Shown here: positions 1 through 64,000 of the stretch, in pieces | How positions within the stretch are numbered: the stretch's first letter is position 1 | How the letters are laid out: each line of letters begins with the position of its first letter | Source: Promethearchaeota archaeon | GTDB taxonomy: Archaea; Asgardarchaeota; Hermodarchaeia; Hermodarchaeales; Hermodarchaeaceae | Assembly (NCBI GenBank): GCA_048938385.1 | Contig: JBHLMG010000002.1 | Span: 96,001-160,000, forward strand | Reading direction: 5' to 3' | Length of the DNA stretch: 64,000 nucleotides | Position numbers and translations under genes: made by a program | Notes under the pieces: model-generated | What the model saw: only the letters and a program-made list of their open reading frames with translations | Told to the model about the DNA's origin: nothing | Databases searched by the model: none

Positions 1-171
1 TGCAACTTTATCTTCCAACTCAATGATCTTGTACGCAAAATCCACACCGATTGACGCCTTGTATTCTCGTTCAAATCGGTTCTCTACGAATTTCAGGATG
101 AGACTGGTTTTTCCCACAGCAGGGTTACCAACTAAAAGAACTTTGAACTCATAGTAAGGCTGTTTTGCCAT
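1..171 (-). CDS. Rab-like small GTPase, N-terminal 57 aa (runs off window start)
   Basis: Not in the ORF track. Manual translation gives MAKQPYYEFKVLLVGNPAVGKTSLILKFVENRFEREYKASIGVDFAYKIIELEDKVA, with a G1 P-loop (GxxxVGKT) and a Rab-type IGVDF switch I. Confidence 0.9.
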   Translation of the reverse strand, partial: MAKQPYYEFKVLLVGNPAVGKTSLILKFVENRFEREYKASIGVDFAYKIIELEDKVA

Positions 172-282
172 TGTTCCACACCCAAAGCTACTTTATCCTT
201 TATCTTTCCTAATAAATTAGTAGTAACCAATGAGTCTTTTTCTAAAGAACTTTCGAAGAACTATACTCAAACATTAGGCTTT

Positions 283-1266
283 TCAAAGACTGGCTTCCTT
301 TTCACCTTGCTTCCAGCTTTTTGTCCGGAAAAAGTCATAAAAATTTGCCTCAACCACACTCAATTCCAGTGGAGCAATTCGTTGTTCATTTAATGCCTGA
401 AGGAGTTCTGGAATTTGAGTATTAGGGTTTTCTACAAAGATTTTCAGGCTTCCGCGACCAGATCGGATCGTGTTTTTCACAAAGGTAACTTCCTCTACTT
501 GGCGAATTGTGTCCGTGGTAAGCCGGTTAAAGGTAATCTCGATTGCCTCTCCTTTACCGGTGAGGGATTGCACGAGTTCGTCCGGATGTCCTTGGAGAGA
601 AATCCGTCCTTTCTCCAGTAAAACGACTCGGCTGCAATATTCCACGACTTCCAGATCGTGAGAAATTAAGACCATGGAAGTTCCATAATGGTAATTCAAT
701 TGTTTCAGGTAATTGAGGAGTTCATGGCGAAGATGGGCATCAAGTCCCGTTGTAGGTTCATCGAGTAGCAAGATGGGGGGCTGATGGATTAAACCTACAC
801 AAATAGAAACGCGTTTGCGTTCGCCCCCACTGAGGAGCCTTGCAGGTTTATCCATTAAGGACTCACTAAATCCTAAAATACCTAAAAGCTCAATCGCCCG
901 GCGTCGAATTTCTTTTGCGGGTATACCATACATGCGACCAAAGAAATGCGCGTTTTCTAGAGCAGAAAACGGATAATACAAGCTTTGGTCTTCATGCTGA
1001 GGAACATACCCCGTTGCGTAGTGGATTGCGTGCGCTTCCTTTTTCACATCAAATCCGGCGATTTGTACATTTCCTCGATAGGGCTTGAGTTGGGCGGTCA
1101 TCACCCGTAAACAGGTTGTTTTTCCAGAACCAGATGCTCCTATAATTCCAAGGATTTCTCGTTCTCGTGTGTAAAAACTAATGTCGTGAAGAATCTTGAC
1201 TCGTCCTATCTTAGCAGAGGCGTGGTTGAATTCAATTATTTTAGGCGATTTAGCTTCTGCAGTCAG
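283..1266 (-). CDS. ABC-2 (DrrA-like) exporter ATP-binding protein; probable CTG start at 1266
   Basis: LSGGE signature and LLLDEPT Walker B lie in the track ORF (283..1104). Walker A GASGSGKT lies upstream in the same open frame, which begins right after the TGA at 1270-1272. Confidence 0.88.
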   Translation of the reverse strand: MTAEAKSPKIIEFNHASAKIGRVKILHDISFYTREREILGIIGASGSGKTTCLRVMTAQLKPYRGNVQIAGFDVKKEAHAIHYATGYVPQHEDQSLYYPFSALENAHFFGRMYGIPAKEIRRRAIELLGILGFSESLMDKPARLLSGGERKRVSICVGLIHQPPILLLDEPTTGLDAHLRHELLNYLKQLNYHYGTSMVLISHDLEVVEYCSRVVLLEKGRISLQGHPDELVQSLTGKGEAIEITFNRLTTDTIRQVEEVTFVKNTIRSGRGSLKIFVENPNTQIPELLQALNEQRIAPLELSVVEANFYDFFRTKSWKQGEKEASL

Positions 1267-1269
1267 CTT

Positions 1270-4200
1270 TCACACCCCTGTTTCTTTGGCAAGTTCACGG
1301 AGCCGTTTGAGCATTTCTTCTAGTCTTTCAGCAGGATCGCCTGATGTGATGCGGAGTTTTTCGAGGCGGTCAATCCGTCGGTCAGTAAGTACCCATTCTA
1401 TCTCACGGATAATTGCCTGAGTTGTATTCATGGTATTTTCAATGTCTTGAAGTAACTGTTCATCTAATGATGAGGTACGCATCCGTCGCTGCCGACGGTA
1501 TTGGTTGAGAAAATATCCTGCAATGATGAGCGTTAAGGCAATGGAGAAAAGGGCGATTTGGAGCATCATGATTGCAAAGAAGTTGGGTGTCGGGGGTGGG
1601 AGTGGTCTATCGGGTGCTGGGTCGTAGTAGAAGATCATGTAGGCTGTGCTGCTCGCGTAAATTCCTGGTAGCGTGAATACTGTAATAGTAAAGGTTTGGG
1701 TGGTGTTCACTTGAGTATCCAGTCCAGTCCAATTAGCAAATAGAAATGTACCATAGCGTCCTTCTTTGACTTCAAAGGCAATGAAAAAGAAGCGTGAACC
1801 GTTCGGAAAGGTGTAGATAATGAACATTTCAAGGTCTTCGACACCTTGTCCAGTTTGATTATAAGCATCGATTACGAAACCTGCATCTCTTCCAATGGTA
1901 AACCTAGAACCGTTTCCGCCAGTAGGGCGGATACTTATGCTCACGGTGTTACGGAACAGATGTCTGATCGTTTGGTTAGCAAATCGGAGGTTGTCAAGGG
2001 TATATATGTGGTCATTACCAAATATCCTAGAACATCCAAGGACAAAGAGTTCTTTACCCACATCTGTGTTATAAACGCCAACCGGAGTGCCATTAGCCCA
2101 GGCAAAGGGTTGAGCCGGTCCGATCTGTGGAATCGTTGTCCCCCCCGTAATCGAAATTACATTAACATTGACGGTGAATGGCATCGTGGGGTGCAATTCG
2201 GTGGTATTTTCACCAGAAATTCCCCCTCCTAATTGGATGCTATGATTGAAGAGTAACTGGTTCAATGTAGTGTGATTAGATGATGTGGAGTCATCTGCTA
2301 AGACAAGAACTTTGAATCCCGAATTAATGAACTCGGAGATGGCATTGGTTTCATTTTGCGTAAAGGCTTTCTCGGGATCACAAAGGATTAACCCGTCAAA
2401 GAGGGAGAGAATAGTGGAATTGATTTCTGTAACTAGGGGAATTTCTGCAAGGTTAAGTTGAATATCAGCAAAGAGCTGTCGCAACCGGGAATAACCGGTA
2501 AGGAGGCTGTCACCTATTTCTTCAAAGAGTACAAGTATTTCATCGAGGCTTAACTCTGAAAAATCGAGGTTATCAAGGCGGGTGAAATCTAATCCTTGGT
2601 TATGAACTGTGTCGAAGAGAACCACCGCCTTTGGATAGGTGATGTTGATAATAAAGGGTAAGGTGAGATGCCAGCCATCCGATGCACTGAGTACGAGATT
2701 TCCGTAATAGGGTCCTGCTTCAATGAAGGTGGGAATAAGGGTCAGGATTTGAAACTGTGTGCTCCCACTGATGTCATATATGTGCTGGGGGGTAAGAGTT
2801 GGTGGATTCTCCCACCGCGTCACATTTCGATCAAAGGCATAGTCCAAGGATGAATTGTAATACTCGGTGATTTCAACAAAGAGATGAGGAATAGGTGTAG
2901 ACGAAATTAAAGAGAAGTTGTAGATGGCATAGTCGTTGGGGAATTGGAGAGTCATAGGACTGAAGGGGAGAATGGAAGGAATCAGCATACGCATTCTAGG
3001 ATGGGTGCAAATGAAGGCGTCACGAAATACAAGGTTATCTAAGGGGTATAGGTCACTTGGAATGATGGGAATGAAGAGGTCAAAATCTATCATAGGAGAG
3101 ACGATCCATCCGACGAAGTAGATGTCAGTCACTTCGGGGTCCCATTCAACTTCGAGTGGTTGAAACTGGAAGGGTTCAAAGATCCCTATTTGGAAATACC
3201 TCGCAAATACTGCCCCGCCCTGAGGTTGTGATCGATTAGTAAAGAATGCAGCAATTGAATCCACTCCTACATCCCCAATATTCAACGCGATGATGCTGGT
3301 TGAATAAGCGCTGGTCGTAGTGCCTGTGCGCGGTAAATCCACACGAATCATACAGAGATCTGTCAACGGGACTACTACGGATTCATGGTTGGTGCCATTG
3401 ATTCCGTATGTGAGTGCAGTCATGTTTCTACCAAATCCTAGGGTCATCGATACATTCAACGCCTTCGCACCAGTGGATATGTTTCCAATCTGCCATTGAG
3501 TACCTAGTCCTATCCCTTCATCGCTCGAATAGGTCGTTGCGCCAGTCAAGGTTTCGTTTTGGACTCGTGCAGTTACTTCCTCATAAGGACCAACCTGAAA
3601 ATTGGAAAAGGGAGTGGTGCCATTCACTCCAACGAATTGGTCAACCCGTGAGGTCTCGTTAGGGGGTAAGGCATCACGGTGAATGTGGAAAAGCTGAGCT
3701 GTATCGTTGAAGAAAGCTTGTTGGACAGAAGTGTCATTCGCCCCAGAAAAGAGGTCGAAATTCCAGAGGCTGTATAAGCAAATATCCTTCACCTCTTCTG
3801 CTCCAATATTTACGAAGAAAAAGGAGAAGCGAAAAGCGTTCGCAGATGGACCATTATTTAACCGCCAACACTCGACTCGTGGGATTATCAACAAGTCATT
3901 GTATGATAGTATCCCGGTGGCACGAACATAATCTCCAAAGGGGAGCCCGGTCCAGTGAAACTCTTGTTCGATATCCAGAAAGGCCAACCCTGTGGGGCTA
4001 TTGTTTCCTACCGCAAGGGAAAACATTCCCATTAACATATGAAACATCGTGAGATTCGTTACCTGACTCGTCACTATACCTGCAATTGCAGTAGCGTACC
4101 CACTGAGCAATAGAGTTACATTTTCTTGAGTTCCCTCACTCATTACCAAACCATAATATGGTAATCCAGGACTTACGCTTCGTGCCCGAAAACCTGTGGG

Positions 4201-5682
4201 AAATGGATTGTGAATTGTGGCTAGCTCGGAATACGCTTGAAAGGCATTTAATAAGCCAGCTCCCTCTTCATTTGGTTCATTCGAATAGGGGGTAGCCCCT
4301 CGTCTGATTCCAATCGATAAATGTTCAGGGGTGGCAAACCGGTTCCCCTGCAGTAGAAGACAAGCGGCTCCTGCGGTAATCGCTGCAGAAGCAGCTGTTG
4401 TACTAGCTTGTGTATAATTCTCATTCACTGGAGTTCCAAATATTCCTCCACTCAAGATACCAACATCAAAGTCATCAAGAGAAAATGGTATGGAGAGGTT
4501 CCCGATTTCAGTGGGGATGATATCATGCAACGAGGAGGCAATAACACCAATCCCCGGTGCTACGATATCGGGTTTAGTGCGCATATCGAGGGTAGGTCCA
4601 CGGCTACTAAATTCAGCAACCTTTGCCTGTGTGACATCAAAGGCTCCTACTGTCATTGCTGCAATCGATTCTCCTGGAGATAAGATGGTCATATGGTTTG
4701 GCCCCGAATCCCCTGCTGCCGTAATTACTAATACACCGCGGGCTGTTGCGGCTTGTACGGCTTTTGAAAGAGGATCTCCTGGTAAACCTAAGGTGGAAAA
4801 GGGGATGAGAATGATATCTGCGCCATTTGTAACGCTCCATTCAATACCACGAATAATCCAAGATGAGTATCCTTGACCCTCGCTGAGTAACACCTTTACA
4901 CTGATGAGTTGGGCGGCTGGGGCTATTCCAGTATAGTTGCCATTAGAAGCAGCCCCAGTTCCTGCGACCAACCCTGCACAATATGTTCCATGACCATTCA
5001 AATCGAAAGGAAAGGGATCACCTTCTGCAAACGAAACCTGAGCTAAAACCTTGGGGTCAGTTGTACTTTCGTTATCATCCATATCATCCAAATCTGGATG
5101 CGTAGCATCAATTCCAGTAGATAGAATTGCGACAACTGTGTGAGCTCCATTAAAACCTTGGTTGTATAGCGGATTGACGCCGATACTTTCACGGGGATGT
5201 AGGTAACCAGTAGGTGGTATGACTTGTCCATCCCTGAAAAGGGAGGGAGAGCTCACATCGAGTTGGAATTGAGCATCCGACCATAACTTTTGAATCTCTG
5301 ACAATGCCGCAAGCTCAGTTAACGAGCCTACTGTGGTTTCTAGCGATAATGCATGGATAATTGCATGATAGGTTTTTATCCGGGTGAGTACTCCCAGTTG
5401 GAGAATTGCACGCTGAGTTGCCTGTATTTCTGCATCAGGGAATAATTGGGCAATGACATTAACTGATTGGTTAGAATCAGAAGTCGTTGAAATCAAACGC
5501 AGTAAGGGTTCAGAGATTTTTGCCTCAACAGGCTCGGGTGTTGAACCTAAGAAGGAAATGACAGTTGCGGATTGACAAGCTTGCAGCATAGGGGTAGAGA
5601 GCAAGACAAAACCGAATAACACTCCCTGTAAAATGGCATGAATGTCAGGTTTTCGCCAGTTAGGTTGTAGCACCTTACTCAC
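1270..5682 (-). CDS. Membrane-anchored S8 subtilase-like protein with Site-1 protease (MBTPS1)-like architecture; catalytic residues degenerate
   Basis: N-terminal hydrophobic signal, prodomain, S8 motifs (HGTYCAG, FSSRGP, KPDIVAPG), LFDTVHN...DPEKAF...VLAD domain, C-terminal TM and basic tail. Confidence 0.85.
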   Translation of the reverse strand: MSKVLQPNWRKPDIHAILQGVLFGFVLLSTPMLQACQSATVISFLGSTPEPVEAKISEPLLRLISTTSDSNQSVNVIAQLFPDAEIQATQRAILQLGVLTRIKTYHAIIHALSLETTVGSLTELAALSEIQKLWSDAQFQLDVSSPSLFRDGQVIPPTGYLHPRESIGVNPLYNQGFNGAHTVVAILSTGIDATHPDLDDMDDNESTTDPKVLAQVSFAEGDPFPFDLNGHGTYCAGLVAGTGAASNGNYTGIAPAAQLISVKVLLSEGQGYSSWIIRGIEWSVTNGADIILIPFSTLGLPGDPLSKAVQAATARGVLVITAAGDSGPNHMTILSPGESIAAMTVGAFDVTQAKVAEFSSRGPTLDMRTKPDIVAPGIGVIASSLHDIIPTEIGNLSIPFSLDDFDVGILSGGIFGTPVNENYTQASTTAASAAITAGAACLLLQGNRFATPEHLSIGIRRGATPYSNEPNEEGAGLLNAFQAYSELATIHNPFPTGFRARSVSPGLPYYGLVMSEGTQENVTLLLSGYATAIAGIVTSQVTNLTMFHMLMGMFSLAVGNNSPTGLAFLDIEQEFHWTGLPFGDYVRATGILSYNDLLIIPRVECWRLNNGPSANAFRFSFFFVNIGAEEVKDICLYSLWNFDLFSGANDTSVQQAFFNDTAQLFHIHRDALPPNETSRVDQFVGVNGTTPFSNFQVGPYEEVTARVQNETLTGATTYSSDEGIGLGTQWQIGNISTGAKALNVSMTLGFGRNMTALTYGINGTNHESVVVPLTDLCMIRVDLPRTGTTTSAYSTSIIALNIGDVGVDSIAAFFTNRSQPQGGAVFARYFQIGIFEPFQFQPLEVEWDPEVTDIYFVGWIVSPMIDFDLFIPIIPSDLYPLDNLVFRDAFICTHPRMRMLIPSILPFSPMTLQFPNDYAIYNFSLISSTPIPHLFVEITEYYNSSLDYAFDRNVTRWENPPTLTPQHIYDISGSTQFQILTLIPTFIEAGPYYGNLVLSASDGWHLTLPFIINITYPKAVVLFDTVHNQGLDFTRLDNLDFSELSLDEILVLFEEIGDSLLTGYSRLRQLFADIQLNLAEIPLVTEINSTILSLFDGLILCDPEKAFTQNETNAISEFINSGFKVLVLADDSTSSNHTTLNQLLFNHSIQLGGGISGENTTELHPTMPFTVNVNVISITGGTTIPQIGPAQPFAWANGTPVGVYNTDVGKELFVLGCSRIFGNDHIYTLDNLRFANQTIRHLFRNTVSISIRPTGGNGSRFTIGRDAGFVIDAYNQTGQGVEDLEMFIIYTFPNGSRFFFIAFEVKEGRYGTFLFANWTGLDTQVNTTQTFTITVFTLPGIYASSTAYMIFYYDPAPDRPLPPPTPNFFAIMMLQIALFSIALTLIIAGYFLNQYRRQRRMRTSSLDEQLLQDIENTMNTTQAIIREIEWVLTDRRIDRLEKLRITSGDPAERLEEMLKRLRELAKETGV

Positions 5683-7337
5683 ACTTCCAATTGGCGTCCT
5701 GTGATGAGAATGAAGTAATCTGTCATGTCGACGCCCATTTTTGGTTTGACGCTTTTGATCTCAATTCCCTTTTGTTGTAGCGTGCGTGTAACCCGTTCTG
5801 CCATTTCTGCTAAAGGAACTTCTGTGAACACTTTGATGAGTTCACCCCGTTCAAGGACATGAATGATACCAGGTACATCTCGAAGGTCCGTAGCAATTCC
5901 CGGGTGTGGTGCTTTGAGGATGATTCCAACAGCATATCCTTTACCAGGCAGGGAAGCTTTGAGTTCATTCGGTGAGCCGTAAGCTATGAGACTGCGTTCC
6001 CTTAGGAACACTCCCACTTTATCGCAGTATTCACCCTCTCCCGGATAGTGAGTGACAACAATCATGCTTGTCCCGTATTCACGGTTTAAGTAATCAAGAT
6101 AATCCCAAAGCTCACTCCGTGCATCAGGATCAAGCCCAGAGGTAGGTTCGTCAAGAATTAAAAGCTGGGGTCGATGGACCATGGAAATAGAAATAGAAGC
6201 TCGGCGTTTTTCACCACCTGAAAGGGTTCTCACGGTTTGGTTGCCCTTTTCGAAAATTCCTAAATCACGCAGTAACACCTTACCTCGACGAACCAGCTCT
6301 ACTTCTGGGATTCCGTATTGTTTCCCAAACTCAATGATGTTCTCTAAGGGAGTGAAATTTTGGTACATATACCCCAAATCCTGTGGTACAAAACCGAAGA
6401 GGGGTTTCACCTGAGTCCGGTTCGTTGATCTGATTCCGCCAATCATTGCTCGTCCGCTAGTTGGAATGATATCCCCAATGAGGGCTCGAATCGTTGTTGA
6501 TTTCCCAGAGCCTGATTCTCCGATGATGCCCATAATTTGACCAGACGGAAGTTTGAAGGAAACATCTCGTATAATGTCAAAGCTATCATCAACAGTAACA
6601 GTGAGGTTCTCAGCAATAATGACGTTTTCCACGCGTCCGCGAGTTCTCGCATAGGCAGGGGTAAAGAGCATTTTTTGAGCATTCACATCAGGTACAATGC
6701 TGATTAACTCACGCATAATTTCTGGGGCTGTTTCACGACCTCCAATAGTAACTACCTCTCCACCTTTTTGCGTCTCTGTACCAGAAACCAGCACCCGTAA
6801 TTCTAAGAGACCGACTCGTAATCGCTCCATCCGAGCGTTAGTGACGGTTCCATGGATGTCTACTTCTTGTCCTTCTTTATTATGACCCCAAATATGAGCG
6901 TCAACTTCCGTGTAAGCTAATAGCTCTTCGACACGTTTCACTGCATGATCGATATCATCGCCGTCATAGTAGAAATCATCATGCAAGTTCCGGCGTAACC
7001 AGTTCATGAGTACAAGCTGCTTTGCAGTTAAATCCTCACGCTCTGTCTTATCTGAGCCCACGGTAAGTACTTTTCCTTGAAAATGAGCAGGACCTTGTTG
7101 AACAGAACTAACTAACAGGGCGATACGACTGCGGCGTCCTCGGCGACGGATGTCAAGGACGCGTCCTTCGATGGTAAGCTCTTCTTGTTGAGGTGATCGA
7201 AGTTTCCCTGTGATTTGTGCATGAATTTCTCGGTCACCGCGTTGCTCAATCCAATCGAGGGCGTCATCGAAGCGTGAGCCAGCAAAGTAGTTCTTTTCTA
7301 CGAAGACCGGAATATCCTGTCTGACTTCCATACACAT
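5679..7337 (-). CDS. ABC-2 ATP-binding protein with a duplicated N-terminal extra domain
   Basis: GESGSGKS, LSGGE, LILDEPTSGLD; about 230-aa N-terminal extension. Confidence 0.9.
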   Translation of the reverse strand: MCMEVRQDIPVFVEKNYFAGSRFDDALDWIEQRGDREIHAQITGKLRSPQQEELTIEGRVLDIRRRGRRSRIALLVSSVQQGPAHFQGKVLTVGSDKTEREDLTAKQLVLMNWLRRNLHDDFYYDGDDIDHAVKRVEELLAYTEVDAHIWGHNKEGQEVDIHGTVTNARMERLRVGLLELRVLVSGTETQKGGEVVTIGGRETAPEIMRELISIVPDVNAQKMLFTPAYARTRGRVENVIIAENLTVTVDDSFDIIRDVSFKLPSGQIMGIIGESGSGKSTTIRALIGDIIPTSGRAMIGGIRSTNRTQVKPLFGFVPQDLGYMYQNFTPLENIIEFGKQYGIPEVELVRRGKVLLRDLGIFEKGNQTVRTLSGGEKRRASISISMVHRPQLLILDEPTSGLDPDARSELWDYLDYLNREYGTSMIVVTHYPGEGEYCDKVGVFLRERSLIAYGSPNELKASLPGKGYAVGIILKAPHPGIATDLRDVPGIIHVLERGELIKVFTEVPLAEMAERVTRTLQQKGIEIKSVKPKMGVDMTDYFILITGRQLEV

Positions 7338-7352
7338 TACCTCCGTTCGAAT

Positions 7353-8474
7353 CTAGGCGAGCGTTCGCTTCCTCCACAGCACCAAGATGGATACAATGGT
7401 TCCAGTAATGATGTAGATTAGTATTCGACTCATTTCAGCAGTAATAGCGATCAGAGGTAATCCCTTAAACGCGGTTTCTCGAATTAGGGTCATCCCTAAA
7501 TTCATGGGTAAGAATTCGCTGATAATTCCTACATCGATGAACATGCCACTCAGAATCATCATCCCTAAAAGTAGGAAGAGAAAACCTTGGTTTGCCTGCA
7601 AGCGGGAAGTCGCCAAAGAAGATATCACTACTCCTGAGACCGATCCGCTTAATGACGTAAGGGTGACAATGGTCATGAGTGTTACTAAATCTGTAAACAA
7701 CTGTAGCTGAAACAGCCCTACCCAAAGAATGAGAAGTAATAGTCCTTGGATCATTCCGATAATCGTGTAAGCAAATATCTTGCTAAAGATCACCTCGATT
7801 TTACTCGTAGGTGTTAAAAGCATTCGGCGTAGCGGAATATCTCCCACAATAGATTGAGAGGAAATGAGAGCAATTGCCATGAAGATGCAAAAGACGACAA
7901 GGAAGGCACCTACTTGAATGGCTAACCGGTCACCTTCGGGTACAAATTCAATCACTGGAATTGGTAGAATTTCACTACGAATCCATCCTAACCGTTGTCG
8001 AAAAAGCAACGATGCCTCAGTCACCGCGATAATTGCGGCTCCTTGCCCTTGTAACTCTGTGTTACTTGTATGTACATCAACTGTTGTTGGTAGATCTAAT
8101 GCCAACGCGTGTTCAAATCCTTCAGGTATCACCAGATATGCGTCAAGGCGTCCCTGATATAACGCAAGATATGCAGCCGACTCGTTCTCATACAGTATTA
8201 CAGTCACACCATCCAACTCTGCTAGGGTATCAGTGAAATTCTCTGCAAGGTTCAAACCTGGATATGTATCAGTCGTATCCAGGTTGATGACGCCAACAAA
8301 TAATGGCACCGTCTCTGTTTGAACATCATTCTGTTGAATCGCTATTGCGAGAGTCCCTATCGTTATCACGGGCAACATAAAGACTAAGATCATTGCCGTT
8401 CGATCTTTGATGATTGTCTGTATCTCTTTTCCGATAAGGGCTAGAGTACGCTTAAGTGGCTGAAGGAATTTCAT
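7353..8474 (-). CDS. ABC-2 type permease
   Basis: KEIQTIIKDR...FMLP N-terminus, extracytoplasmic domain with LVIPEGF, RMLLTP motif, C-terminal TM helices. Confidence 0.9.
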   Translation of the reverse strand: MKFLQPLKRTLALIGKEIQTIIKDRTAMILVFMLPVITIGTLAIAIQQNDVQTETVPLFVGVINLDTTDTYPGLNLAENFTDTLAELDGVTVILYENESAAYLALYQGRLDAYLVIPEGFEHALALDLPTTVDVHTSNTELQGQGAAIIAVTEASLLFRQRLGWIRSEILPIPVIEFVPEGDRLAIQVGAFLVVFCIFMAIALISSQSIVGDIPLRRMLLTPTSKIEVIFSKIFAYTIIGMIQGLLLLILWVGLFQLQLFTDLVTLMTIVTLTSLSGSVSGVVISSLATSRLQANQGFLFLLLGMMILSGMFIDVGIISEFLPMNLGMTLIRETAFKGLPLIAITAEMSRILIYIITGTIVSILVLWRKRTLA

Positions 8475-8624
8475 CGCGCGTCAATCCCCCTCTGACTACT
8501 CTAATTATCCCAAAAGGCTTTTTGGTAAATCAGAGTTTCGCCCAAACCTTTTTGTGTAAGCCGTCAAAGGGAAGACGGAACTAATCGTTTAACGGGATCC
8601 GATCAAGTTAGTAGGTATTAAAGA

Positions 8625-9542
8625 ATGAGCGAAGAACCGCCCCCAGAGAAACCGGATGATGTCCTTAGTTGGGCAAAGCACTGGCAACCCAAATGGAAAA
8701 CCCACATAACCTTTCCTGAAAATCCTGTTTTCGTGGGGCTCTTTGATTTCGTAAACCAAACAAATGATTTGGATCCAACTATACATACTAGGGGGCATCA
8801 ACTCCTTTTACGCTTCGAACACGCCTATGACCCTGAAGGCTTTCATTACACATTTCCACTTCCTGACCTCGATGCTAAAGTCGATGTGGTTCCCTACAAG
8901 CCCGATTACTCTATGTTAAAGAAACGCTATTTCATGAATCGCTCCAAGGAGTTCGACCGTCTCGCACAAAGCTTGATCCATCAATTACCAATGGACCAAC
9001 AAGGAGGCCAAGTCCGAACCCTAGAGGAAGTTATGCTTCTCCAAAATTTCAACATAGAAGTTATCAAAATCACACAAGAAACTCTCTTTGGAAACCCAGA
9101 TCCTGCCAAATATCGATACCTCAACAACCCTGTTTCTTTCCTCAACCTACAGAATGGTTGGATCGTCGTTCCTGATGACAGCGTTAAATTGAAACTCAAC
9201 CTGGGAGTTGAATACGAACATGTGTTCCGCCTCTCCTATCGGTTTGACTCAAAGGAAGGTCCAGCTGTCGAAAACTACCAAAAATATGAATCTGCCCTTC
9301 AACGGCTCTCCCGCCAAACCATCCGCCGAGTCTTTTCAAATCTAGGCACCTACACGAGCATTATCCACAACCCGTTTTTCAGTGATATCAGCCAGCGGTT
9401 TCCTGTTCGATATGTTGCATTGAATAACGGTATGCTGGTTGCATCACTCGGACAAGGCTCAACCTGGGAAAACGGCACCTTTGAATTTTACAAACCTACA
9501 GAACGCCGAGAACGGCTCTTCGGTCTCTTAGAAACAGAATAA
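8625..9542 (+). CDS. hypothetical protein
   Basis: 305-aa ORF with ATG start; no recognisable motif. Confidence 0.75.
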   Translation: MSEEPPPEKPDDVLSWAKHWQPKWKTHITFPENPVFVGLFDFVNQTNDLDPTIHTRGHQLLLRFEHAYDPEGFHYTFPLPDLDAKVDVVPYKPDYSMLKKRYFMNRSKEFDRLAQSLIHQLPMDQQGGQVRTLEEVMLLQNFNIEVIKITQETLFGNPDPAKYRYLNNPVSFLNLQNGWIVVPDDSVKLKLNLGVEYEHVFRLSYRFDSKEGPAVENYQKYESALQRLSRQTIRRVFSNLGTYTSIIHNPFFSDISQRFPVRYVALNNGMLVASLGQGSTWENGTFEFYKPTERRERLFGLLETE

Positions 9543-9662
9543 GAAATTTTGTTTGTTAGTCTAAGTTACAAACCTCTTTTGTTTGAATCTCACTAACATA
9601 GTTGAATTGTAATACGGGTAGAATTAATTGAAGAAGTAAAAAGTTATGCACCCAGGACATGG

Positions 9663-10003
9663 GTGAAGAAAGGAGAGTTTGTAAAACCAGTCAAGGTGCT
9701 TCTCGAAGAGCTATTTATTGACAGCAGGTCGGGAAGCATCCTGAAAATCGCAAAGGACTACATGTGGAATCTCCGCTATTTTACGGAGTACCATTCCACA
9801 AATCTTGAAGCGATAATGGATGAGTTGGAGCGCAAACGATATCTAACACCACTTGAACAATACCAAAGCATCCAATAACAATTAAAAAATTCCAAAAATA
9901 CATGATGGAAGAACAGGGGCTCAGCAACAATACGACCATAGTAGCCATCAGCCACATCAAGAAGTTTCTCAAAGTAAATGGTTTTGATGTCCCGTTCAAA
10001 TAA
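9663..10003 (+). pseudogene. Relic of a tyrosine recombinase/integrase N-terminal (SAM-like) domain, frameshifted and truncated
   Basis: KDYMWNLRYFTEYHSTNLEAIMDEL in one frame continues after a frameshift near 9870 as TIKKFQKYMMEEQGLSNNTTIVAISHIKKFLKVNGFDVPFK*, resembling archaeal integrase core-binding domains; no catalytic domain follows. Confidence 0.5.
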
Positions 10004-10276
10004 AATGAAATTTTTGTAGTACTTCACGAAGTTGGAAATGGTTTCTCCTTCACGACCCTTTTCGTAAAGAAGCATCGCAAAAATATGATGTGTCCCATAG
10101 GATTTCAAAAGGATCACTTCCATTAAAAATGTTGAATTATGTTTACTAGGAAAAGAAGGAACAATAAATCATGCTGACTAAATCAGAAAAGCACAGACTC
10201 TGTAGAGGGATCAAAGCTGACAGAACCAGAAAGAATCACAACGGACAAAGCGAAAACTGAATCGACAAAGGATATT

Positions 10277-12673
10277 ATGAAAACTCTATCAACAAGTTCG
10301 AAAGGCCTATCTTCTGAAGAAGCTTCCAAGCGCATACAAGTGTTTGGTCCAAATGAGATAATAGAGAAGAAGAAAAATCCCTTTCTTAAATTTCTAGGTT
10401 ATTTCTGGGGTCCTATACCTTGGATGATTGAAGTGGCCGCGATCTTATCCGCGGTCATACAACATTGGGAAGATTTCGCAGTCATCCTTCTCATGTTATT
10501 GATTAATGCCGTTGTCGGGTTCTGGCAAGAAAAGAAGGCAGATGATACTATTAAGCTTTTAAAACAAAAATTAGCCACTCAGGCTAAAGTACTAAGGGAT
10601 GGGAAATGGATTGAAGTTCCAGCTCGAGAACTGGTACCTGGAGATTTCGTTCGGATTCGACTTGGTGATATGGTTCCAGCTGATTTGAAACTTACGGAAG
10701 GCGATTATCTGCAAACAGATGAATCTGCTTTAACCGGTGAGTCGCTTCCTGTTGAAAAAAAAGGAGAAGATGTTGCTTATTCAGGATCCATTGTTCGACA
10801 GGGCGAAATGAATGGCCTCGTCGTCACCACCGGGATGCAAACCTACTTCGGCAAAACTGCACAACTTGTAGAGAAAGCGAAAACCCGGAGCCATTTCCAA
10901 GAGAGTGTAATAAGAATCGGAAATTATCTAATCCTTATCGCGGTTGCCCTGGTAGCCTTAGTCTTTGTAGCATCCTTTCTTCGCTATGAATCTGTTCTAG
11001 AGACACTGCAGTTTTCCTTAGTGCTCTTAGTCGCTGCAATTCCTGTTGCACTACCAGCGGTTCTTTCTGTAACCTTGGCGGTTGGTGCAATCAGTTTGAC
11101 TAAACGTGGCATCATCGTTTCAAAACTTCGGACCATTCAAGAATTGGCTGGTGTCGATATCCTATGCTCGGATAAAACAGGTACGATTACGAAAAATGAA
11201 ATCGCTGTTGCGGAAGTTATTTCGCAAAAGAACTTCACAAAACATGATGTCATCAGACTGGCCGCCTTTGCTTCTCGGGAAGAAGATAAAGACCCGATTG
11301 ATACGGCAATCATTATCAAAGATAAGGCTGAAAAATCTAATAATGACCAAACTTCGTCAATTGAGATCTTAGCCTTTAAGCCATTTGACCCATTTACAAA
11401 ACGTACGGAAGCCACAATAAGAGAGGTGGGGAAAGATCAGTTCAAGGTTTCCAAAGGTGCAGCTCAAGTTATTCTCGCTTTAATCGCGGATAAAAAGATG
11501 TTATCCAAGGATATCGATGACCAAGTAAATGCTTTTGCACAGAAAGGATTTCGAGCTTTAGGCGTGGCCAAGACTGATTCAAAAGGAACTTGGCAGTTTG
11601 TAGGATTAATTGCCTTATATGATCCCCCTCGTGATGATTCTGCGGATATGATTACAACAGCTCAAACCATGGGATTAGATGTTAAGATGGTAACAGGCGA
11701 TCATGTAGCTATTGCTAAACAGATTGCTCAGGAAATTCAGTTAGGCACAAACATTTTACAGGCTTCAGAGTTTTTAGAAAAATCTGATAATGAAGTTCAG
11801 GAACTTGTGGAAAAAGTGGACGGATTCGCGCAGGTGTTTCCTGAACATAAATATCATATCGTGGAACTCCTGCAAAAAAAGAACCATATTGTAGGAATGA
11901 CAGGAGATGGTATCAACGATGCGCCTGCTCTGAAAAAAGCAGATACCGGCATTGCGGTGGCTGGTGCCACAGATGCAGCGAAATCAGCGGCGGACCTAGT
12001 TCTTACAGATTCAGGACTTTGCCCCATTATTGATGCAATCAAGCAAAGCCGGCAAATCTTTGAACGGATGAATAGTTATTCCATGTATCGTATTGCTGAA
12101 ACTATGCGCGTGCTATTCTTTCTTGCCTTTTCTATTCTTATCTTCAATTTTTATCCAATAAACGCAATTATGATTGTCGTTCTAGCTTTACTCAATGATT
12201 TGCCCATCATGATGATCGCCTTCGATAACACAATGCTCCCCGGTAAACCTGTTCGCTGGGACACCTCAAGGATTTTAATCCTTGCAACCTGCCTTGGTTT
12301 CTTAGGAGTTATTGCCAGCTATGGGATGCTTTACTTTGGCTTGGTTGTATTCCACCTCGATCCCTTAACACTTCAAACACTAATCTTTCTTAAACTTGCA
12401 GTAGCTGGTCATATGACCATATTTCTAACTCGAACTAGATCGCACTCTTTTTGGCATCGGCCATTACCTGCCCTTCGACTTTTCTTAACAGCAGAACTCA
12501 CACAGTTACTAGCGACTATCATGGCTGTTTATGGTGTTCTTATGCCTGCGATTGGGTGGGGGCTTGCAGCTTTTATCTGGGGATATGTGCTCCTATTCTT
12601 TGTGATCGGGAACTTTTTCAAAATCGGAGTCATCAAACTGATGAACCGATTTAGCATCGGAGTGATGCAATGA
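10277..12673 (+). CDS. P3A-type plasma-membrane proton-efflux P-type ATPase (possible CTG start at 10217)
   Basis: FWGPIPWMIE, TGES, IPVALP, CSDKTGT phosphorylation site, DPPR, MTGDGINDAPALKKAD, ALLND. Confidence 0.95.
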   Translation: MKTLSTSSKGLSSEEASKRIQVFGPNEIIEKKKNPFLKFLGYFWGPIPWMIEVAAILSAVIQHWEDFAVILLMLLINAVVGFWQEKKADDTIKLLKQKLATQAKVLRDGKWIEVPARELVPGDFVRIRLGDMVPADLKLTEGDYLQTDESALTGESLPVEKKGEDVAYSGSIVRQGEMNGLVVTTGMQTYFGKTAQLVEKAKTRSHFQESVIRIGNYLILIAVALVALVFVASFLRYESVLETLQFSLVLLVAAIPVALPAVLSVTLAVGAISLTKRGIIVSKLRTIQELAGVDILCSDKTGTITKNEIAVAEVISQKNFTKHDVIRLAAFASREEDKDPIDTAIIIKDKAEKSNNDQTSSIEILAFKPFDPFTKRTEATIREVGKDQFKVSKGAAQVILALIADKKMLSKDIDDQVNAFAQKGFRALGVAKTDSKGTWQFVGLIALYDPPRDDSADMITTAQTMGLDVKMVTGDHVAIAKQIAQEIQLGTNILQASEFLEKSDNEVQELVEKVDGFAQVFPEHKYHIVELLQKKNHIVGMTGDGINDAPALKKADTGIAVAGATDAAKSAADLVLTDSGLCPIIDAIKQSRQIFERMNSYSMYRIAETMRVLFFLAFSILIFNFYPINAIMIVVLALLNDLPIMMIAFDNTMLPGKPVRWDTSRILILATCLGFLGVIASYGMLYFGLVVFHLDPLTLQTLIFLKLAVAGHMTIFLTRTRSHSFWHRPLPALRLFLTAELTQLLATIMAVYGVLMPAIGWGLAAFIWGYVLLFFVIGNFFKIGVIKLMNRFSIGVMQ

Positions 12674-12773
12674 GCTTGTGGGGTATTTACGGAGCATCAC
12701 CACTAATACACAAATCCTAATGATACACCAAACAACGGCTGTAATTATGGCAAAGCAGACAATTCAAACAGGT

Positions 12774-13094
12774 TTATAATTGTCTTAATTCTTTTTTAGC
12801 TTGGTGAAAGCCACCTAGTCCAAATCCAATAAGAGCGCCTCCAGTGATAGCGAATATATTGGATATTATTCCCGCTAGATCTGGTCCTGTGTATGCAGAT
12901 TCAGGTACCCATTCCCACGAAACACCTGAAAACAATAAGAGCCAGATTATCCAGAGTACAAGAATTGTGAGTCCTGCAATAATGAATTTTTTCCAGTGCT
13001 TCGCCATCCATTTTGATAGAGTTTGTTTAGGTTTCGCTGCAGGCAACGAGTCAGAAGAAATCCGTTCTTCTTCGAAGAAAGTTTCCACTTCCAT
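12774..13094 (-). CDS. small two-TM membrane protein
   Basis: Two hydrophobic segments. Confidence 0.6.
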   Translation of the reverse strand: MEVETFFEEERISSDSLPAAKPKQTLSKWMAKHWKKFIIAGLTILVLWIIWLLLFSGVSWEWVPESAYTGPDLAGIISNIFAITGGALIGFGLGGFHQAKKELRQL

Positions 13095-13510
13095 TCCGAA
13101 GCCTTTTCGCTGCTCATTTTTGGACGTATCTTGTTCCCTCTGATTAGAATAGGTGAATCCAAAACTAATAATGTTATTGAATGAGAGAATAAACTGATTC
13201 CTGAATGACCATTGGATTTTCAGATCGGTGCATTTGCTGAAGATAGAGGATCCGTTATCCCTCGAAGCAGAAGCGTAGGATTCGTTTTCATAGTATTTGC
13301 ATAATGAGATGTGGTTTGAACAACAGGCAAAGAAATTATCTGAAACTTACCTGTTTTTTGTTCGCCAAAGATGTTAATCGGTTCCTCTATTCTCAATTTG
13401 CAGAGCCTAACGAGGGTCGGTAGCCACTTTCCCATGTTATCAAAGCAATTAGGGTTTTTTTGAGCAGCCTGTGGCAACCTACAAGCCGCGCGGCTCTTTC
13501 ACCTACAATT

Positions 13511-13891
13511 TTATTCTCGACTTGGTCGGTTGTAGCTGTCAACGATTCGGACTACATCACCAAACATGCAAGTACCTAGTTCTAATATCAGAGTATCCTG
13601 TATAGGTTGGATTCGGTGGGGTTGTCCAGGTGCAATTTGCAGTGTATCACCTGCTACTAACTCTATTTGTTGGTCTTCGAGGTGTACACGAACTTGACCA
13701 CTCACAATGTAAAAAAATTCGTCCTTCTCTTCGTGATAATGAAGCGAGGTCGTGTGCTCTTTGCGGAGAAAAAGCTCCTTGAGAAAAATCCCCTGAAATT
13801 TTGCCAGCGGGCGTTCGTACCCCCAGGGCTTTTCTTTCTTCTGACCCATTGGCACATCATTTGGTGTCTCTGAATAACCCATCCCCACCAC
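13511..13891 (-). CDS. cupin domain protein (mannose-6-phosphate isomerase type II C-terminal-like); start uncertain
   Basis: KPWG, SLHYHEEKDEFFY, PGQPHRI, DVVRIVDSYNR. Confidence 0.85.
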   Translation of the reverse strand: MVGMGYSETPNDVPMGQKKEKPWGYERPLAKFQGIFLKELFLRKEHTTSLHYHEEKDEFFYIVSGQVRVHLEDQQIELVAGDTLQIAPGQPHRIQPIQDTLILELGTCMFGDVVRIVDSYNRPSRE

Positions 13892-13920
13892 ACGCTCTAG
13901 CCAAATTGTTAATAGTTAGA

Positions 13921-14352
13921 CTACATTCCCTCATCGACGATTCGGTCGACGATCTTCTGTAACTTCTTATCTTCACGGATTCGCTCCGGGCGCCATGTGC
14001 GCCCCATGTGAACTCTGTCTGGTTCACCGAGAATATCAGCCATCGCCCTTTCTAGACTCTTAGCTGCTCGCGCATCAAGTCGAGCACATTCCCCAAAGTA
14101 ATCGCAATTCTTAATCGTGCATTTACTGCCCACATCAAGGCGGTAAACTCCTTTCTGCAATGGAGTCGCTGTAACTTGCAAAGGGCAAGTGGTGGTGTCA
14201 TCGGAAAAGATGCGAACGCCATTAGTCTCTTTGATGATCATTCGTGAACCAATTATCCGGCGTGCGCCTTCTGCGATTTCATCCAAGGTGGCAACGACAA
14301 CTAAGTCGCCAAATTCGCCTTTGTCAGGTTTCTTTGTCATGGAGTGTCGCAC
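13921..14352 (-). CDS. hypothetical protein with Cys cluster
   Basis: 143-aa ORF; CPLQV...CTIKNCDYFGEC. Confidence 0.7.
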   Translation of the reverse strand: MRHSMTKKPDKGEFGDLVVVATLDEIAEGARRIIGSRMIIKETNGVRIFSDDTTTCPLQVTATPLQKGVYRLDVGSKCTIKNCDYFGECARLDARAAKSLERAMADILGEPDRVHMGRTWRPERIREDKKLQKIVDRIVDEGM

Positions 14353-14443
14353 CAGTACTTATTTGTCAATTGCTGTGCAAGTGATATTTTTCTAACGGAG
14401 CTACGCCTTATTAGCCTTTACTTCACTTCAAGGTATTTACTTC

Positions 14444-14644
14444 TCAGTTCCCTAAATAGAGGATTAAGGCTAAGAGGAATAGCATTCCGCCAAAAAGGAT
14501 GACCACGACTGATAAAGCGGTATTCAAGAACAGAACAGCGAATGGAGTATCAATCAGGAGAAAGGGAAAAGAAAGAAACGCAAAGAGTAATATCAGTAAG
14601 ACGATTCCAATGATCCATCCGCGTTGACGTCGGCTAATGGTCAT
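14444..14644 (-). CDS. small two-TM membrane protein
   Basis: Basic N-terminus followed by two hydrophobic helices; GGAG upstream of ATG. Confidence 0.6.
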   Translation of the reverse strand: MTISRRQRGWIIGIVLLILLFAFLSFPFLLIDTPFAVLFLNTALSVVVILFGGMLFLLALILYLGN

Positions 14645-14816
14645 TACTGAGACTCTCCATTGACGGCTAGGCGCAACAGTTTCAAGATGGTTCCTATAAG
14701 GTTTTCGTCGCTCTTAACGACTGTTGACAAGTTTTCTGTGGAGGGCTCTTACAATCAGTAAGGCTTTTTAATTCCTGAAAAACAGGAAGTCTAACCACTT
14801 TCAGGTTGTTCCCTTC

Positions 14817-15800
14817 GTGTTAGAAATTGCTGCTATCCTCACCCTCATCAGTGGAATTCTTTCAGGATTGGGACATTCTATTCAACGCCGAAGTCTGGAT
14901 CGACTACCGGAACTCACGCCTCGAACCTTTTACCAACAGCACTTTCAGCTAATTATAGCAATTCTCACAACACCTCTTTGGCTACTTGGAGGTGTTCTCT
15001 CTGTTTCTGGGGGCTTGCTCAGATGGCAAGCATTCTCTATGGGGGAAGTCAGCATTCTAAAACCATTGACTAACATTAATATCTTAGTCGTAGTCATCAT
15101 CGGGGTATTATTTCTAGGAGAGCGCGTGAGTCGCTGGGAATGGACAGGCATCACCACCTTACTTGGTGGAGTAATCGTATTGAGCCTTGCTGTTGAACCT
15201 GTACCTCCCCTCACCTATCACCTACCCTGGTACATTTTCTCCACCATCATCTGCGTTACCCTTGTCGTGATACTAGTGACTGTTGGATCACGGTTAGGTC
15301 GAACAACTCGAGAAAAGGAGCTCATTTTCGCAATGGGTGCAGGAATCCTCTATGGCATAGCCACGATTTTCCTCAAGGCCATGACCTTAGAAGTCATCCA
15401 ACTTCTCGGCGGATTCTCAATCCTCGATTTTACATCACTCGTTGTTTTAACTACTCGTCTCTCCTTCTGGCTCTATCTCAGCAGCTCAGTCATTGCCTAT
15501 TTTCTCCTCCAATGTGCATATTCGCATCGTCGGGCATCAGTGGCGTTTCCAATTAACAATTCTCTCTCCACTCTGGTTCCCATCGTAATCGCCGTTCTCG
15601 TCTTCGGAGATGTCCTCATTACTCCTATTGACGGACTGCTCTTCTTTCCCATCTCATATCTTCGCATCATCGGCATCTTTGCAGTAATTCTTGGCATCCT
15701 CTTTCTTCGACGATTTCAAAGCCACACGCCAACCCTAGCCAAGGAAAACGCAGGGAATTCACAAAACATGGGGGGGAAAAATCTAAAAGCCGTTCAATAA
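14817..15800 (+). CDS. DMT/EamA-like (NIPA-like) membrane transporter
   Basis: About 9 TMs; AFSMGEVSILKPL...LFLGERVSRWEWTGI pattern. Confidence 0.8.
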   Translation: MLEIAAILTLISGILSGLGHSIQRRSLDRLPELTPRTFYQQHFQLIIAILTTPLWLLGGVLSVSGGLLRWQAFSMGEVSILKPLTNINILVVVIIGVLFLGERVSRWEWTGITTLLGGVIVLSLAVEPVPPLTYHLPWYIFSTIICVTLVVILVTVGSRLGRTTREKELIFAMGAGILYGIATIFLKAMTLEVIQLLGGFSILDFTSLVVLTTRLSFWLYLSSSVIAYFLLQCAYSHRRASVAFPINNSLSTLVPIVIAVLVFGDVLITPIDGLLFFPISYLRIIGIFAVILGILFLRRFQSHTPTLAKENAGNSQNMGGKNLKAVQ

Positions 15801-15851
15801 GAACCTTATACCTTCTTGGTTTCTCAGATGACCTCTTCAAGGTGAAGGCAA

Positions 15852-17162
15852 ATGCATCAATTCCTTACTCAACTTGATGATGCCTGGAAAACTGGTTATG
15901 AATTCGTAAAGGGCAGCCCGGTCGTTCTCAAACGCTCTGACATCAATTCGGTGATGTCCAACTCGGGAACCATCATGAACGATCGTCGTATCCGTGAAGC
16001 TCTCGCTACCACCGTTGAACTCCGCCAAACAGGTGCTGCTGCTATCGCCGACGCAGCCCATCAATCCCGAAAAGGCATGGCTGACTTCTATCCCACCCTG
16101 CAACACTCACAGGTTATGAACCAAATCCTCAAGGAAGAATATCCCGATAATTATGACGAATGGGAATACATATTCAGTGAAACTTGCTGGGGATTGACAC
16201 AATTCGGATACCTAAGCAGTGGGCGAAATGTCTTAAGCAATAACATTCGATTTGCACCCTGGGAACTCAGGGTCCCCCCCCACCTTTATGATTCACCCCC
16301 CGCCCGATTAGTCGAGAAGCTCCGAGACGCAGGTCATCGGGTTTGTTATGTCCAGGATGCGTCTCCCTCTGCTCATCGAGGTGGTCAAAACAAAGACACC
16401 TCTTTATACGCGTTGCCTCTCTTCTTCAAGCAACGCGGAATTCCAGTCTTCCCTTCACGACATTTTGCTGAAGAAATGATGTTGTATGCAAAGCTCAATG
16501 AAATGATCCATCAGAGCAAAAAGGTCATCGTCGCATTATTTGGTGGAAAAGTCACCGATTACCTTGATGTAATAGCACTTTACCAGCGCCGCGATAACAT
16601 TGAATTCCTTGCTGGTTCACTTCTAAGTATGGTGTTAATGAAAAGCAAACACCCTGAAATGAACTATGGTGTAAACGAGGACCGTTTCTTCAAAGATATT
16701 GGAGCACCAGAGCTTGCGAAATTCGAAAAACTATATGATGCAGACCGTATGCACATTGCACACGACCTCATCATCACCACACCTGATGAAATCGTGACAC
16801 GGGAATTAACACCAGAAACGAAAATCCGCTACGAAGTCCAAGGGATCGGTCCACAAACCGTCAAACTGTATGCGGACATCGTCAAGGGGGCACAACTTCT
16901 CATGGTCAATGGATGCCCTTTTAACATCCGACGATTCGAAACCTTTGGCGGAACCTTCCAAGATTTTATGACCCAGGTTCGCAAACAGAACGGCAGTTTG
17001 AAGATCTATGATTGTGGTGGAGACGCCATAACTGCCATTGAATTTACTGGCGTCAAAACTGATATTAGCTCAACCGCAGGTAAACTCGGATTACTTGCAC
17101 CCATGATTGAAAATATGGATGATTTGCAGAAAAATGCACCCGCTGTTGTACCTTTGCTATAG
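15852..17162 (+). CDS. highly divergent phosphoglycerate kinase-fold protein
   Basis: RSDINS, DRRIR, AHQSR, NNIRF, YVQDA..SAHR, GIGPQT, VNG, GGD and ST motifs in PGK order. Confidence 0.75.
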   Translation: MHQFLTQLDDAWKTGYEFVKGSPVVLKRSDINSVMSNSGTIMNDRRIREALATTVELRQTGAAAIADAAHQSRKGMADFYPTLQHSQVMNQILKEEYPDNYDEWEYIFSETCWGLTQFGYLSSGRNVLSNNIRFAPWELRVPPHLYDSPPARLVEKLRDAGHRVCYVQDASPSAHRGGQNKDTSLYALPLFFKQRGIPVFPSRHFAEEMMLYAKLNEMIHQSKKVIVALFGGKVTDYLDVIALYQRRDNIEFLAGSLLSMVLMKSKHPEMNYGVNEDRFFKDIGAPELAKFEKLYDADRMHIAHDLIITTPDEIVTRELTPETKIRYEVQGIGPQTVKLYADIVKGAQLLMVNGCPFNIRRFETFGGTFQDFMTQVRKQNGSLKIYDCGGDAITAIEFTGVKTDISSTAGKLGLLAPMIENMDDLQKNAPAVVPLL

Positions 17163-17187
17163 ACTATCCTACTCAGAAGCGTAGTAC

Positions 17188-19029
17188 CTACTCGGTAGAT
17201 CGACCACAATGCCCACAAAAAATAGCATTCGGTGTCAACGGAGCACCACAATGGTAACAAAAGCCAGTTCGATAAGTCGGGGGTAGAGAACCAGTATCGG
17301 TATCATCAATTCTGGAGCTCGGTCCAAAAGCCTGTACTGAACTGGTAGTCGCAATGGTCACTTGTCTGGATTTGTTGCGTCTTCGTTGGATCAGCATGCA
17401 AAGGCACCCAACGACAATGAGAACAACTACAGCACCCACTATTAGGTAAATGATCTTACTGATCCCTGTACTCTGGAAGGTGTAATATGCCCCTGAATTA
17501 TTTTCTACTACGGTATGACCACCTGAATCTGTTACTGCTACATAATAGGTGACTCTGACTCCTGGAAGGAAGGTTCCTAAAATACCACGCCATTGGTCAC
17601 CAGCAAAATAGGTCATCGCCACACGATACCACTGGGAATCACCTTCTACCTGATAGTAAACCGTGCCATTTACAATCCAGGTATCATCTGTTACATCAAC
17701 AAATACGGTTACAAGATCACCAAATGCAGGGTTGATAGGAATATGTTGTACAGAATTAATGACTGGAATTGTGGTATCACGTAATATAGAGATATTGTAC
17801 GATTGTCCAATTATGTTTTCAATTCTCATAGAGAACTGCCCGATCGATGATACATAAGTTGATACTTCACCAGGTCCAATTCCAAATGCTCCATCATCTT
17901 TAGTCGCTGTGGAGGGGTGGGAATCCACAACTTTGACGATGCCATGTCCTGATGAAATAGTTTCATCAACATAAGTGAGAACAACGCCTTGACTTCCTGC
18001 CCCGACACCAGGAAGTGATGCATCATAACCAATTTTCAAGCGAACCTCGATGAGGAAATACTGCTGGGTCGTCACATTGATGCGTACGAGTTGAACTCCG
18101 GTAGTACTCAGCTCAAGGGGGTCAACAATAACGGTGGCTTCTGTAGTAACATCGAGGATGTGAGTGCTGTTCACCCAACCTAGTTTGCTCTTACAATAGC
18201 CCATCATGTGAGCTGGTTGCTCACCGAGCATTGATGGCCCGTTCCAGGAACCCTTCGCCATGAGTCCCCAGTGGCCCACATATTCCACATCATCAACTAC
18301 ATCATAGAGATCGGGGAGCCCAAGATCGTGGCCAAACTCATGAGCAAGGACGCCTACATAGGAGGGATTCCCTACTGTACTTTCTTCGGGGCTTACCGAA
18401 GCCCGAGTAATGGTTACGCCATCCTTGACAATTGAGAAGCCCCACCACTCACTCGACCAGTAATCCCGCCAATCATGACTAAGCTCTTGTCCCTGTCCCG
18501 CGTGAATAATCGTTACCCCGTCATAAGCTGAAAAATCGACAATAGGGTCCGCTAGATTGATCGAATCTTGAACTAGCTCGAACTTAGGCTCACTAGGAAA
18601 GCTTGTACCATCGACATAATATGCTCGGTCATGCCCAAGGTTGAGCCAGACAGTCGTATTGCCACCTACCTGGGTAAGGCCATAAGATACTTCGTCGATA
18701 TAGTCATCTAGGGCGATTACAGCATTGTTTCGGACTTCTGTGGAGTTGAAGGTATGAGTTTTATCAGTGAATTCAACGAGGATGATAATGAGGTCATACT
18801 GCCCAGTGGTAGCCATTGGAGAATACGATACTTCAGGAGGAATTGGTCCATCAAGACCAAAACGGGAAACGCTAGGCATCGATACAAGTGCCGAAGCTTC
18901 AAATTCGGATGTCGCTGTTAGAAGACTGAGCGTGAAAGGCGTGAAGAACAGCATAGAAGCTGTCAGGGCAAACATCAATGTTAAAACGAGGGGCCGCTTG
19001 TTATAGGATTTTAGTTTCATAGATGGCAT
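17188..19029 (-). CDS. M6 family (immune inhibitor A-like) metalloprotease with C-terminal TM and zinc ribbon
   Basis: IIHAGQGQE, AHEFGHDLGLPDLY, WGLMAKGSW; TM followed by CYHCG...FCGHCG. Confidence 0.92.
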   Translation of the reverse strand: MPSMKLKSYNKRPLVLTLMFALTASMLFFTPFTLSLLTATSEFEASALVSMPSVSRFGLDGPIPPEVSYSPMATTGQYDLIIILVEFTDKTHTFNSTEVRNNAVIALDDYIDEVSYGLTQVGGNTTVWLNLGHDRAYYVDGTSFPSEPKFELVQDSINLADPIVDFSAYDGVTIIHAGQGQELSHDWRDYWSSEWWGFSIVKDGVTITRASVSPEESTVGNPSYVGVLAHEFGHDLGLPDLYDVVDDVEYVGHWGLMAKGSWNGPSMLGEQPAHMMGYCKSKLGWVNSTHILDVTTEATVIVDPLELSTTGVQLVRINVTTQQYFLIEVRLKIGYDASLPGVGAGSQGVVLTYVDETISSGHGIVKVVDSHPSTATKDDGAFGIGPGEVSTYVSSIGQFSMRIENIIGQSYNISILRDTTIPVINSVQHIPINPAFGDLVTVFVDVTDDTWIVNGTVYYQVEGDSQWYRVAMTYFAGDQWRGILGTFLPGVRVTYYVAVTDSGGHTVVENNSGAYYTFQSTGISKIIYLIVGAVVVLIVVGCLCMLIQRRRNKSRQVTIATTSSVQAFGPSSRIDDTDTGSLPPTYRTGFCYHCGAPLTPNAIFCGHCGRSTE

Positions 19030-19190
19030 TTGTGTAACCCAACTTCTTCACTATGACAGGTCTGGAAATGGTATGTCAAGTACTAAAAACCCACAAAATC
19101 TTCCGTCATAAACTTTCGGTTCTGTCGAATTGAATAATATCTTTTCCTAGTTAAGTCGCAAATGCCAAAGTAAAAACAGCCATATTTAGT

Positions 19191-19745
19191 TTAGCGTTTC
19201 ATGTGTTGTTCGTACATCAGTTCAGCCAGCTCGTTGAACGCTAAGGACACTTGATGTCCTGTTTTAGCTGAGGTTTCTTTATACGAATACAAACCAAGTT
19301 CCTCAGCAACTTTCTGCCCCTCTTCTTTCGAAATTTTTCGCTGCTTGTCCAAATCAGCTTTGTTCCCTAAGAGCATGAGAACAGGTTCAGGACCCACTGC
19401 TTCTCGGAACGCCTCAACCCATTGAGGAACAGTGGTCAAGGTTTGCGGACGAGTGAGATCAAAAACTAAGATTCCACCCGAAGCTCCCTGACAGTAACGA
19501 GTTCGGAGATCGCGGAAAATATCCTGCCCTGCCAAGTCCCAAATGAGTAGCTTGAAAAAGCCTTTGTCAAGTTGAGCATCATAGGTACTAATATCAATGC
19601 CCAATGTTCTTCGATAATCTCGCTCAAATTTCCCGGTAACATATTTTGTAACTAGGCTAGTTTTGCCAACCGCGGCTTCACCTAAAGTGACGAGTTTGTA
19701 CACTGCAGTAAAACGCTTCTCTTCATCGGGCACTCTTGAACTCAC
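19191..19745 (-). CDS. Rab-like small GTPase
   Basis: GEAAVGKT, RTLGID, WDLAGQ, GNKAD, ETSAK. Confidence 0.95.
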   Translation of the reverse strand: MSSRVPDEEKRFTAVYKLVTLGEAAVGKTSLVTKYVTGKFERDYRRTLGIDISTYDAQLDKGFFKLLIWDLAGQDIFRDLRTRYCQGASGGILVFDLTRPQTLTTVPQWVEAFREAVGPEPVLMLLGNKADLDKQRKISKEEGQKVAEELGLYSYKETSAKTGHQVSLAFNELAELMYEQHMKR

Positions 19746-19838
19746 AACTCAACCTCCATAAAGCCAAATTGTTACTCATTCTAGGTATTGCTAAGTATCC
19801 CTATAAGGGTTGCCGAATACTCTGAACAGACCTCTCAG

Positions 19839-20225
19839 TTATTGAGGCTCTAAGGCTTTTTGGAGCTTATCTTCGTATTGTTCATAATGGGACAATAATT
19901 GTTTTCCAAAATCTGTCAAAGCCGTACCCCCTGGACCTTTTCGGTGACCGCGCCGTTTCTCGACAACAGGTATGCCTAGGCGTTTTTCCACTTTCTTAAG
20001 ATACCCCCAAGCAAAACGATATGAAGGTGCAGGCATTTCACCTAAAGCATCCTGAGGAAGTGCTTTGACTGCCTGGCTAATAGAACCGTGTTCTTCAATC
20101 CCGCGTAGCAACAAAGCCCCACCCCGACCTAATATCATCTCTCCATCTAATTCAAGCCACAATTTTAATCGGGGTATTAAAGCCTGGATTATTTTTTGCT
20201 CTTTACCTGACATCATTAACAACAC
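19839..20225 (-). CDS. ModE-family winged-helix regulator
   Basis: LGRGGALLLRGIEEHGSISQA...SYRFAWGYL...GGTALT. Confidence 0.88.
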   Translation of the reverse strand: MLLMMSGKEQKIIQALIPRLKLWLELDGEMILGRGGALLLRGIEEHGSISQAVKALPQDALGEMPAPSYRFAWGYLKKVEKRLGIPVVEKRRGHRKGPGGTALTDFGKQLLSHYEQYEDKLQKALEPQ

Positions 20226-20335
20226 TCCTCTCCTTCTTTAGGAGTAGGCTCGGCTTCAAATAACTACTGGAAATGCTTCATTAATCACCATCCCGAAGCT
20301 CTTAACTAAGAGCATAGCAGATAGCATGTGAATGT

Positions 20336-21103
20336 GTGGAGGACTCCTGTATGGCTTCATCCTCTCTACCACGAATAGTAGTTAAAAGTCTTGAAGCTAT
20401 ACTAGGCGAACTCTTCATCGTTACAAACCTAAGACGCCTTCCAAGTCGTCGCAATGAAGTTTATAAAATTGAGGGCGTAATTGCACCAGACCCTTCTCTG
20501 TTGCGGCTTGTTGCCAAATTATACCACGCACCAGGAATTGCCCAAGAATCATCAATTCTTCGACAAGCAATTCAACAACAAATCCCAGTTCCTCGTGTTC
20601 TAGGAACCACAACAGAAGTTCTTCTCCTCGAATATATTGATGGTCCAAATCTTTGTGACCTCATCACCGTTTATCCTGCACCTCACTATGCCCATTTACT
20701 GGCAGCATGGTTTGCCCAGTTTCATTCTGCGTTTACTCGTAATAGTGATCAAGTCCTATTGAAGGGTGATGCTCGTATTCGGAATTTCCTAGTGAGCTTT
20801 GATCGCGTGGTAGGGGTGGATTTTGAGGAAAGTCAAACTGGATCGTACATTCACGATTTAGCAGTGGTTTGTGGATCAATACTAGATACAACCCCCTTAT
20901 TTACCACCGAAAAATGGCATCTTTGCCAAAAATTCTTACAATGGTATTCCGTTCTCAGACCTGTAACTACTCTAGCTCAGCTTACATCTGAGACTACGCG
21001 AGTCCTTATTAAAGTCCTACACGAGACGGCTACCCGACGAGGACATCCCAGTGATTTCTTGAAGTTAATCAGTCAGTTAGAAAATGGTGATTATACACTT
21101 TAA
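20336..21103 (+). CDS. APH/protein-kinase-like phosphotransferase
   Basis: VAKLY, LEYIDG, KGDARIRNF catalytic loop, VDFEES. Confidence 0.8.
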   Translation: MEDSCMASSSLPRIVVKSLEAILGELFIVTNLRRLPSRRNEVYKIEGVIAPDPSLLRLVAKLYHAPGIAQESSILRQAIQQQIPVPRVLGTTTEVLLLEYIDGPNLCDLITVYPAPHYAHLLAAWFAQFHSAFTRNSDQVLLKGDARIRNFLVSFDRVVGVDFEESQTGSYIHDLAVVCGSILDTTPLFTTEKWHLCQKFLQWYSVLRPVTTLAQLTSETTRVLIKVLHETATRRGHPSDFLKLISQLENGDYTL

Positions 21104-21286
21104 TTAGCAGAGGAATTTTTAGGCGATTTATTACATGATCAAGGGTGGTAAATTAAGGATCGCACACCTCTTTGAAACTTGGATGTTGTATCTTCTCTTC
21201 GAGGGCTCCAGGCGGAACCTTTATGGTTAATGGTTTGTGCAGTGAACCTACTATTCGATGCTCTGTGGGTTAGGAGGTCATCATCT

Positions 21287-22318
21287 GTGGGTGTAAAACT
21301 TGCACCTCTTGTCACTCCAAAAATCTTGACATTGGAAGAACTGCGTGGCCGAACTTTTGCTGTAGATGCAGCTAATCAGCTGCACCAGTTCCTGGCGCTT
21401 ATACGCACTCCAGACGGGGTTCCCCTGAAAGACCGAAAGGGTCGTGTGACATCACATCTCGTTGGATTATTGTATCGAACCACCCGTTTAATCACCGAAT
21501 ACGATCTGAAGTTAATTTTTGTTTTCGATGGAAAACCACCAGATTTGAAAACTGATGAAATACAGAAACGCAGAGCAATTCGAAAACAAGCAGAACATGA
21601 TTATGAAAAAGCAATCGCTAAAGGCGACATGAAAACAGCATGGTCAAAGGCAGTGGCTACAGGACGCCTCACCCCGATCATGGCCAAAGAAGCTCAACAA
21701 GTTCTAACCTATTTGGGTATCCCTTTTGTGCAAGCTCCAGGTGAAGGTGAGGCGCAGGCTGCTTATATGGTTCAGCGTGGTGATGCTTGGGCTACGGCAA
21801 GTCGTGATTTCGATGCGCTCCTTTTTGGTTCACCCCGCTTACTTCGATACCTAACCATCACAGGGCGTAAACGGTTACCCAGTAAAGGCACATCAGTTCC
21901 ATTAGAACCCGAACTAATTGAGCTTAACCAAATCCTTCGCACATACAAAATTACTCGTGATCAGCTTGTGGATATGGCTTTACTAATAGGCACCGATTTT
22001 CATCCTGGTGTGCCACAAATAGGTCCCAAAACTGCCTTGAAATTAATAACTGAAAACAACAGCTTAGATAACCTTCCCAGCAAAATCTTAGAGAAACTTC
22101 CTCCCAACTATCATCAACTCCGCCGCATCTTTTTAGATCATCCAATATCTGATGATTACGATCTCACTGCTCCTTCTATTGATAAAGAGGGATTAATTCA
22201 GTTTCTTTGTCAGGAACGAGGTTTTTCAGAAGTCAGAGTAGCCAAACGGGTTGACCTTTTACTGAAGGCTCGAGAACAACAGCGTCAAAAAAGTCTTGAT
22301 GCTTGGACAGGAAGCTAA
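21287..22318 (+). CDS. fen: flap endonuclease 1 (GTG start at 21287 after GGAGG)
   Basis: MGVKL N-terminus, QFLALIR..DG.PL, FVFDGKPP, EGEAQAAY, GTDF, PIP box QKSLDAW. Confidence 0.97.
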   Translation: MGVKLAPLVTPKILTLEELRGRTFAVDAANQLHQFLALIRTPDGVPLKDRKGRVTSHLVGLLYRTTRLITEYDLKLIFVFDGKPPDLKTDEIQKRRAIRKQAEHDYEKAIAKGDMKTAWSKAVATGRLTPIMAKEAQQVLTYLGIPFVQAPGEGEAQAAYMVQRGDAWATASRDFDALLFGSPRLLRYLTITGRKRLPSKGTSVPLEPELIELNQILRTYKITRDQLVDMALLIGTDFHPGVPQIGPKTALKLITENNSLDNLPSKILEKLPPNYHQLRRIFLDHPISDDYDLTAPSIDKEGLIQFLCQERGFSEVRVAKRVDLLLKAREQQRQKSLDAWTGS

Positions 22319-22324
22319 CTAACT

Positions 22325-23962
22325 TTATCGCAGAATGATGTTTGCCCAAAACTGAGCGATTTGCTCTCGGGTTTCATAAGAGAGAAGACGGTAGTTGGCT
22401 AGCTGACGTGTTCCGCGTTGAATGTGTTCAGAGCTAAAGGGTCTTGTTAACCAATTTTGCTCTTGGGCTTGTTCATCCAACATATTACGGAATAATGAGT
22501 TTGATCTAATTTCAGTTCGTAGTAGTTGGATTAGTTGATCTCCAAAGATTTCGTCAAATAACTGGACATGATAAGCGGATTGTGACCCTTCTAGAAGACG
22601 AAGTGGAGGAATAACACCATACCGTCCTTCACCATTACCTACTTTGATGACAAAAACCGGAACAACCAAGCGCATCAGGGGTAGATATCCTTGGAGGGTT
22701 TCCGCAGGAGCACTGATCGATTCAAATTGATGGTGTTCTTGGTCGATTTGATTGCGTAATTTTTCCAAGGATTCTTTCAACTCGCCATGAAGTTGGATTG
22801 TGGCTTCACGAACCATGTCGAGTTCAGATAACTGGGCATCCAGAGAATCTTCTGGAGTTGAACTAGAATATACTAAAGTGCCGGGTGGAAAAGGAGCCGC
22901 AGGTTCAGTCAAAGGTTCTTCTTGACTCCACTCGAATCTTTGTTCTGCCTCTTTGAGTTGTTCCATTTTATCATCAATTTCAGTTATGGCTTGTTTAATT
23001 GCGGCTTGAAAAAGAGTTGCAGTATTGTCTAGTTCCATTAATCGCGCTTTGACATTTGCGAGATGCCATTCCGCGTTGGTGGGTTTCGCTTGAATCTGAC
23101 TTATCAATCGACGACATTGATCTGTAGAAAGCCCCAATGTGGACTCGAGTTTTGTGATGAGATCCGCAAGATCTTGGGATATTCGCTCCTTTTCTTGGCC
23201 CAATTTTTGAGCTGGTTCATCTACAAAAAATGACGGAGCAGGCTCGCTTTCTATAGGTGTCGTTTCCCAGCGAAGAGATGCTCCAGGAGCCATTCGATCT
23301 CGTTTTGCATCAACAAGATGTAATTGTTCTTCAACAAATTCATCTATAAGATTCTCAACTTGTCCGAGCTGTGCCAGGTTGCTGTCAAAACGAGCTCGTT
23401 CATTCCTGAATAATATGCCTACATCGTGAATTTCCTTGGTTGATAGACGGGACTGAAGACAGAGTTCTTCCCTAGGGGGAGGGATAGATGGTTCAACGAG
23501 TAATTGCAAGGTATCAATCATTGTTGGCAACATAGCGTTTCGAATCACGAGGCGTTCGCTTTGAGGTTGTTCAAAAAGCTGGATGATTTCTCCAAGAAAT
23601 CGGGGCACCTGTTCTGGTTGTTCAATTCCACGGAGTTGTTCACGTAGATGGACTAAAGAGGGAATCGATGAATGTCGGACTGAAATCGCAGGTTCTCCTA
23701 CACCACTGATAATCAAGCTTCGTCCTGGCAAGGCATGGACAAGGTAGAAGGGAACATAAAGACGAGCTAAATACACCAAAGGAATTGAACTGCTCTTCAC
23801 TTGGGTCCGAAAATACATCACGGCTGATACCAAGTCAGCTTCCTCTGTAGATGTGAAGCCATTTCTCATTGCTTCGGGAGGGCCTTTAATGAAGGTTGCG
23901 ACCTTGGTTATCGCCACTTTATAACCCCTAGGGAGATTAGCTACCCAATTGATGAAAACCAA
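22325..23962 (-). CDS. hypothetical coiled-coil protein (start possibly 23869)
   Basis: Long heptad-rich central region flanked by LYVPFYLV and LVVPVFVI segments. Confidence 0.75.
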   Translation of the reverse strand: MVFINWVANLPRGYKVAITKVATFIKGPPEAMRNGFTSTEEADLVSAVMYFRTQVKSSSIPLVYLARLYVPFYLVHALPGRSLIISGVGEPAISVRHSSIPSLVHLREQLRGIEQPEQVPRFLGEIIQLFEQPQSERLVIRNAMLPTMIDTLQLLVEPSIPPPREELCLQSRLSTKEIHDVGILFRNERARFDSNLAQLGQVENLIDEFVEEQLHLVDAKRDRMAPGASLRWETTPIESEPAPSFFVDEPAQKLGQEKERISQDLADLITKLESTLGLSTDQCRRLISQIQAKPTNAEWHLANVKARLMELDNTATLFQAAIKQAITEIDDKMEQLKEAEQRFEWSQEEPLTEPAAPFPPGTLVYSSSTPEDSLDAQLSELDMVREATIQLHGELKESLEKLRNQIDQEHHQFESISAPAETLQGYLPLMRLVVPVFVIKVGNGEGRYGVIPPLRLLEGSQSAYHVQLFDEIFGDQLIQLLRTEIRSNSLFRNMLDEQAQEQNWLTRPFSSEHIQRGTRQLANYRLLSYETREQIAQFWANIILR

Positions 23963-24023
23963 TACTCGCGGAATGTATAATCTTTTTGGCTAAGAACTGG
24001 TACAAAGTAGGAATAATTGCACC

Positions 24024-25415
24024 GTGGATATGATTTCAATGCCAAGGCAAATCATTGTAATTGGCTGCGGAACCGCAGGAGCCGCAGCTACACTAATGGC
24101 TCGCAAAACCGACCGAAACGCTACTATCACCATCATCCAAGGCGAATCACTTCCTGAATACAGTCGTTGTGGACTACCTTATACTGTGAACAAGAAAATT
24201 CCCAACATGGAAGATGTGATTATCCATCCTAATACCTTCTACACAGGAAATTTAGTGAGGGCAAATTTACTACTTGATACTTTAGCCCTTAGCCTTGATA
24301 TCAAGAAGAAACGAGTCGAAATAAAAACTCCTGATGAGGGTTCGGATCACCTTGCATACGATGCTCTTGTCCTAGCAACGGGGGCGGAACCTAGCACACC
24401 ACCTATTAATGGATTGGATGCTCCGCATGTCCATCGTTTGCATACCTTCAATGATGCAAAAAAGCTTCAGGCAGTAGCTAAAACAGGGAAAAAGGCAGTC
24501 ATCATTGGCGCTGGTCTCGTTGGATTAGAAACTGCTGAAGCGCTTCACAGCTTAGGTCTCAAGATCACTGTCGTTGAGTTTCTTAACCAAGTGTTACCGG
24601 CAATGCTTGATGAAGAAATTGCCACATTGGTTCAAGAACGCATGGAGGATGAAGGAATAGTTCTCAAATTGGGAACGGCAGCTAAAACGGTTACTGACAC
24701 TGAAGTTGTCATGGCTGATAGGGAAACCCAAACTGAATTTCAAGTTAAGGCTGACATTGTTGTCGTAGCCACAGGTGTCCGGGCTAATACCACACTAGCT
24801 CAAGGGGCTGGTGTTAAACTTGGTGAGCGTAAAGGCATCCTCGTTAACGATCAGATGCTAACCAGTGTTCCAGATGTTTACGCCGCGGGGGATTGCGCAG
24901 AGCACTTGGACTTGGTCACTGGGCAGACAGTGGTTTCGGGACTTGGTAGCGTTGCACTCCGGCAAGGAGAAGTCGCAGGAACGAATGCTGCTGGTGGGAA
25001 GGCAAAATTAGACGGAGTGGTTCTCGCTCGGACAACTCATCTTTTTGGTTTAGAGGTTGCAGGAGTGGGACCTACACGCGTTGCTGCAGAGCTGGCTAAT
25101 CTACCTATTTTAGCTGGTAAATTTAAGGGTAGTAGAACAGCGGAGTATTATCCAAGTGATGAGGAAGTGACCATTAAACTCCTTGCCAATAAGGATTCAG
25201 GTCGGCTCATAGGGGGGCAAGCTATTGGTCCTTGTGCCCACCAAAGGGCGAATATTCTCAGTGCAGCCTTAGCGGCTAAAATGACTATTCAACAAGTGGC
25301 GGATCTAGAAACTTGCTATGCGCCACCTGTCGCACCTATTCGCGAACCTTTGACTATGGCTGCTCAGATCCTTGCTTTGCGATATGAACGAATGCAACAA
25401 AAGCAGCAGAAATAA
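24024..25415 (+). CDS. FAD-dependent NADH oxidase / CoA-disulfide reductase family protein
   Basis: IGCGTAG, YSRCGLPY redox Cys, LATGA, IGAGLVGLE, YAAGDC, YAPP. Confidence 0.92.
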   Translation: MDMISMPRQIIVIGCGTAGAAATLMARKTDRNATITIIQGESLPEYSRCGLPYTVNKKIPNMEDVIIHPNTFYTGNLVRANLLLDTLALSLDIKKKRVEIKTPDEGSDHLAYDALVLATGAEPSTPPINGLDAPHVHRLHTFNDAKKLQAVAKTGKKAVIIGAGLVGLETAEALHSLGLKITVVEFLNQVLPAMLDEEIATLVQERMEDEGIVLKLGTAAKTVTDTEVVMADRETQTEFQVKADIVVVATGVRANTTLAQGAGVKLGERKGILVNDQMLTSVPDVYAAGDCAEHLDLVTGQTVVSGLGSVALRQGEVAGTNAAGGKAKLDGVVLARTTHLFGLEVAGVGPTRVAAELANLPILAGKFKGSRTAEYYPSDEEVTIKLLANKDSGRLIGGQAIGPCAHQRANILSAALAAKMTIQQVADLETCYAPPVAPIREPLTMAAQILALRYERMQQKQQK

Positions 25416-25471
25416 CTCACTGTTACTCAAACTCAGCTCACAGATGTAACTGGATATGTGGAAAAACGGTT

Positions 25472-25930
25472 CTAGGTACTTTCTTTAAGCTTCTGAATAG
25501 CCAATGTCACGCCTTGAATTATCGCCTCAGGTTTTGGTGGACAACCAGGAACATAAACATCGACGGGAATCGCCTTGTCAACTCCTCCAATAATCGTATG
25601 TGTTTCTTCAACATTCGAACCTTCTCCTTCAACAAAAATGCCACCTGTACATGCACAGGATCCCAAAGCAATGACGGTCTTGGGAGCTAGCATTTGATCA
25701 TAAATCCGTTTGATGAACACTTTCGAATGCTTTGAAACACACCCATTTGTAACTAAAATATCAGCGTGCCGTGGGTTTTGCTTCCATAGTACTCCAAATC
25801 GCTCAACATCAAATCGCGGAGTTAACACATCCAACACTTCAATGTCGCAATTATTGCAGCCCCCCGCGTGAAGCACTGCTATCCAAGGAGATTTGCCACG
25901 AGCCCAACTCAGAATACCCAACACTTCCAC
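25472..25930 (-). CDS. group 4 [NiFe]-hydrogenase small subunit (NuoB/HycG/EchC-like)
   Basis: GGCNNCDIE, NPRHADIL, GSCACTGG, YVPGCPPKPE. Confidence 0.93.
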   Translation of the reverse strand: MEVLGILSWARGKSPWIAVLHAGGCNNCDIEVLDVLTPRFDVERFGVLWKQNPRHADILVTNGCVSKHSKVFIKRIYDQMLAPKTVIALGSCACTGGIFVEGEGSNVEETHTIIGGVDKAIPVDVYVPGCPPKPEAIIQGVTLAIQKLKEST

Positions 25931-25932
25931 CT

Positions 25933-26508
25933 CTAATACTGCAACTCCCTTAGATCCTTTGTGCTCAAGGATCCCTTCAATGAAAAAATCCTTTGAGCGA
26001 AAAGTAGTAACACGAGAATCAAGCCCCCTGAAAACACCAACAATAATCCCTCAATCAAAATATCAAATGCCGGTACCAGTAAATGCACGGAATAAGTGAG
26101 AATCGAAACACTAACGGTGGTCTTTCTTAAATCCGTCTTACTTAACAATCCGTATAGTCCGATGAGGATAACTGGCCACTGAATGCTTGTCACTCCCAGT
26201 ATGAAAAATGAGATGACAAAAGCGATTATGACCAAAGTAATCAATAGTACCATTGAAGGCACCCGAGTAAGTAACGACGGCTCCTCGATTATTTTGGTAC
26301 GTATTGTCGTAAAATACAGACTTACTGGCATAAACCCAATGAAAAAGATTGTAAAAGGGACTATGTCCAGCACAATTCCCTCGAGGAGTGATTCAGTAGT
26401 GAGAATTGTTCCCAGAATTGCTAAAAGCACAGGGACGGCACGAAAATCCCATATTTCAATGATTGCCATCACTAAGATGATAATAATCACACCTATGACT
26501 GGATTCAC
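25933..26508 (-). CDS. membrane subunit of the hydrogenase complex (possibly HyfE-like); start reassigned to GTG 26508
   Basis: Multi-TM; GGAGGA-GTG start overlaps the upstream TGA; lies inside the operon. Confidence 0.7.
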   Translation of the reverse strand: MNPVIGVIIIILVMAIIEIWDFRAVPVLLAILGTILTTESLLEGIVLDIVPFTIFFIGFMPVSLYFTTIRTKIIEEPSLLTRVPSMVLLITLVIIAFVISFFILGVTSIQWPVILIGLYGLLSKTDLRKTTVSVSILTYSVHLLVPAFDILIEGLLLVFSGGLILVLLLFAQRIFSLKGSLSTKDLRELQY

Positions 26509-27071
26509 TCCTCCCACCTCCGTGAATAATACTTCTGCGGATGCGTATTTAGTTGGTAAGACGATTTTCTCCGACACTCGCTACACAGATTCAAATATTT
26601 TGATAAATCTTCTATCACTTCTGTAGTTAAACGGGCATCTATATTTTCTATGATCCGGGTTCGAATTTTTTCGAGATGTTGAGGGGTGGATACCGGTGTT
26701 CCGCATTTCTCGCAAGGTACTAAGTCAAAGTTGATTGTGACAGTAGCCTGATCCTTGTCATTAATGGCTATCTCAAACTGCTCGGAAAGAGTGATTCCGT
26801 CCTCTGGACAAATATCCTCACAGCGCCCACAAAAAATGCATCTTGGATAGAAAATACTTAAGGTACGGGTATGGTCATCATCCTTCAGAGAGATGGCTTT
26901 GGCAGAGCAAGAAACGACACAAGCGCCACAACCAATACATTTCTCTTTATCGAACTGGGGAAGGCCTCTAAGTCCTGGTGGAAGGTGGCTAGGTGGACCA
27001 AAAGGGTATTTTGTAGTTGCGGGTTTAAATAGCGCTTTCAACGCTTCTTTGATCGCTGTTATTTTGACCAT
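26505..27071 (-). CDS. hydrogenase 2x[4Fe-4S] subunit (NuoI/HycF-like)
   Basis: TTKYPF...RG, CIGCGACVVSC, CIFCGRCEDICP, extra CEKCG/CSECRR as in HycF. Confidence 0.92.
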   Translation of the reverse strand: MVKITAIKEALKALFKPATTKYPFGPPSHLPPGLRGLPQFDKEKCIGCGACVVSCSAKAISLKDDDHTRTLSIFYPRCIFCGRCEDICPEDGITLSEQFEIAINDKDQATVTINFDLVPCEKCGTPVSTPQHLEKIRTRIIENIDARLTTEVIEDLSKYLNLCSECRRKSSYQLNTHPQKYYSRRWEE

Positions 27072-27072
27072 A

Positions 27073-28065
27073 TCAGAATCCCACCATGACACGTGTTAAG
27101 GAAATCAATGCTAAGGCAAGGGTTATTGTGAAAAACCACTTGAATACATGATTAATTCGGTACCTCGCGCTTTTTACATGAATTATCGTCATCAAAATAA
27201 CGACTAAGAGACATTTCACGAGGAAGACCAGAATATCAAATGGAAAGATTAGACCATCACCCCCACCTAAGTAGAGATCAACAAAGAGGGCGGAAAAAAC
27301 ATAGAATCGAAACATTCGAGCTAACTCGAAGATACCTAATAAGGGTCCACCATATTCCGTGAGTGGACCAGCAAAGATCTCTTGTTCTGCCTCAGGGATA
27401 TCTCCAAAAGGGCGCATCCACGATTTGGTAAGAAGACTGAGGAATAGAGTGATGGCGGCAAGAGGATAGCGAAAGACAAACCACTTTGGGAGAATCCAAA
27501 CGAATTGACCAACTTGTGCTATAATGACGGTTGTAATAGACAGTGATAATTCTGAACCAAAGCCGCTTATCGCTAATGAGGGAATGAGGAGTGAGATGGC
27601 TAAGGGAAGTTCTACGCTCAGAAGTATGGTGACCTCTCGACTACTCCCAATTTTTCCCCATGGTGATCCAGAAGCCCACCCCGCCAGGACAAATGCCACT
27701 GAAAACATGACGGAAAAGTACAAAATCACAATTAAATCCCATGAGACCGCACCAGGCCAATACGATACACCAGGTGGAACCATGAAACTTAACGCTAGAA
27801 TGGCGCTCAGGGCAATTAAGGGTGCGAGAATATAAACTGTTTTATGCGCTAGCTTTGGGAGGAAACGCTCTTTTCCTAACAACTTGACGATGTCGGCAAT
27901 GGGCTGGTACCAAGGAGGTCCCCTTCGAGCTTGAAGCCGTGCAGACACTTTTCGAAACACCCAGTACGCTAGCCAACTAAAGATAAAGGCTAGTCCAATA
28001 GCAGCGAAATACAATCCTAGAATTGGGGCGAAGGAGAATCCTAAAGACAGGATATCAAACATCAT
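27073..28065 (-). CDS. hydrogenase membrane subunit (NuoH/HycD/EchB-like)
   Basis: RKVSARLQARRGPPWYQPIADIVKLLGKE, PF.DIPEAEQE, GPLTEYGG. Confidence 0.93.
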   Translation of the reverse strand: MMFDILSLGFSFAPILGLYFAAIGLAFIFSWLAYWVFRKVSARLQARRGPPWYQPIADIVKLLGKERFLPKLAHKTVYILAPLIALSAILALSFMVPPGVSYWPGAVSWDLIVILYFSVMFSVAFVLAGWASGSPWGKIGSSREVTILLSVELPLAISLLIPSLAISGFGSELSLSITTVIIAQVGQFVWILPKWFVFRYPLAAITLFLSLLTKSWMRPFGDIPEAEQEIFAGPLTEYGGPLLGIFELARMFRFYVFSALFVDLYLGGGDGLIFPFDILVFLVKCLLVVILMTIIHVKSARYRINHVFKWFFTITLALALISLTRVMVGF

Positions 28066-29924
28066 ATCCACCCCACAGTTACCCCTATTAACAGCAGCAC
28101 TGCAAATATGACAAACCAGAGTAAATACATGTTAATTGATCCAGTGTGGGTTTTCCTCACAGCATTCAACATTGACCGAAATGGATAGGCAAAAACAGTG
28201 GATGGCGGGTTTACCTCTTCAATCTTGAAATAGGGCTCTGCGAGGGTTCCACCAGTGAAAGGCATTGCTTTATCACCGGTTTCAACCGGTGTAACGCCCC
28301 ACTGGAATCGATAGAGGATGTATCCAATAATGAATCCAATAAGCATCAATGTTGCAATTAAAAAGGGGTCCCATGCTCCACCAAAGAAGAATAAATTTGT
28401 GAAAAGATTCACAGGTGGCGGAATTCCTGTTGGAATGAGACTAAGGGTTGCAGGATAGACCAAAAAGAAGATGGCGAATTGGGGGATGATTCCAAAAAGA
28501 ATACATCCTGTAGCTAACACAACTGATGGAGCCAGCATACTCTTCGAAATCGAGCGTGCATCAACTATGGTTTGTGAGGATGTTCCAAGAAATACTGAGC
28601 ACAATAAACGAAGAAATACGGCAAAGGTTAGAGCTGAAGTGAATATTGCAATGAAGGCGAAGACAGGCTGCCCAGCTGCAATACAGGCATTGTACACCAT
28701 CCATTTGCTGATGAAGCCGTTCAATAACGGAACGCCCGCAACGGATAAGGATCCGATAAGCATCACATAGCCAGTCGTGGGCATAGTACGAAGTAATCCG
28801 CCTAATTTGTTCAAGTCCTTTGTTCCGGTTTCATGCTCAACCGTTCCAGCACTAAAGAAGAGCACTGATTTGAAGAGACTGTGGTTAATTAAATGGAAGA
28901 GTCCAGCTGCTATACCACCTGCTGCGATACCAAGCCATACACTATCTGCTGTGATATTGTAATAGCTCAAGGCAAGCCCTCCAATCCCAAACCCCAAGAT
29001 TACATATCCCATTTGGCTAACGCTATCGAAGGCGAGCAGGCGTTTCAAATCATTTTGTGCAAAGGCTATAATGACGCAGATGAGCATAGTTAATGCTCCC
29101 AGAATGCACACTAGAAGCCAAAAGTTGACATTCACAAACAGTGAATTAAATGTCAACAGGATAAGAAACGCAGGCATTCCAGCAACTTTTATCATCATGG
29201 CGTGTAGCAAAGTGCTAATCGATGCAGGTGCAACTGTTGAAGCATCGGGAAGCCATGTGTGGATTGGAAATGAAGGAAGCTTAACAAGAAATCCCATGAA
29301 TACCAGAAAGATCGCCAGCTTCCCCTCAAAACCCATTAGAACACCTGAAGCTAACAACAGCTCAATACCAAAGGCTGCTATTCCGGCTAATCCTCCTCCC
29401 GACGCTAGCTGGTAGCAAAGCGCTAACCCCCCAACGACAAAGAGAGATGCAAAAATTTGGATGATGAGGTATTTTGTAGCTCCTTCAAGGGATTTGGTTT
29501 TTCGATGGTGGGCAATGAGGAACGCAGACCAAATTGTTGAAGCTTCTGCGAGCACAAAAAGCCACAAAAGGTTCCAACTATAGGCCATACCGATGAGGCT
29601 ACCAATCGTCATTAGTGTGAAGAAACTATAGGTTCCTTCTCGCTCTTCGATGTACTTGAGGGAGTAAACAGTTACCAGAAACCCAATAAGGGCGGCAATC
29701 AATGCGATGAAATTAGTATAACCATTCACAGTGAAGTTAAATCCTAATATTGCAAACACACTTACTCCCACAAAGGGGCTGAATATGTTAGCAATGACCG
29801 CTGCTAACGCGTAACTCGTTGCGAGAATGGCAAACACATCATTTACTCTTCGAAAACGAGTCCCTAAGAGCGAGAGAACTGCAGCGAGGTAGAGGCTGAC
29901 TAGGATTAGAGCAGGATCAATCAT
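28062..29924 (-). CDS. antiporter-like ion-translocating subunit (NuoL/HycC/HyfB/EchA-like)
   Basis: KLPSFPIHTWLPDA, QNDLKRLLAFDSVSQMGY, HLINHSLFKS, GVPLLNGFISKW. Confidence 0.93.
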   Translation of the reverse strand: MIDPALILVSLYLAAVLSLLGTRFRRVNDVFAILATSYALAAVIANIFSPFVGVSVFAILGFNFTVNGYTNFIALIAALIGFLVTVYSLKYIEEREGTYSFFTLMTIGSLIGMAYSWNLLWLFVLAEASTIWSAFLIAHHRKTKSLEGATKYLIIQIFASLFVVGGLALCYQLASGGGLAGIAAFGIELLLASGVLMGFEGKLAIFLVFMGFLVKLPSFPIHTWLPDASTVAPASISTLLHAMMIKVAGMPAFLILLTFNSLFVNVNFWLLVCILGALTMLICVIIAFAQNDLKRLLAFDSVSQMGYVILGFGIGGLALSYYNITADSVWLGIAAGGIAAGLFHLINHSLFKSVLFFSAGTVEHETGTKDLNKLGGLLRTMPTTGYVMLIGSLSVAGVPLLNGFISKWMVYNACIAAGQPVFAFIAIFTSALTFAVFLRLLCSVFLGTSSQTIVDARSISKSMLAPSVVLATGCILFGIIPQFAIFFLVYPATLSLIPTGIPPPVNLFTNLFFFGGAWDPFLIATLMLIGFIIGYILYRFQWGVTPVETGDKAMPFTGGTLAEPYFKIEEVNPPSTVFAYPFRSMLNAVRKTHTGSINMYLLWFVIFAVLLLIGVTVGWI

Positions 29925-29931
29925 TGTTGCT

Positions 29932-31158
29932 TCATCCGAAGAACTTGGATAGTTCCGCTAATGTTAGATGTTGAGAGGTCCCCGAAGTTTCATCCTTGAT
30001 ATGCGTAACTCGGTCGGTACACGCCATACATGGATCAACAGATGCCACTGTGATTGGCACATCAGCCAATTCCTGTCCTCGGAGCATGAAGAGGAGGGCA
30101 TAATCATTCAAATACGAAGGTGTCCGAACACGGGCTCTTCCCGGATTTCTAGTCCCATTGGAAACGAGGTAGTAGAGGAGTTCACCTCTCGGTGCTTCTA
30201 CGCGTCCTACAGCTTCGCCTGGTGGAAATTCCTTTACTTCGGTCTTGATGGGTCCTCCAGTCTGTTTGAGTTTGTCTAAACAAAACTCAGAGATCTTCAC
30301 TGATTCGACAAGTTCGCCTAATCGAACTAACGCCATGGAAAAAATGTCGCCGTTCTCGGCTGTGATTACATCAAAAGGAGCTTCATCATAGGCCGCATAG
30401 GGATCATCTTTTCGAACATCGATTTTGATTCCCGCGGCTCGGGCAACGGGGCCAACTACACAAATCTTCTTGGCAATTTCTCTGTCAAGTGTTCCTATTC
30501 CCTTCGTGCGTGATTTGATTTCTAGGTCTTCTAGCACGGCTTTTGTCGCGGTAATTGTTGCTTGGTGTAATACCTTTAGCTTTTCTTCAATTTTCGGGAT
30601 CATATCTTTCGTAATGTCTCTTCGGACTCCCCCGATGGTATTCATAGCGTAATGTTGACGATTTCCTGAGATGGCTTCAAGCACATCCAGCACGTGTTCC
30701 CGATCTCGCCATATCAACATAAACAAAGTCTTGAATCCAATTAATTCCATACCAACTCCCGCCCACAATAGGTGGCTATGGATCCTTTCTAATTCGGCAA
30801 CGAGAGTTCGAATATAGCGGGCGCGATCAGGAATTTCTACCTCTCCAAGCATTTCTACGGTCCTTGTATACGCAGTCGTATGTGCGGCACTACAAATTCC
30901 ACAGACGCGTTCAAAGAGATAGAGGTTCTGCCAATAGCTTCGCTCCTCAGCGAGCTTCATAATCCCGCGATAGTTGTACCCTAACTTTATGTCCGCTTCT
31001 AATACTTTTTCACCTTCGACCTTCAACTTGAAATATTCTCCTTCGAGCAAGGCAGGATGAAATGGACCCAAAGGAATGATATATTCAGGAGCAGTGACTT
31101 CATTAATTTCCAGTGGAATCGTTATTTCTCTTGTAGCTAGTTTTTTCTTCTGTGACAT
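29932..31158 (-). CDS. group 4 [NiFe]-hydrogenase large subunit
   Basis: GPFHPALLE, L1 ERVCGIC, ELERIHSHLLW, EAPRGE, L2 DPCMACTDR plus C-terminal extension. Confidence 0.95.
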   Translation of the reverse strand: MSQKKKLATREITIPLEINEVTAPEYIIPLGPFHPALLEGEYFKLKVEGEKVLEADIKLGYNYRGIMKLAEERSYWQNLYLFERVCGICSAAHTTAYTRTVEMLGEVEIPDRARYIRTLVAELERIHSHLLWAGVGMELIGFKTLFMLIWRDREHVLDVLEAISGNRQHYAMNTIGGVRRDITKDMIPKIEEKLKVLHQATITATKAVLEDLEIKSRTKGIGTLDREIAKKICVVGPVARAAGIKIDVRKDDPYAAYDEAPFDVITAENGDIFSMALVRLGELVESVKISEFCLDKLKQTGGPIKTEVKEFPPGEAVGRVEAPRGELLYYLVSNGTRNPGRARVRTPSYLNDYALLFMLRGQELADVPITVASVDPCMACTDRVTHIKDETSGTSQHLTLAELSKFFG

Positions 31159-31587
31159 TTATCCCACTTCCTCCGAAGGCCAAGCATAGGGGAGAAAGAG
31201 TTTCCGAGGATCAGGATGGCCTTCGAAGTCAATTCCCATAAGGTCCATTAGTTCCCTTTCAGCCCAGTTGGCGGACCAAGCCACCTTGGTAACTGATTCA
31301 ATGACAGGGGTTTTTCTTGGAAGTCTTACTTTCACAGATAACATGAGGCCGCGCTCTTGGTGTGAGAAATCGAAGTGATAAACGAGGTCAAATCCTTGGA
31401 TTCCTTCATCTGTTGCTGATATTGCTACAAGTTTTCCATTCTCTGCGATTAGAAGCTCGGTGATTTCTCTTATTCGGGTTGAGTTAGACCGCAGATAGTG
31501 TCTGTTATACTTGTCATGGCGCTCCTCAACGAAATCGGTTTTAAGGAGTTTCTTTAATCTTCGATTGAGTTCTTCTATTCGACCCAT
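31159..31587 (-). CDS. NuoC/EchD-like hydrogenase subunit
   Basis: LVYHFD, ANWAERELMDLMGIDFEGHPDPRKLFLP. Confidence 0.92.
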   Translation of the reverse strand: MGRIEELNRRLKKLLKTDFVEERHDKYNRHYLRSNSTRIREITELLIAENGKLVAISATDEGIQGFDLVYHFDFSHQERGLMLSVKVRLPRKTPVIESVTKVAWSANWAERELMDLMGIDFEGHPDPRKLFLPYAWPSEEVG

Positions 31588-32463
31588 CTAATTACCTCCA
31601 GGTCGGATTTTCGCTATGAGTGTATCTGTTTTAATCCGATGTCTATCAAATCCGATGTCTTCTGGTTTGAAACCGAAACTTAGCGCCATCAGTTCCATTA
31701 GATTCAGCATAGGAATGTCGAATCGGACTCCTTTGCGTCTCAGGAGTAACTGAGCGTTCTCTAGAACATCGTAGCACCCTGGGCAAGCCGTGACAATACA
31801 ATCCACCTTAGCCGCTTGCATTTTCTCTAACTTGAACCTCGATCGTTCTTCAGTGGCTTTATCAAGTGAATATAACGATAGTGGGAAACCGCAACAGATT
31901 TTTTCAGCACCATACTCTGCAACCTTGACTCCGAGAGCCTTCAAGATATTGTCAAAGTAAGAAACAAATTTTTCATTTGGGCTTTTGTACAACTTACAAC
32001 CATACTGTACAGCTACTGTCAACTCTGTGAAGCGCTCTTTAACAGCCGCTTGTAATGCTTGTAACCCGACTTCCTCAATGATGACTTCTAGAAAATGCTT
32101 GACCTCTGATTTCCCTGTATATTCCCGATCAAGGAGCTTCAGTTTTGAATTGACTTCAGCTAGTTTCTCATTATCTTTCAGCAAGACTTCGCGAGTCTCG
32201 TGGAGGGTTTCCCAGCACCCATTACAAACAACCATGATGTCATTGCCCAAGGCTTCAGCAAGGGCAAGGTTTCGAGCAGACACATAGAGCCAGGCATCAT
32301 GATCGGCTAGGCGAACGATTTCTGGCACTGGACAGCAGGTAGCTCCTTCCATCTCCATAAACTTTAATTTTAGCGAGGGAGCGATTTTTCGAAGTGACGC
32401 TTCAGCAAAGGGTTGGAGGGCAGGTATGTAACATCCAAGGAACAACGCATAAGTTTTAGTCAT
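31588..32463 (-). CDS. hdrB: heterodisulfide reductase subunit B (two CCG domains)
   Basis: FLGC, TCCP, ARNLALAE, CNGC, YGC, ICCG, TACPGC. Confidence 0.9.
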   Translation of the reverse strand: MTKTYALFLGCYIPALQPFAEASLRKIAPSLKLKFMEMEGATCCPVPEIVRLADHDAWLYVSARNLALAEALGNDIMVVCNGCWETLHETREVLLKDNEKLAEVNSKLKLLDREYTGKSEVKHFLEVIIEEVGLQALQAAVKERFTELTVAVQYGCKLYKSPNEKFVSYFDNILKALGVKVAEYGAEKICCGFPLSLYSLDKATEERSRFKLEKMQAAKVDCIVTACPGCYDVLENAQLLLRRKGVRFDIPMLNLMELMALSFGFKPEDIGFDRHRIKTDTLIAKIRPGGN

Positions 32464-32466
32464 ACC

Positions 32467-32751
32467 CTAGTCACCTCCAGGTTCTGATGGTTCTTCCCTC
32501 AGATTCCAAATAGCCTTCTCAAATAAGGCAGTTCGCTTTACAAGTTTTTGTAGCTCTTTTTGTGCGCTTTCAAGAGCATACGCTGTGGGTGGTTTTCGAT
32601 TCATTCCTAGGGTTTCTCGAAGTTTTTCACGAGTAGCAACAAGCTTTGGTATATGCCCAATTTGGATGATATTTACAATTGGGTTCTTAAACGCAGGGGG
32701 AAGAGTCTTTACCTTTTTTCTCCAGGGATATATATCCTCGTCTCTCATCAT
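32467..32751 (-). CDS. mini-HdrC-like protein (HdrC C-terminal helical part only, no Fe-S cysteines)
   Basis: GHIP...LRETLG...PPT...A..ELQKLVK resembles the HdrC C-terminus; no Cys; directly upstream of hdrB. Confidence 0.65.
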   Translation of the reverse strand: MMRDEDIYPWRKKVKTLPPAFKNPIVNIIQIGHIPKLVATREKLRETLGMNRKPPTAYALESAQKELQKLVKRTALFEKAIWNLREEPSEPGGD

Positions 32752-33221
32752 ATCGACTCCCTACGCTGCCTAGCATCTTCCCGCGACATCACCTGCAACG
32801 CACCTGTACTACAGTATTTGGCGCAACGAGGGTCCCCCTCACAGAAATTGCATTTTTCACTAATTCCCATGGCCTTGTTAAAAATAGGAATGGAAATTGG
32901 GCAAGCGTAATTGCATGATTTACACCCGATGCATCGAATGTTATCAATAGTAACGAATCCCCGTTCATCTTTGGTGATTGCCTTCGGATCAGTAGGACAA
33001 GCAGCAACACAAAAGGGGTGTTCACAATGTGCACAATAGGCGTTGATGAAGGCTATGGGTTCCGCCTCGTCGGGGTAAACACGGAGATAAGATTTCTCAA
33101 GATCTGCTTCTTCGAAATGATGAAAAGAACACACAATCATGCAGTAATAACAGCCAGAGCACTTCTTATTGTCAAACACTAGTACTTTCTGTTTCAGTAG
33201 TTCATCTGACATAAGATTCAT
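32748..33221 (-). CDS. 4x[4Fe-4S] electron-transfer protein (HycB/CooF/DmsB-like)
   Basis: CSGCYYCMIVC, CAHCEHPFCVAACP, CIGCKSCNYACP, KCNFCEGDPRCAKYC. Confidence 0.92.
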   Translation of the reverse strand: MNLMSDELLKQKVLVFDNKKCSGCYYCMIVCSFHHFEEADLEKSYLRVYPDEAEPIAFINAYCAHCEHPFCVAACPTDPKAITKDERGFVTIDNIRCIGCKSCNYACPISIPIFNKAMGISEKCNFCEGDPRCAKYCSTGALQVMSREDARQRRESI

Positions 33222-33285
33222 TCCACTGGAAAGACGCTATAGCCGATTACTACGGTGTGAACTGCCTATAAATGTAAATATCGTT

Positions 33286-34575
33286 TTAGAGGGGGCGAAC
33301 AGGGCGTAGATAATGTACGGAACAGGAGATGCAGGGATCATAGGCGCGAATCAACATGTTGAGCCGCAGTTCTGCCTCTTCCTTTGATAACTCAGAGAGT
33401 TCGGGAACGAGAGCATATACATCTGCTTCAATGTTTGCATAGTTCATCGCAGTTGGCGTGATCACATCAGCGGCTTGTACTTTTCCTTGGGCGTTAAAGG
33501 AATAGCTATGAATTAAAACGCCTCGAGGGGCCTCTACTGCAGCCGCACCTGTTCGAGCACGAATTTTGTATTCCACAACATGTGGCTGTAACTTGTGACT
33601 TCGAAGTTTGTCGATTATTTCAATGGCATGATCAACATAATGAAGGTACTCAATTGCCTGTCCTAGATTCATATGGAAGCTATCATAGCTTGGTAATTTC
33701 AAACCGATTTTTTTCACCATATCCTTTGCGTTATCCGATAATTGTTTTTTTGCGACATTCAAGCGTGCGAGGGCTCCAACGACAAAGGGGTTTCCTTGAA
33801 TCTCACTGAATTTTGCATGCCCATAGGGTACATTACGTTCGATAATCAGATTTTGGTACTCTTTATCAGGAACCTGTAAACCTAGGTCGGTTGTTAATTC
33901 TCCATTATAGATCGGGTACTCCCTGGCATGTTTAACTGCTAGGTATTGGCTTTTTCGGACTAATTTAGGTTCAGAAAATGTACTCATTAACTGGATTTGA
34001 GCTTTCGCCTCTGGAATTGCATCGTGGAGGCGTTTTCGGATCGCGTGTAGCTGGGAACTAGTAGGGACATGAGTAAACCCACCCACCACTGCACATAACG
34101 GATGAGTATGTCGTCCACCAATGAGTTCCATAAGATCGTTACCGAGTTTCTTCAGTTGGAGAGCGCGTTTTACTTCGTTGGGGTATTTGGGTAACATTTC
34201 TACGACATTTTGCGCCTGCAAATAGTCAGGAAGGGCAAGAAAGTTGATGTGAAGCGCGTGGCTTTCGAGCATGTCACCAATCAACATGAGTTTCCGAAGA
34301 GCAATCGTTTCTTCTGAGGGCTGAACCTCTAGTGCCGCTTCAACTCCCCGAATCGCTGCGATGGCATGGGAATGGCTGCAGATGCCACAAATTCTTGACA
34401 TGATGTGGGACACTTCATTGTATGCTTGTCCCTTGAGGAACGATTCAAAAAGGCGCGTGCCCTCTGTTACTTGCATTTCTACGCGAGATCTCCCTTTGTC
34501 AGTGACTTCCACGAGGAGATTGCCGTGCCCTTCAACCCGTGCCAAATGATGAATGTCAAAGGTTACTTTAGCCAT
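33286..34575 (-). CDS. hydA: group 3b [NiFe]-hydrogenase (sulfhydrogenase) alpha/large subunit
   Basis: ARVEGHG, SRICGICSHSH, EAPRG, RAYDPCISCSVH. Confidence 0.95.
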   Translation of the reverse strand: MAKVTFDIHHLARVEGHGNLLVEVTDKGRSRVEMQVTEGTRLFESFLKGQAYNEVSHIMSRICGICSHSHAIAAIRGVEAALEVQPSEETIALRKLMLIGDMLESHALHINFLALPDYLQAQNVVEMLPKYPNEVKRALQLKKLGNDLMELIGGRHTHPLCAVVGGFTHVPTSSQLHAIRKRLHDAIPEAKAQIQLMSTFSEPKLVRKSQYLAVKHAREYPIYNGELTTDLGLQVPDKEYQNLIIERNVPYGHAKFSEIQGNPFVVGALARLNVAKKQLSDNAKDMVKKIGLKLPSYDSFHMNLGQAIEYLHYVDHAIEIIDKLRSHKLQPHVVEYKIRARTGAAAVEAPRGVLIHSYSFNAQGKVQAADVITPTAMNYANIEADVYALVPELSELSKEEAELRLNMLIRAYDPCISCSVHYLRPVRPL

Positions 34576-35357
34576 TCGATACTCAGCCTCTTGCGTAACT
34601 CATTTACAAAGTCCTCAGATCCAGCATTGAACATTCGGAATTTTCTAACCACCGTATCGAAGCTCGCTCCTTTTACTGAAAACATGTCAATTTCAGAATC
34701 CACATTAGCTTGAGGAACTGGACCCCAACACCCTTCACAAGGAAAGTCAACACTGGGGCACAATGCCCCACAACCTGCTCGCGTGATTGGACCAAGACAC
34801 AATTCTCCCTCTTTCAACAAGCACTCATTCTCTTTTAATCGACATTCTACACAAACAGGGTAGTTTTTCTCCCGTGGAGTTGACCCAGAAAGAAAAGCGG
34901 TGATAGCCTCCAAAAATTCAGTCCCGTTAATTGGGCAACCTTGAAGCTCGAAATCAACTTCAACATATTTTTTCAAAGGCAAGATTTCTGGGAGTGTCTT
35001 CACATGAGATGCATCGCCATATACTGATTGTTTTAATTCTTCAACATTCAAGCCATTGCGCATGGCATTTACTCCACCAGTGGTTGCACAGGCTCCCATG
35101 GCGATGAGGATCTTGGATTTCTCCCTCAACTCTTTCAGCTTTGCAAGTTCCGCTTCGTTAGTCACTGATCCTTCAATAAAACATATGTCATAGGGGCCAT
35201 CATGTGTTGCCGAACTCCCCATTCGGAACTGAACTAATTCTATTGCTCCAAGAATATCAAGTAAATGATCTTCTTGATTGATGATTTCTAATTGACACCC
35301 TGCACAACAGGTGAGACCAAACAGAGCCACAACAGGTTTAGCAGCAGGTTCTGACAC
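34563..35357 (-). CDS. hydD: group 3b hydrogenase delta/small subunit
   Basis: LTCCAGCQL, EGSV, GACATTGG, GCP, VCVEC, CLGPITRAGCGALCP, PCEGCWG. Confidence 0.93.
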   Translation of the reverse strand: MSEPAAKPVVALFGLTCCAGCQLEIINQEDHLLDILGAIELVQFRMGSSATHDGPYDICFIEGSVTNEAELAKLKELREKSKILIAMGACATTGGVNAMRNGLNVEELKQSVYGDASHVKTLPEILPLKKYVEVDFELQGCPINGTEFLEAITAFLSGSTPREKNYPVCVECRLKENECLLKEGELCLGPITRAGCGALCPSVDFPCEGCWGPVPQANVDSEIDMFSVKGASFDTVVRKFRMFNAGSEDFVNELRKRLSIEWLK

Positions 35358-35377
35358 TATTTATCGCTCTCCTACTC

Positions 35378-36235
35378 CTACACTGCACCTCGAAGCCCTT
35401 TTGCCTCAGCATAACTAAACACAGGACCATCCTGGCAAACAAACTTTGATCCTACAAGGCAATGACTACATTGCCCTACACCGCATTTCATGCGGCGTTC
35501 TAGTGAGAGAAATATTCTGTCATCAGGAAACCCGAAATTGTGTAAATCGCGAATCACGAAACGGTACATAATTGGTGGTCCACATACGAGGGCATAGGTA
35601 TCTTTAGGTTCTACCTTGATTCGGTCAAACAGAGCTGTGACCACGCCAATATTCCCCGCCCAACAGTGGTCGTCATCACGATCAACAGTAGCTACATATT
35701 CCACATCATTTCGGTTCGCCCAAAGATAGAGCTCATCCTTGAAGAGCAGTTCCTCGGGACAGCGTGCACCGTACAGGATTTGGAATTTCTCATACTGGTC
35801 ACGATTCTCTAAAATTTCCAAGATAACCGGACGAATGGGAACAAGTCCCATTCCTCCAGCAACTATCATGACATTCTTTCCTCTCAAGGATTGCATAGGC
35901 CAACCACGACCATACGGACCGCGCAAAGCTACTCGGCTTCCCACAGGAAGTTTTGCTAAAGCATTAGTTAACAGTCCTACTCCTCGAATGGTTAGTTGAA
36001 TGCTTTCGGTATGATTAGGAGATGAGCTCAATCCAAAGGGCGCTTCTCCAAAACCAAAAACTGATAGCAACATAAACTGACCTGGCTGAAATTGGAAATC
36101 TTGTTGTTGTTGCTTATTCAGATACCCAAAAGTGTACAAGTTCGTGTCTGGGGTTTGAGGCTCAATTTGCAGTAGTTCTGCAAGGTTATAATGGTAAGGA
36201 TTTTGTGCTGTGTCTACAGCGTTGGAAATAGGCAT
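35378..36235 (-). CDS. hydG: group 3b hydrogenase gamma subunit (FAD/NAD(P)-binding, [2Fe-2S])
   Basis: FQPGQF, GEAPF, RGPYGRG, AGGMG, CGPPIM, ERRMKCGVGQCSHC...VCQDGPVF. Confidence 0.93.
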   Translation of the reverse strand: MPISNAVDTAQNPYHYNLAELLQIEPQTPDTNLYTFGYLNKQQQQDFQFQPGQFMLLSVFGFGEAPFGLSSSPNHTESIQLTIRGVGLLTNALAKLPVGSRVALRGPYGRGWPMQSLRGKNVMIVAGGMGLVPIRPVILEILENRDQYEKFQILYGARCPEELLFKDELYLWANRNDVEYVATVDRDDDHCWAGNIGVVTALFDRIKVEPKDTYALVCGPPIMYRFVIRDLHNFGFPDDRIFLSLERRMKCGVGQCSHCLVGSKFVCQDGPVFSYAEAKGLRGAV

Positions 36236-37342
36236 TTACTCCGTTCCTCCTTTTTCTAAATCCAATAGTAACTCGACCATGTCAATGTCTGCAGGGCAAG
36301 TTCGGGTACACCGTCCACAGCCCACACACCCAATTTGGTTAATTTGATCGGGCTCTATTCGGAATTTATGGTATAAGCGAAACCGGATACGCGATGCAAT
36401 TGTGGGTCGGAAGTTATGCCCACCAGCGACTAATGCGAAATCTACCAGCTGACATGAATCCCAAGTACGCACACGTGCACCATTAGCTAAGTCCAAATCA
36501 ACTTCATCATGAACATCAAAACAAAAACAAGTAGGACAGACCATCGTACAAGATCCGCATCCGAAACATCGCTTTCCGAGACGATTCCACAATTCAAATT
36601 CATAGCTAGCGTCTAATTGATCGGGGAGTGCATCGAAATCTTCAATGGGATTTTGAAATTTAGATAAACGCTCCGAAAGAAGGACCTTGACTTTTTTTTT
36701 GAGCTTAGGGCTAGCTACCGAGAATAACTCTTGGGCGTATTCAACGACTCTTTGCCCAACAGCTGTTTTGACATCAAACACATAATGGGAACCTGTATCA
36801 GTAATCATGATATCTGCGACTGCTTGGAAATTCCATGTTCCAGCCGAAAGACAAAACGAGTCTTCACAGGGGTTTAGGCAGTTGAGACCGATGATGATTC
36901 CCTCTAGCCGTCGACGATTTCTAAAGGGGTCTGGATAGATTTGAGTCAGGATCGCATCATGAAACTGGATAGCCGCTAAATCACAGGAATGAACACCAAA
37001 TACTAAAAATGACTTTCCATTCCAAAGGGCATCACTAGACGATTGGATTAAGGGATCATGGATTTCCAGTTGGGGACTGCGTGTAAAAGTCAGGGTGTTT
37101 TGTTTAGGGGGGAAGAAATATTTCTTTGGAGGAAGAATCGTTGTATCATAATCCAGTTTCAGTTGAGAAGCATCTGTGATTTTATCGAATTTAAACTGGG
37201 ATTTTTGTGCGACAGGTCCATAGACTTCGAGCACTTGGGTTAGTTTTTGAATAAAGCCAGGGAGATTCTGCTTCTTCAACACAAAGGCAACAGCTGGTTT
37301 TTTTTGTGGCAAAACATCACCCTTAACCCGATTTAGCACCAA
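36236..37342 (-). CDS. hydB: group 3b hydrogenase beta subunit (AsrA-like Fe-S protein)
   Basis: PPKKYFFPP, GVHSCD, CFGCGSCTMVCPTCFCF, WDSC, CVGCGRCTRTCP. Confidence 0.93.
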   Translation of the reverse strand: MVLNRVKGDVLPQKKPAVAFVLKKQNLPGFIQKLTQVLEVYGPVAQKSQFKFDKITDASQLKLDYDTTILPPKKYFFPPKQNTLTFTRSPQLEIHDPLIQSSSDALWNGKSFLVFGVHSCDLAAIQFHDAILTQIYPDPFRNRRRLEGIIIGLNCLNPCEDSFCLSAGTWNFQAVADIMITDTGSHYVFDVKTAVGQRVVEYAQELFSVASPKLKKKVKVLLSERLSKFQNPIEDFDALPDQLDASYEFELWNRLGKRCFGCGSCTMVCPTCFCFDVHDEVDLDLANGARVRTWDSCQLVDFALVAGGHNFRPTIASRIRFRLYHKFRIEPDQINQIGCVGCGRCTRTCPADIDMVELLLDLEKGGTE

Positions 37343-37581
37343 TTAGCAGGTCTAATCGGTACCGACACAAGGCGATTAAAATGTCTTTGTCTAGTTCAAT
37401 TTGTCAACTTATTATACATCAGAAATTACCACAGAAATTCTATCTAGTTCTTGAGGAACTCCTGTCTTTCAAGCCCAAGTAGTTAACAGGTAAGATAAAG
37501 AGCGATAGAAACATAATTAGGGGAATCCTATGTGTTTAGGGTGCAGTGGCATCCTCCTGATTCGATATCGAGGGATTAGAA

Positions 37582-39477
37582 ATGGAGGCAAACAGAACTT
37601 CGGGACCTGCTTCGAAGCCCCCCTCATCAGTCGCTGATCTTCTACATATTTCACCAGCTGCAGTGAGCTTCTTTTTTGAACTTGCAGCTGATCATACACC
37701 CTTCTCCCTTGAAGAAATTCAGACTAAATTTAGTCTCACAAAAAAAACATCCGATCAATACATTACGGAATTATTGGGGTCTGGATTAGTACGGCGAAAT
37801 CCAGATGGAACCTTCGAAGCGGTCGCACCTATTGAAGCAACCATGTTAATTCTTACGCGTATTCGAAATCTACTCCGTCAACTCCGTAAAGAGTTCCCCG
37901 AGCAGATGGCTATAGGCGTGCCAGTTGTCAGTCATACCCTGCGACAAAAATTTGATTCGTTACCATATCAACTCGAGACTTTGCGTTCATCCATTGATGG
38001 CTCGCTAGACAGAGCGTTTGAAGAATTTCGGAAGAAGACTGATTCGCTCGAAGGATCACAAACTTTTGACGCTTTCACAGATGGCCTTTATGCTAAGATC
38101 ATTGCTGAAGTCGATGAACGAATGATGGAGGCACGGAACCAACTCAATGAATTTGAATCCATTGAAAACTTCATTACCGTACTCAACAAACTCAAAAATG
38201 ATGTTTTCGATATCGTTAACATCTCCTTATCCGATATGCGAGAGCAAGCCTTCCGTCTTCATGAATTAGACGAATTCCGCGAAGATCTAACTGAACTTTG
38301 GAGTGTCACCCCCTCTATTGTCGAGGGCCATCTTTCTGACTTTGAACAGGAAATGAGTACCCTTGAAGCCTCATTGGGAGACCTCATGGAAACAAAATAT
38401 CGTCTAGGTGCGTTCAAAGGCGTTATTGAAAACTTTACTAAGGATCATATCATGACTTCAGTTAAGACCCTGAAACATAATTTTCAATTATCTCTCACTG
38501 AAACCATTCAAGATCATCTCCGTCAGACTCAAGATCGCTTCGAAGAGGCGTCTTCAGCGGCTCATCGTGAATTTGATAAGCTGCGGGAACAACTAGCCGG
38601 TTGGGTTCGCAACGCGTTAGATTTAGCCTTCAACGAAGTCATTGAACGCAACCAAAAAACAACATCTGATCTTGCGTCACATCTTGAAGCGCTAATGCAG
38701 TTTTTCCGTACCCGCTTCCTCGCTGGCCTTGATTCGTCAATAAAAGCCGTTAAACTTCAGGCACGCGAGGTTGATAAAAGCCTTAGCCAAGTTCCTATAA
38801 CCTTAGATGCTCTCCGAGAAAAAGAGGTTAATGCACAAATTGACAAGTTGATTGATCAAAGTGAAAAACAACTGAGTGCTATCACTCATGACTTACCGAA
38901 AGCTTTCACGCAATGGCGAAATGATTATCTCACCACCGTGGATTCCCATGTCTCCTCGCTGTTAGAGGAAGCCGAAGGAAATGTAACTTTAGCTACTCAA
39001 AGCGTAAACCAATTTTGGCGACGCAGTAAAGAATCTGAGCCCACAACCTTTGACTTGTATCAATTCATCATTGGAGAACGAGAATTCAAATCTTATGTGA
39101 CTCATCTCATAGCTAAGGCACGCAGTCACCTATTGCTGCTCTTGCCCCGTATGACTACTGCAACACGAGTGACGCAGAAGCTGTTGAAGATGATTCCCGG
39201 GGATGTTCGAGTTCGTATTATACTGGCTGATCCTCCTGGTACAAAACCCGTGCAAAGTTTCCAAAAGGTTGTAGAAAAAAATCCGAATTTCCAAATCCGC
39301 TATGATCCTAGGGGAGATATTTGGGGAGTAATTCGTGACTTCGAAGAAATTATTCTTGGAAACACTGCCAGGGGCACAGCGAATGTTGTTGGTATAGCAT
39401 CAAGTCATGAAGATCATGTGGAACTCTTTCGAGCTGTGATGGAAAATCGGTGGCTTCATGCCCGTGGGTATCCCTGA
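37582..39477 (+). CDS. TrmB-like regulator with a very long helical/coiled-coil insertion
   Basis: N-terminal wHTH ending FEAVAP, about 400 aa of helical sequence, C-terminal TrmB/PLD-like domain (IIGERE...ARSHLLLLLP...IRDFEEIILG). Confidence 0.7.
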   Translation: MEANRTSGPASKPPSSVADLLHISPAAVSFFFELAADHTPFSLEEIQTKFSLTKKTSDQYITELLGSGLVRRNPDGTFEAVAPIEATMLILTRIRNLLRQLRKEFPEQMAIGVPVVSHTLRQKFDSLPYQLETLRSSIDGSLDRAFEEFRKKTDSLEGSQTFDAFTDGLYAKIIAEVDERMMEARNQLNEFESIENFITVLNKLKNDVFDIVNISLSDMREQAFRLHELDEFREDLTELWSVTPSIVEGHLSDFEQEMSTLEASLGDLMETKYRLGAFKGVIENFTKDHIMTSVKTLKHNFQLSLTETIQDHLRQTQDRFEEASSAAHREFDKLREQLAGWVRNALDLAFNEVIERNQKTTSDLASHLEALMQFFRTRFLAGLDSSIKAVKLQAREVDKSLSQVPITLDALREKEVNAQIDKLIDQSEKQLSAITHDLPKAFTQWRNDYLTTVDSHVSSLLEEAEGNVTLATQSVNQFWRRSKESEPTTFDLYQFIIGEREFKSYVTHLIAKARSHLLLLLPRMTTATRVTQKLLKMIPGDVRVRIILADPPGTKPVQSFQKVVEKNPNFQIRYDPRGDIWGVIRDFEEIILGNTARGTANVVGIASSHEDHVELFRAVMENRWLHARGYP

Positions 39478-39572
39478 GGATGTGATGGCGTATCCGACGC
39501 GCTTTTAACGAACAGACAATGAGTGTTGACTCGTTCAGATTGAAAGGTATCGTATACTAGGAGGCAACGGCA

Positions 39573-40985
39573 GTGAATGTTCGGAATGTCTTGCAGGAAA
39601 TAGATTCACAATTCGATCAGTCTATTCAGGAGTTACAGGAATTTCTCCGTCAGCCGAGCATCAGTGGAACCGGTGCTGGAATCAACCGTACGATCTATCA
39701 AGTGCTCTCTAAGCTCGAGGCATTGGGTTTTCATGCGACCATTCACCCGACACCCAGCAATCCAATTCTTTTTGGTACACACCTTGACGCTGGCGATAAA
39801 GCACCTATTCTTTTGCTCCAAACTTCTATCGATGTCATGACTACAGAAAATGAAGCTTGGTGGTCAGTACCTCCTTTCGCAGCAGAAATCAAAGACACAC
39901 CTCGTTTCGGTCCCTGTCTTATTGCGCGAGGGGCATACACGCAAAAAGCTACTCTCATGGCACTCCTCCAAGCCTTGACGGTCATCAAGGAAGCGGGCGA
40001 AGAATTCCCCGTTAACCTTATGATCGTTGTTGATAGCGAAGAAGAAAGTGGAAGTCCAAGTCTTGCGAATTTCGTCAAGAGCCATCAAACTGAAATTCAA
40101 AAGGTGGATGCCGTTTACTACCCTTTTTTTTCTACCGACCGTCGAGGAGTCGCGCGGATGTTCCTAGGCACTAAAGGAATTGTGTTTTTACGCCTTCGAT
40201 GTCAAGGTCCTTCCACACGGGATCTTCATTCCGCTGAAGTGGGCTGGATCCGTAATCCTGCACATATTCTCACCAAAGCGCTATCTTTGCTCGTAGACAT
40301 CCACGGACATCCTCTTATCCCTGGCCTTCTTGACGATGTGATTCCTCCCTCCCAAGATGATGAACGCCTGCTCGCTCTTCTGGCAGAATCCTTCGACCCT
40401 GGTATTGCCGCGCTCCAACTGGATGCTCGCAATCTCAGCATTGAAGCCGATTCCTTGCAGGATCTTTTACGGCGATTTCTCTTCAAGCCTACAGTGAATA
40501 TTTCGGGTATACAGACAGGTTATGTTGGTAACTCTTACAAGACCATTCTTCCTCGCGAAGCTAGTGCACACGTAGACATCCGCTTAACTCCTAACGAAAA
40601 TCCCCAACAAGTCCATCAAATCGTGAAAGACTACCTCAAAGAACAAGGACTCGCAAATCTTGTCGAAATCGAGCTAGGCTACACCATGAACTGGGCTAAA
40701 TCCAGTGACAACACACAAATAGCGAAGGCCTTGATGAAATCGTATTACGATGTGGGTGTCGATAATGTCGAAGTCTGGCCGATGTTTCCTTCCAGTATCC
40801 CACTATATGTCTATGCTGATCCCCCACTCCAGAAACCCTTCGTCATTGGCGGATTAGGTCACGGTGGACATGCACACGGTCGTGATGAATATTTCGTCGT
40901 GGAAGGCATCCGACACTTTCAAAAAGGATTCACATACTTCCTCCACGAGTATAGCCAGTTTCGCAGTGGTAGTAGCAGTGGTTGA
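39573..40985 (+). CDS. M20/M25/M40 family metallopeptidase
   Basis: FLRQPSIS, W..PPF, ARGA, SEEESGS, AHGRDEY. Confidence 0.88.
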   Translation: MNVRNVLQEIDSQFDQSIQELQEFLRQPSISGTGAGINRTIYQVLSKLEALGFHATIHPTPSNPILFGTHLDAGDKAPILLLQTSIDVMTTENEAWWSVPPFAAEIKDTPRFGPCLIARGAYTQKATLMALLQALTVIKEAGEEFPVNLMIVVDSEEESGSPSLANFVKSHQTEIQKVDAVYYPFFSTDRRGVARMFLGTKGIVFLRLRCQGPSTRDLHSAEVGWIRNPAHILTKALSLLVDIHGHPLIPGLLDDVIPPSQDDERLLALLAESFDPGIAALQLDARNLSIEADSLQDLLRRFLFKPTVNISGIQTGYVGNSYKTILPREASAHVDIRLTPNENPQQVHQIVKDYLKEQGLANLVEIELGYTMNWAKSSDNTQIAKALMKSYYDVGVDNVEVWPMFPSSIPLYVYADPPLQKPFVIGGLGHGGHAHGRDEYFVVEGIRHFQKGFTYFLHEYSQFRSGSSSG

Positions 40986-41773
40986 TCATGGCGCTTCGAG
41001 TTGAACTCCTCATAATCGGAAACGAAATTTTGTCAGGACGAACCCTTGATACTAACTCACAATGGCTTGCACAGCATCTATTTGAACTCGGATTACCTGT
41101 GGATCGAATTCAAGTTATTAAGGATAATGTAGCCACCATTGCCAAAGCTATCCAAGAAGCACGAGCTCGAAATACAACACTCCTTTTCACTTCTGGAGGG
41201 CTAGGACCAACCTTTGATGATCTTACTGCTAAAGGTTTATCATTGGCAACAAACACTCAACTTAAATTGCATCCCGATGCCTTACGCCTAATCACCGATC
41301 GTTATGAAGTCCTAAAGGGTCAAGGGTTGGTTGAATCTGCAACAATCACCCCACCACGACAGAAAATGGCTCTCCTGCCCCAGGGTGCAGAACCACTCCT
41401 AAACCTAGTAGGAACCGCCCCTGGAATACGACTGTCTTTTGAACCAACCACAATTTACTGTTTGCCAGGAGTGCCTGAAGAACTACATTCTATGTTTCTG
41501 CATGTAGTAGCCCCTCAAATTGCTAGCCTAACTGAGAAAATATTCCTGCAAGAAGTAACCAAGGTTACTATTTTCGAGGAGGCCGGGATTGCTCCTATTC
41601 TTGTAAAAATTATGAAAAAGTATCCTGAAGCCTATCTAAAATCCTTACCACATTCCCATCAGAATCATAAACCACTTCAGGTTGCCATAACCGTCTCTGC
41701 TCCAACCCATTCTAAGGCTAAACGGCTAATTCGCCAGGTAATCAAAACCCTCCAGGAATCTACTCAATGCTAG
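40982..41773 (+). CDS. CinA-like molybdopterin-binding domain protein
   Basis: IGNEILSGRTLDTN, SGGLGPTFDDLT, GTAPG, LPGVPEE. Confidence 0.92.
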   Translation: MIMALRVELLIIGNEILSGRTLDTNSQWLAQHLFELGLPVDRIQVIKDNVATIAKAIQEARARNTTLLFTSGGLGPTFDDLTAKGLSLATNTQLKLHPDALRLITDRYEVLKGQGLVESATITPPRQKMALLPQGAEPLLNLVGTAPGIRLSFEPTTIYCLPGVPEELHSMFLHVVAPQIASLTEKIFLQEVTKVTIFEEAGIAPILVKIMKKYPEAYLKSLPHSHQNHKPLQVAITVSAPTHSKAKRLIRQVIKTLQESTQC

Positions 41774-41839
41774 GCGTTAGGCCACCTTGGTTCCTCTAAG
41801 AGAATAAATAGAATCATGTCATTGAAGGAAAGGGATTGG

Positions 41840-42067
41840 CTAATCCTCATCAATGCGAAGACCGAGTACTTCATCCAACTTGTGGTGTGTTTTCTCTTCG
41901 AGTTTCTCAAGGGCATTTTGTAGAAAATCTTTCGTTGTCCGATTACTCTCGGGGTGTTCAGCCTTCCAAGCGAGGAAAGACGATATTAACTCAAGGGCGT
42001 CAATCACTCCCCGAAGATATCGAGGATCAAGGTTTTGTTCTAAATTTTTCATTAGCGATTTCACCAA
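41840..42067 (-). CDS. small hypothetical protein
   Basis: 75-aa helical ORF that fills the gap between flanking genes. Confidence 0.55.
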   Translation of the reverse strand: MVKSLMKNLEQNLDPRYLRGVIDALELISSFLAWKAEHPESNRTTKDFLQNALEKLEEKTHHKLDEVLGLRIDED

Positions 42068-42324
42068 ACGAGAGAATTACTATATGAGGGTCTCGATTTC
42101 CAAGATAAAACTCTTCTCCATCTCTTGTCACTCTTTTACTAATGTTTCCCGAAACGCAATTTCCTTTTGACTTCTTTGATAAGAAAAGCGATTTTGTACG
42201 GTTTAGAATTCCTTTAAAACGCGTTTTTTCTTCCGAAGGTTATCGGACTACTTATATAAGCTGGAAAAAAAACCTATTCAAGGCATATACTCCAAATGGA
42301 GCAGGTACGAAAGGGGAATTTACC

Positions 42325-42807
42325 TTGCTCGACCAAAAGGACCGTAAGATATTACGCGAACTTGAGCGGGATTGCCGTCAACGAACCAATCAAATCGCAA
42401 AAGCAACAAATGTTCCTGTAACTACGGTCCATAACCGGATTAAGAAACTCTCTTCATCTGGTCATATCACCTGCTTTCGTGCCATTCTTGATCCGGAGAA
42501 ACTGGATAAACCACTTGTATCCTTCGTTTTTGTTTCACTCAACCGGAATACCTCTGAACAGCTCGAAGGACAGTCTGACCGAGAACTCATTAATAAAATC
42601 GCGGCCCATCCCGCAATTCAAGAAGTCCACTCAACAACGGGTGATTGGGATCTTCTGTTGAAGATACGAGCCAAGGACATTAGTGAACTCGAAGATATCA
42701 TCATGACACAACTTCGAGAACCTAAACTCATTGAGCGTGCTCAAACCATTTGCGCTATGGCTACATACAAGGAAACCACAAACCTGTTGTATAATGGTGT
42801 AGGCTAG
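42325..42807 (+). CDS. Lrp/AsnC family regulator (TTG start at 42325)
   Basis: LDQKDRKILREL, TTVHNRIKKL, TTGDWDLLLKI. Confidence 0.93.
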   Translation: MLDQKDRKILRELERDCRQRTNQIAKATNVPVTTVHNRIKKLSSSGHITCFRAILDPEKLDKPLVSFVFVSLNRNTSEQLEGQSDRELINKIAAHPAIQEVHSTTGDWDLLLKIRAKDISELEDIIMTQLREPKLIERAQTICAMATYKETTNLLYNGVG

Positions 42808-42811
42808 ACTT

Positions 42812-43423
42812 TTGGTGGCAATGAATCCTCTGTTTTTAGCTTCCCAGTCTCCTCGTCGTGCTGCGTTACTCTCTCAACTTGGCCTCGTCTTTCAAGTCCT
42901 AAAACCCAAAGCGCGGGAATCAAGGATTACTGATTCCACTGATGTTGGAATAATCCAACTAGCGGAACAAAATGCCCTGGAAAAAGCCCAGAGTGTTCTT
43001 GACTCGGTACAAGACGGCCTGATTCTTAGCGGGGACACGATGGTTGTGACCCAAAACAATCAAGTTCTGGGAAAACCGACCACGGCGCAAGAGGCCTTGG
43101 TGATGCTCAAAGGGCTCGTGGGGACTTGGCATCGGGTTATTTCTGCTGTAGCAGTAATATCTGCTAACACAAAAAAAGCAAGAGTGGATCATGTCTGGAC
43201 CACAGTCACCTTCCGAAAAGTACCAATAGACGCTCTAAAATGTTATATCGCAATACAAGAACCTCTTGGAAAAGCTGGAGGTTATGCCATTCAGGGCAAA
43301 GGAATGTTTCTCATTGAGAAGATCGATGGCAGCCACTCTGCAGTTATCGGACTTCCATTAGAATTAGTCGTTTCACTATTAATGGACCATGGAGTTGAGG
43401 TTTGGCACTACTGGATGGGTTGA
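42812..43423 (+). CDS. maf: Maf family nucleoside-triphosphate pyrophosphatase
   Basis: LASQSPRR, GDTMV, LGKP, KAGGYAIQG, VIGLP. Confidence 0.93.
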   Translation: MVAMNPLFLASQSPRRAALLSQLGLVFQVLKPKARESRITDSTDVGIIQLAEQNALEKAQSVLDSVQDGLILSGDTMVVTQNNQVLGKPTTAQEALVMLKGLVGTWHRVISAVAVISANTKKARVDHVWTTVTFRKVPIDALKCYIAIQEPLGKAGGYAIQGKGMFLIEKIDGSHSAVIGLPLELVVSLLMDHGVEVWHYWMG

Positions 43424-44007
43424 GGATCCGGAAGGAAACTGGATGCTATCAGATGTGCTACGCGCACAGGTTCGGGAATTCGACTTCTTGTTGCAGTTTT
43501 CTGAACCAATTCCACGGCTTGCTTAAAGGGTAAACCAATCCATTGGAGGAAGATGGGGACTCGTCCAGAGCGTGATTTCACCGCACGAATGGGTCCCGCT
43601 GCCTTAAGCGTCGCCAATTTCTCCTCCCAATGATCAGGACTAATCCGCTGAAACGCTGTTTTCACACGATTCATATCTGGTTTCGAGTCGGATACGGCGA
43701 TTACCGGAAGACCAGTGGATTCTACTAGCCTTGGAAGATGCAAGACATTCACACCAGCAAAAATGGTATCCGCAGTCATTATCACACGGAGCTGTCCTTG
43801 ATGGGGAGATTCACTGATCATCCTTGCGAGCTGTTCATTGACATCAGACCCATCTACGCGAATTGGGCCTTGTAGACAACCCTCCATCCATTTTCCTCCA
43901 CGAAAGACTACTCCTACAAGACGGGTCCATTCATCCACTCCGCGGCGAAATCGCGCATCATCAACACCAAGAATCCGTATTTCCTCTTTGACCTGCCGGA
44001 ACTTCAT
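43408..44007 (-). CDS. DUF99 / UPF0215 (endonuclease V-like) protein
   Basis: IRILGVDD, VGVVFRG, VDGSD, RIPEPVRVAHLIAS. Confidence 0.9.
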   Translation of the reverse strand: MKFRQVKEEIRILGVDDARFRRGVDEWTRLVGVVFRGGKWMEGCLQGPIRVDGSDVNEQLARMISESPHQGQLRVIMTADTIFAGVNVLHLPRLVESTGLPVIAVSDSKPDMNRVKTAFQRISPDHWEEKLATLKAAGPIRAVKSRSGRVPIFLQWIGLPFKQAVELVQKTATRSRIPEPVRVAHLIASSFLPDPQPIQ

Positions 44008-44160
44008 TCTAATTCACGCTCTTGGTTTCATACAATGTGTCTCTTTATGGGAATTAATTATGTCAAGATTTCGCCTAGACATATTATACAATACTAAACC
44101 TAACCCTTACCGGCTTAAAAAGCGAAAGCCTAAATACCCCAGTCACCTCAGAGCGCCCAA

Positions 44161-44751
44161 GTGCAGAGTGATCTACTGATGCCAGGGTCGAAACATCCCC
44201 CTGCTATTGAAGATTCAGCGCAAGTACTAGTAATCCGAGCTAGTGAGCTCTCTAACAAACTGGCAAAACTCCCCAAAACTGAGCTGATGTTGCTTAAGCG
44301 AATTTATGAAACCCCTAATGACGAACAAGCCCAAAAGGTCATTAATAAGGCATTTCTCACCGAATATTCTATTCACGAATTACGCGTTGCCCTCGCTGCT
44401 CTCGACGGTGTTCACGAACTACCACTTAGCGAATGCCCTATCGGCTACGCAAACGCCAAACCCTGGAAACCACAAAAGAACACCTCTCCCCTACCACCAC
44501 AACGCATAAAATCCCCCTCCAGTGAGGCACCCCCTCTACCTTCTGCCAAAGCCACCATGGAGATCAGCACAATCCTCACAAGCATGGCTATGGATGATTT
44601 TCAATGGCTCCTTAAAAACTTCGGAACCCCACGCGATCTTCGATCACGACTGATCATCATTAAACATCGGTTGTATCAATATCGATGGGAAGATGTCGCG
44701 GCAACACTTGCTGCATTACAACGAACCCTCCCATCAGATGAATCTGAATAA
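44161..44751 (+). CDS. hypothetical protein, paralog 1 (internal duplicated helical domain)
   Basis: Clear similarity to 44836..45453. Confidence 0.75.
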   Translation: MQSDLLMPGSKHPPAIEDSAQVLVIRASELSNKLAKLPKTELMLLKRIYETPNDEQAQKVINKAFLTEYSIHELRVALAALDGVHELPLSECPIGYANAKPWKPQKNTSPLPPQRIKSPSSEAPPLPSAKATMEISTILTSMAMDDFQWLLKNFGTPRDLRSRLIIIKHRLYQYRWEDVAATLAALQRTLPSDESE

Positions 44752-44835
44752 TCTCCTCACCTTTCTTTTTTCCCAAATGGGAATATCTATATCACACGGT
44801 GTGTTACTCTCTACATCGCGAGAAGGGATCTAGTA

Positions 44836-45453
44836 TTGAATAATAGAAATCGACCTCCCTATGTACAGTCAAAACGGGTGAAGGTGCATCGAGCCCGTCA
44901 ACTTTCCGATAAACTCTCTTCCCTTCCTAACGACGAGTTACGACTCCTTCGAAAGTTCATAAATAATCCTCAAGCGCCAGGTATTCAACAAATCCTCGCT
45001 AAACCCGTCCTAGCTGAATATACTATACAAGAACTCAGCGTTGCCCTAGCCATACTTAGTGGTATGGGAGAGATTTCCCTTCCCGCCATGAGTCCCCCTA
45101 CAGGTACGGTTCATATCCGAGATATTAGCTATCCACCTAAAGCTCCATCATTACCGACAGTTAGCCTCATTGATGATCAAAACTCTCATATTCCCCACCA
45201 AATTAACCCCCAAATCGCCCATACGCTATCAACACTTGCGGATGAAGATTTTCTTCATCTGGCCCAGTACATCAATAACCCACGAGACCCACGCAGCCGG
45301 TTTCTTCTGATCCGCTACCATTTATACCGATTCTCTCGTGAAGATCTTGCAACTACTATCGCAACTTTACTTCGACTCCGTCGTCGAAAACGCTTCGAAT
45401 CTAGCAAGTCACAACCATCCCGGCTCTCCCTTACATCCCCCAAATTCTCCTGA
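44836..45453 (+). CDS. hypothetical protein, paralog 2 (internal duplicated helical domain)
   Basis: Clear similarity to 44161..44751. Confidence 0.75.
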   Translation: MNNRNRPPYVQSKRVKVHRARQLSDKLSSLPNDELRLLRKFINNPQAPGIQQILAKPVLAEYTIQELSVALAILSGMGEISLPAMSPPTGTVHIRDISYPPKAPSLPTVSLIDDQNSHIPHQINPQIAHTLSTLADEDFLHLAQYINNPRDPRSRFLLIRYHLYRFSREDLATTIATLLRLRRRKRFESSKSQPSRLSLTSPKFS

Positions 45454-45533
45454 TATATGCGATCAAAATATGAAAGCACTTTTACCCCTCCTGTTATTGA
45501 AAACACTACAACCTACAGCGAAGGTGACACGCT

Positions 45534-46796
45534 TTGGAACCCGAACAATGTGAAGAGCCTAATCCCTATCATGTTGCTGTACAACAACTTGAAATCGTAG
45601 CTGAAAAAATGAACCTTCAAGCTGACATTCTCGAACTGCTAAAACACCCTAAACGCACCCTTATTGTGTCCCTACCTATCCGTATGGACGATGGTCGCAT
45701 CAAAGTCTTCACTGGTATGCGTGTCCAACATTGGGATGCATTTGGCCCGTTCAAAGGTGGTATTCGCTATCATCCCAAAGTTTGCCTTGATGAGGTAAAG
45801 GCCTTAGCGATTTGGATGTCAATCAAAACAGCAGTAGTGGGTCTACCATATGGCGGAGCAAAGGGCGGAATTGTTTGTAATCCAAAAGAGATGAGTGATA
45901 ATGAGCTTGAGCACTTAACACGCCGGTTTACACATGAAATCATGGAGATTATTGGTCCTTATCGAGATGTTCCCGCCCCTGATGTCTATACTTCTGAGCG
46001 GGAAATGGCCTGGATTTATGATACATATTCGGAGGCACAGGGATATGCAACCCCTGAAGTCGTCACTGGGAAACCCATCGCTGTTGGTGGGAGTTTAGGT
46101 CGAAAGGAAGCGACCAGTCGTGGTGTAGTTATCACAGTTAGAGAGGCTGCAAAACGCCTGAAGCTTCCTCTTAAAGGTGCCACTGTAGCCATTCAAGGAT
46201 ATGGAAATGTCGGCTATAATGCTGCGGTCCTCATAGCTGAGTATGGGTCCAAAATCGTAGCAGTGAGTGATTCGCAGGGGGGTATTTACAATCCCGATGG
46301 TTTTGCTCCCAATGCTGTGATGGCTCACAAAAACGAAACTGGTTCCGTGGTCGGATATCCTGGCACTCAATCAGTTACCAACAACGAACTCCTCGAACTG
46401 GAAGTTGACATTCTCATCCCGGCAGCGTTAGAAAACCAAATTCTAGCCAAGAATGCTCCTAACATCAAGGCGAAAATTATTGGCGAAGGCGCCAATGGAC
46501 CTACGACACCAGAAGCCGACGAAATCTTGTACAAGAATGGCGTCTTTGTAGTACCTGACATCCTTGCGAACGCAGGTGGTGTCACGGTGAGTTACATGGA
46601 GTGGGTGCAGAACCTCACTCGAGAGTCTTGGACTGAGGAAGAAGTAAACTCGAAATTAGAAGCCCGCATGGTAAAGGCATTCGATGAAGTTTTCACTGTC
46701 CATCAAAAAGAAAAGGTACACATGCGAACTGCTGCTTACATCGTAGCACTCACCCGGATCGCAGAAGCTGTAAAAGCCCGAGGCATTTTTCCCTAA
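45534..46796 (+). CDS. gdhA: glutamate dehydrogenase
   Basis: GPFKGGIRYHP, GGAKGG, DVPAPD, VTGKP, IQGYGNVG, EGANGP, ANAGGVTVSY. Confidence 0.96.
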   Translation: MEPEQCEEPNPYHVAVQQLEIVAEKMNLQADILELLKHPKRTLIVSLPIRMDDGRIKVFTGMRVQHWDAFGPFKGGIRYHPKVCLDEVKALAIWMSIKTAVVGLPYGGAKGGIVCNPKEMSDNELEHLTRRFTHEIMEIIGPYRDVPAPDVYTSEREMAWIYDTYSEAQGYATPEVVTGKPIAVGGSLGRKEATSRGVVITVREAAKRLKLPLKGATVAIQGYGNVGYNAAVLIAEYGSKIVAVSDSQGGIYNPDGFAPNAVMAHKNETGSVVGYPGTQSVTNNELLELEVDILIPAALENQILAKNAPNIKAKIIGEGANGPTTPEADEILYKNGVFVVPDILANAGGVTVSYMEWVQNLTRESWTEEEVNSKLEARMVKAFDEVFTVHQKEKVHMRTAAYIVALTRIAEAVKARGIFP

Positions 46797-46921
46797 TCAA
46801 TGAACCTTCTCCTCTCAGTCCTCTTTGGATATCCACAGCATCTCCAATTGCTAGCTACAAAAAAAGTCAAACTGATAAGCTTGAATTACTCACACATTCC
46901 TGAATTAAGGCGGTCTCATCA

Positions 46922-47617
46922 GTGCAACTTGAGATACTCAATGGCATAATCTGGTCAATCTTTTGGGGCGGTTGGCTTGTGTTTATCGCTGCGTGCATCG
47001 CTCAAGCACTCAAAAAGAGTAGGGGTCAAACAAAAAGACCACCACAACCCCCTCCTGCCTATCAACCGTCAGTTCGTCCCCGATATTTACAGACTCCCTC
47101 ACGCGGTATTGCTCCGGAAATTAAATTAGCTATGTGCCCTGAATGTGAAGCTACCATCCTTGCCCATGTAACCGTTTGCCCTCACTGTAATACATCGCGT
47201 CCAATTTGTATGATCTGTCGTTATCCTTTTCCTTTGGATGCTGTGGCTCTTGCATGCCCGAATTGTGGAGGCCTAGCTCATCGTGTGCACATTCTTGAAT
47301 ACTTAAAAGGAAAGGGGGTGTGCCCCAACTGCCAGCAAACTTTGGATGTCCAAGACCTCGTCGAACAGCGCGTCGGTGCCACTTCTCAACATCCCCCCTC
47401 AACATACCTTCAATTTCTCTGCATCGTATGCCATCACAACCTCCAGAATACCGATCAAATACTTGAATGTCCACATTGTGAAGGCAAAGCACATCGAATA
47501 CACTTCCTCGAGTATCTCAAAGTTAAAGGAAGGTGCCCCAGTTGTCTGGCAGAGTTAGATCCACATCAACTTATTTCCAAAATTGGTCTAGATTCATCTG
47601 ATGAAAGTGTGGAGTAA
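46922..47617 (+). CDS. membrane-anchored zinc-ribbon plus tandem RING-like protein
   Basis: N-terminal TM, Pro-rich linker, CPEC..CPHC, two C-x2-C...C-x2-C-x4-H-x2-H...C-x2-C units. Confidence 0.8.
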   Translation: MQLEILNGIIWSIFWGGWLVFIAACIAQALKKSRGQTKRPPQPPPAYQPSVRPRYLQTPSRGIAPEIKLAMCPECEATILAHVTVCPHCNTSRPICMICRYPFPLDAVALACPNCGGLAHRVHILEYLKGKGVCPNCQQTLDVQDLVEQRVGATSQHPPSTYLQFLCIVCHHNLQNTDQILECPHCEGKAHRIHFLEYLKVKGRCPSCLAELDPHQLISKIGLDSSDESVE

Positions 47618-47646
47618 AAAGAAAAACAGGGGCTGAGCAGTTTTGC

Positions 47647-49245
47647 TCAGCCGAGTATTTGGTCGAAGACATCGGCTTCGACTTCGTGTGGCATTTGAAT
47701 TCCTGTGACATCCCTAGCTAGAGGGGTAAGAGCCATCAAATCATTCCGATCCACCAAGTGCAGTTTGAACTTTCGCATACCTGCAATGAGCTGCTGGATA
47801 CCGATACGAATGCGTTCAAAGTAGGTGTAGACACCAATCGCGGGCTTCGGAATCTGGTTATATTCGTTTCCAAAATGCCTTTTCAGTTCCGCAGAGGCAA
47901 TGAAGAACTTCTCAGGATCATCACCATAATCCTCTACAAAGCTCTTTGGCAAGTTCCCTTCTTTGGCTAACTGCGTGAAGTAGTCGCTTTTCATCGCTGC
48001 CGTTAGGGGTGAACGGGCCACAGCTACAGCTTTGAAGAAGGGGCCGTTTCCAAAGTTACTCATCGCGATTGCTTTCACAATCTGCGCCTCATGGATGAAA
48101 CCGCCAGCAATTGATATGTCAGGGATATGCTTACCCTTCTTCTTCAAAATTTGGCACCCTTTGAGAACCTGGGCTGCAAGATACACTGTTGGTGTACTAA
48201 GTTCATTCATGTGAGCCATGGGGCTCATACCAGTTCCACCACCTGCACCATCAAGGGTGAGCATATCGACTTTGCCTTCGCTAGCAGCTTTGAGAGCAAA
48301 GGCTGTAGCAGCTGGGCGGTATGCACCCGTTTTGAGAAAGACTTTCTTTGCACCTTGCTCACGGAGCCATTCAAGATCCTCAATGCAGCTCAAATCGGGC
48401 ATACCTACGCGACTGTGCCGTTCAAAGGTCTTGATTGACCCGTTTTTGAAGGCTTCTTGAACAACGGGGTCTTCAGGGTCAGGGAGGACAATGTATCCAC
48501 GACTCTTAAGCAGCTTGGCTCGCTCAAGGGTCTTTAGACGAACTTCGCCACCAATAGACTTGGCGCCCTGGCCCCACTTGCGTTCGATCACATTCACTTC
48601 GAGCTTGGAAATTGCGTAGAGATCAACACCAAGCCGTTGGTCTTCGACATTGGTTTGAACGACGATATCACCGTGTTTGCCATCCCAGAATTTTCGATAT
48701 GCGTCAATACGGAATTGCAGATCAGGTGAATGAGATATTTTTCCACCTGTGCTTTTACTTTCATTGTCCATTCCGCAGACATTCTCGCCAACGGTCTGAA
48801 TCGTTCCTGCAATTGCAGAACCCATGGAGATGCCTTCCCAATGATTTTTCGCCACTGCCGTGGAGCCCAATCCTGCGATGAGCATGGGCAGCTTTAATGG
48901 GATACCACCTACCGAGGTGGACGCATCGGCGTTTGGGAAAATGGCAATATCTGAGTTAGCTTCGATTCCTTCAGCGCCTTGGAGTGCTGCCAGCAGCTGA
49001 AAGTTTGACCAATCGAGCCCAAAGTCCTTGTTGGCTGACGCTGTGCTTTGCCCAAAATACTCGTTTGTGGGGTAGAGCACTTCGTGGCCACGAAATGCAG
49101 ATTTACTGATCATACAGAGGACCTTGCAGTCTCGGATGCAGATACCGCACATTCCGCTAACGGGGTTAGGGTCTCTTGTGCGGAGGGCTGTACCGTCGGT
49201 GGATCGTGCGTTACATAGACTATCATCCATCACGATAAACCTCAT
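47647..49245 (-). CDS. FMN-binding glutamate synthase family protein (archaeal stand-alone GltB-like)
   Basis: SGMCGIC, AGLGST, GENVCGMD, KWGQGAK.IGGE, DGAGGGTGMSP, IAGGF. Confidence 0.9.
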   Translation of the reverse strand: MRFIVMDDSLCNARSTDGTALRTRDPNPVSGMCGICIRDCKVLCMISKSAFRGHEVLYPTNEYFGQSTASANKDFGLDWSNFQLLAALQGAEGIEANSDIAIFPNADASTSVGGIPLKLPMLIAGLGSTAVAKNHWEGISMGSAIAGTIQTVGENVCGMDNESKSTGGKISHSPDLQFRIDAYRKFWDGKHGDIVVQTNVEDQRLGVDLYAISKLEVNVIERKWGQGAKSIGGEVRLKTLERAKLLKSRGYIVLPDPEDPVVQEAFKNGSIKTFERHSRVGMPDLSCIEDLEWLREQGAKKVFLKTGAYRPAATAFALKAASEGKVDMLTLDGAGGGTGMSPMAHMNELSTPTVYLAAQVLKGCQILKKKGKHIPDISIAGGFIHEAQIVKAIAMSNFGNGPFFKAVAVARSPLTAAMKSDYFTQLAKEGNLPKSFVEDYGDDPEKFFIASAELKRHFGNEYNQIPKPAIGVYTYFERIRIGIQQLIAGMRKFKLHLVDRNDLMALTPLARDVTGIQMPHEVEADVFDQILG

Positions 49246-49414
49246 GTTTAATGTGTCGTGGGGGGGTCTTCACAATTGTAAAGAGGACTTGCCGTTTAGG
49301 TGGTCCAGTTAAAAAGACTTTGGTTGTATGGAACGGGCTACAAAGCTTATGTGGCGTTTGGAGATAGAAAGCCTTAAGCTCACTTATTTTCAAATAGGAT
49401 GGGAGGTTTTGTCA

Positions 49415-49627
49415 ATGGGTGTTATCAAAGTCATCGAATTAGTTGGAAACTCGACAAAAAGCTGGGAAGACGCAGCGAATAATGCTGTCAAGACGGCAGC
49501 AAAGACGCTACGTGGACTTGTCGGTGCAGATATTGAAGGCATGACTGCTGTCGTTAAAGATGGCAAAATCATCGAATACCGTGCGACTGTCAAGATAGCC
49601 TTTATGATCGAAGATGTTAAAGGATAG
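49415..49627 (+). CDS. dodecin family protein
   Basis: KVIELVGNSTKSWEDAANNAV...EYRATVKIAF; ATG at 49415 after GGGAGG. Confidence 0.92.
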   Translation: MGVIKVIELVGNSTKSWEDAANNAVKTAAKTLRGLVGADIEGMTAVVKDGKIIEYRATVKIAFMIEDVKG

Positions 49628-49639
49628 TTGCCTTCTTGG

Positions 49640-49673
49640 GGGGGACGCTAATGTCCCTCGCCTTTCCTTTTTT
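49640..49673 (+). terminator. GC hairpin plus U-rich tract after dodecin
   Basis: GGGGGAC-GCTAAT-GTCCCTC followed by CCTTTCCTTTTTT. Confidence 0.55.
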
Positions 49674-49826
49674 ATTAGCGACCACCGCTGTGTCTTCTAT
49701 TGACTTCTTCTTTTTTAATCCGTCTCAATGGTTTACACGCGAGAATTGTTATTAACATCCTTTCAAATGGAAACACAAATTAAGTTCATTTCGGGAATTA
49801 TTTGCCCTACTAATCGAGGGTTTCAT

Positions 49827-50933
49827 ATGGTTGAAGAAGTTGAAGTCTATCGAGCCTTACAACGGCACATGGACACATTTCCCATCCGTTTTCCCGAAAG
49901 GGAGGGTGGTGCTGAAATTCGACTCCTGAAAAGGCTTTTCACACCTCAAGAGGCGAAAATCGCTACAAAACTAAAATGGTCTGTGTCTCCTTCGGAAACA
50001 CTGGATATCATCTATCCACGCTTGAAAAACACTGGAATATCAAAAGAGGAATTGGAAGAAACGCTGGATGAAATGGCCAAAAAGGGATTAATTTGTTATC
50101 AAAAAGATGGGGAAACCAAATATTATGCTAATGCCATGTGGGCTGTAGGTATCCTCGAATTCCAGGTGGACAAATTAACAAAAGCACTCGTCACAGATAT
50201 GGCGCAATTCTATAAGGCTCGGCCTCTTCAAGAAATTCAGCGAACAGGAATAGGGCAACTTCGAACCATTCCTGTTGGACAGAGTATAAGACGGGAAGAT
50301 AGCGTAGCCAATTATGATAATGTTAGACAACTCATTAACAAATCGAATGGTCCCTTCATACTAATCAATTGCGTTTGCCGTCAGACCAAAGATATCGTGA
50401 ATGAGCCTTGCAAGGCAACCGACCGTCGTGATCTATGCATCGGTATCGGTGATTTTACAAAACAATATCTTGACCTTGGTTGGGGTCGAGAAGTTTCCAA
50501 AGAAGAAATATTAGAGACGATTCGACAAAACGAGAACGAAGGATTGATTTTACAGCCTAGTAATTCACAAGATATCAAATTTCTATGTAGTTGTTGTGGT
50601 TGTTGTTGTTTAGGACTTGTGGGGGTAAAAGGTGCTTCTCGTCCTGTGGACTATTTCACAACCAATTACTATGCAGAAGTTGATGCGGATTCGTGCAGTA
50701 ATTGTGGCACTTGTGTTGATGTATGTCAAATGGATGCAGTCACGCTTACAAATAATATCGCGAGTATTAGCCTTGATCGATGTATTGGATGCGGTGTATG
50801 TGTGGCGAATTGTCCTTCGGAAGCAGTGAGCTTGGTCAAGAAGGAGAAAGAGCATGTTCCGCCCAAAACGTTTGAAGACTTGTATGCTCAAATTGAACAA
50901 AGAAGAAGGGAATTAGAAAAGGCTACAAAATAG
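49827..50933 (+). CDS. Fe-S protein with HTH-like N-terminus and C-terminal 2x[4Fe-4S] domain
   Basis: LFTPQEA, CVCR, CSCCGCCC, CSNCGTCVDVC, CIGCGVCVANCP. Confidence 0.88.
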   Translation: MVEEVEVYRALQRHMDTFPIRFPEREGGAEIRLLKRLFTPQEAKIATKLKWSVSPSETLDIIYPRLKNTGISKEELEETLDEMAKKGLICYQKDGETKYYANAMWAVGILEFQVDKLTKALVTDMAQFYKARPLQEIQRTGIGQLRTIPVGQSIRREDSVANYDNVRQLINKSNGPFILINCVCRQTKDIVNEPCKATDRRDLCIGIGDFTKQYLDLGWGREVSKEEILETIRQNENEGLILQPSNSQDIKFLCSCCGCCCLGLVGVKGASRPVDYFTTNYYAEVDADSCSNCGTCVDVCQMDAVTLTNNIASISLDRCIGCGVCVANCPSEAVSLVKKEKEHVPPKTFEDLYAQIEQRRRELEKATK

Positions 50934-50970
50934 CCTTCCAACTGCTCTCTGTTGCTCTATTTTTCTTTGA

Positions 50971-51657
50971 TTATCCTCGTCCACCACTGATTCGTCCATC
51001 AGACATGGTGAAATGACGATCAGCATACTTGATGAGCTCTTGATCGTGGGTTACGACAAGAAAGGTGATTTTCTCTGTTTTGTTAAGTTGGCGAAGGAGC
51101 TGCATGATGCTAGCTCCAGTCTTGGTATCCAAGTCTCCTGTAGGCTCATCGGCGAAGACGACTTTGGGATTATTCACTAAGGCACGGGCTATTGCAGTGC
51201 GTTGCTGTTCTCCGCCAGAAAGTTGTCGGGGGATGTGGTCTTTGCGTTCGACCATATCCACAGCACGAATGACTTCCATGGTCTTTTGTTCCACTTCTTT
51301 GTTGGTAAGTTTTGTTGGCCACAAAGGAGCTGCAACATTCTCAAATACATTCATTGTAGAGATGAGGTTGAAAAGTTGGAAAATGAACCCAATTTTTTCT
51401 TTGCGGATTTTTGGTAGAATCCTTTCATCAACTACAGTGAGATCCATTTGATCAAAGATCACGCGGCCATCCGTAGGTCGATCAAGACCTGAAAGCACAT
51501 TGAGAAGGGTTGTTTTTCCACAGCCGCTTTTCCCTTCGACGACGATGAACTCTCCTGATCGAATGGTTAGATTAATATCACGAAGGGCGTGGATGATTTC
51601 TCGACCGCGTCGATATTCTTTTTCAACACCTTGTGCAACGATTATTTCGTCTGGCAT
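50971..51657 (-). CDS. LolD/MacB-type ABC ATP-binding protein
   Basis: GKSGCGKT, IGFIFQ.FNL, LSGGEQQR, ADEPTGDLD, VTHD. Confidence 0.95.
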   Translation of the reverse strand: MPDEIIVAQGVEKEYRRGREIIHALRDINLTIRSGEFIVVEGKSGCGKTTLLNVLSGLDRPTDGRVIFDQMDLTVVDERILPKIRKEKIGFIFQLFNLISTMNVFENVAAPLWPTKLTNKEVEQKTMEVIRAVDMVERKDHIPRQLSGGEQQRTAIARALVNNPKVVFADEPTGDLDTKTGASIMQLLRQLNKTEKITFLVVTHDQELIKYADRHFTMSDGRISGGRG

Positions 51658-51675
51658 GTGTATTCATTTCCTCCG

Positions 51676-52263
51676 TTATTCAGGTCTGGTTAACGCCCTC
51701 ATGGGACTGATTCGAAGTGTTCGCCAAATAAGAATCAGAATCCCTGGAACTTGAGCGATCATTACTGTGCTGAAGGCCATAATCATGAAGTCTGGTCGAA
51801 TTAGTAAATGCCGAATGAACTCGGGAACAAAGACAATACTATTTCCTAAAGGATCTAGACTGAGAACGATCATTGTTGCAAAATAAAATCCTGAAATAAG
51901 TACGCCTAAAAGAGCGATGGTAACGGTTGCGGCAATTGTATGGAAAATTATCTCTCCGAGCACGAGCTGTTGAATGTCAGTATTCGCCCATCCGATGCAT
52001 TTCAATGTGGCAATGTCGTCTCGCCGCCCATGGGCTAGGAGCCAGGCAAAAATTATTCCCATGATGGCACCAGCAAGAACGCTATAGCTTAGAAAAAGCA
52101 TCTGGCTTGCCGCATTGACTGGGTCAAAGAAATAGATGAAGAAGTTTCGAATGATTATGGCAATCCAGGTCAGTAATATTGCATAGGCCACTAGAAAGAC
52201 GATAAATCGGCGAGTCGTGCGAATACTGACTCGCCAAGACTTTAAGAAAATCCTCAACACCAT
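51676..52263 (-). CDS. minimal FtsX-like permease
   Basis: RRDDIATLKCIGW and ISPMRAL FtsX-type motifs; 4 TMs. Confidence 0.8.
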   Translation of the reverse strand: MVLRIFLKSWRVSIRTTRRFIVFLVAYAILLTWIAIIIRNFFIYFFDPVNAASQMLFLSYSVLAGAIMGIIFAWLLAHGRRDDIATLKCIGWANTDIQQLVLGEIIFHTIAATVTIALLGVLISGFYFATMIVLSLDPLGNSIVFVPEFIRHLLIRPDFMIMAFSTVMIAQVPGILILIWRTLRISPMRALTRPE

Positions 52264-52353
52264 CTTGTTTTTTCCTCTCGGATTCTTTTCATGTAGTGAT
52301 GGTCTATAGATTCATTAGGCAGAAGCCTTATAACAGCTTTTACTCTCTGCTGA

Positions 52354-52953
52354 TTATGTTGATTCTTTTGTAATCCTCTTAACAGTTCGCGTTGCGTAGC
52401 GGCTTACCATACGAGAAGCGAGCTGAATTAAGAATGTAATTACGAGAATGGCTATTGAAAGGATGATGAGACTCGGATATATCGAGTCAGTCAGGATCCA
52501 AAGGTCAAAAACGAGATACTTCCACAATAAATAGATGGCATAGAGTCCTGCGAGAGTAAAGAAAACGATAGCAACCGCAAAGAGGCTGAGAATGAATCCT
52601 CCGTCTCGGCTTCCTCGAATGCCTCTTCCGATTTCTTCACCCAAAACGAATCGTTTGACGCGTTGATGGGATCGGATGAAGAATCCAAAAAAGAGCATCA
52701 GGATAGCGAACGCTATAGCGCCTCCACATAGAAGGAGGAACACGAGAATATCTTGACCGTATGGGCTGATTTTAATGAACTCCCAGATACCACTCCAGAC
52801 GAAAAGGTATCCAACACTGGATCCAATGAGCACTAATATTGCCAGGAGCTGAATGATGAAAGTTGCAGTGGTGGCTCCAGCAAACAATCGATCGAGGTTT
52901 ATCTTGCGTTTTTCTTTCGACATCGTAGGAGGTGACATGAAGATGGCTCCCAT
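52354..52953 (-). CDS. four-TM membrane protein
   Basis: Four hydrophobic segments. Confidence 0.75.
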   Translation of the reverse strand: MGAIFMSPPTMSKEKRKINLDRLFAGATTATFIIQLLAILVLIGSSVGYLFVWSGIWEFIKISPYGQDILVFLLLCGGAIAFAILMLFFGFFIRSHQRVKRFVLGEEIGRGIRGSRDGGFILSLFAVAIVFFTLAGLYAIYLLWKYLVFDLWILTDSIYPSLIILSIAILVITFLIQLASRMVSRYATRTVKRITKEST

Positions 52954-53083
52954 TATCTATTGATTAGATTCTCCCTTCTCTGCTTATTAAAAGACTACTC
53001 TTCCCTTCAGAAACAAAGGCTTAAAGGCGGGGGCGGGAACCTGACCATAGAACAGTGGGGTTGTAAGGAGGAACACCTCATCC

Positions 53084-53827
53084 ATGAATTCACCCCGAAA
53101 TTTCGCAGCGATCGAGAAAAAAATAACTCACTGGCTTCAGGAGTACCTACTTAAGAGTGGCTCGAAAGGGTTTGTCGTAGCACTCTCTGGAGGGGTTGAT
53201 TCCAGCGTCACCGCGGTTCTTTGCCGACGAGTAACCAAATCCACTTTAGCACTCCTCCTTCCTTGTGGTTACTCCTCACCTGATGATATTTCAGATGCAA
53301 TTTTAGTAGTTAAGAACTTTGACATTGATCACCGGACCTATGATCTTACACCCATTTTTGAAACATTTCTCTCTGCATTTCATCTCACTCCAGATGTACC
53401 AATTACAATTCCGCTAGCAAATATCAAGGCACGACTTCGTATGGTTGCCCTCTATTATGAATCGAATCGACTTCAACGGTTAGTTGTGGGCACTAGTAAT
53501 CGAACTGAATTAGCACTAGGGTTCTTCACTAAATATGGAGATGGTGGAGTCGATCTGATGCCCTTAGGAAATCTACTTAAAAGAGAGATCCGCGGGCTTG
53601 CCTCCCACCTGGGCATTCCACAATCTATTATCATGAAAACTCCAAGCCCTGGTTTATGGCCTGGGCAAACTGATGAGGGTGAATTAGGCGCCTCGTATGA
53701 TCAATTGGATGACTTGGTAATGGGAAAAACTACTCATGGAATGACTCGTGCCGAAGTGAAACGATTTCAAGAACGAATTGCTAAGAACGTGCACAAACGA
53801 AATCTGCTTCCTATTTGCCCACTGTGA
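53084..53827 (+). CDS. nadE: NH3-dependent NAD+ synthetase
   Basis: LSGGVDS, NIKARLRM, GFFTKYGDGG, PSPGLWPGQTDEGELG, HKR. Confidence 0.96.
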   Translation: MNSPRNFAAIEKKITHWLQEYLLKSGSKGFVVALSGGVDSSVTAVLCRRVTKSTLALLLPCGYSSPDDISDAILVVKNFDIDHRTYDLTPIFETFLSAFHLTPDVPITIPLANIKARLRMVALYYESNRLQRLVVGTSNRTELALGFFTKYGDGGVDLMPLGNLLKREIRGLASHLGIPQSIIMKTPSPGLWPGQTDEGELGASYDQLDDLVMGKTTHGMTRAEVKRFQERIAKNVHKRNLLPICPL

Positions 53828-53845
53828 ACTAAGGAAACCTCTCGA

Positions 53846-54358
53846 GTGGTAACAGTGAATCCTCTAAAACGCCTTTTAGGACTGATTTTTTACTTCTGTG
53901 AACATAAAGAAATCCATGCCTTCAAAGTCCAATTAAACGACCGAATCTACTATGTGTGTGCCCGGTGTTCTGGTCTATACCTGGGAATATTCTCCGGCTT
54001 TCCCCTCTCTCTTCTCCTACTATTATCTGCTCCTTTTATGTATCAGCTAGGAGATTTCAGTACCACTATAATAGCTATCCTACTTGCCTTACCTGCAATG
54101 CTCGATTGGACTACCCAGCGTCTTGCCTGGCGAGAAAGCAGGAATGTGATTCGGTTTTGGAGCGCCCTTCCAGCGGGGTTTTCCCTCTCCTGGTATCTTC
54201 TCTCGCCTATATCGCTTCTTGTAAAAATCTTAGTAATGATTGGCTTGCTATCCTTCCTTGTAATCTTTGGGCGTATTGATCGCCGCCCTCGGCTCGATGG
54301 ACCAAAGACACCACAGCATGAGGAAGCTCAATCTATCAAGCTTGCTTCTCTACTTTGA
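53846..54358 (+). CDS. DUF2085-like membrane protein
   Basis: FC.H, VCARCSGLYLG, P..LDWTTQ...ESRN..R. Confidence 0.85.
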   Translation: MVTVNPLKRLLGLIFYFCEHKEIHAFKVQLNDRIYYVCARCSGLYLGIFSGFPLSLLLLLSAPFMYQLGDFSTTIIAILLALPAMLDWTTQRLAWRESRNVIRFWSALPAGFSLSWYLLSPISLLVKILVMIGLLSFLVIFGRIDRRPRLDGPKTPQHEEAQSIKLASLL

Positions 54359-55208
54359 TTTTTTTCAGTGCCTTACGAGCAGCAGATTGAACAATTTCAT
54401 CGGGATCAAGTATGGCTTCTTCGATATCTTTTACTGCATCTTCAGGAAGGTTACTAATGTGGGATAATGTTAACAGGGCGATAGCTCGTAATTCAGCTCG
54501 ATCAGCCCTTAGTACTTCTAAGAGGTTTGAAATAGCTGATGTGCCTATCTGTTCTAACGCTGTTTTTGCTGCGGTGCGAACATCGAGGGTTTTCTCATCA
54601 TGGAGAAATTCCTCCTCATCAGTGAGCAAAGCAATCAGTTTAGGAACTGCTTCAGGAACATCAGGGCCCAAGTTTCCAAGGGCTAAAGCGGCTTCTCCAC
54701 GGACAACCTCATCGCTATCAGTTAACGCATCAATTAGCGCGTCCTTTGCTTCAATGGCTCCCGAACCCATTTGCGTAAATACGCGAGCAACAGCTCGGCG
54801 CACGTCATCGTCATCGTGGCTAAGAAGAGAAGAAAGGGAGTCAGCCGCTTCGACAGCATCAGATCCTAGAAAATAGAGCGCTTCTGCTGCGTATCGGTAG
54901 AGTTCTTCGTTGTCACTATTGAGTCCACTGATGAGCATAGGCAGGGCTTCTAACAATCGAGGATGGTCTCCAGATTGCGAAACGACTTCAAACGCTAAAC
55001 GCTGCATAGCCTCGTCTGAGCCTTCAAGAAATTCAAGTAGGTCTTCCCAGGCATCATCGTCCTCATTGACGAGTTCAAGTGCCTTTTGAATTTCACCATC
55101 TTCGAGTAACTTTTCTAACTCAGACACACAAGTCGCCTCAATGCGCTGTTCCTGTGTATTCTTATTCATAATTAACTGTTCAAAAAGGTTATCGCCTGTA
55201 TGCTGCAT
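54336..55208 (-). CDS. HEAT-repeat protein
   Basis: Repeated L..D.D..VR..AA.ALG units. Confidence 0.88.
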   Translation of the reverse strand: MQHTGDNLFEQLIMNKNTQEQRIEATCVSELEKLLEDGEIQKALELVNEDDDAWEDLLEFLEGSDEAMQRLAFEVVSQSGDHPRLLEALPMLISGLNSDNEELYRYAAEALYFLGSDAVEAADSLSSLLSHDDDDVRRAVARVFTQMGSGAIEAKDALIDALTDSDEVVRGEAALALGNLGPDVPEAVPKLIALLTDEEEFLHDEKTLDVRTAAKTALEQIGTSAISNLLEVLRADRAELRAIALLTLSHISNLPEDAVKDIEEAILDPDEIVQSAARKALKKIKVEKQA

Positions 55209-55342
55209 ATCTTATTGAGAATAAGGGGTTCCCAATTCTAAAGAGGAATTATCCAATCGTGCTTAAAACGCTGTAATGCCAAAGTTACACTCACGAACTG
55301 AATCCCCTCTTTTCCATGAATCTACTTCTCTTAGAATTGATT

Positions 55343-55390
55343 AAAAGAAAAAGAATCCCGTTAACGTTCGAATGAAGCTAACGGGTATTC
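55343..55390 (-). terminator. hairpin plus U-tract downstream of the 7TM gene
   Basis: + strand GAATCCCGTTA(55353-63)/TAACGGGTATTC(55379-90), preceded by AAAAGAAAAA. Confidence 0.5.
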
Positions 55391-55411
55391 AGCGTGTTGA
55401 GGAGCCATGGG

Positions 55412-56122
55412 CTAAGACTTGAATTCAACAAGCAACCAAGCAATGAATATAATAATCCATGCAATAGCAGCGAGTATGAAGGTATAGAGCATAAATGGTG
55501 CTATAAATTGGACCAGCGCCATGAGCAAGGCAGCGATGAACCATAGGAAGATTCCCAACCAGCCAATCCAGGTCCACATCTTCGCGGCGCCCTCACGTTC
55601 TTTCGCAAGGCGATAGAGCACGAGGAAGGGTACTAAGAACATGTAGAAGAAGGCTAGCAAGCCACTGTATAATATGAAGTAAAACGGCATAGCGAGATAG
55701 GTAAGCACTCCATCTGAAACAGTCTGCACCGTAACTGGCGTGGCAAGGAACCACAAGAGTGTGAGCCAAGATAGCGTTCCCAAGATGGGGAGGTAAACAG
55801 CCCACATCCGCTTCTTAAACCACTCAAAATCGAGGCAGTAGAACACTAAGCAGAAGGCGTGGAGTCCAACAAAGGTGTATGCTCCAAGGTAGTACGGTAA
55901 TAGTTGAACAGCAGTCGCTACAGCTGGAAGATTGTAAATAGACGCAGCTAAACTCATGAAGGTTAGAAACCCGAAAACAACGGCAAGGAATCCACCGAAT
56001 CCCGATGACGGTGATCTACCTCTCAAGGATCCGATAATTCCAATCAGCGCAAATACCAAAAAGATGATGCAAAGTAGCATTATGGCTCCAAAATGGATGG
56101 GTGTTTCATGTATGTAGAGCAT
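55412..56122 (-). CDS. seven-TM membrane protein, paralog A
   Basis: 7 hydrophobic segments; N-terminus MLYIHETPIHFG shared with its neighbour. Confidence 0.85.
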   Translation of the reverse strand: MLYIHETPIHFGAIMLLCIIFLVFALIGIIGSLRGRSPSSGFGGFLAVVFGFLTFMSLAASIYNLPAVATAVQLLPYYLGAYTFVGLHAFCLVFYCLDFEWFKKRMWAVYLPILGTLSWLTLLWFLATPVTVQTVSDGVLTYLAMPFYFILYSGLLAFFYMFLVPFLVLYRLAKEREGAAKMWTWIGWLGIFLWFIAALLMALVQFIAPFMLYTFILAAIAWIIIFIAWLLVEFKS

Positions 56123-56242
56123 GCTGGAAAAACCCTCCGGGGGAGCTTTTCTTCGTATGTACTATAAAAACACTTGTACTTCAAAAAAGGTGATGCCCGA
56201 GGCTCCTCAATGAAGAGTCTTCGGGCAAGATTCTATGGTGTA

Positions 56243-56968
56243 TTATTTTAACTTCGAAATTGCTCGAGTAGCTATAGTAAGTCCGATGTAACTTAGGATC
56301 AACCCAATGAGTCCAAGTCCGAGCGCATATGGCATGATGGGGGCAGCGAAGAAGACGACTGCCATGCACATTGCTGAGATATCCCACAAGAAAAGACCGA
56401 ACCAAGCTAGCCAATTTCCAGTCTTTAGGCTGCCCCCCTGCTCTTTCGTAACGCGATAGGTATGAATGAAGGGTATGATGAACATATAGATGATGGCGAG
56501 AACGCCACCATAGGTCACAACGACCAGTGGCATGGCGAGCCAATGCATGACTCCGTCAGAGACTACGGTTGTGGTGCCTGAAGTGGTGAATAGCCACAAC
56601 ACGACTAGAAACGAGATAGTGCCGATGAGGAAGAGGTACTTGAACCACTGTGGTAATTGAAGTGCCTTTACGCTGAACATTAAGAAAATCCCAAAAAAGG
56701 CGTACAGGGCTACACAAGACCACGCGCCAAGATAATAGGGTAAGAGTTGATCAGCTGTTGCGGTTGCTGGAAGATTGTACATCATGATGGCTAAGATAGA
56801 GTAAGTGAACAACAGAAAGAATAATGTCAAGAAGGTTAGCCAATTCCATTCCTTCCTTTCTTCGCTGGCAATCATTGCTCGAAAACTAACGAAAACGCCG
56901 TAAAGCAAAACTATCCAAGTCACAATTACAAGTCCGAAGTGAATTGGTGTTTCGTGAATGTAAAGCAT
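56243..56968 (-). CDS. seven-TM membrane protein, paralog B (start reassigned to 56968)
   Basis: Same MLYIHETPIHFG start and GGAGGGTTT SD context as paralog A; shared YNLPA.AT..QLLPYYLGA and VSDGV...LAMP. Confidence 0.85.
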   Translation of the reverse strand: MLYIHETPIHFGLVIVTWIVLLYGVFVSFRAMIASEERKEWNWLTFLTLFFLLFTYSILAIMMYNLPATATADQLLPYYLGAWSCVALYAFFGIFLMFSVKALQLPQWFKYLFLIGTISFLVVLWLFTTSGTTTVVSDGVMHWLAMPLVVVTYGGVLAIIYMFIIPFIHTYRVTKEQGGSLKTGNWLAWFGLFLWDISAMCMAVVFFAAPIMPYALGLGLIGLILSYIGLTIATRAISKLK

Positions 56969-57150
56969 TCCAAAGAAACCCTCCAATGTGCCCTCCTTTG
57001 CATATGTTATATAACGCTTCTGCTCATTCATTTGATTGTATGACGGAAATTCCGCCAAATTTCAAATGTATTCGTTGAATAATGGGTCGACCCAATTTGC
57101 GTTTTTTCCGCTTCTCTTTTGTTTTCAGAAAAAACTCTCCATCTTAAAAC

Positions 57151-57166
57151 GGAAAGCGTTTTAAAT
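57151..57166 (+). promoter_or_regulatory. candidate BRE/TATA box
   Basis: GGAAAGCG-TTTTAAAT; the TATA box is centred about 24 nt upstream of ATG 57186. Confidence 0.45.
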
Positions 57167-57185
57167 CTTCATCGTGTATAACTGC

Positions 57186-57218
57186 ATGGATAACGGGAGA
57201 CCCCCCGAGGAGGAATAG
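57186..57218 (+). CDS. candidate micro-ORF MDNGRPPEEE
   Basis: ATG at leaderless distance from a TATA box; NGRP shared with micro-ORF 61387..61440. Confidence 0.3.
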   Translation: MDNGRPPEEE

Positions 57219-57445
57219 AGCACACCTAACGCAGCTTCATTCCAATAAGCTAAATCACAATAGACCTGTTCCCTCTCAGCAAGGATTCTCAGTTATTCAT
57301 CCGCAGATACCGAACGAGGTAAAACAGACCATCGGCAACGGAACCTAACAAGGCGAATGGATGGGGTATCCTTCCCTGTGTCTTTCATTCCCCTCTCCCC
57401 CTCTCCTCCTTTATGTCCTCGTTCTGGACACCCCATCCCGTTATA

Positions 57446-57476
57446 GGGTGGCGCGGATTGCGTCACCCATTTTTTT
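57446..57476 (+). terminator. GC-rich hairpin plus T7
   Basis: GGGTGGCGC-GGATT-GCGTCACCC-ATTTTTTT. Confidence 0.65.
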
Positions 57477-57556
57477 ACGAATGGTTTTGGGCAAAAGGAT
57501 TGTTTTCAACGATCGGAGTTTTCAAATTTACCTTGATTTTCTGGATGAAGACCCGC

Positions 57557-58993
57557 CTATTCTTCCAGACACATCGTCGGAGGAACCTTCCATAATCTCT
57601 GGTTTGCTCTCCAAAGGATGTGTCGTTGGAGGGAGGGAAGAAGTGGAAGATTTCGTTTAAATCGTAATATCTTGGTCTTGAAAATTCTTGGAATAGTAAG
57701 GAGTGTTCGCGTTAACTGTTTGATAAGGCTTGGTCCGACAGTTGGGAGACCGATAAGGATAATGGCTCCATCGTCAGTAGGAAAAAGTTGTACCATCGGA
57801 TATTGGGTGATTAATTGATAGAGTATGTTGAGCGTTGGTTTCTCACAACTAATCAAAAGACAAAGAACATCTTCAAAAGCCATCCGGCTGAAGGTTAGAT
57901 ATGGGAAATAGGCTTCTTTTTGTCGAAGTTTACGAAGATGAGTCCAAATGGTTTTTTCTGATAATGGAAATGCGTTGTGGTGTAAGAGATCTCGTTGTTC
58001 GAATTTAGATAAAAGCCCTTCACAGGTGGTGATGGTTAGGAGCCAATCTGTTGGGTGAAAAGCCATGGGTTCTCCATGATAGATGAATCCTTGGAGTGGA
58101 GTGAACTGTGAACCATGTTCTTCGATGAACCGAAGAACCGCTTCGGTGTGGAGATCTGGTGAAATCTTCCACTGCTGTGAACCGTAATCATAGAAATCTA
58201 AACTTATGTTCGCGAAGAATCCACGAATTTGATGAATTTCTACATCATCTAAAAACACATCTTTTATCCATTGTATTGTTTGGTGTAGCTGTTTTAGCCA
58301 TTGAACTTGATCTGGCACAAACAGAGTGAAGACTCCGGAAATCTGATCGACATCAAACATCGCTCCAGTGAGAAAGGGGAAAGCATCGCCGAAGAAGAGT
58401 TGCTTGTTTAACCATTGTTTGAATCGCAGAGAAGTCTTAAGAGATGGTCCGCTGAAGTAAATTCCAAAATGAGCTAAACCGAATTTCGGGGGATTAAGGA
58501 TGCCAGCTACGCGAAGGCCATAACGAGTAAACAGAATTTGGCGATCCCGATTGATGGTCCGTGAACTAGTTTCTAACAACTTCGCAAGTGCCATGGTCCT
58601 TAGTTCTGGTTGAATTCCCTTGTGCTGAATGTATTGAATCTGTTTTCGGTTAAAATGCATAGGACGATACAACTGAAGACCAGCAGTGAGTAATTCTGAA
58701 ATTCGTTTTGGACTATGCAAGTGGTATTCTGCAATGATGTTTATCCTGTAAGCTAGTTCAGATGCCAATTCCTCAGAAATGGGCTGATTTTCAAAACTAA
58801 ACAGGGGATGATCAGGCAGATTGAGGTCTGTAAATGTCTGGGCGTGAAAAGCCCGTTTAAGATACAAGGTTATATGGGTAAGTAGGAGTTCAAGATCCGA
58901 TTTTGCGGGGCTTGGCTGAACTTCTTCTAAAATGGCTTGTTTTCGAATGTCAAATGATTGATAGGGATCTGGCACAACAAATCCCACCATCAA
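57557..58993 (-). CDS. tandem (double) Lrp/AsnC-like HTH regulator, paralog 1
   Basis: HTH LAKLLETSSRTINRD..., NPPKFGL, second HTH LSEKTIWTHLRKL; aligns over its length with 59706..61106. Confidence 0.8.
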   Translation of the reverse strand: MMVGFVVPDPYQSFDIRKQAILEEVQPSPAKSDLELLLTHITLYLKRAFHAQTFTDLNLPDHPLFSFENQPISEELASELAYRINIIAEYHLHSPKRISELLTAGLQLYRPMHFNRKQIQYIQHKGIQPELRTMALAKLLETSSRTINRDRQILFTRYGLRVAGILNPPKFGLAHFGIYFSGPSLKTSLRFKQWLNKQLFFGDAFPFLTGAMFDVDQISGVFTLFVPDQVQWLKQLHQTIQWIKDVFLDDVEIHQIRGFFANISLDFYDYGSQQWKISPDLHTEAVLRFIEEHGSQFTPLQGFIYHGEPMAFHPTDWLLTITTCEGLLSKFEQRDLLHHNAFPLSEKTIWTHLRKLRQKEAYFPYLTFSRMAFEDVLCLLISCEKPTLNILYQLITQYPMVQLFPTDDGAIILIGLPTVGPSLIKQLTRTLLTIPRIFKTKILRFKRNLPLLPSLQRHILWRANQRLWKVPPTMCLEE

Positions 58994-59330
58994 CCTTACT
59001 TCTTTTAGTTTTGTATAAACCTAGGCTTAATGAGAAAAAATTGCAGAAACTTGCCTCAAGTAAGACAAACCTCTAATTTCTCCTTGGGTAATAGATGCAA
59101 AACTATCATTATCGCACTGGAAACCAATGATTGACGCAAAATAACCGAGTTTAGAGGGAATAGAAACTGCTCCTGTGATGCCACTCCTATTAATTCCTCT
59201 AGAACTCTCCTTTCTTCTTCTTATAAGGTGGCTTAGTTTACCTGCATTTGGAGAAGATAATTTTCACGAACCCGATATCTCTCTTCTTCTCCCTCCTCCA
59301 AAAGCATACAACTCAAGGAGAAGAAAATCT

Positions 59331-59606
59331 ATGGCAAACGAATTCCCCATTCAGGAACCACAAAGCAAGGAATCGCCCCTCCTCAGCCCTACAGGCGAAG
59401 CGATACCAAACTCAGGGGTGAATGTGTGCTTTCTTTCTGTAGACCAATTCTCCGAGAGTGAAGTCTCTCGTCAACTTGCCGGAGTGTGCGCCCTTCTCCT
59501 TCGTATGCTTGCTCGGGACTTTGATGTACCCCGTCCCAAGGGCGTGCTGATCGTGCCTGCTTCAACATCGGAGAGGGTAGAGTTGAAAATAATACGGCGT
59601 GATTAG
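59331..59606 (+). CDS. small hypothetical protein (91 aa; start reassigned to ATG 59331)
   Basis: AAGGAG SD upstream; followed by a perfect 10-bp hairpin. Confidence 0.55.
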   Translation: MANEFPIQEPQSKESPLLSPTGEAIPNSGVNVCFLSVDQFSESEVSRQLAGVCALLLRMLARDFDVPRPKGVLIVPASTSERVELKIIRRD

Positions 59607-59626
59607 GCACAAACCTAGATGTCCAC

Positions 59627-59652
59627 GGGGCATTCCTTTATTGGAATGCCCC
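59627..59652. terminator. perfect 10-bp inverted repeat between convergent genes
   Basis: GGGGCATTCC-TTTATT-GGAATGCCCC. Confidence 0.6.
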
Positions 59653-59705
59653 CAGGGGAGGGATCAAGACTCGTATGAGCCACGCTCCTCCAGTCCAGTC
59701 TTATT

Positions 59706-61106
59706 CTAGATATCTCCGTCAGTGAATTCCCAAAATTGACGGCTTTCGTTCCATCGGCGGAAAAAATCTTGATCTAAACTGTTACCAAAATTTCGTTCCT
59801 GATGCACAGTTAATAAATCCTGAATATCATAGTATTTTATAACATCGCGAATGAGCGTTGCAATCTTGTCTCTCCAGCCTGTAGGGCGTTTAAAGAAAAT
59901 CAAAATTCCATCTTCAGATGGGTAAGTAAATGCTGCTGGAAACATCGATGCGAGCCATTGAAGTCGTCGGCGTGTCGGGAGATCACAAAGAATGCTAATC
60001 AGAATGAACTCCTCGAATCCTCCGCCACTGAAGTACATGATTGGAGTTATCATTTCCTCAGCTTTCAAACGCCTCAGATGTAACCAAATAGAGTTTTTTG
60101 AGAGATGAAATTCCCAACTTGCTAGGGTATTCCGAATGTCAGTTAGGGTGTCTTGTGGAGTGATACCGATATTTGCTAGAAGAAAATCGATTTGCCTAAA
60201 ATGAACTGGGAATCGAAAATCTTGGTAATGAATATATGCAATATCTTCCAAGCCCTCTTCACCTGGATCCTCAATTCTCTTAATGTCCTCAAATTCTGGA
60301 GGGCTCTGCCAGTTTCCATGTTTTGCATCATACAAGTCAAAGCGAATGTTCCAATACTTTTCTAGGACTCGATGAACATGGACTCGATGCAGAAAATTGC
60401 GTTTCAACCACTTTACCCGTTTCTCAAATAATTGGAATGCTCGTTGCTGAGATGGAACCGCGAAAGCCATGAATCCGTGAGAGAAGGTGACATCAAAAAC
60501 GAAGGCTGTTAGGAAGGGGAGCGAAGTTTGCCGAACCCAAGATTCTAAAGCTTTTGATTCCTCATAAGAGTGGGTTTGAAAAACAACACCGTATGTAGTG
60601 AGCTTAAATTTTCCACGGTTATCAATATAGACTCTTCGTAGACCGTTTTGTTCTTCTAATATTTGTAAGATCCGACTTGCTTTGTAACGCGTTAAGTTCA
60701 AATTCTGGGCTAATTTAGTTATGCTAGCCATGGGGTTCTTTGCCATTTGGTTCAGAATATCGACCTCTATGGTGGAAAATAGACGGTTAGAGCTTCGTTC
60801 CAATCCTATTAGCAACATCTCTTGAATTCTTGACACTGATCGGATACCATATTCATGGATGATGCGGATGCGATCTTTTAATGATTCAGCAAGTTCTGAA
60901 GAGAGCGCCGCTTGGGAGAACCGCATCTTCTGGTGACTTGGGTATTTCCTTTCTTCTGGAGTTAGAGCACCGGTTTCAACTAATTTGATGTATAATAATA
61001 CACTTTCAAATAGGCATTGAAGATTGTCCCGCTCCTCATTTGGAACCGAACGGGCGAGAATCTCATCGGTAATGTGTTTCAGTGGATGCTCAATCACTCC
61101 CGCCAT
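59706..61106 (-). CDS. tandem (double) Lrp/AsnC-like HTH regulator, paralog 2
   Basis: IEVDILNQMAKNPMASITKLAQNLNL HTH; second HTH LSKNSIWLHLRRL. Confidence 0.82.
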   Translation of the reverse strand: MAGVIEHPLKHITDEILARSVPNEERDNLQCLFESVLLYIKLVETGALTPEERKYPSHQKMRFSQAALSSELAESLKDRIRIIHEYGIRSVSRIQEMLLIGLERSSNRLFSTIEVDILNQMAKNPMASITKLAQNLNLTRYKASRILQILEEQNGLRRVYIDNRGKFKLTTYGVVFQTHSYEESKALESWVRQTSLPFLTAFVFDVTFSHGFMAFAVPSQQRAFQLFEKRVKWLKRNFLHRVHVHRVLEKYWNIRFDLYDAKHGNWQSPPEFEDIKRIEDPGEEGLEDIAYIHYQDFRFPVHFRQIDFLLANIGITPQDTLTDIRNTLASWEFHLSKNSIWLHLRRLKAEEMITPIMYFSGGGFEEFILISILCDLPTRRRLQWLASMFPAAFTYPSEDGILIFFKRPTGWRDKIATLIRDVIKYYDIQDLLTVHQERNFGNSLDQDFFRRWNESRQFWEFTDGDI

Positions 61107-61386
61107 AATGACAACTACCAGATTCTAAGACCCATAAAGGTTACTTCAACATGCTTACAAGATAAATTTGCTCTGAACCTTACAAATTTTAACAAACATC
61201 ACAGTACCTTGCTTTTTTAGGTAAGGAAAAAAAACCTTAGATCGCTTAAAAAGTAAAACCAAGCCCAGATAATCACATTCCTCCCATTTTACCCCTAAGA
61301 ATCCGTTTATATGCCAACATCGCTGCTTTACAATCTATTTTCTTTGCTTTTTATTTCTCCACACGAACCATCTTCTTGGTGGTAGC

Positions 61387-61440
61387 TTGAGCGATAGCAC
61401 ACTCATGAATGACCCAAATGGAAGACCTGATCCAATGTAG
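61387..61440 (+). CDS. candidate micro-ORF MSDSTLMNDPNGRPDPM (alternative ATG start at 61405)
   Basis: GGTGG SD before the TTG; TTTATAT near 61306; NGRP shared with 57186..57218. Confidence 0.3.
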   Translation: MSDSTLMNDPNGRPDPM

Positions 61441-61495
61441 GAAAAACTTCACACTCTACAGAGGGACAGGATACACTAAACACTCGACATTCTAG

Positions 61496-61526
61496 AAAAA
61501 GAAAGAATGGGCTACTTGCGTAGCCC
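61496..61526 (-). terminator. GNRA-capped hairpin plus U-tract after the ferredoxin
   Basis: Minus strand GGGCTAC-GCAA-GTAGCCC-ATTCTTTCTTTTT. Confidence 0.65.
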
Positions 61527-61576
61527 CCCGGCTCCAGGGTTGGGAAGAGCTCTGAGGAGGGATCCTCTGATTATTA

Positions 61577-61759
61577 TCAGAGTGTTATGGCCTCTTCAGG
61601 ACAGTTCTCAACGCAGGATTCGCACTCCACGCAAGCATCAGGGTCAGTAACCTTTGAGATGTTGTCTTGCAGGGTAAAACACTCGCTAGGGCAGACATCG
61701 ACGCAAGTTCCACATCCAGTGCATTTAGCTTCATCTACTTTAGGTGGCATTGTGTTCAT
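61577..61759 (-). CDS. 2x[4Fe-4S] ferredoxin
   Basis: CTGCGTCVDVCP and CVECESCVENCP. Confidence 0.95.
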   Translation of the reverse strand: MNTMPPKVDEAKCTGCGTCVDVCPSECFTLQDNISKVTDPDACVECESCVENCPEEAITL

Positions 61760-61890
61760 CTATCCTATGTGAATCAAGGCTCATCCCTAACCAGAGACAG
61801 GGATGAAAGTATTTTGACAGCAGAGCAGTTATATTTTAACTTTTACACACCTTCCAATTTTTTCCAATCGTAAGTGTAATAAACCCCCTT

Positions 61891-62334
61891 TTGCGAATCT
61901 TCTCTACTTCTCATCAGATGCTAATTGGAGATGATTGTATACCATCAAAGAAAAGCCGGATTTTCACTGAGGATGCCCCATTACCAGTGGGTCCGTATAG
62001 TCAAGCTATCCGTGCAGGTGATTTTCTCTTTGTTGCAGGTCAGGTTCCTGTGGATCCGACAACAGGTGACTTTGTTTTAGGATCAATAACAAACCAAACC
62101 CAACGAGTTATGGATAATATCAAACTGATACTTGAAGCTGCTGGGGCTAGTTTGAACGATGTCGTTCGTACTACCATTTACTTGACCAACATGCAAGACT
62201 TCAACGATGTTAATGAAGCCTATGGAAACTACTTTGACCTCGTTCCTCCCGCTCGATCCACTATTGGCGTGGCAGATTTACCGAAGGGTGTAGCGATCGA
62301 AATAGATGTCATCGCGTATCACCCGGAAAAATGA
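61891..62334 (+). CDS. ridA: RidA/YjgF family deaminase (true start probably downstream)
   Basis: AP.PVGPYSQA, AGQVP, F..VNE.Y..YF, PARS, LPKG..IEID. Confidence 0.93.
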   Translation: MRIFSTSHQMLIGDDCIPSKKSRIFTEDAPLPVGPYSQAIRAGDFLFVAGQVPVDPTTGDFVLGSITNQTQRVMDNIKLILEAAGASLNDVVRTTIYLTNMQDFNDVNEAYGNYFDLVPPARSTIGVADLPKGVAIEIDVIAYHPEK

Positions 62335-62395
62335 TACAACTCAAGAGGCGTTGAATATCTAGACTTATATTCTCACAAGTCTGCATGCTATACTC

Positions 62396-63487
62396 ATGAA
62401 GCGATTACATACCGAGCTCTGTGATCTACTGGGAATTCCTTATCCTATAATTCAGGGTGGAATGGGTCCATATAAAACCGAAGATTTGGCAATAGCGGTC
62501 GCGAATGCTGGGAGCCTTGGGATTATCAGTAGCATCGGCATGGCAGCAACACTTCTGCCTAAGGCAGCTCCTCTTGACGCCGTTCGCCTGTTTGGAGAGG
62601 ATCCACCCCTAGTTATCCTTCAAAAGTCCATCGAACGAGTAGCGAAGCTCACAAAAGCATCAAGCGGAATCTTTGGTGTAAATGTTCCAGTGGCCGCAGA
62701 GTTTCTCCTTGCATCGGAGATATTCGTCAAACAGGTCATTGAAAGCCGGCAATCAGATTCCGATATTGAACGCCGCTTACGGGTCCTAATTACTTCAGCA
62801 GGCAATCCATCGCCATGGGCTGAAGTGAAAAAGCATGGACTAATTTGGATGCATGTGGTTCCGTCCGTCTATCATGCCAAAAAAGCCGAACGCGCAGGAG
62901 CCGATGTCATCATCGCTTCAGGACATGAAGGAGGTGCCCATGTAGCATGGGATCCGGTGCATTCAATGGTCTTGATACCCGCGGTGGCACAAGCCGTTAA
63001 GACGCCCGTTGTAGCGGCCGGAGGATTTAGTGATGGGGCGTCTCTCGCCGCTGCCTTATGCCTGGGTGCAATCGGCGTTCAAATGGGAACACGCTTCATT
63101 GCTACCCAAGAAAGTGACTTCGAATCTATCTGGAAAGATGCAATCCTTCGATATGAAGAAAGGCAGACTCTAGTGGGGCGTGGACTGTTTGGTCCAATGC
63201 GATTCCTCAGGAATCAAAGGGCAGAACAACTCGTGGATCAAACCCTCAAAGATGTACCCCGCTTCTATTTAGGCAACCCAGTGAATTCCAATGACGCTAT
63301 CCTGAAACTTGAGCAATCAGGATTTATTGATCTCTTGGATAAAAAACCTGACTCAGCTCTCATGTTTGGAGGAGAGGTAACAGGAAGGATTACCAACCTA
63401 CCCACCGTGAAGGACCTAATCATCCAGATCATCGACGAAGCTGTGACGATTTTAAACACTCTTCCTACCAAGTTCCTTCAGAGCTAG
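62396..63487 (+). CDS. nitronate monooxygenase / FabK-like FMN oxidoreductase
   Basis: LLGIPYPIIQGGMG, GHEGGAH, PVVAAGG, GVQMGTRFIATQES. Confidence 0.92.
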   Translation: MKRLHTELCDLLGIPYPIIQGGMGPYKTEDLAIAVANAGSLGIISSIGMAATLLPKAAPLDAVRLFGEDPPLVILQKSIERVAKLTKASSGIFGVNVPVAAEFLLASEIFVKQVIESRQSDSDIERRLRVLITSAGNPSPWAEVKKHGLIWMHVVPSVYHAKKAERAGADVIIASGHEGGAHVAWDPVHSMVLIPAVAQAVKTPVVAAGGFSDGASLAAALCLGAIGVQMGTRFIATQESDFESIWKDAILRYEERQTLVGRGLFGPMRFLRNQRAEQLVDQTLKDVPRFYLGNPVNSNDAILKLEQSGFIDLLDKKPDSALMFGGEVTGRITNLPTVKDLIIQIIDEAVTILNTLPTKFLQS

Positions 63488-63497
63488 CTCAGCTCAT

Positions 63498-64000
63498 TTA
63501 GCGAAATTGTTGGGTTCGATGCCAACGACGGTGTGCTTCAATCTTATCTTTAGGAACAAAGCGTTTACAGCTAGGACACTTCACAAAGCCTTTCGTCACC
63601 ATTTCTAGAACTTGGTTTCGGCGTCGACGCTCCGACACCCGACTAATATAATCTGCGAGTCCAAAGGTGAGAACCGTTGCAGGAATCAACACTAAGGCAG
63701 GTAGTAGAACTGTCTGTCCTGCACGAACCGATCGATCCGAGATATTCGGAACTGCAAGAATTACCGAAAGAGGATGATTTGCCACTATCACTTCTGATCC
63801 TTCACGAGTGAAGTCAAAATTTGCAGTTACCACAACCTCTGGTTGATATATCAAGTTCCAGAGAATCCGTGTATCCCAATAGATCGTATTCCATGATTGA
63901 ATAGTGAGGATAGGACGGTCATTTTCAAAGACAGTTCCGACACCTAAAACCTCATGGCCAGGGCTATAGGGATCAAAATCCTCCACTAAAGTTTGGCTAA
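63498..64000 (-). CDS. C-terminus of a membrane-anchored protein with a cytoplasmic C2H2-like zinc finger (runs off window end)
   Basis: Frame is open to the window edge; TM followed by CPSCKRFVPKDKIEAHRRWH. Confidence 0.75.
   Translation of the reverse strand, partial: SQTLVEDFDPYSPGHEVLGVGTVFENDRPILTIQSWNTIYWDTRILWNLIYQPEVVVTANFDFTREGSEVIVANHPLSVILAVPNISDRSVRAGQTVLLPALVLIPATVLTFGLADYISRVSERRRRNQVLEMVTKGFVKCPSCKRFVPKDKIEAHRRWHRTQQFR

Follow-up and report, generated by a model that had tools for sequence, protein, structure and literature searches.

A subtilase-fold protein without a canonical catalytic set, and probable accessory subunit of an ABC-2 transporter, in Asgard archaea

Does a large Asgard archaeal protein that carries a subtilase (S8) domain, and that the database annotates as a serine peptidase, still cut peptide bonds, and if not, what might it do? 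The question is raised by an open frame of 1470 residues in the window, the 64,000-nucleotide stretch of a Promethearchaeota archaeon analysed as a whole here (Table 1). A first-pass annotation had read the product as a protein of the site-1 protease (S1P) lineage with a dead catalytic triad; every sequence string on which it relied occurs exactly once in the translation. The encoded protein is probably a large type-I membrane surface glycoprotein with a sugar coat; 34 of its 35 N-x-S/T sequons are on the outer side of the membrane, with 18 of the sequons conserved. The single transmembrane (TM) helix is followed, as first noted, by a basic stretch (RRQRRMR), which opens a cytoplasmic tail with a mean column identity of 82% among 27 sequences; the IDNTLN-type tail motif is retained across 117 superfamily members, the exception being Helarchaeota, where the tail is short and basic.

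Table 1. Features of the large gene and its neighbours (window coordinates, forward-strand numbering)
Feature	Position	Strand	Basis or remark
Large open reading frame, 1470 aa	1270..5682	-	open frame
Signal peptide or signal anchor, aa 14-36	5575..5643	-	putative; basic then hydrophobic stretch in translation
Propeptide-like (I9-type) domain, aa ~50-165	5188..5535	-	aa 100-165 align with pro-Tk-SP 3afg propeptide (chain 60-113)
Subtilase (Peptidase_S8) domain without canonical catalytic set	4231..5187	-	Pfam PF00082, E 4.6e-43
S188 codon	5119..5121	-	former catalytic Asp
H231 codon	4990..4992	-	catalytic His
D325 codon	4708..4710	-	former oxyanion Asn
A430 codon	4393..4395	-	former nucleophile Ser
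Beta-supersandwich domain, aa ~505-775	3358..4170	-	AF2 model, Foldseek, VIA-align
Further all-beta region, aa ~776-1010, apparently two sandwich domains	2653..3357	-	model secondary structure, pLDDT 30-88
GIFT domain (GATase1-like alpha/beta), aa ~1013-1248	1939..2646	-	weak Pfam, PDB profile, VIA-align
Membrane-proximal beta-sandwich, aa ~1249-1355	1618..1938	-	Foldseek and VIA-align to OST48/Wbp1
Single transmembrane helix, aa 1367-1392	1507..1584	-	sole Kyte-Doolittle window > 1.8
Cytoplasmic tail, 78 aa, conserved	1273..1506	-	basic stretch, then predicted helical region with IDNTLN-type motif
Long ABC ATPase, 552 aa, ~250-aa N-terminal extension	5679..7337	-	Pfam ABC_tran; NCBIfam DrrA- and RbbA-like
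ABC-2 family permease, 373 aa	7353..8474	-	Pfam ABC2_membrane_3, E 1.4e-23; conserved neighbour
Short ABC ATPase, 327 aa, probable CTG start	283..1266	-	NCBIfam DrrA- and GldA-like

Loss of catalytic residues from a conserved subtilase domain

Catalytic positions were assigned by alignment to the Thermococcus subtilisin Tk-SP (PDB 3afg, E 6e-49) and to subtilisin BPN'. The catalytic Asp is replaced by Ser188, the His is retained as His231, the oxyanion Asn is replaced by Asp325, and the nucleophile Ser is replaced by Ala430, the aligned pairs of solved subtilisin and this protein being GIIDTGID/AILSTGID, NGHGT/NGHGT, AAGNSGPN/AAGDSGPN, and GT(S)MA/TTAAS; the assignments first made to ILSTG (residues 186-190), NGHGT (229-233), AAGD (322-325), and TTAAS (428-432) are all borne out. 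With these residues the protein has a subtilase fold but cannot use the canonical Ser/His/Asp mechanism, and to that extent the earlier reading as a pseudoprotease stands.

The substitutions are of two kinds. Ala430, Asp325, and His231 are invariant in 27/27 close homologues, and the loss of nucleophile and oxyanion residue is family-wide, extending to nearly all Asgard cluster representatives, unlike Ser188, which is private to this species because the same column is Asp in 26 of the 27 homologues and in all nine same-genus species examined; the Ser188 codon (TCT) is at least two base changes away from any Asp codon. The dead triad proposed earlier thus holds across the family for Ala430 and Asp325, but not for the Asp to Ser change. 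Asgard archaea of the Thor, Loki, Hel, Frey, Jord, Ran, and Hermod types supplied some 120 cluster representatives, in which the oxyanion position is Asp wherever the column could be aligned, and the nucleophile position is Ala, Thr, Ser, Leu, or Phe (Thr in about 30, Ser in seven), with Gly as well when the wider clade is counted; such variability would be the pattern expected of a former nucleophile released from constraint. An assembly error is unlikely because contigs from four sediment runs (one study, two of the runs possibly the source of this assembly) are identical over the covered parts of 4300-5300, the Ser188 codon being covered by all four and the Ala430 codon by three.

The S8 domain is nevertheless the best conserved of all the domains, with 72% mean identity, suggesting that the fold is under strong constraint, and the groove segments that bind substrate backbone are kept (G269/G271 and S296/G299, corresponding to BPN' 100/102 and 125/128). 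The propeptide-like domain is the least conserved (37% identity) and, the nucleophile being missing, is probably never cleaved off. In a tree of S8 domains, 37/37 dead sequences fall on one side of a branch (SH-aLRT 99) from 14 canonical ones, pointing to a single origin of the dead sequences; a second dead clade has the catalytic pattern D-R-D-G.

Domain folds between the subtilase domain and the membrane

A spacer of about 520 residues separates the S8 and GIFT domains and contains a beta-supersandwich of the glycosidase type that GH15, GH94, and GH116 enzymes carry as their N-terminal domain. The AF2 model of this region (m7819a17f6cef) has a mean pLDDT of 73.7 over 531 residues, with most 10-residue blocks of the supersandwich part at 80-96; Foldseek matches the supersandwich at E 3e-7, and VIA-align superposes it with Z 18-20 and rmsd 3.0-3.4 A over 218-250 residues. 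The fold matches of the spacer model by VIA-align do not extend into residues ~776-1010.

Weak Pfam matches to ABC_transp_aux, IFT52_GIFT, and DUF4350 mark the GIFT region; the ABC_transp_aux model (PF09822) scores 25.6 bits on this protein, under its cut-off of 34.7, and the NCBIfam GldG model gives no match on it. The family profile run against PDB sequences matches IFT52 at E 6e-6 and does not match S1P, and by VIA-align the domain superposes on IFT52 with Z 22.9 and rmsd 2.2 A. Taken together with the membrane-proximal beta-sandwich, its top Foldseek matches are the two luminal domains of OST48/Wbp1 (E 4e-12 to 5e-11, ~405-430 columns), with VIA-align Z 19-20 over 300 residues for OST48; OST48 also appeared at 0.84 in an Atlas feature search, which we take as a lead only.

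Conserved linkage to an ABC-2 transporter

The long ATPase gene ends in a stop codon that overlaps the large gene's start, and the two genes are adjacent at all loci checked. The frame of the short ATPase is open from 1269, its Walker A motif precedes the first ATG, GTG, or TTG, and five orthologues have an ATG aligned at its CTG. In the protein's own clade, one ABC-2 permease and both a long and a short ATPase adjoin the gene at 6/6 loci (the window and five from other lineages), although gene order is rearranged or divergent in two of those five; in the D-R-D-G clade, the gene is placed behind an ATPase-permease-permease-ATPase array at 2/2 loci; and at the loci of two canonical-triad S8-GIFT relatives there are no ABC neighbours. 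A survey of 301 genomes of the phylum compared the family-specific middle region of the large protein with the long ATPase's N-terminal extension; the counts of the two agree in the main carrier families (16/18 in f1, 72/76 in f6, 5/5 in f7, 6/6 in f18), and the two are mostly about 3 kb from each other on the same contig. The large protein is present in one copy per genome.

Because this operon is conserved, we consider it most likely, with a probability of roughly 65%, that the large protein is a non-catalytic, GldG-like extracytoplasmic accessory subunit of the neighbouring Asgard ABC-2 transporter, a role absent from the first-pass annotation, whose "receptor or scaffold" proves too vague. 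The protein could instead be cargo or a client of the transporter, an S-layer-like or adhesin glycoprotein whose display, or glycan or lipid modification, depends on exported material: glycans or lipids are the usual exports of ABC-2 transporters, the ectodomain is large, rich in sequons, and built with beta-sandwich modules, and gene linkage alone would look the same for a subunit and a client. That reading is unlikely, since i) the highly conserved 78-residue tail and single TM helix hint at a signalling or docking role on the inner face of the membrane; ii) a single copy that co-occurs almost 1:1 with the long ATPase speaks for a subunit; and iii) the GIFT module is a hallmark of GldG-type ABC auxiliary proteins (PMC5898192).

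Descent from a common S8-GIFT-TM ancestor with eukaryotic S1P, followed by loss of catalysis and a stand-alone receptor or scaffold role only loosely related to the ABC genes, was closer to the original proposal. The order S8, GIFT, TM, and basic tail is indeed common to S1P, which carries its GIFT domain at residues 617-998 (PMC11231238), and the post-S8 motifs first cited as parallels to S1P, LFDTVHN (1022-1028), GDSLLTGYSRL (1057-1067), ILCDPEKAF (1099-1107), SGFKVLVLAD (1121-1130), and NHTTLNQLL (1136-1144), do fall inside the GIFT domain, whose model (P0001 1013-1244) superposes on S1P 614-872 with Z 16.8 and rmsd 2.8 A over 190 residues. Helarchaeota relatives exceed the Pfam MBTPS1_4th cut-off (44 bits), the GIFT domain of one matches human S1P directly (E 1.9e-4), and Asgard genomes also carry compact S8-GIFT-TM proteins with a canonical triad, one of which has an S8 domain that scores 96 bits with S1P, level with the 100 bits for subtilisin BPN'. 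Against this, generic GATase1-like proteins fit the GIFT model as well as S1P does (Z 17.5), and IFT52 and OST48 fit better; the S8 domain is nearest Tk-SP (170 bits), with S1P absent from its best 60 PDB matches and hence below 80.6 bits; no P-like signal is seen, Pfam MBTP1_N, MBTPS1_3rd, and MBTPS1_4th give no match on this protein, and the insert of 520 residues where the P-like and MBTPS1_3rd regions would lie has another fold; S8-GIFT fusions occur outside Asgard too, as in a Bathyarchaeota-labelled cluster; and ABC linkage holds at 8/8 dead-clade loci, with a phyletic pattern by family that is the long ATPase's. A GIFT domain of the kind found in S1P thus survives from the original proposal, while descent from the S1P lineage is quite improbable.

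That the protein is still a hydrolase by unconventional chemistry (water activated by Asp/His/Asp, a Thr or other Ser nucleophile, or self-processing only) is highly improbable: the invariant His231 and Asp325, the dominance of His and Asp in those columns more widely, the retention of Asp188 in nearly all relatives, the strong conservation of the S8 domain, and the Thr and Ser residues at the nucleophile position might favor it, but the nucleophile column varies across the clade, the His has become Arg, Ser, Thr, Pro, or Ile and the Asp has become Gly, Ser, Asn, Ala, or Glu in several branches that retain the gene, the Asp is lost in this species too, and an Asp in place of the oxyanion-hole Asn would repel the tetrahedral intermediate.

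Known systems and a proposed role

S1P (PDB 8UW8, 8UWC, 9CSD; PMC11231238) resembles this protein in its propeptide, S8 domain, later GIFT domain, single C-terminal TM helix, and basic tail start, but is catalytically active and processes itself, having an Asp/His/Ser triad and an oxyanion Asn, and is built as S8, a short P-like domain, GIFT, and TM where here some 520 residues with a supersandwich replace the P-like domain. The Asgard protein further differs in its long conserved tail, its place in an ABC-2 operon, and an S8 domain nearer to Tk-SP than to S1P. The archaeal DUF4350/arCOG01314 proteins are also of GIFT type but are linked to MoxR/vWA rather than ABC genes (PMC5898192). OST48/Wbp1, an oligosaccharyltransferase subunit, shares the GIFT, beta-sandwich, and TM layout, although a two-domain fit has an rmsd of ~13 A, the orientation between domains being different; Pfam OST48 gives no match on the protein, and no OST genes lie nearby. 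The N-terminal GIFT domain of IFT52, closest to this GIFT domain taken alone, belongs to a cytoplasmic protein.

GldG of the gliding-associated GldA/GldF/GldG transporter, like the generic auxiliary component of uncharacterized ABC-type transport systems (Pfam PF09822), is a membrane-anchored extracytoplasmic protein with a GIFT-type domain, and its gene, like the Asgard one, lies next to an ABC-2 permease and DrrA/GldA-like ATPases; GldG however has neither a dead subtilase domain nor a supersandwich nor an extended tail in the cytoplasm, and the Asgard protein is paired with a single permease and two ATPases that differ from each other. The subtilase pseudoproteases of germinant sensing in Clostridioides difficile, CspC and CspA, have likewise lost catalytic residues while selection has kept their subtilisin fold, which serves binding or signalling and not proteolysis. 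Both are soluble proteins of the spore, however, and have no GIFT domain, TM helix, or link to ABC genes; with the NCBIfam CspC model the present protein reaches only 31 bits against a cut-off of 675, and the resemblance is one of analogy, not membership. Further precedents are ABC transporters that act through a large outer partner: NosDFY, of ABC-2 type, and FtsEX-EnvC, in which a degenerate, catalytically dead enzyme domain serves as adaptor. In these systems the cycle of the ATPase in the cytoplasm is linked to a protein outside the membrane instead of, or besides, moving a solute; their outer partners have no sequence relationship to this protein.

On the accessory-subunit reading, the large protein would not cleave peptides in the way subtilisins do; we infer that it associates physically with a transporter of one permease and two different ATPases as its outer subunit, and that ATP-driven movements of the transporter would be transmitted by way of the TM helix and tail to an extensive extracellular platform for binding. 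This platform may hold or pass on a cargo or partner, with the dead protease groove as a putative site for peptides and with glycans possibly bound by the supersandwich and the GIFT domain.

Gene and catalytic positions

The open frame of 1470 codons begins with a GTG that overlaps the stop codon of the upstream ATPase gene, and its product has a single strong Pfam domain, Peptidase_S8 (PF00082, aa 180-474, E 4.6e-43, 148 bits against a cut-off of 21.8), together with weak matches to ABC_transp_aux, IFT52_GIFT, and DUF4350 at aa 1061-1237. Among solved structures, the Thermococcus subtilisin Tk-SP comes closest (PDB 3afg, E 6e-49), and both PF00082 and Tk-SP place the protein in the subtilase fold and sequence family. 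Alignment with Tk-SP bears out the catalytic substitutions that the first-pass annotation had read from short motifs. Specifically, i) the catalytic Asp of the DTG/DSG motif is replaced by S188; ii) the catalytic His of the HGT motif is present as H231; iii) the oxyanion-hole Asn is replaced by D325; and iv) the nucleophile Ser of the GTSxA motif is replaced by A430, the last three positions being invariant in 27/27 close homologues. All nine sequence strings quoted in that annotation occur, once each, in the 1470-aa translation, and the TM segment and basic tail that it placed after the post-catalytic segments correspond to a single TM helix at aa 1367-1392 followed by RRQRRMR. We refer to the product as the dead S8-GIFT protein, GIFT being a GATase1-like domain.

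The Tk-SP alignment begins within the Tk-SP propeptide, and the dead S8-GIFT protein has no Pfam match to Inhibitor_I9 at E <= 1; because the nucleophile is missing, we infer that a propeptide-like domain would not be removed autocatalytically. Contigs from 4 sediment runs (all from one study, and 2 of them possibly the source of the assembly) agree with the window wherever they overlap positions 4300-5300, with the S188 codon, TCT, covered by 4/4 and the A430 codon by 3/4; the sequencing-run search listed sediment DNA contigs only, and no RNA dataset. We reject pseudogene decay in view of the intact 1470-aa frame, the 63-77% full-length identity to same-genus and same-family homologues, and the identical sequence in the four runs.

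Residue losses and constraint among relatives

We found 30 close homologues, 48-78% identical, in Hermod-, Prometh-, and Thorarchaeota-labelled assemblies. Of 27 full-length homologues, 26 have D at the Asp position, as do nine same-genus species, and only the window protein has S, so that within the dead triad first described the nucleophile and oxyanion losses are family-wide and S188 is private to this species. A search with the S8 part returned 348 proteins at E <= 1e-20, and the best 120 of these are nearly all Asgard proteins of 1250-1490 aa with S8 and GIFT-type Pfam matches. In these 120 relatives the oxyanion column is D in every sequence aligned there; the nucleophile column is A in about 80, T in about 30, S in 7, and otherwise L or F; and the Asp and His columns are mostly retained, with substitutions in several branches.

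An exhaustive profile search added a clade of 1540-1780 aa proteins whose four catalytic positions mostly read D-R-D-G, and a group of S8-GIFT proteins with the canonical D-H-N-S set. Among the best 150 matches of this search there was no recognisable eukaryotic S1P (site-1 protease, MBTPS1), and those entries that we checked resembled prokaryotic proteins (Zn-ribbon tails, CARDB, dockerin). A tree of 51 S8 domains (quick search, midpoint root only) separates all 37 non-canonical sequences from the 14 canonical ones by a branch with SH-aLRT 99 and nests the D-R-D-G clade among the other dead sequences. This grouping is compatible with one old loss of catalysis followed by further erosion, and the private D188S change would fit the same history.

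Despite these losses, the S8 domain is the most conserved region of the protein (mean identity to reference 72%, compared with 71% for the cytoplasmic tail, 62% for the middle region, 60% for GIFT, and 37% for the propeptide-like region), so the S8 fold would seem to be required and its chemistry not. The backbone-binding glycine-rich segments of subtilisin BPN' (100-102, 125-128) are largely retained, which suggests a putative peptide-binding groove. Of 35 N-x-S/T sequons, 34 are extracellular and 18 conserved. Column identity in the 78-aa cytoplasmic tail is 82%, and the tail motif is kept in 117 superfamily members, except in Helarchaeota, where the tail is short and basic.

The same genome holds further giant genes (see table). 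Some 6 kb before the window, contig C2 encodes a giant subtilase in which the Asp, His, Asn, and Ser motifs are intact and the S8 domain carries a large insert. It lacks a GIFT domain and shares just 26% identity with the dead S8-GIFT protein; a gene of this kind lies at the same relative place in loci L003 and L004.

Middle and C-terminal domains and the relation to site-1 protease

The middle region (aa 485-1015) is all-beta in an AF2 model (pLDDT 73.7). Its first 270 residues resemble the N-terminal beta-supersandwich of GH15 glucoamylase, GH94 phosphorylases, GH116 enzymes, and dextran dextrinase (Foldseek E 3e-7; Z 18-20, rmsd 3.0-3.4 A over 218-250 residues), and the remainder looks like two beta-sandwiches in the model. 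The model of aa 1005-1365 (pLDDT 71, with the first 80 residues poor) is a GATase1-like alpha/beta domain plus a beta-sandwich. Foldseek ranks OST48/Wbp1 at the top for this model (E 4e-12 to 5e-11, both domains), IFT52 next, and S1P at rank 42 (E 6.5e-7), and VIA-align gives Z 22.9 for IFT52 (rmsd 2.2 A, 192 residues), 19-20 for OST48 (300 residues, rmsd about 13 A), 17.5 for generic GATase1-like proteins, and 16.8 for S1P 614-872 (rmsd 2.8 A, 190 residues). Against PDB sequences, the C-terminal family profile matched IFT52 at E 6e-6 and did not reach S1P at E <= 10.

The order of GIFT, middle beta domain, and C-terminal TM in OST48/Wbp1 is also present in the dead S8-GIFT protein, and an OST48 atlas feature scored 0.84 on it, which we treat as a lead only; the protein has no Pfam match to OST48_N or OST48_MD at E <= 1, and its operon has no STT3-type neighbour. 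WBP1/OST48 homologues have been reported in Heimdallarchaeia only (Eme et al. 2023).

The first-pass annotation took the protein for an S1P-lineage pseudoprotease repurposed as a receptor or scaffold, on the strength of parallels after the S8 domain. S1P consists of a pro-domain, a Peptidase S8 subdomain, a P-like subdomain, a GIFT subdomain (617-998), and a TM segment (PMC11231238), so those parallels fall in a domain type that the two proteins really share, and the order S8, GIFT, TM, basic tail is common to both. The dead protein itself has no MBTPS1_4th match at E <= 1, but two Helarchaeota relatives match that model above the cut-off of 27 (44 and 39 bits), one Helarchaeota GIFT domain finds human S1P at E 1.9e-4 (and IFT52 at 2.6e-5), and a canonical S8-GIFT protein of Thorarchaeota scores 96 bits with S1P, level with the 100 bits of BPN'. 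Against a specific S1P lineage for this protein, however, i) the S8 domain of the dead protein is far nearer Tk-SP (170 bits; BPN' 99 bits), and S1P lies outside the best 60 PDB sequences and therefore scores below 80.6 bits; ii) the GIFT domain does superpose on that of S1P but fits IFT52 and OST48 better; iii) the protein has no Pfam match to MBTP1_N or MBTPS1_3rd at E <= 1, and a spacer of about 520 aa with another fold stands where S1P has its P-like subdomain; and iv) S8-GIFT fusions also occur outside Asgard, in a Bathyarchaeota-labelled cluster. Moreover, S1P has an active triad and removes its propeptide autocatalytically, whereas three of four catalytic positions are replaced in the dead protein. 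A free-standing receptor of S1P lineage is less well supported than a transporter subunit.

Two compact S8-GIFT proteins with canonical triads and C-terminal zinc ribbons, from Thorarchaeota (L022) and Ranarchaeia (L023), are the nearest to S1P in layout among the prokaryotic proteins seen here.

An ABC-2 operon and its interpretation

The dead S8-GIFT gene lies in an operon with an ABC-2 permease and two ABC ATPases. Both ATPases group with DrrA, GldA, and NodI in NCBIfam, and the three genes line up with consecutive segments of the fused protein RbbA. Linkage of dead forms to ABC-2 permease and ATPase genes was found in the window and at seven other loci; no ABC genes adjoin the two canonical S8-GIFT genes at L022 and L023. 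The JGI metagenome D-R-D-G protein clusters with a Hodarchaeales-labelled one, and its gene is followed by one for a 1359-aa beta-helix protein (NosD-like, faint).

Features of the operon, its surroundings, and related loci
Feature	Locus	Coordinates	Strand	Remarks
Dead S8-GIFT gene	window	1270-5682	-	1470 aa
ABC-2 permease	window	7353-8474	-	same strand as dead S8-GIFT gene
Long ABC ATPase	window	5679-7337	-	same strand; 552 aa, 250-aa N-terminal extension
Long-ATPase extension	window	6598-7337	-	about 250 aa; weak TrmB-type Pfam matches
Short ABC ATPase	window	283-1266	-	same strand
Junction of short ATPase and large gene	window	1264-1272	-	frame runs on past TGA
Small GTPase gene	window	1-192	-	Rab/Arf-like; runs past window edge
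305-aa ORF	window	8625-9542	+	divergent from permease
Equal-sized gene, same position	L003	4081-4998
Equal-sized gene, same position	L004	3983-4912
Four-gene set	L003			Promethearchaeota
Four-gene set	L004			Guaymas sediment
Four-gene set	L010			Thorarchaeota
Four-gene set, rearranged	L011			Helarchaeota
Four-gene set, divergent	L012			Lokiarchaeia
D-R-D-G clade gene	L024	6001-10896		Promethearchaeota record; after ATPase-permease-permease-ATPase
D-R-D-G clade gene	L025	6001-10611		JGI metagenome contig; after ATPase-permease-permease-ATPase
Canonical S8-GIFT gene	L022	6001-9027		Thorarchaeota; 1008 aa
Canonical S8-GIFT gene	L023	3085-7095		Ranarchaeia; 1336 aa
Second giant subtilase	L008	4836-9560		own genome; 1574 aa
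Third giant gene	L009	1853-6526		own genome; S8 match partial only
Weak GIFT-like match	L002	C48:27622-27876		own genome; E 2e-4, within 2305-aa open frame

We surveyed 301 genomes from the phylum, many of them incomplete and the related ones not independent of each other; the family-specific middle region was found in 110 and the long-ATPase extension in 103, usually about 3 kb apart on one contig. The two tallies are equal in each of the main carrier families (f1 16/18, f6 72/76, f7 5/5, and f18 6/6), and with these queries both were absent, a few weak matches apart, from most other families searched. The extension itself is restricted to genomes with the dead subtilase-GIFT gene.

Several smaller observations concern the same locus. 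The frame of the short ATPase continues directly past the TGA of the large gene, with no ATG, GTG, or TTG upstream of the Walker A motif. When five orthologues are aligned to it, their ATG start falls exactly on a CTG at 1266-1264, so either initiation at this CTG or a mutated start codon is likely. The small GTPase gene just downstream of the operon recurs in the same arrangement in L003 and L004 (Arf/Ras/Roc Pfam matches, about 174 aa) and is absent in the Thor, Hel, and Loki loci. The 305-aa ORF has no Pfam or NCBIfam match.

GldG-type auxiliary proteins are likewise encoded beside an ABC-2 permease and ATPase. The dead S8-GIFT protein scores 25.6 bits with PF09822, below the cut-off of 34.7, and its relatives score 37 bits, above it; the NCBIfam GldG model does not match it at E <= 0.001, and its GIFT fold is clear from structural alignment. 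These observations fit a GldG-like, non-catalytic subunit on the extracytoplasmic side of an ABC-2 machine; its dead protease groove and sugar-enzyme-like modules would provide binding surfaces, and its TM helix and tail would form the link to the ATPases. GldAFG, NosDFY, and FtsEX-EnvC are precedents, as are the subtilase pseudoproteases CspC and CspA; the dead S8-GIFT protein lies outside the Csp type, with 31 and 45 bits against cut-offs of 675 and 1250 for the CspC and CspBA family models. That the protein is instead a client of the transporter is less well supported. Less well supported too is an unconventional hydrolase, for instance one in which another Ser or Asp is placed for catalysis; the residue variation across the clade argues against such an arrangement.

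We wish to put forward one wider reading, as a whole unlikely in our own estimate: that an old Asgard S8-GIFT-TM superfamily has two arms, one of stand-alone, compact, S1P-like proteins with canonical triads, the other having lost catalysis once and turned into the outer subunit of an ABC-2 machine of its own that builds or remodels the cell surface; that this superfamily is the prokaryotic stock of eukaryotic S1P; and that its GIFT, beta-sandwich, and TM module is related to the source of the OST48 and IFT52 GIFT domains. If true, a secretory-pathway protease would join the list of Asgard-derived eukaryotic proteins.

Dead and canonical-triad Asgard forms are now both identified, so that, given the S1P-like layout and a GIFT domain near those of IFT52 and OST48, phylogeny can test where these eukaryotic modules came from.

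In a literature search on Asgard archaea and S1P, GIFT, or pseudo-subtilases we found no paper on this family or machine. NCBI and JGI label these proteins 'S8 family serine peptidase' or 'subtilisin family serine protease', so Asgard metabolic reconstructions may count them as extracellular peptidases despite a catalytic set that is missing clade-wide. In several Asgard families, most genomes carry about one copy of the gene, and it stays linked to one permease and two ATPases; this points to a conserved, undescribed Asgard envelope machine.

Follow-up and report, generated by a model that had tools for sequence, protein, structure and literature searches.

A ten-gene Ehd-type operon of a Hermodarchaeia-like Asgard archaeon and its likely role as an ion-translocating H2:disulfide oxidoreductase

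[quoted passage not shown] The question arises from a stretch of 64,000 nucleotides (contig JBHLMG010000002.1, positions 96001-160000; the whole stretch is called the window hereafter), in which ten tightly packed hydrogenase and Hdr genes had been predicted from the letters alone. We found all ten open reading frames on the minus strand at 25472-33221, exactly where they had been placed and each with a match to the expected family. The operon is real and intact, and its host is a Hermodarchaeia-like Asgard archaeon; the closest homologs of the large subunit are labelled Hermodarchaeota or Promethearchaeota. The ten genes are the following:

32748-33221, minus strand: HycB/CooF-type polyferredoxin, 4 x [4Fe-4S] (PF13247 Fer4_11, E 3e-14)
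32467-32751, minus strand: mini-HdrC (TIGR03290 positions 79-142, E 6e-6; without Pfam match)
31588-32463, minus strand: HdrB with two non-cubane [4Fe-4S] sites (PF02754 CCG x2)
31159-31587, minus strand: NuoC/MbhK-like subunit (PF00329, E 9e-25)
29932-31158, minus strand: [NiFe]-hydrogenase large subunit (PF00346 and PF00374)
28062-29924, minus strand: NuoL/MbhH-like antiporter-type membrane subunit (PF00361 and PF00662)
27073-28071, minus strand: NuoH/MbhM-like membrane subunit (PF00146, E 7e-61)
26505-27092, minus strand: NuoI/HycF-like subunit, 2 x [4Fe-4S] (NF009053, E 1e-38; HyfH, E 6e-38)
25933-26577, minus strand: small membrane subunit of 214 aa (PF00420, E 1e-3, under the cut-off)
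25472-25930, minus strand: NuoB-type hydrogenase small subunit, one [4Fe-4S] (PF01058, E 4e-30; NF005012 over the cut-off)

When the longest open reading frames are taken, the junctions from the polyferredoxin to NuoC are an overlap of 4 nt (an ATGA that joins the polyferredoxin and mini-HdrC genes) and gaps of 3 and 0 nt, followed down to NuoB by gaps of 0 and 7 nt, overlaps of 10, 20 and 73 nt and a gap of 2 nt. The long overlaps shrink with the start codons used in orthologs, and the polyferredoxin orthologs start at the second ATG, giving MSDE... No MvhD/HdrA-type match and no second CCG protein was detected in the window, in line with the earlier statement that HdrA and Mvh genes are missing there, and none of the open reading frames of the operon is a ferredoxin gene.

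The large subunit of the hydrogenase core carries both Ni-binding motifs, RVCGICSAAH and DPCMACTDR, followed by 25 further residues, which bears out the claim of a complete site with a cleavable tail. Among solved structures P. furiosus MbhL (6cfw_L, E 2e-84) is the nearest; its chain stops where the large subunit has R383. A HycI-type protease gene is present elsewhere in the genome. Tail and protease would fit the maturation of an active NiFe site. The NuoL-like subunit, strongly hydrophobic along its whole length, has MbhH (6cfw_H, E 4e-59) as its closest solved relative, followed by MrpA. The NuoH-like subunit has about eight hydrophobic segments; the 214-aa subunit has about six, a weakly NuoK/MbhG-like C-terminus and a conserved position in orthologous operons. 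Among the iron-sulfur subunits, the NuoI/HycF-like protein, matched by the FHL iron-sulfur subunit model NF009053, has 12 Cys with an additional C-terminal CxxC...CxxC pair, while the NuoB-type small subunit shows the CxxC...C...CP cysteines.

The first three genes form the unusual part. In the polyferredoxin, 16 Cys in four CxxCxxCxxxC-type motifs are invariant in 13 orthologs, and its PDB relatives include FHL HycB (7z0s_B) and HDCR HycB3. HdrB has two CCG domains with all ten non-cubane cluster cysteines (C11, C43, C44, C80, C83, C156, C190, C191, C227 and C230), which show no or almost no variation among 70 sequences. It matches the methanogen HdrB structures 8rvu_b and 5odc_B with E 1e-54, and methanogen HdrB is its nearest NCBIfam model, with SdhE, LutA and other CCG proteins farther away. 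Mini-HdrC, 94 aa without any Cys, resembles only the C-terminal part of HdrC: it aligns with residues 111-173 of PDB 8rvu_c (E 4.5e-4) and with residues 115-182 of a full-length HdrC of the same genome (hhalign E 3e-12), and its YPxRK motif is invariant in 18 sequences. Judged by these alignments, it is what remains, without cysteines, of the C-terminal arm with which HdrC wraps HdrB.

Is the Hdr module a lasting part of the hydrogenase? In the synteny survey, hdrB was syntenic in every relative examined. Across Methanomethylicia, Bathyarchaeia and at least eight Asgard families, polyferredoxin, HdrB and the group 4 core remain linked in spite of five different arrangements. Order A is found in the window, in six complete and two cut same-genus loci, in family f17, in a vent metagenome and in Methanomethylicia; order B in family f14; order C in families f2, f20 and Bathyarchaeia; order D in families f5 and f8; and order E in family f21. 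In both order D families the C-terminal 85 residues of NuoC are the mini-HdrC (hhalign E 4e-12 and 7e-13, compared with E 0.22 for a 160-aa NuoC control), a fusion that joins the Hdr part to the arm of the hydrogenase. NuoC is fused to the large subunit in Bathyarchaeia and in families f2, f14 and f20. In a quick tree, the HdrB-linked large subunits are one clade (SH-aLRT 99), with Mrp-Mbh-type and Hdr-less neighbours outside; the window falls within a type A clade (support 100), in which Methanomethylicia branch as sister to the Asgard members. Every HdrB-linked ortholog keeps the NiFe site, the tail and the protease.

Two neighbours flank the operon:

33286-37342, minus strand: group 3b (sulfhydrogenase-type) HydB-G-D-A hydrogenase (NCBIfam sulfhyd_HydA/B/D/G, ShyA-D; Pfam)
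24024-25415, plus strand: single-Cys CoADR/persulfide-reductase-type flavoprotein (TIGR03385, E 2e-88, under the cut-off)

The group 3b hydrogenase, complete with four genes, immediately precedes the operon on its own strand, separated by 64 nt; it was absent from the original prediction. The adjacency is repeated in all same-genus loci and in L007, and in divergent orientation in Methanomethylicia. The flavoprotein has an SRCGLPY motif and A. fulgidus NoxA-3 (6pfz) as best PDB match. Its gene is convergent with the operon end in the window and adjoins every type A Asgard locus that extends beyond nuoB (L016 stops there); in L008 the gene follows nuoB in the orientation of the operon, at a distance of 66 nt.

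By gene order and orthology the arrangement is not new: it is an Ehd ortholog with identical gene order, and the HdrB-hydrogenase design had already been predicted in print. Ehd is a name from Borrel et al. 2019 according to Kohtz et al. 2022 (PMC9723716) and bioRxiv 10.1101/2022.08.18.504445. [quoted passage not shown] All ten genes recur in identical order in a Methanomethylicia MAG (L003/L004), where a 3b hydrogenase adjoins them; L003 is equated with the published Ehd from the description alone. The large subunit of this MAG shares 64% identity with that of the window and branches as sister to the Asgard type A clade. The window differs in its host, a non-methanogenic Asgard archaeon in whose MAG no mcrA or comA was found. 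The earlier statement that Ehd has no intact NiFe site was mistaken, as the papers call Ehd-type clusters [NiFe]-hydrogenases and both motifs are present in the Methanomethylicia ortholog. In Asgardarchaeia, Baldrarchaeia, Hermodarchaeia and Odinarchaeia, Appler et al. (bioRxiv 10.1101/2024.07.04.601786) report [NiFe]-hydrogenases of groups 4l/4q, MBH-like complexes to which a heterodisulfide reductase domain is peripherally attached; they present AF2-Multimer models and propose the same function. The window operon is orthologous to these Hdr-carrying group 4 hydrogenases of Hermodarchaeia and other deep Asgard lineages, subgroup letter aside; the passages on them do not mention the Cys-free HdrC remnant, the NuoC fusion or the conserved neighbours.

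Further modular HdrB-interacting group 4 [NiFe]-hydrogenases are Ehe (Culexarchaeia), Ehd-like (Bathyarchaeia/Culexarchaeia), Drh (Methanocellales) and Ehg (Nezhaarchaeia), the last expressed in the cultured strain YNP3N, and independent proposals of the same function exist for Ehd, Ehe and Ehg. The Bathyarchaeia locus (L005) has the subunits of the window in another order. Ehe has additional SdhA, CdhA and GcvH and Ehg additional FdhA, HdrA and MvhD, none of which belongs to the window operon, while Drh lacks the antiporter subunit that the window keeps. The implied novelty is thus lost to Ehd, Ehd-like, Ehe, Ehg and groups 4l/4q, although these are described from genomes, a weaker form of precedent than a characterized complex.

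We consider it probable that the ten genes encode one Ehd-type membrane complex, an H2:disulfide oxidoreductase with ion translocation and without HdrA. Our observations cover the genes present, their cofactor ligands, their orthology and their conserved linkage; from these we infer the assembly of a single complex, the direction of electron flow, the ion coupling and the substrate. The four-cluster polyferredoxin and the HdrB module, held by the cysteine-free HdrC remnant, would extend the peripheral arm. Electrons would pass between the NiFe site and the two non-cubane clusters of HdrB via NuoB (one cluster), NuoI (two) and the polyferredoxin (four), following the FHL path HycE-HycG-HycF-HycB-FdhF with HdrB replacing FdhF. 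The likeliest physiological reaction would be H2 + R-S-S-R' -> R-SH + R'-SH. The NuoH/NuoL module would use its free energy to move H+ or Na+, and neither HdrA nor flavin-based bifurcation would be involved. The potentials are about -414 mV for H+/H2 and about -140 mV for CoM-S-S-CoB, so that ion translocation would be affordable if the disulfide has a similar potential. A functional analogue exists in Methanosarcina, where the Vht/Vho hydrogenase, methanophenazine and HdrDE couple H2 and heterodisulfide to the membrane potential. The overall reaction equals that predicted here, but Methanosarcina uses two separate enzymes with cytochrome b and methanophenazine, whereas here one complex-I-like enzyme is predicted, with neither a quinone nor a haem.

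The proposed wire between NiFe and HdrB with ion translocation is supported by the linkage, the fusion, the single clade and docking. In complex predictions the polyferredoxin scored ipSAE 0.87 against mini-HdrC plus HdrB, and the best of three controls 0.14; the docking mark is attained by 58 of 80 solved complexes and by 2 of 110 mismatched pairs. Across three runs at least 92% of the contacts agree, with a partner pLDDT of at least 86. The polyferredoxin is thus predicted to dock on HdrB, with Cys motifs 1 and 4 contacting the CCG region near C156 and C190/C191. Because the ferredoxin domain of HdrC resembles the first domain of the polyferredoxin, the score may partly come from likeness to solved HdrB-HdrC (HdrBC) interfaces. 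Synteny, NuoC fusion and predicted docking together make the original proposal, with HdrB in place of Fdh, the best-supported reading, its novelty excepted. What speaks against it is that HdrB reaches 223 bits with TIGR03288, under the 345-bit equivalog cut-off, and that the nearest solved relatives, MBH and FHL, evolve rather than consume H2.

These relatives suggest another reading. P. furiosus MBH (6CFW, group 4d), the closest solved structure for the large and the antiporter-like subunit, has a full Mrp module (MbhA-G) but neither the polyferredoxin nor the HdrB of the window; a classical Mrp-Mbh locus (L010) with this arrangement shows 49% identity. E. coli FHL-1 (7Z0S, group 4a) likewise wires large, small, HycF-like and HycB-like subunits to a terminal catalytic subunit, there the molybdoenzyme FdhF, here HdrB with its HdrC remnant. 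MBH depends on ferredoxin, HycB/CooF-type polyferredoxins often sit at electron-entry positions, and 2-oxoacid:ferredoxin oxidoreductases are encoded in the genome. Ferredoxin might therefore also enter at the polyferredoxin, with electrons leaving to protons at the NiFe site as in MBH or to a disulfide at HdrB. Such a ferredoxin:disulfide/proton oxidoreductase, with H2 as by-product or overflow, would resemble the Fpo-like plus HdrD proposal for Methanomassiliicoccales. The Appler preprint compares the Asgard complexes with ferredoxin-oxidizing MBH, and proposes docking at NuoI, where ferredoxin is taken to dock in MBH too, which leaves the four-cluster extension unneeded. The operon brings no ferredoxin gene of its own, and the kept NiFe site, tail and protease fit H2 as a true substrate or product, in either direction. 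We regard ferredoxin oxidation as rather unlikely.

Could the H2:disulfide oxidoreductase run backwards, with the ion gradient driving thiol oxidation to H2, or close an internal loop with a cytosolic Mvh-HdrABC, giving net ferredoxin-dependent H2 production with extra energy conserved? Group 4 hydrogenases are reversible in principle, and Ech and Eha/Ehb use the gradient. The genome search for hdrA, mcr and CoM genes succeeded for hdrA: a canonical HdrC-HdrB...HdrA-MvhD-MvhG cluster and several HdrA-MvhD fusions are present, meaning that two disulfide-handling systems coexist. The flow from thiol to H2 is, however, strongly endergonic for known heterodisulfides, and nothing in the sequence indicates a direction; this is pure inference and in our view very improbable.

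No mcrA, comA or dsrC was found in the MAG (89.8% complete), which leaves the disulfide source without a candidate and counts against the H2:disulfide oxidoreductase. As the host is non-methanogenic, CoM-S-S-CoB cannot be assumed as substrate, and the disulfide is probably another one. HdrB might even act on a sulfur species or a protein-bound group (persulfide, polysulfide, CoA persulfide, or a lipoyl-GcvH or LbpA-type carrier as in sHdr systems) instead of a low-molecular-weight disulfide. This would be a sulfur-linked H2 metabolism parallel to the MBH/MBS, SH and NSR set of Thermococcales, and that neither comA nor mcrA was found speaks for it. We hold it to be unlikely, since HdrB is nearest to methanogen HdrB among the NCBIfam models, the two neighbours stand outside the operon, and the sole GcvH gene of the genome sits on a different contig from the operon, in the vicinity of the canonical Hdr cluster. 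In its favour are the persulfide-reductase-type flavoprotein beside the type A Asgard loci, co-oriented in L008, the sulfhydrogenase-type 3b enzyme adjoining the operon in Asgard and Methanomethylicia, and GcvH beside the Bathyarchaeia cluster and inside the Ehe cluster of Culexarchaeia.

The ten minus-strand open reading frames between 25472 and 33221 were recovered in the order and with the sizes of the original prediction, and the Pfam and NCBIfam assignments agree with its gene families. Neighbouring genes overlap or are no more than 7 nt apart; the gap between hdrB and nuoC is 0 nt, and 3 nt separate hdrB from mini-hdrC, which precedes it.

Genes of the operon (all on the minus strand), from the polyferredoxin gene onward
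Polyferredoxin: 157 aa; Fer4_11 (Pfam/NCBIfam); 16 Cys in four ferredoxin-type motifs of the translation
Mini-HdrC: 94 aa; no Pfam match, weak TIGR03290 match at positions 79-142 (HdrC C-terminal half)
HdrB: two CCG domains; two CX31-33CCX35CXXC patterns
NuoC subunit: by Pfam and NCBIfam assignment
Large subunit: group 4; Complex1_49kDa plus N-terminal NiFeSe_Hases motif region (PF00346, PF00374)
Antiporter-like membrane subunit: 620 aa; NuoL/Mrp type, NuoL/MbhH-like
NuoH subunit: by Pfam and NCBIfam assignment
NuoI subunit: 26505-27092, minus strand; HycF/HyfH-like; two CxxCxxCxxxC motifs
Membrane subunit: 214 aa, hydrophobic; no convincing solved relative by sequence
NuoB subunit: by Pfam and NCBIfam assignment; usual four cysteines present

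The large subunit indeed carries intact Ni motifs, RVCGICSAAH and DPCMACTDR, followed by a tail of 25 residues. Its nearest solved relative is MbhL, and that of the antiporter-like subunit is MbhH, both from the P. furiosus MBH (6CFW), with HycE of FHL next. The solved MbhL chain stops at the residue aligned to R383, directly before the tail, which therefore fits proteolytic maturation. Neither of these classical enzymes describes the operon. The Mrp module of Mrp-Mbh hydrogenases (group 4d; MbhA-G / MnhB, E, F, G), seen in full at locus L010, is absent: Pfam found none of MnhE, MrpF, PhaG, MbhD and MnhB in the operon, which has three membrane subunits. FdhF, the electron-input subunit of FHL (Hyc/Hyf, group 4a), is likewise absent, no molybdopterin protein being found among the ten operon genes or the flanking genes examined. 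The window holds no HdrA or MvhD gene, and an Rfam scan of it gave no match. The NuoI subunit has an extra C-terminal CxxC...CxxC pair (C127, C130, C170, C173), which could be the site of an additional metal or cluster.

HdrB aligned over its full length with HdrB structures from methanogens (E 1e-54). Its ten cluster cysteines, which align with those of solved HdrB, are invariant or nearly so in a 70-sequence alignment, and its score against TIGR03288 is 223 bits, below the equivalog cut-off of 345. Mini-HdrC corresponds to about residues 110-173 of the 185-residue HdrC in solved structures and matches residues 115-182 of the HdrC encoded elsewhere in the genome with an hhalign probability of 97.6% (E 3e-12). 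It contains no cysteine and consists of the C-terminal arm only, so that the two [4Fe-4S] clusters typical of HdrC in HdrABC are missing. Thus, the operon shares with HdrABC the HdrB with two CCG domains for two non-cubane [4Fe-4S] clusters, but differs in its Cys-free HdrC remnant and in having no HdrA partner in the window. We rejected a pseudogene or frameshift product, because mini-HdrC has its own start, is a separate gene of about 85-96 aa in many genomes and serves elsewhere as a fusion partner of NuoC. An invariant YPxRK motif marks the product of this conserved stand-alone gene, which the source databases call "hypothetical". By family the polyferredoxin is of the HycB/CooF/DmsB type, and all 16 of its cysteines are invariant across orthologs. 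It appears that the Fe-S role of HdrC has passed to this four-cluster HycB-type protein, while the HdrC arm that embraces HdrB was retained.

For the synteny survey, 151 Asgard genomes were searched with the large subunit, 35 of them also with HdrB, and all subunits were mapped in the loci fetched from surveyed genomes (16) and public assemblies (10). HdrB and the polyferredoxin lie beside every large subunit of the clade whose contig is long enough, in five gene orders.

Gene orders of the HdrB-linked cluster and where they occur
Order A (that of the window): six complete and two cut same-genus loci (13 same-genus genomes searched), family f17, a hydrothermal-vent contig, Methanomethylicia
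Order B: family f14
Order C: families f2 and f20, Bathyarchaeia
Order D: families f5 and f8
Order E: family f21

The synteny of hdrB with the hydrogenase genes, on which the prediction depended, is kept in all relatives examined. Since the linkage persists through five rearranged gene orders, we take HdrB, polyferredoxin and hydrogenase to be a functional unit. Order D has no separate mini-HdrC gene. Its NuoC is 215-223 aa long and ends in 85 residues that align with the profile of mini-HdrC (hhalign, E 7e-13 and 4e-12), while the 160-aa NuoC of order E, used as a control, gives no match (E 0.22). In these clusters hdrB sits between the fused gene and the large-subunit gene.

NuoC-mini-HdrC fusions in Asgardarchaeia-like families f5 and f8
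L009:2234-2881
L020:4899-5570
L025:10552-11217

The fusion joins NuoC covalently to the putative HdrB-binding peptide and is direct evidence, from sequence, for an Hdr module that would sit on the hydrogenase.

For 47 large subunits, a set that does not include the published Ehd reference sequences, a quick maximum-likelihood tree placed all HdrB-linked sequences in one clade (SH-aLRT 99). Outside this clade fall the Mrp-Mbh locus and the second, Hdr-less hydrogenases beside order C clusters. The window large subunit falls in an order A clade of 13 rows (support 100), the Asgard members of which are sister to Methanomethylicia. The large subunit is closest to homologs (82-87% identity) that bear the labels Hermodarchaeota, Promethearchaeota and, in one case, Odinarchaeota; those from Methanomethylicia (64%) and Bathyarchaeia (58%, NuoC-fused) follow. 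Within the genus, about 8 of 13 other genomes have an ortholog (74-86% identity) and the remainder only a paralog of about 44% identity; as these MAGs are 72-91% complete, absence may mean unassembled. Four loci of families f2 and f20 (L019, L021, L022, L023) carry a second group 4 core 1-5 kb downstream of the HdrB-linked cluster, made of NuoB, a fused NuoCD, NuoH and NuoI without HdrB, and its large subunit lies outside the HdrB-linked clade.

All HdrB-linked large subunits examined have both NiFe motifs and a tail of 23-36 residues. This includes the Methanomethylicia protein and corrects the view that Ehd clusters lack an intact NiFe site. Ehd of Methanomethylicia reportedly goes back to Borrel et al. 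2019, as credited in Kohtz et al. 2022. In Kohtz et al. 2022 (PMC9723716), the Ehd, Ehe, Drh, Ehg and Ehd-like clusters are described as membrane [NiFe]-hydrogenases that interact with HdrB and include HdrBC and an antiporter subunit; the authors propose that they couple H2 and heterodisulfide with ion translocation. For Ehg, expression is reported from a Methanonezhaarchaeia strain in culture. The window operon shares with Ehd the intact NiFe group 4 large subunit, the clustered hdrB and mini-hdrC, the antiporter-like subunit and a clade with the Methanomethylicia ortholog. As far as the available part of Appler et al. (bioRxiv 10.1101/2024.07.04.601786) describes the Asgard subgroups 4l/4q, the window agrees with them in lineage (Hermodarchaeota-labelled homologs) and architecture, a likeness drawn from these two features. 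In the original Hermodarchaeota paper, group 4 hydrogenases are listed and the Hdr link is not noted. The claim of novelty hence falls: the design is already in print, and judged by gene content and clade the window operon is an ortholog of this genome-predicted, Ehd-type kind of HdrB-linked hydrogenase. In those parts of the published accounts that were accessible, we found no mention of a HycB-type protein with four clusters alongside a Cys-free HdrC remnant, of the order D fusion or of the conserved neighbourhood of 3b hydrogenase and CoADR-type genes. These are refinements and not a new system. Together, the window locus and the NuoC-mini-HdrC fusion of its relatives provide sequence-level evidence for an Hdr module that would be physically part of the hydrogenase.

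Structure prediction supports docking of the polyferredoxin on HdrB. The polyferredoxin against mini-HdrC plus HdrB scored 0.87 in all three runs, with 0.14 for the best of three controls; the mark is reached by 58 of 80 solved complexes versus 2 of 110 mismatched pairs. The runs agreed in at least 92% of contacts, and partner pLDDT was at least 86. Confident predicted contacts connect polyferredoxin residues 20-41 and 132-140 with HdrB residues 155-160 and 185-198, around C156 and C190/C191. Cys motifs 1 and 4, expected to ligate one cluster jointly, lie in the two polyferredoxin segments. Because the contact site is where the HdrC cluster nears HdrB in solved enzymes, the result may in part be recall of a solved interface. 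The predicted complex thus supports an electron wire from the polyferredoxin to HdrB without proving it.

In the mechanism that we propose, a single membrane complex would move electrons between the NiFe site and the two non-cubane HdrB clusters along seven cubane clusters (one in NuoB, two in NuoI, four in the polyferredoxin), and the NuoH/NuoL-type module would be coupled to this flow conformationally or electrostatically, as it is in MBH and complex I. The H+/H2 couple lies at about -414 mV and known heterodisulfides at about -140 mV, so that flow from H2 to a disulfide is exergonic enough for outward ion movement and is taken as the likely direction. Taken as one statement, a single complex with a NiFe-HdrB wire and H2-to-disulfide flow linked to ion translocation is in our view reasonably probable. 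The mechanism of the original prediction therefore stands as plausible and matches the published proposals, while its missing NiFe site in Ehd and its novelty do not hold. Alternatively, the polyferredoxin might be where ferredoxin enters, and electrons would then go to either protons or the disulfide, which is possible if on the unlikely side.

The neighbouring genes may bear on the substrate. A complete sulfhydrogenase-type group 3b hydrogenase in the order HydB-G-D-A lies 64 nt upstream of the operon, and a flavoprotein converges on its downstream end.

33286-37342, minus strand: group 3b hydrogenase
24024-25415, plus strand: single-Cys (SRCGLPY) flavoprotein of the CoADR/NADH-oxidase/persulfide-reductase type; best PDB match A. 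fulgidus NoxA-3 (6pfz)

The 3b adjacency is conserved in same-genus loci and in L007, and recurs in divergent orientation in Methanomethylicia (L003). The CoADR-type gene adjoins the operon in every order A Asgard locus that extends past nuoB; in L008 it is on the same strand as the operon, 66 nt after nuoB. This neighbour may hint at a thiol or sulfur substrate. A sulfur-type or protein-bound group in place of a free disulfide would suit the CoADR/persulfide-reductase-type gene past nuoB, co-oriented in L008, the adjacent 3b enzyme of Asgard and Methanomethylicia, and GcvH, which occurs beside the Bathyarchaeia cluster and inside the Culexarchaeia Ehe cluster. We nevertheless judge such a substrate quite improbable.

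The host MAG (2.48 Mb, 51 contigs, 89.8% complete) derives from sediment metagenomes, and the sequencing runs listed with the locus are sediment and mangrove DNA only. A genome-wide search of this 89.8%-complete MAG did not find mcrA, comA or dsrC; the lack of the first two makes CoM-S-S-CoB an unlikely substrate here. The genome encodes seven CCG-domain proteins, six MvhD-type domains (four within HdrA-sized proteins), two or three further NuoD-like genes, one HycI-type endopeptidase and one GcvH. On contig 46, a canonical Cys-bearing HdrC with HdrB, three 2-oxoacid:ferredoxin oxidoreductase genes, HdrA, MvhD and MvhG form one run, showing that ordinary cytosolic Hdr/Mvh machinery coexists with the membrane-linked HdrB. 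The oxidoreductase alpha, beta and gamma genes stand between HdrC-HdrB and HdrA-MvhD-MvhG on one strand (L027:1025-8659, minus strand), an unusual insertion. The sole GcvH gene is also on contig 46, on the other strand and 2.4 kb plus two open reading frames from the canonical HdrCB, and was rejected as a local substrate carrier.

The membrane complex might also run in reverse, driven by the gradient, or take part with Mvh-HdrABC in an internal H2/disulfide cycle, both of which we consider very improbable. One may further speculate that in this non-methanogenic Asgard host the Ehd-type complex, the NAD(P)-linked 3b hydrogenase, the CoADR-type flavoprotein and cytosolic Mvh-HdrABC form one thiol/disulfide hydrogen economy on a cofactor other than CoM/CoB (e.g. 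CoA, per-/polysulfide or protein-bound lipoyl), a rather unlikely arrangement. If true, the membrane complex would be the energy-conserving step, either in a 'disulfide respiration' with H2 that needs neither quinones nor cytochromes or in an internal H2/disulfide cycle through which ferredoxin-dependent H2 production gives a higher yield.

With HdrB-linked group 4 hydrogenases, archaea may have a widespread means of energy conservation from H2 and a disulfide, independent of cytochromes, quinones and flavin-based bifurcation. The presence of these enzymes in non-methanogens sharpens the old question of which disulfide Hdr enzymes reduce there; for Asgard archaea, the answer bears on hydrogen-metabolism models of eukaryote origin. 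The window locus is a clean and complete example with informative neighbours, the 3b hydrogenase and the CoADR-type flavoprotein.

By eye, a TTTATA-like box is visible in the 64 nt that separate the polyferredoxin gene from the 3b genes upstream. A scan for sigma-70 promoters and intrinsic terminators, models not applicable to archaea, gave counts at or below shuffled expectation. A 545-aa open reading frame (22325-23962, minus strand) matches no Pfam or NCBIfam family. At the equivalent position, between the CoADR-type and FEN1/XPG nuclease genes, the Hermodarchaeota loci L001 and L002 have a family-less gene of 549-562 aa, which we liken to the window frame by position and length alone.

Follow-up and report, generated by a model that had tools for sequence, protein, structure and literature searches.

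The stretch of Promethearchaeota DNA analysed here, a window of 64,000 nucleotides, contains two paralogous regulator genes, regA and regB, both on the minus strand, accompanied on the plus strand by two very short reading frames, ORF1 and micro-ORF 2 (Table 1). By sequence features and predicted structure, the clusters nearest to regA are archaeal proteins of 380–500 aa of the HTH_24/HTH_AsnC type, including Lrp/AsnC ligand-binding types, and regA is taken to be a tandem-Lrp/AsnC-type (double-Lrp) regulator. The divergent neighbour of regB is a 91-aa core ORF at 59331–59606; the gap upstream of regB held no Pro-rich micro-ORF in 10 genomes. According to Pfam, the neighbourhood further comprises two 7-TM proteins without family (no Pfam match), a ferredoxin, RidA and an NMO-type oxidoreductase. 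No transporter family that could serve as exporter or importer was recognised by Pfam among these neighbours, nor any RiPP-modifying enzyme (radical SAM, YcaO, lanthionine synthetase and the like).

Table 1. Features of the locus, in window coordinates, and related micro-ORFs at other loci (L numbers).
Feature	Position	Strand	Remarks
Inverted repeat T6CCG ... CGGA6	57102-57135		Conserved; upstream of the RNA promoter
BRE/TATA-like promoter of RNA gene	57151-57166	+	TTTTAAAT at 57159-57166
ORF1	57186-57218	+	ATG 57186 to TAG 57218, MDNGRPPEEE; chance frame, not a gene
Non-coding RNA gene	57188-57476	+	~289 nt; nucleotide conservation, own promoter and terminator
RNA domain around CU-rich block	57359-57438	+	8-bp closing stem, 57359-57366 with 57431-57438
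CU-rich block	57374-57420	+	47 nt; identical in all 13 RNA-carrying genomes
Terminator hairpin and T7 of RNA gene	57446-57476	+	Covariation
regB	57557-58993	-	478 aa; regA paralogue, 29% identical to regA
regA	59706-61106	-	466 aa; residues 113-153 match Pfam HTH_24; constant partner of micro-ORF 2
Micro-ORF 2 signals	61347-61385	+	TATA-like box 61347-61356; SD-like GGTGGTAG 61378-61385
Micro-ORF 2	61387-61440	+	17 codons from TTG 61387, or 11 from ATG 61405; TAG 61440
Hairpin then T-rich run	61509-61526	-	Likely ferredoxin terminator, read from sequence
Small ferredoxin gene	61577-61759	-	Convergent with micro-ORF 2; 86-91% identical in relatives
Micro-ORF 2 orthologues	L023:1698-1733, L024:191-226, L025:1674-1721, L026:1651-1698, L027:1669-1710, L029:1679-1732	-	
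Micro-ORF 2 orthologue	L028:5868-5918	+	
Second series, copy in this genome	L091:1965-2003	+	Beside paralogous regulator
Look-alike in another Asgard family	L020:3100-3129	+	Adjoins homologous regulator

The initial annotation had read the two frames as one peptide family under common selection (a signal, a RiPP-like precursor or an Arg-Pro stalling leader), united by the tetrapeptide NGRP. Read directly from the sequence, both frames and their NGRP codons exist as quoted, and in each an Asp stands just ahead of NGRP and a Pro/acidic tail follows. The three silent third-position differences, taken as a sign of selection, are uninformative: because the match was picked at the peptide level, every nucleotide difference within it is synonymous by necessity. 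A comparison with shuffled sequence, suggested as a check, places the sharing of the motif at chance level. Among 128 micro-ORFs of 8–30 aa lying outside long ORFs in the window, 26 different 4-mers and some 5-mers occur in common, NGRP being one of these 4-mers. Dinucleotide shuffling yielded at least one common 4-mer between the micro-ORFs of the two regulator-flanking gaps in 738 of 2000 trials, and in 167 of 2000 when only the plus strand was considered; the real pair of gaps has a second one, LRFF, besides NGRP. Six-frame translation of the 2.48-Mb genome contains 30 occurrences of NGRP against 47 expected from residue frequencies, so that the motif is not enriched, and the same translation revealed no other NGRP micro-ORF family. 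A tail Arg-Pro common to all four Pro-rich micro-ORFs judged real in this genome would fit a single family. However, among the orthologues of micro-ORF 2 only the P of NGRP is conserved, N, G and R varying freely; the neighbouring genes include no RiPP-type enzyme by Pfam; and ORF1 itself lies inside a conserved RNA. A single NGRP family is thus extremely improbable: the motif common to both frames is a coincidence, and the frames are unrelated.

ORF1 consists of two spacer bases and the first 31 bases of the RNA gene. When codon conservation was followed across the orthologous loci, the frame proved missing or broken in 10 of 10. None of these loci has an ATG at the homologous place (six have TTG or GTG, and four no start codon), a 1-nt indel after a GGGAG word shifts the frame, and the orthologous frames range from 13 to more than 60 codons. 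NGRP stands at this position in the present genome only. The bases that read as D-N-G-R in ORF1 are conserved as RNA rather than as codons; prediction places them in the 5′ strand of the RNA closing helix.

Of 19 genomes of the class, 13 carry a single copy of the RNA gene, with 72–77% identity over its full length; the flanking proteins are 35–52% identical. Conservation sets in exactly at G57188, the three preceding bases being variable. Indels within the gene are not multiples of three, and no reading frame is kept on either strand in the orthologues compared. The promoter, ~22 nt before the conserved 5′ G, is nearly invariant in the 10 genus-1 orthologues with a readable upstream flank. 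The inverted repeat farther upstream is kept in genus-1 copies with such a flank, even in those away from the regulators, and is a candidate regulator-binding site. The 8-bp closing stem shows compensatory double changes in three of its eight pairs, with 100% of cells paired across 13 sequences, and the terminator hairpin covaries as well (double changes in two pairs, one-sided changes in seven), a T run following in most copies. The CU-rich block enclosed by the closing stem is free of mismatches in all 13 RNA-carrying genomes, which span two genera; no match with three or fewer mismatches turned up among 381 genomes that belong to other families of the phylum. Its 5′ part is complementary to 57207–57224 near the RNA 5′ end, and those pairs are invariant. 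Conserved nucleotides with non-triplet indels, loss of start and stop codons, a kept promoter and terminator, a covarying stem and an invariant block together establish, from sequence comparison, that 57186–57218 is not a gene and marks the start of a non-coding RNA gene.

C-rich or CU-rich base-pairing small RNAs, such as bacterial RsaE/RoxS and the sRNAs of Methanosarcina, occlude SD sequences. Like them, the RNA described here is a stand-alone unit of a few hundred nucleotides from promoter to terminator, with a pyrimidine stretch whose CCUCC-like words might base-pair with purine runs of the SD type. Unlike them, it is much longer, has paired ends, belongs to no Rfam family and carries a 47-nt block invariant across two genera. 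A search of the plus strand of 56900–61900 with the Rfam 15 covariance models found nothing with an E-value under 10. Elsewhere in the genome, the archaeal models for SRP RNA and RNase P RNA both score above cut-off. No extended complementary target was found in the genome, where the longest match is 14 nt, about the chance level.

The evidence for micro-ORF 2 is of a different kind. Across the genome, generic Pro-rich micro-ORFs show no enrichment (134, with 103 in a reversed-sequence control), so that positional conservation, rather than a motif, carries the case. Orthologous ATG-initiated frames of 11–17 codons with at least three Pro occur in 8 of 8 evaluable genus-1 genomes having the regulator, a count based throughout on MAGs and on kin that do not represent independent cases. 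They begin 292–299 nt ahead of the regulator start and run divergently from it, with exactly one such Pro-rich frame per orthologous region; the chance of finding one in the 20-nt distance window is 0.0017 per region. In all four loci without regA the micro-ORF is absent. One counterpart, in G006, is atypical: a 52-aa ORF that ends ~110 nt farther out. What is kept is an initial M, a Pro soon after it, and a tail of Pro-x-Pro that is preceded by an acidic residue, N or R and followed by an aromatic or hydrophobic residue and the stop. Pro accounts for 3 of 11 codons here and for 28.7% over 24 family members; the kept Pro positions use all four codons (CCA 27, CCG 25, CCC 19, CCT 13), and all three stop codons are found in the family.

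Micro-ORF 2 has a TATA-like box and an SD of its own, and similar words occur in relatives. A T-rich or TATA-like word lies ~40 nt ahead of the start in the relatives aligned (G007, G009 and G003), and most relatives also have a purine-rich word resembling an SD before the start, with varying sequence and spacing. In this genome the SD is separated by 1 nt (C61386) from TTG 61387 and by 19 nt from ATG 61405, which makes the TTG start proposed by the initial annotation plausible; the in-frame ATG gives MNDPNGRPDPM. Alternatively, nothing might be translated at 61387–61440, and the divergent promoter region might hold a conserved element of DNA or RNA, such as binding sites for the regulator or a small RNA, that reads as an ORF only by accident; an operator would also fit the fixed distance to the regulator start. 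However, the DNA around the micro-ORF is otherwise unalignable, and the nucleotide sequence of the ORF itself is not conserved (no BLASTN match), while evolution has retained the ATG, the SD-like word, the stop, the Pro positions and an open frame of 11–17 codons. Third-base variation within a kept frame with kept prolines is expected of codons, not of a binding site or an RNA helix, and an untranslated element is very unlikely. Micro-ORF 2 is, on this comparative evidence, very probably a real, selected micro-gene. Selection at the peptide level, claimed for both frames, holds for micro-ORF 2, whose Pro codons vary only at the third base at a place fixed in 8 of 8; it fails for ORF1 and for the NGRP link.

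Similar series of micro-ORFs flank related regulators on two other contigs. The second series, found in 16 of 16 cases, lies beside a paralogous regulator. The third, present in six genomes, lies between two ~580-aa MarR/HTH_24 proteins and is the only one in which Arg-Pro is typical. Across all three series, the only constant neighbour is a large wHTH regulator. In the second series the ORF lies within a leader, and the 5′ blocks of this leader show ordered complementarity to the T-run, a GT-rich block and the next gene’s SD; every pair of this leader–SD pairing is invariant, without covariation, and the pairing is degenerate in this genome’s own copy. Placement as a leader, on the same strand as the next gene, is seen in this second, paralogous series and in G006, G010 and G012, where a 314-aa gene lies 3′ of the ORF.

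Two of the functions initially proposed find no backing at micro-ORF 2. Arg-Pro stalling is unsupported because the orthologues mostly have Asp- or Glu-Pro at that place: seven of them (G003, G004, G007, G008, G009, G010 and G012) carry Asp-, Glu-, Phe- or Ser-Pro. A RiPP precursor is unsupported by the neighbouring genes, and a product of only 11–17 residues leaves no space for a RiPP leader.

The likeliest mechanism, to which we give a little under an even chance by analogy, is that of a cis-acting translation sensor of the kind of MgtL (17 codons) and MgtP (16 codons), the proline-codon leader ORFs of Salmonella mgtA and mgtCBR (PMC6460261, PMC8092293). The interspersed Pro codons of mgtL act via EF-P (PMC6460261), ribosomes on MgtL are destabilised by Pro and acidic residues (PMC12856214), and charged tRNA-Pro is sensed by MgtP (PMC8092293). 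Micro-ORF 2 is likewise very short, with its own ribosome-binding site and interspersed Pro codons often beside acidic residues, and some orthologous loci and the paralogous ones place the ORF in a folded leader ahead of a regulated gene. The Pro codons, with the acidic ones, would make its translation slow or abortive and dependent on the supply of aIF5A or Pro-tRNA, and micro-ORF 2 would then be a translation-sensing leader as MgtL and MgtP are in bacteria; either EF-P (aIF5A in archaea) or charged tRNA-Pro could plausibly provide the read-out (PMC6460261, PMC8092293, PMC12856214). Unlike MgtL and MgtP, micro-ORF 2 belongs to an Asgard archaeon, has no sequence homology to them and is always paired with a divergent Lrp-type regulator. 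Stop codons and most non-Pro residues vary, which also sets the family apart from classical arrest peptides. In the paralogous and some orthologous loci the ORF stands ahead of another gene, but no co-directional gene follows it in five relatives or in this window, where the next gene is the convergent ferredoxin gene, and nothing comparable to the ordered complementarity of the second series was seen downstream of it in the window. In this genome, where that other gene is gone, micro-ORF 2 may influence read-through in the direction of the ferredoxin gene, or its product may act as a free peptide.

A further parallel is the eukaryotic AZIN1 uCC (upstream conserved coding region), a polyamine/eIF5A sensor ending in PPW (PMC8705083, PMC12856214). 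It shares with the micro-ORFs the nature of a conserved short upstream frame in which Pro is kept together with an aromatic residue as the last codon; several micro-ORF 2 orthologues finish in Pro-x-Pro-Trp-stop, and eIF5A/aIF5A is common to archaea and eukaryotes (PMC8705083, PMC12856214). By contrast, the copy in this window ends in Pro-Asp-Pro-Met, most members have interspersed instead of consecutive prolines, and the start is AUG or TTG with an SD instead of near-cognate scanning initiation.

The main rival to the translation sensor, somewhat less likely, is that micro-ORF 2 encodes a free, unprocessed peptide of 11–17 residues acting as cognate ligand or partner of the divergent tandem-Lrp regulator. 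The constancy of the wHTH regulator in all three series agrees with this, as does the pairing of ORF and regulator in both presence (8/8) and absence (4/4). The ORF is kept in six species without the downstream gene, and persistence where no co-directional gene follows is easier to reconcile with a free peptide than with a leader. The middle and tail vary between lineages like pherotypes, while the terminal aromatic residue and Pro near both termini are kept; such prolines would protect against exopeptidases. Firmicutes have leaderless, unprocessed peptides that a cytosolic regulator senses, and as in RopB with its leaderless communication peptides or in Rgg/SHP, a tiny peptide gene of unprocessed size stands beside, and often divergent from, a cytosolic HTH receptor-regulator, the peptide diversifying between lineages (PMC10518010). 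Against these systems, the receptor fold is tandem Lrp/AsnC-like here and HTH+TPR there (regA has only HTH_24 by Pfam, with no TPR-type peptide-binding part of the RRNPP kind), the peptides are acidic and Pro-rich rather than hydrophobic, and Pfam recognises no exporter or importer among the neighbours. To our knowledge, no Lrp-type protein has been shown to bind a peptide, and peptide signalling has not been demonstrated in archaea. The resemblance of the ORF elsewhere to a leader embedded in a folded 5′ region also speaks against a free peptide.

We regard the account as a whole as probable: two unrelated frames with a coincidental NGRP, an RNA gene at 57188–57476, and a real, regA-linked micro-gene proposed to be a translation-sensing leader. 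A bolder extension of the free-peptide reading, unlikely on present sequence evidence, is that the products of micro-ORF 2 and its relatives are unprocessed peptides of 9–17 residues, capped by prolines, that would bind the back-to-back tandem-Lrp regulator, forming an Asgard-native switch and possibly a cell–cell signal. If true, this would be the first peptide–receptor cassette outside bacteria, with a receptor of the Lrp/RAM type rather than the TPR type.

The initial annotation had tied together two micro-ORFs, ORF1 and ORF2, through the four-residue motif NGRP, encoded by codons that differ silently. Both frames exist in the window sequence with the codons quoted, and the link between them fails statistically on four counts. 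The window's 128 intergenic micro-ORFs have 26 four-mers in common, and dinucleotide shuffling of the two regulator-flanking gaps alone returned a shared four-mer in 37% of the shuffles, the real pair sharing two. A genome scan by six-frame translation found 30 occurrences of NGRP where 47 were expected, and the N, G and R positions are not conserved in ORF2 orthologues. The silence of all differences is no evidence of selection, because a match picked at the peptide level differs synonymously by construction. As a caution, shared four-mers between micro-ORFs and 'silent' differences inside them carry no evidential weight. The two frames are treated separately here, with the features listed in the table.

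Features of the regulator locus and of the loci with similar micro-ORFs (bare coordinates are positions within the window; L091 and L092 are loci of the same genome)
Feature	Position	Strand	Remark
Two 7-TM genes	55412-56122 and 56243-56968	-	
BRE/TATA of the RNA gene	TTTTAAAT, 57159-57166	+	conserved
ORF1	57186-57218	+	
RNA gene	57188-57476	+	~289 nt, non-coding
Terminator hairpin and T7 of the RNA gene	57446-57476	+	hairpin covaries
regB	57557-58993	-	regulator, paralogous to regA
Conserved 91-aa core ORF	59331-59606	+	
regA	59706-61106	-	regulator, partner of ORF2
ORF2	61387/61405-61440	+	TTG or ATG start
Ferredoxin gene	61577-61759	-	60 aa
RidA gene	61891-62334	+	
NMO-type oxidoreductase gene		+	after RidA in gene order
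Contig-51 micro-ORF	L091:1965-2003	+	oriented divergently to a paralogous regulator, ~330 nt upstream
Contig-23 micro-ORFs	L092:1981-2016 and L092:4010-4042	+ and -	Pro-rich, 10-11 codons, strong SDs

Comparative sequence evidence identifies ORF1 as the head of a predicted RNA gene. The frame is not kept in relatives: an ATG is found at the homologous position in none of ten orthologues, four of which lack a start codon of any kind there, a 1-nt indel shifts the frame, and orthologue lengths range between 13 and >60 codons. Among the ten orthologues compared, NGRP is confined to this genome. Relatives align well over the 498 nt that separate regB from the 7-TM gene, even though the identity of their flanking proteins is only 35-43%. 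Conservation sets in exactly at G57188; the first two bases of ORF1's ATG fall in a variable spacer. By BLASTN, 13 genomes out of the 19 in the class carry the RNA gene, each in one copy; all genomes compared are MAGs with a completeness of 72-91%, this one comprising 2.48 Mb in 51 contigs.

The stem formed by 57359-57366 and 57431-57438 displays three compensatory pairs and zero broken cells. It encloses a CU-rich block of 47 nt (57374-57420) with 0 mismatches in 13/13 genomes, which had no match at ≤3 mismatches in 381 genomes from the other families of the phylum. For the bases reading D-N-G-R in ORF1, the predicted pairing partner is 57439-57444, close to the RNA 3' end. This helix agrees by eye with a single exchange, U-A to A-U, that distinguishes the two genera carrying the gene; on the machine alignment it is only 70% paired and thus partially supported. 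Our best guess is a structured RNA whose pyrimidine stretch is complementary to SD sequences. A divergent SRP or RNase P RNA was excluded, as both are located elsewhere in the genome, and a search of 56900-61900 against Rfam (E up to 10) gave two noise matches only. Likewise, two coding readings of the region, a 99-aa plus-strand frame from 57361 and a short minus-strand frame starting within the CU-rich block, are broken by indels in relatives. An ORB-like replication origin was discarded given the block's single copy, its wrong element order relative to the ORB consensus and its position between promoter and terminator. The longest match complementary to the block genome-wide, sought as an antisense target, is 14 nt, a length expected by chance.

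Two further observations concern this region. A purine-rich stretch close to the RNA 5' end (57207-57224) has complementarity to the initial third of the CU-rich block; this pairing would cross the covarying stem, giving a pseudoknot or two exclusive folds, and in genus 2 its 5' strand is altered with complementarity retained. Just upstream of the BRE/TATA lies an inverted repeat (57102-57135; T6CCG, ~15 nt, CGGA6), kept in genus-1 copies with a readable upstream flank, those at a distance from the regulators among them; the repeat is a candidate operator that the RNA gene would share with the promoter of the divergent 7-TM gene.

In four genomes without regA and regB at this site, the 7-TM and ferredoxin genes directly flank the RNA gene, which argues that the RNA is part of an older neighbourhood and does not go with the regulators. 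At loci L032, L035, L041 and L042 of four genomes (compared with window 57059-61576), the RNA gene directly adjoins the ferredoxin/RidA genes. The block of regB, 91-aa ORF, regA and micro-ORF thus looks like a ~4-kb insertion, or a deletion in those four genomes. The 91-aa ORF is the conserved core, from ATG 59331, of a 143-aa ORF (59175-59606) without a Pfam match. The N-terminal extension of the longer ORF, hydrophobic and starting at GTG 59175, has a counterpart in relatives G007 and G008 only. By BLASTP, the 91-aa ORF shows no significant similarity (E 0.43) to the gene of ~90 aa located after the paralogous micro-ORF.

ORF2, by the same kind of evidence, is a predicted conserved micro-gene. 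Across relatives, the ferredoxin-regA gap measures between 470 and 1536 nt and is unalignable, and nucleotide and six-frame similarity searches of 61107-61576 against relatives gave nothing significant; conservation came to light through position-anchored translation. Opposite the regA strand, 8/8 evaluable loci (G003, G004, G007, G008, G009, G010, G012 and this genome) have an ATG ORF that is 11-17 codons long, contains three or more Pro and begins 292-299 nt from the regA start. Each region holds one such ORF and no more, with a shuffle probability of 0.0017 in that 20-nt window, a value that overstates the case when multiplied across relatives of common ancestry. The start, an early Pro, an [acidic/N/R]-Pro-x-Pro-[aromatic or hydrophobic] segment and the stop are kept, a purine-rich SD-like word is present in most of the set, and a T-rich/TATA-like box lies ~40 nt upstream of the start in the relatives aligned. 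Pro codons vary at the third base (CCA 27, CCG 25, CCC 19, CCT 13) and all three stop codons occur, the pattern expected of selection on codons. In this genome ORF2 begins at TTG, with an in-frame ATG at 61405; the 17-codon TTG version proposed initially is plausible, its SD ending 1 nt (C61386) before the TTG. No ORF2-like frame was found in the four genomes whose site lacks regA, nor any Pro-rich micro-ORF upstream of regB in 10 genomes, and generic Pro-rich micro-ORFs are not enriched genome-wide (134 vs 103 in the control). The regA product is a tandem Lrp/AsnC-like protein according to Pfam and to Atlas feature and structure neighbours.

A six-frame scan of this genome (4.96 million positions) returned only three occurrences of the strict ORF2 pattern, and a looser pattern adds one; besides ORF2, these are the contig-51 micro-ORF and the contig-23 pair. 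The contig-51 micro-ORF has orthologues in 16/16 loci with a readable region; the leader around it (L091:1868-2119, alignment A3) is more conserved than the micro-ORF itself. The contig-23 pair flanks a 573-aa MarR/HTH_24 gene, itself adjoining a 583-aa paralogue (a ~580-aa pair), and its plus-strand member is conserved in six genomes, five besides this one, with the pattern M-Y/W-P-P ... R-P-acidic-P. In G012, a tandem duplication may have taken place: directly 3' of a frame of this type (L096:502-534, plus strand), within 40 nt, lies another 12-codon frame that resembles it in part. The four micro-ORFs of the present genome all share the ending Arg-Pro-(x)-[Asp/Asn]-Pro-hydrophobic-stop; elsewhere, tails of the regA type are unlike those of the contig-51 type within other species. 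The common tail could reflect concerted change or gene conversion, or may be chance, being seen in one genome only. Outside the class, a similar 9-codon ORF with an SD precedes a homologous regulator in another Asgard family (L020:3100-3129, plus strand), a third family has a weaker candidate, and 5/7 regulator loci in other Asgard families have no such ORF.

We lean slightly towards ORF2 being a translation sensor in cis, a tentative reading placed a little short of even. The contig-51 ORF sits in a strongly conserved leader with a hairpin and then a T-run 3' of the ORF, in which the 5' blocks UCCAGC, ACAC and GGGAAAA face UUUUCCC, GUGU and GGUGGA just before the start of the next gene, with ordered complementarity to the T-run, a GT block and the SD of that gene; all pairs are invariant. 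The SD is thus predicted to be sequestered, and a ribosome on the micro-ORF could relieve this. The regA-type ORF precedes a 314-aa zinc-ribbon gene with several CxxC pairs in G006, G010 and G012 (L022:6126-7070, plus strand; L028; L029; 65% identity among the three), missing at this site in the present genome, which has distant paralogues only, on contig 25. In known systems, interspersed Pro codons, in many cases preceded by Asp or Glu, render mgtL and mgtP responsive to EF-P, tRNA-Pro and Mg2+ (PMC6460261, PMC8092293, PMC12856214), and the eIF5A/polyamine sensor of AZIN1 is Pro-Pro-Trp before the stop (PMC8705083). Only slightly less probably, the ORF2 peptide would act free, in trans, on the neighbouring regulator: the ORF is kept without any gene behind it in six species, this one included, the regulator is its sole constant neighbour, and Pro adjoining both ends would shield a free peptide. 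Firmicutes offer a precedent for leaderless peptides whose sensor is a regulator encoded nearby (PMC10518010); the receptors there, however, are TPR proteins, whereas the regulator here is Lrp/AsnC-like.

Genes of 11 codons escape annotation pipelines; to our knowledge, almost nothing is known of regulatory micro-ORFs in archaea, and no description of such micro-ORFs in archaea was found in the literature. ORF1 marks a predicted ~290-nt RNA that is highly conserved and undescribed. The comparisons indicate that an entire class of Asgard archaea has retained an ORF2-type micro-gene next to a double-Lrp regulator, as apparently has at least one further Asgard family. Should ORF2 sense proline or aIF5A-dependent translation, the lineage closest to eukaryotes would have an archaeal counterpart of two systems, MgtL/MgtP in bacteria and the PPW-type upstream frames in eukaryotes; should its peptide be a ligand, this would be the first archaeal peptide-receptor pair.
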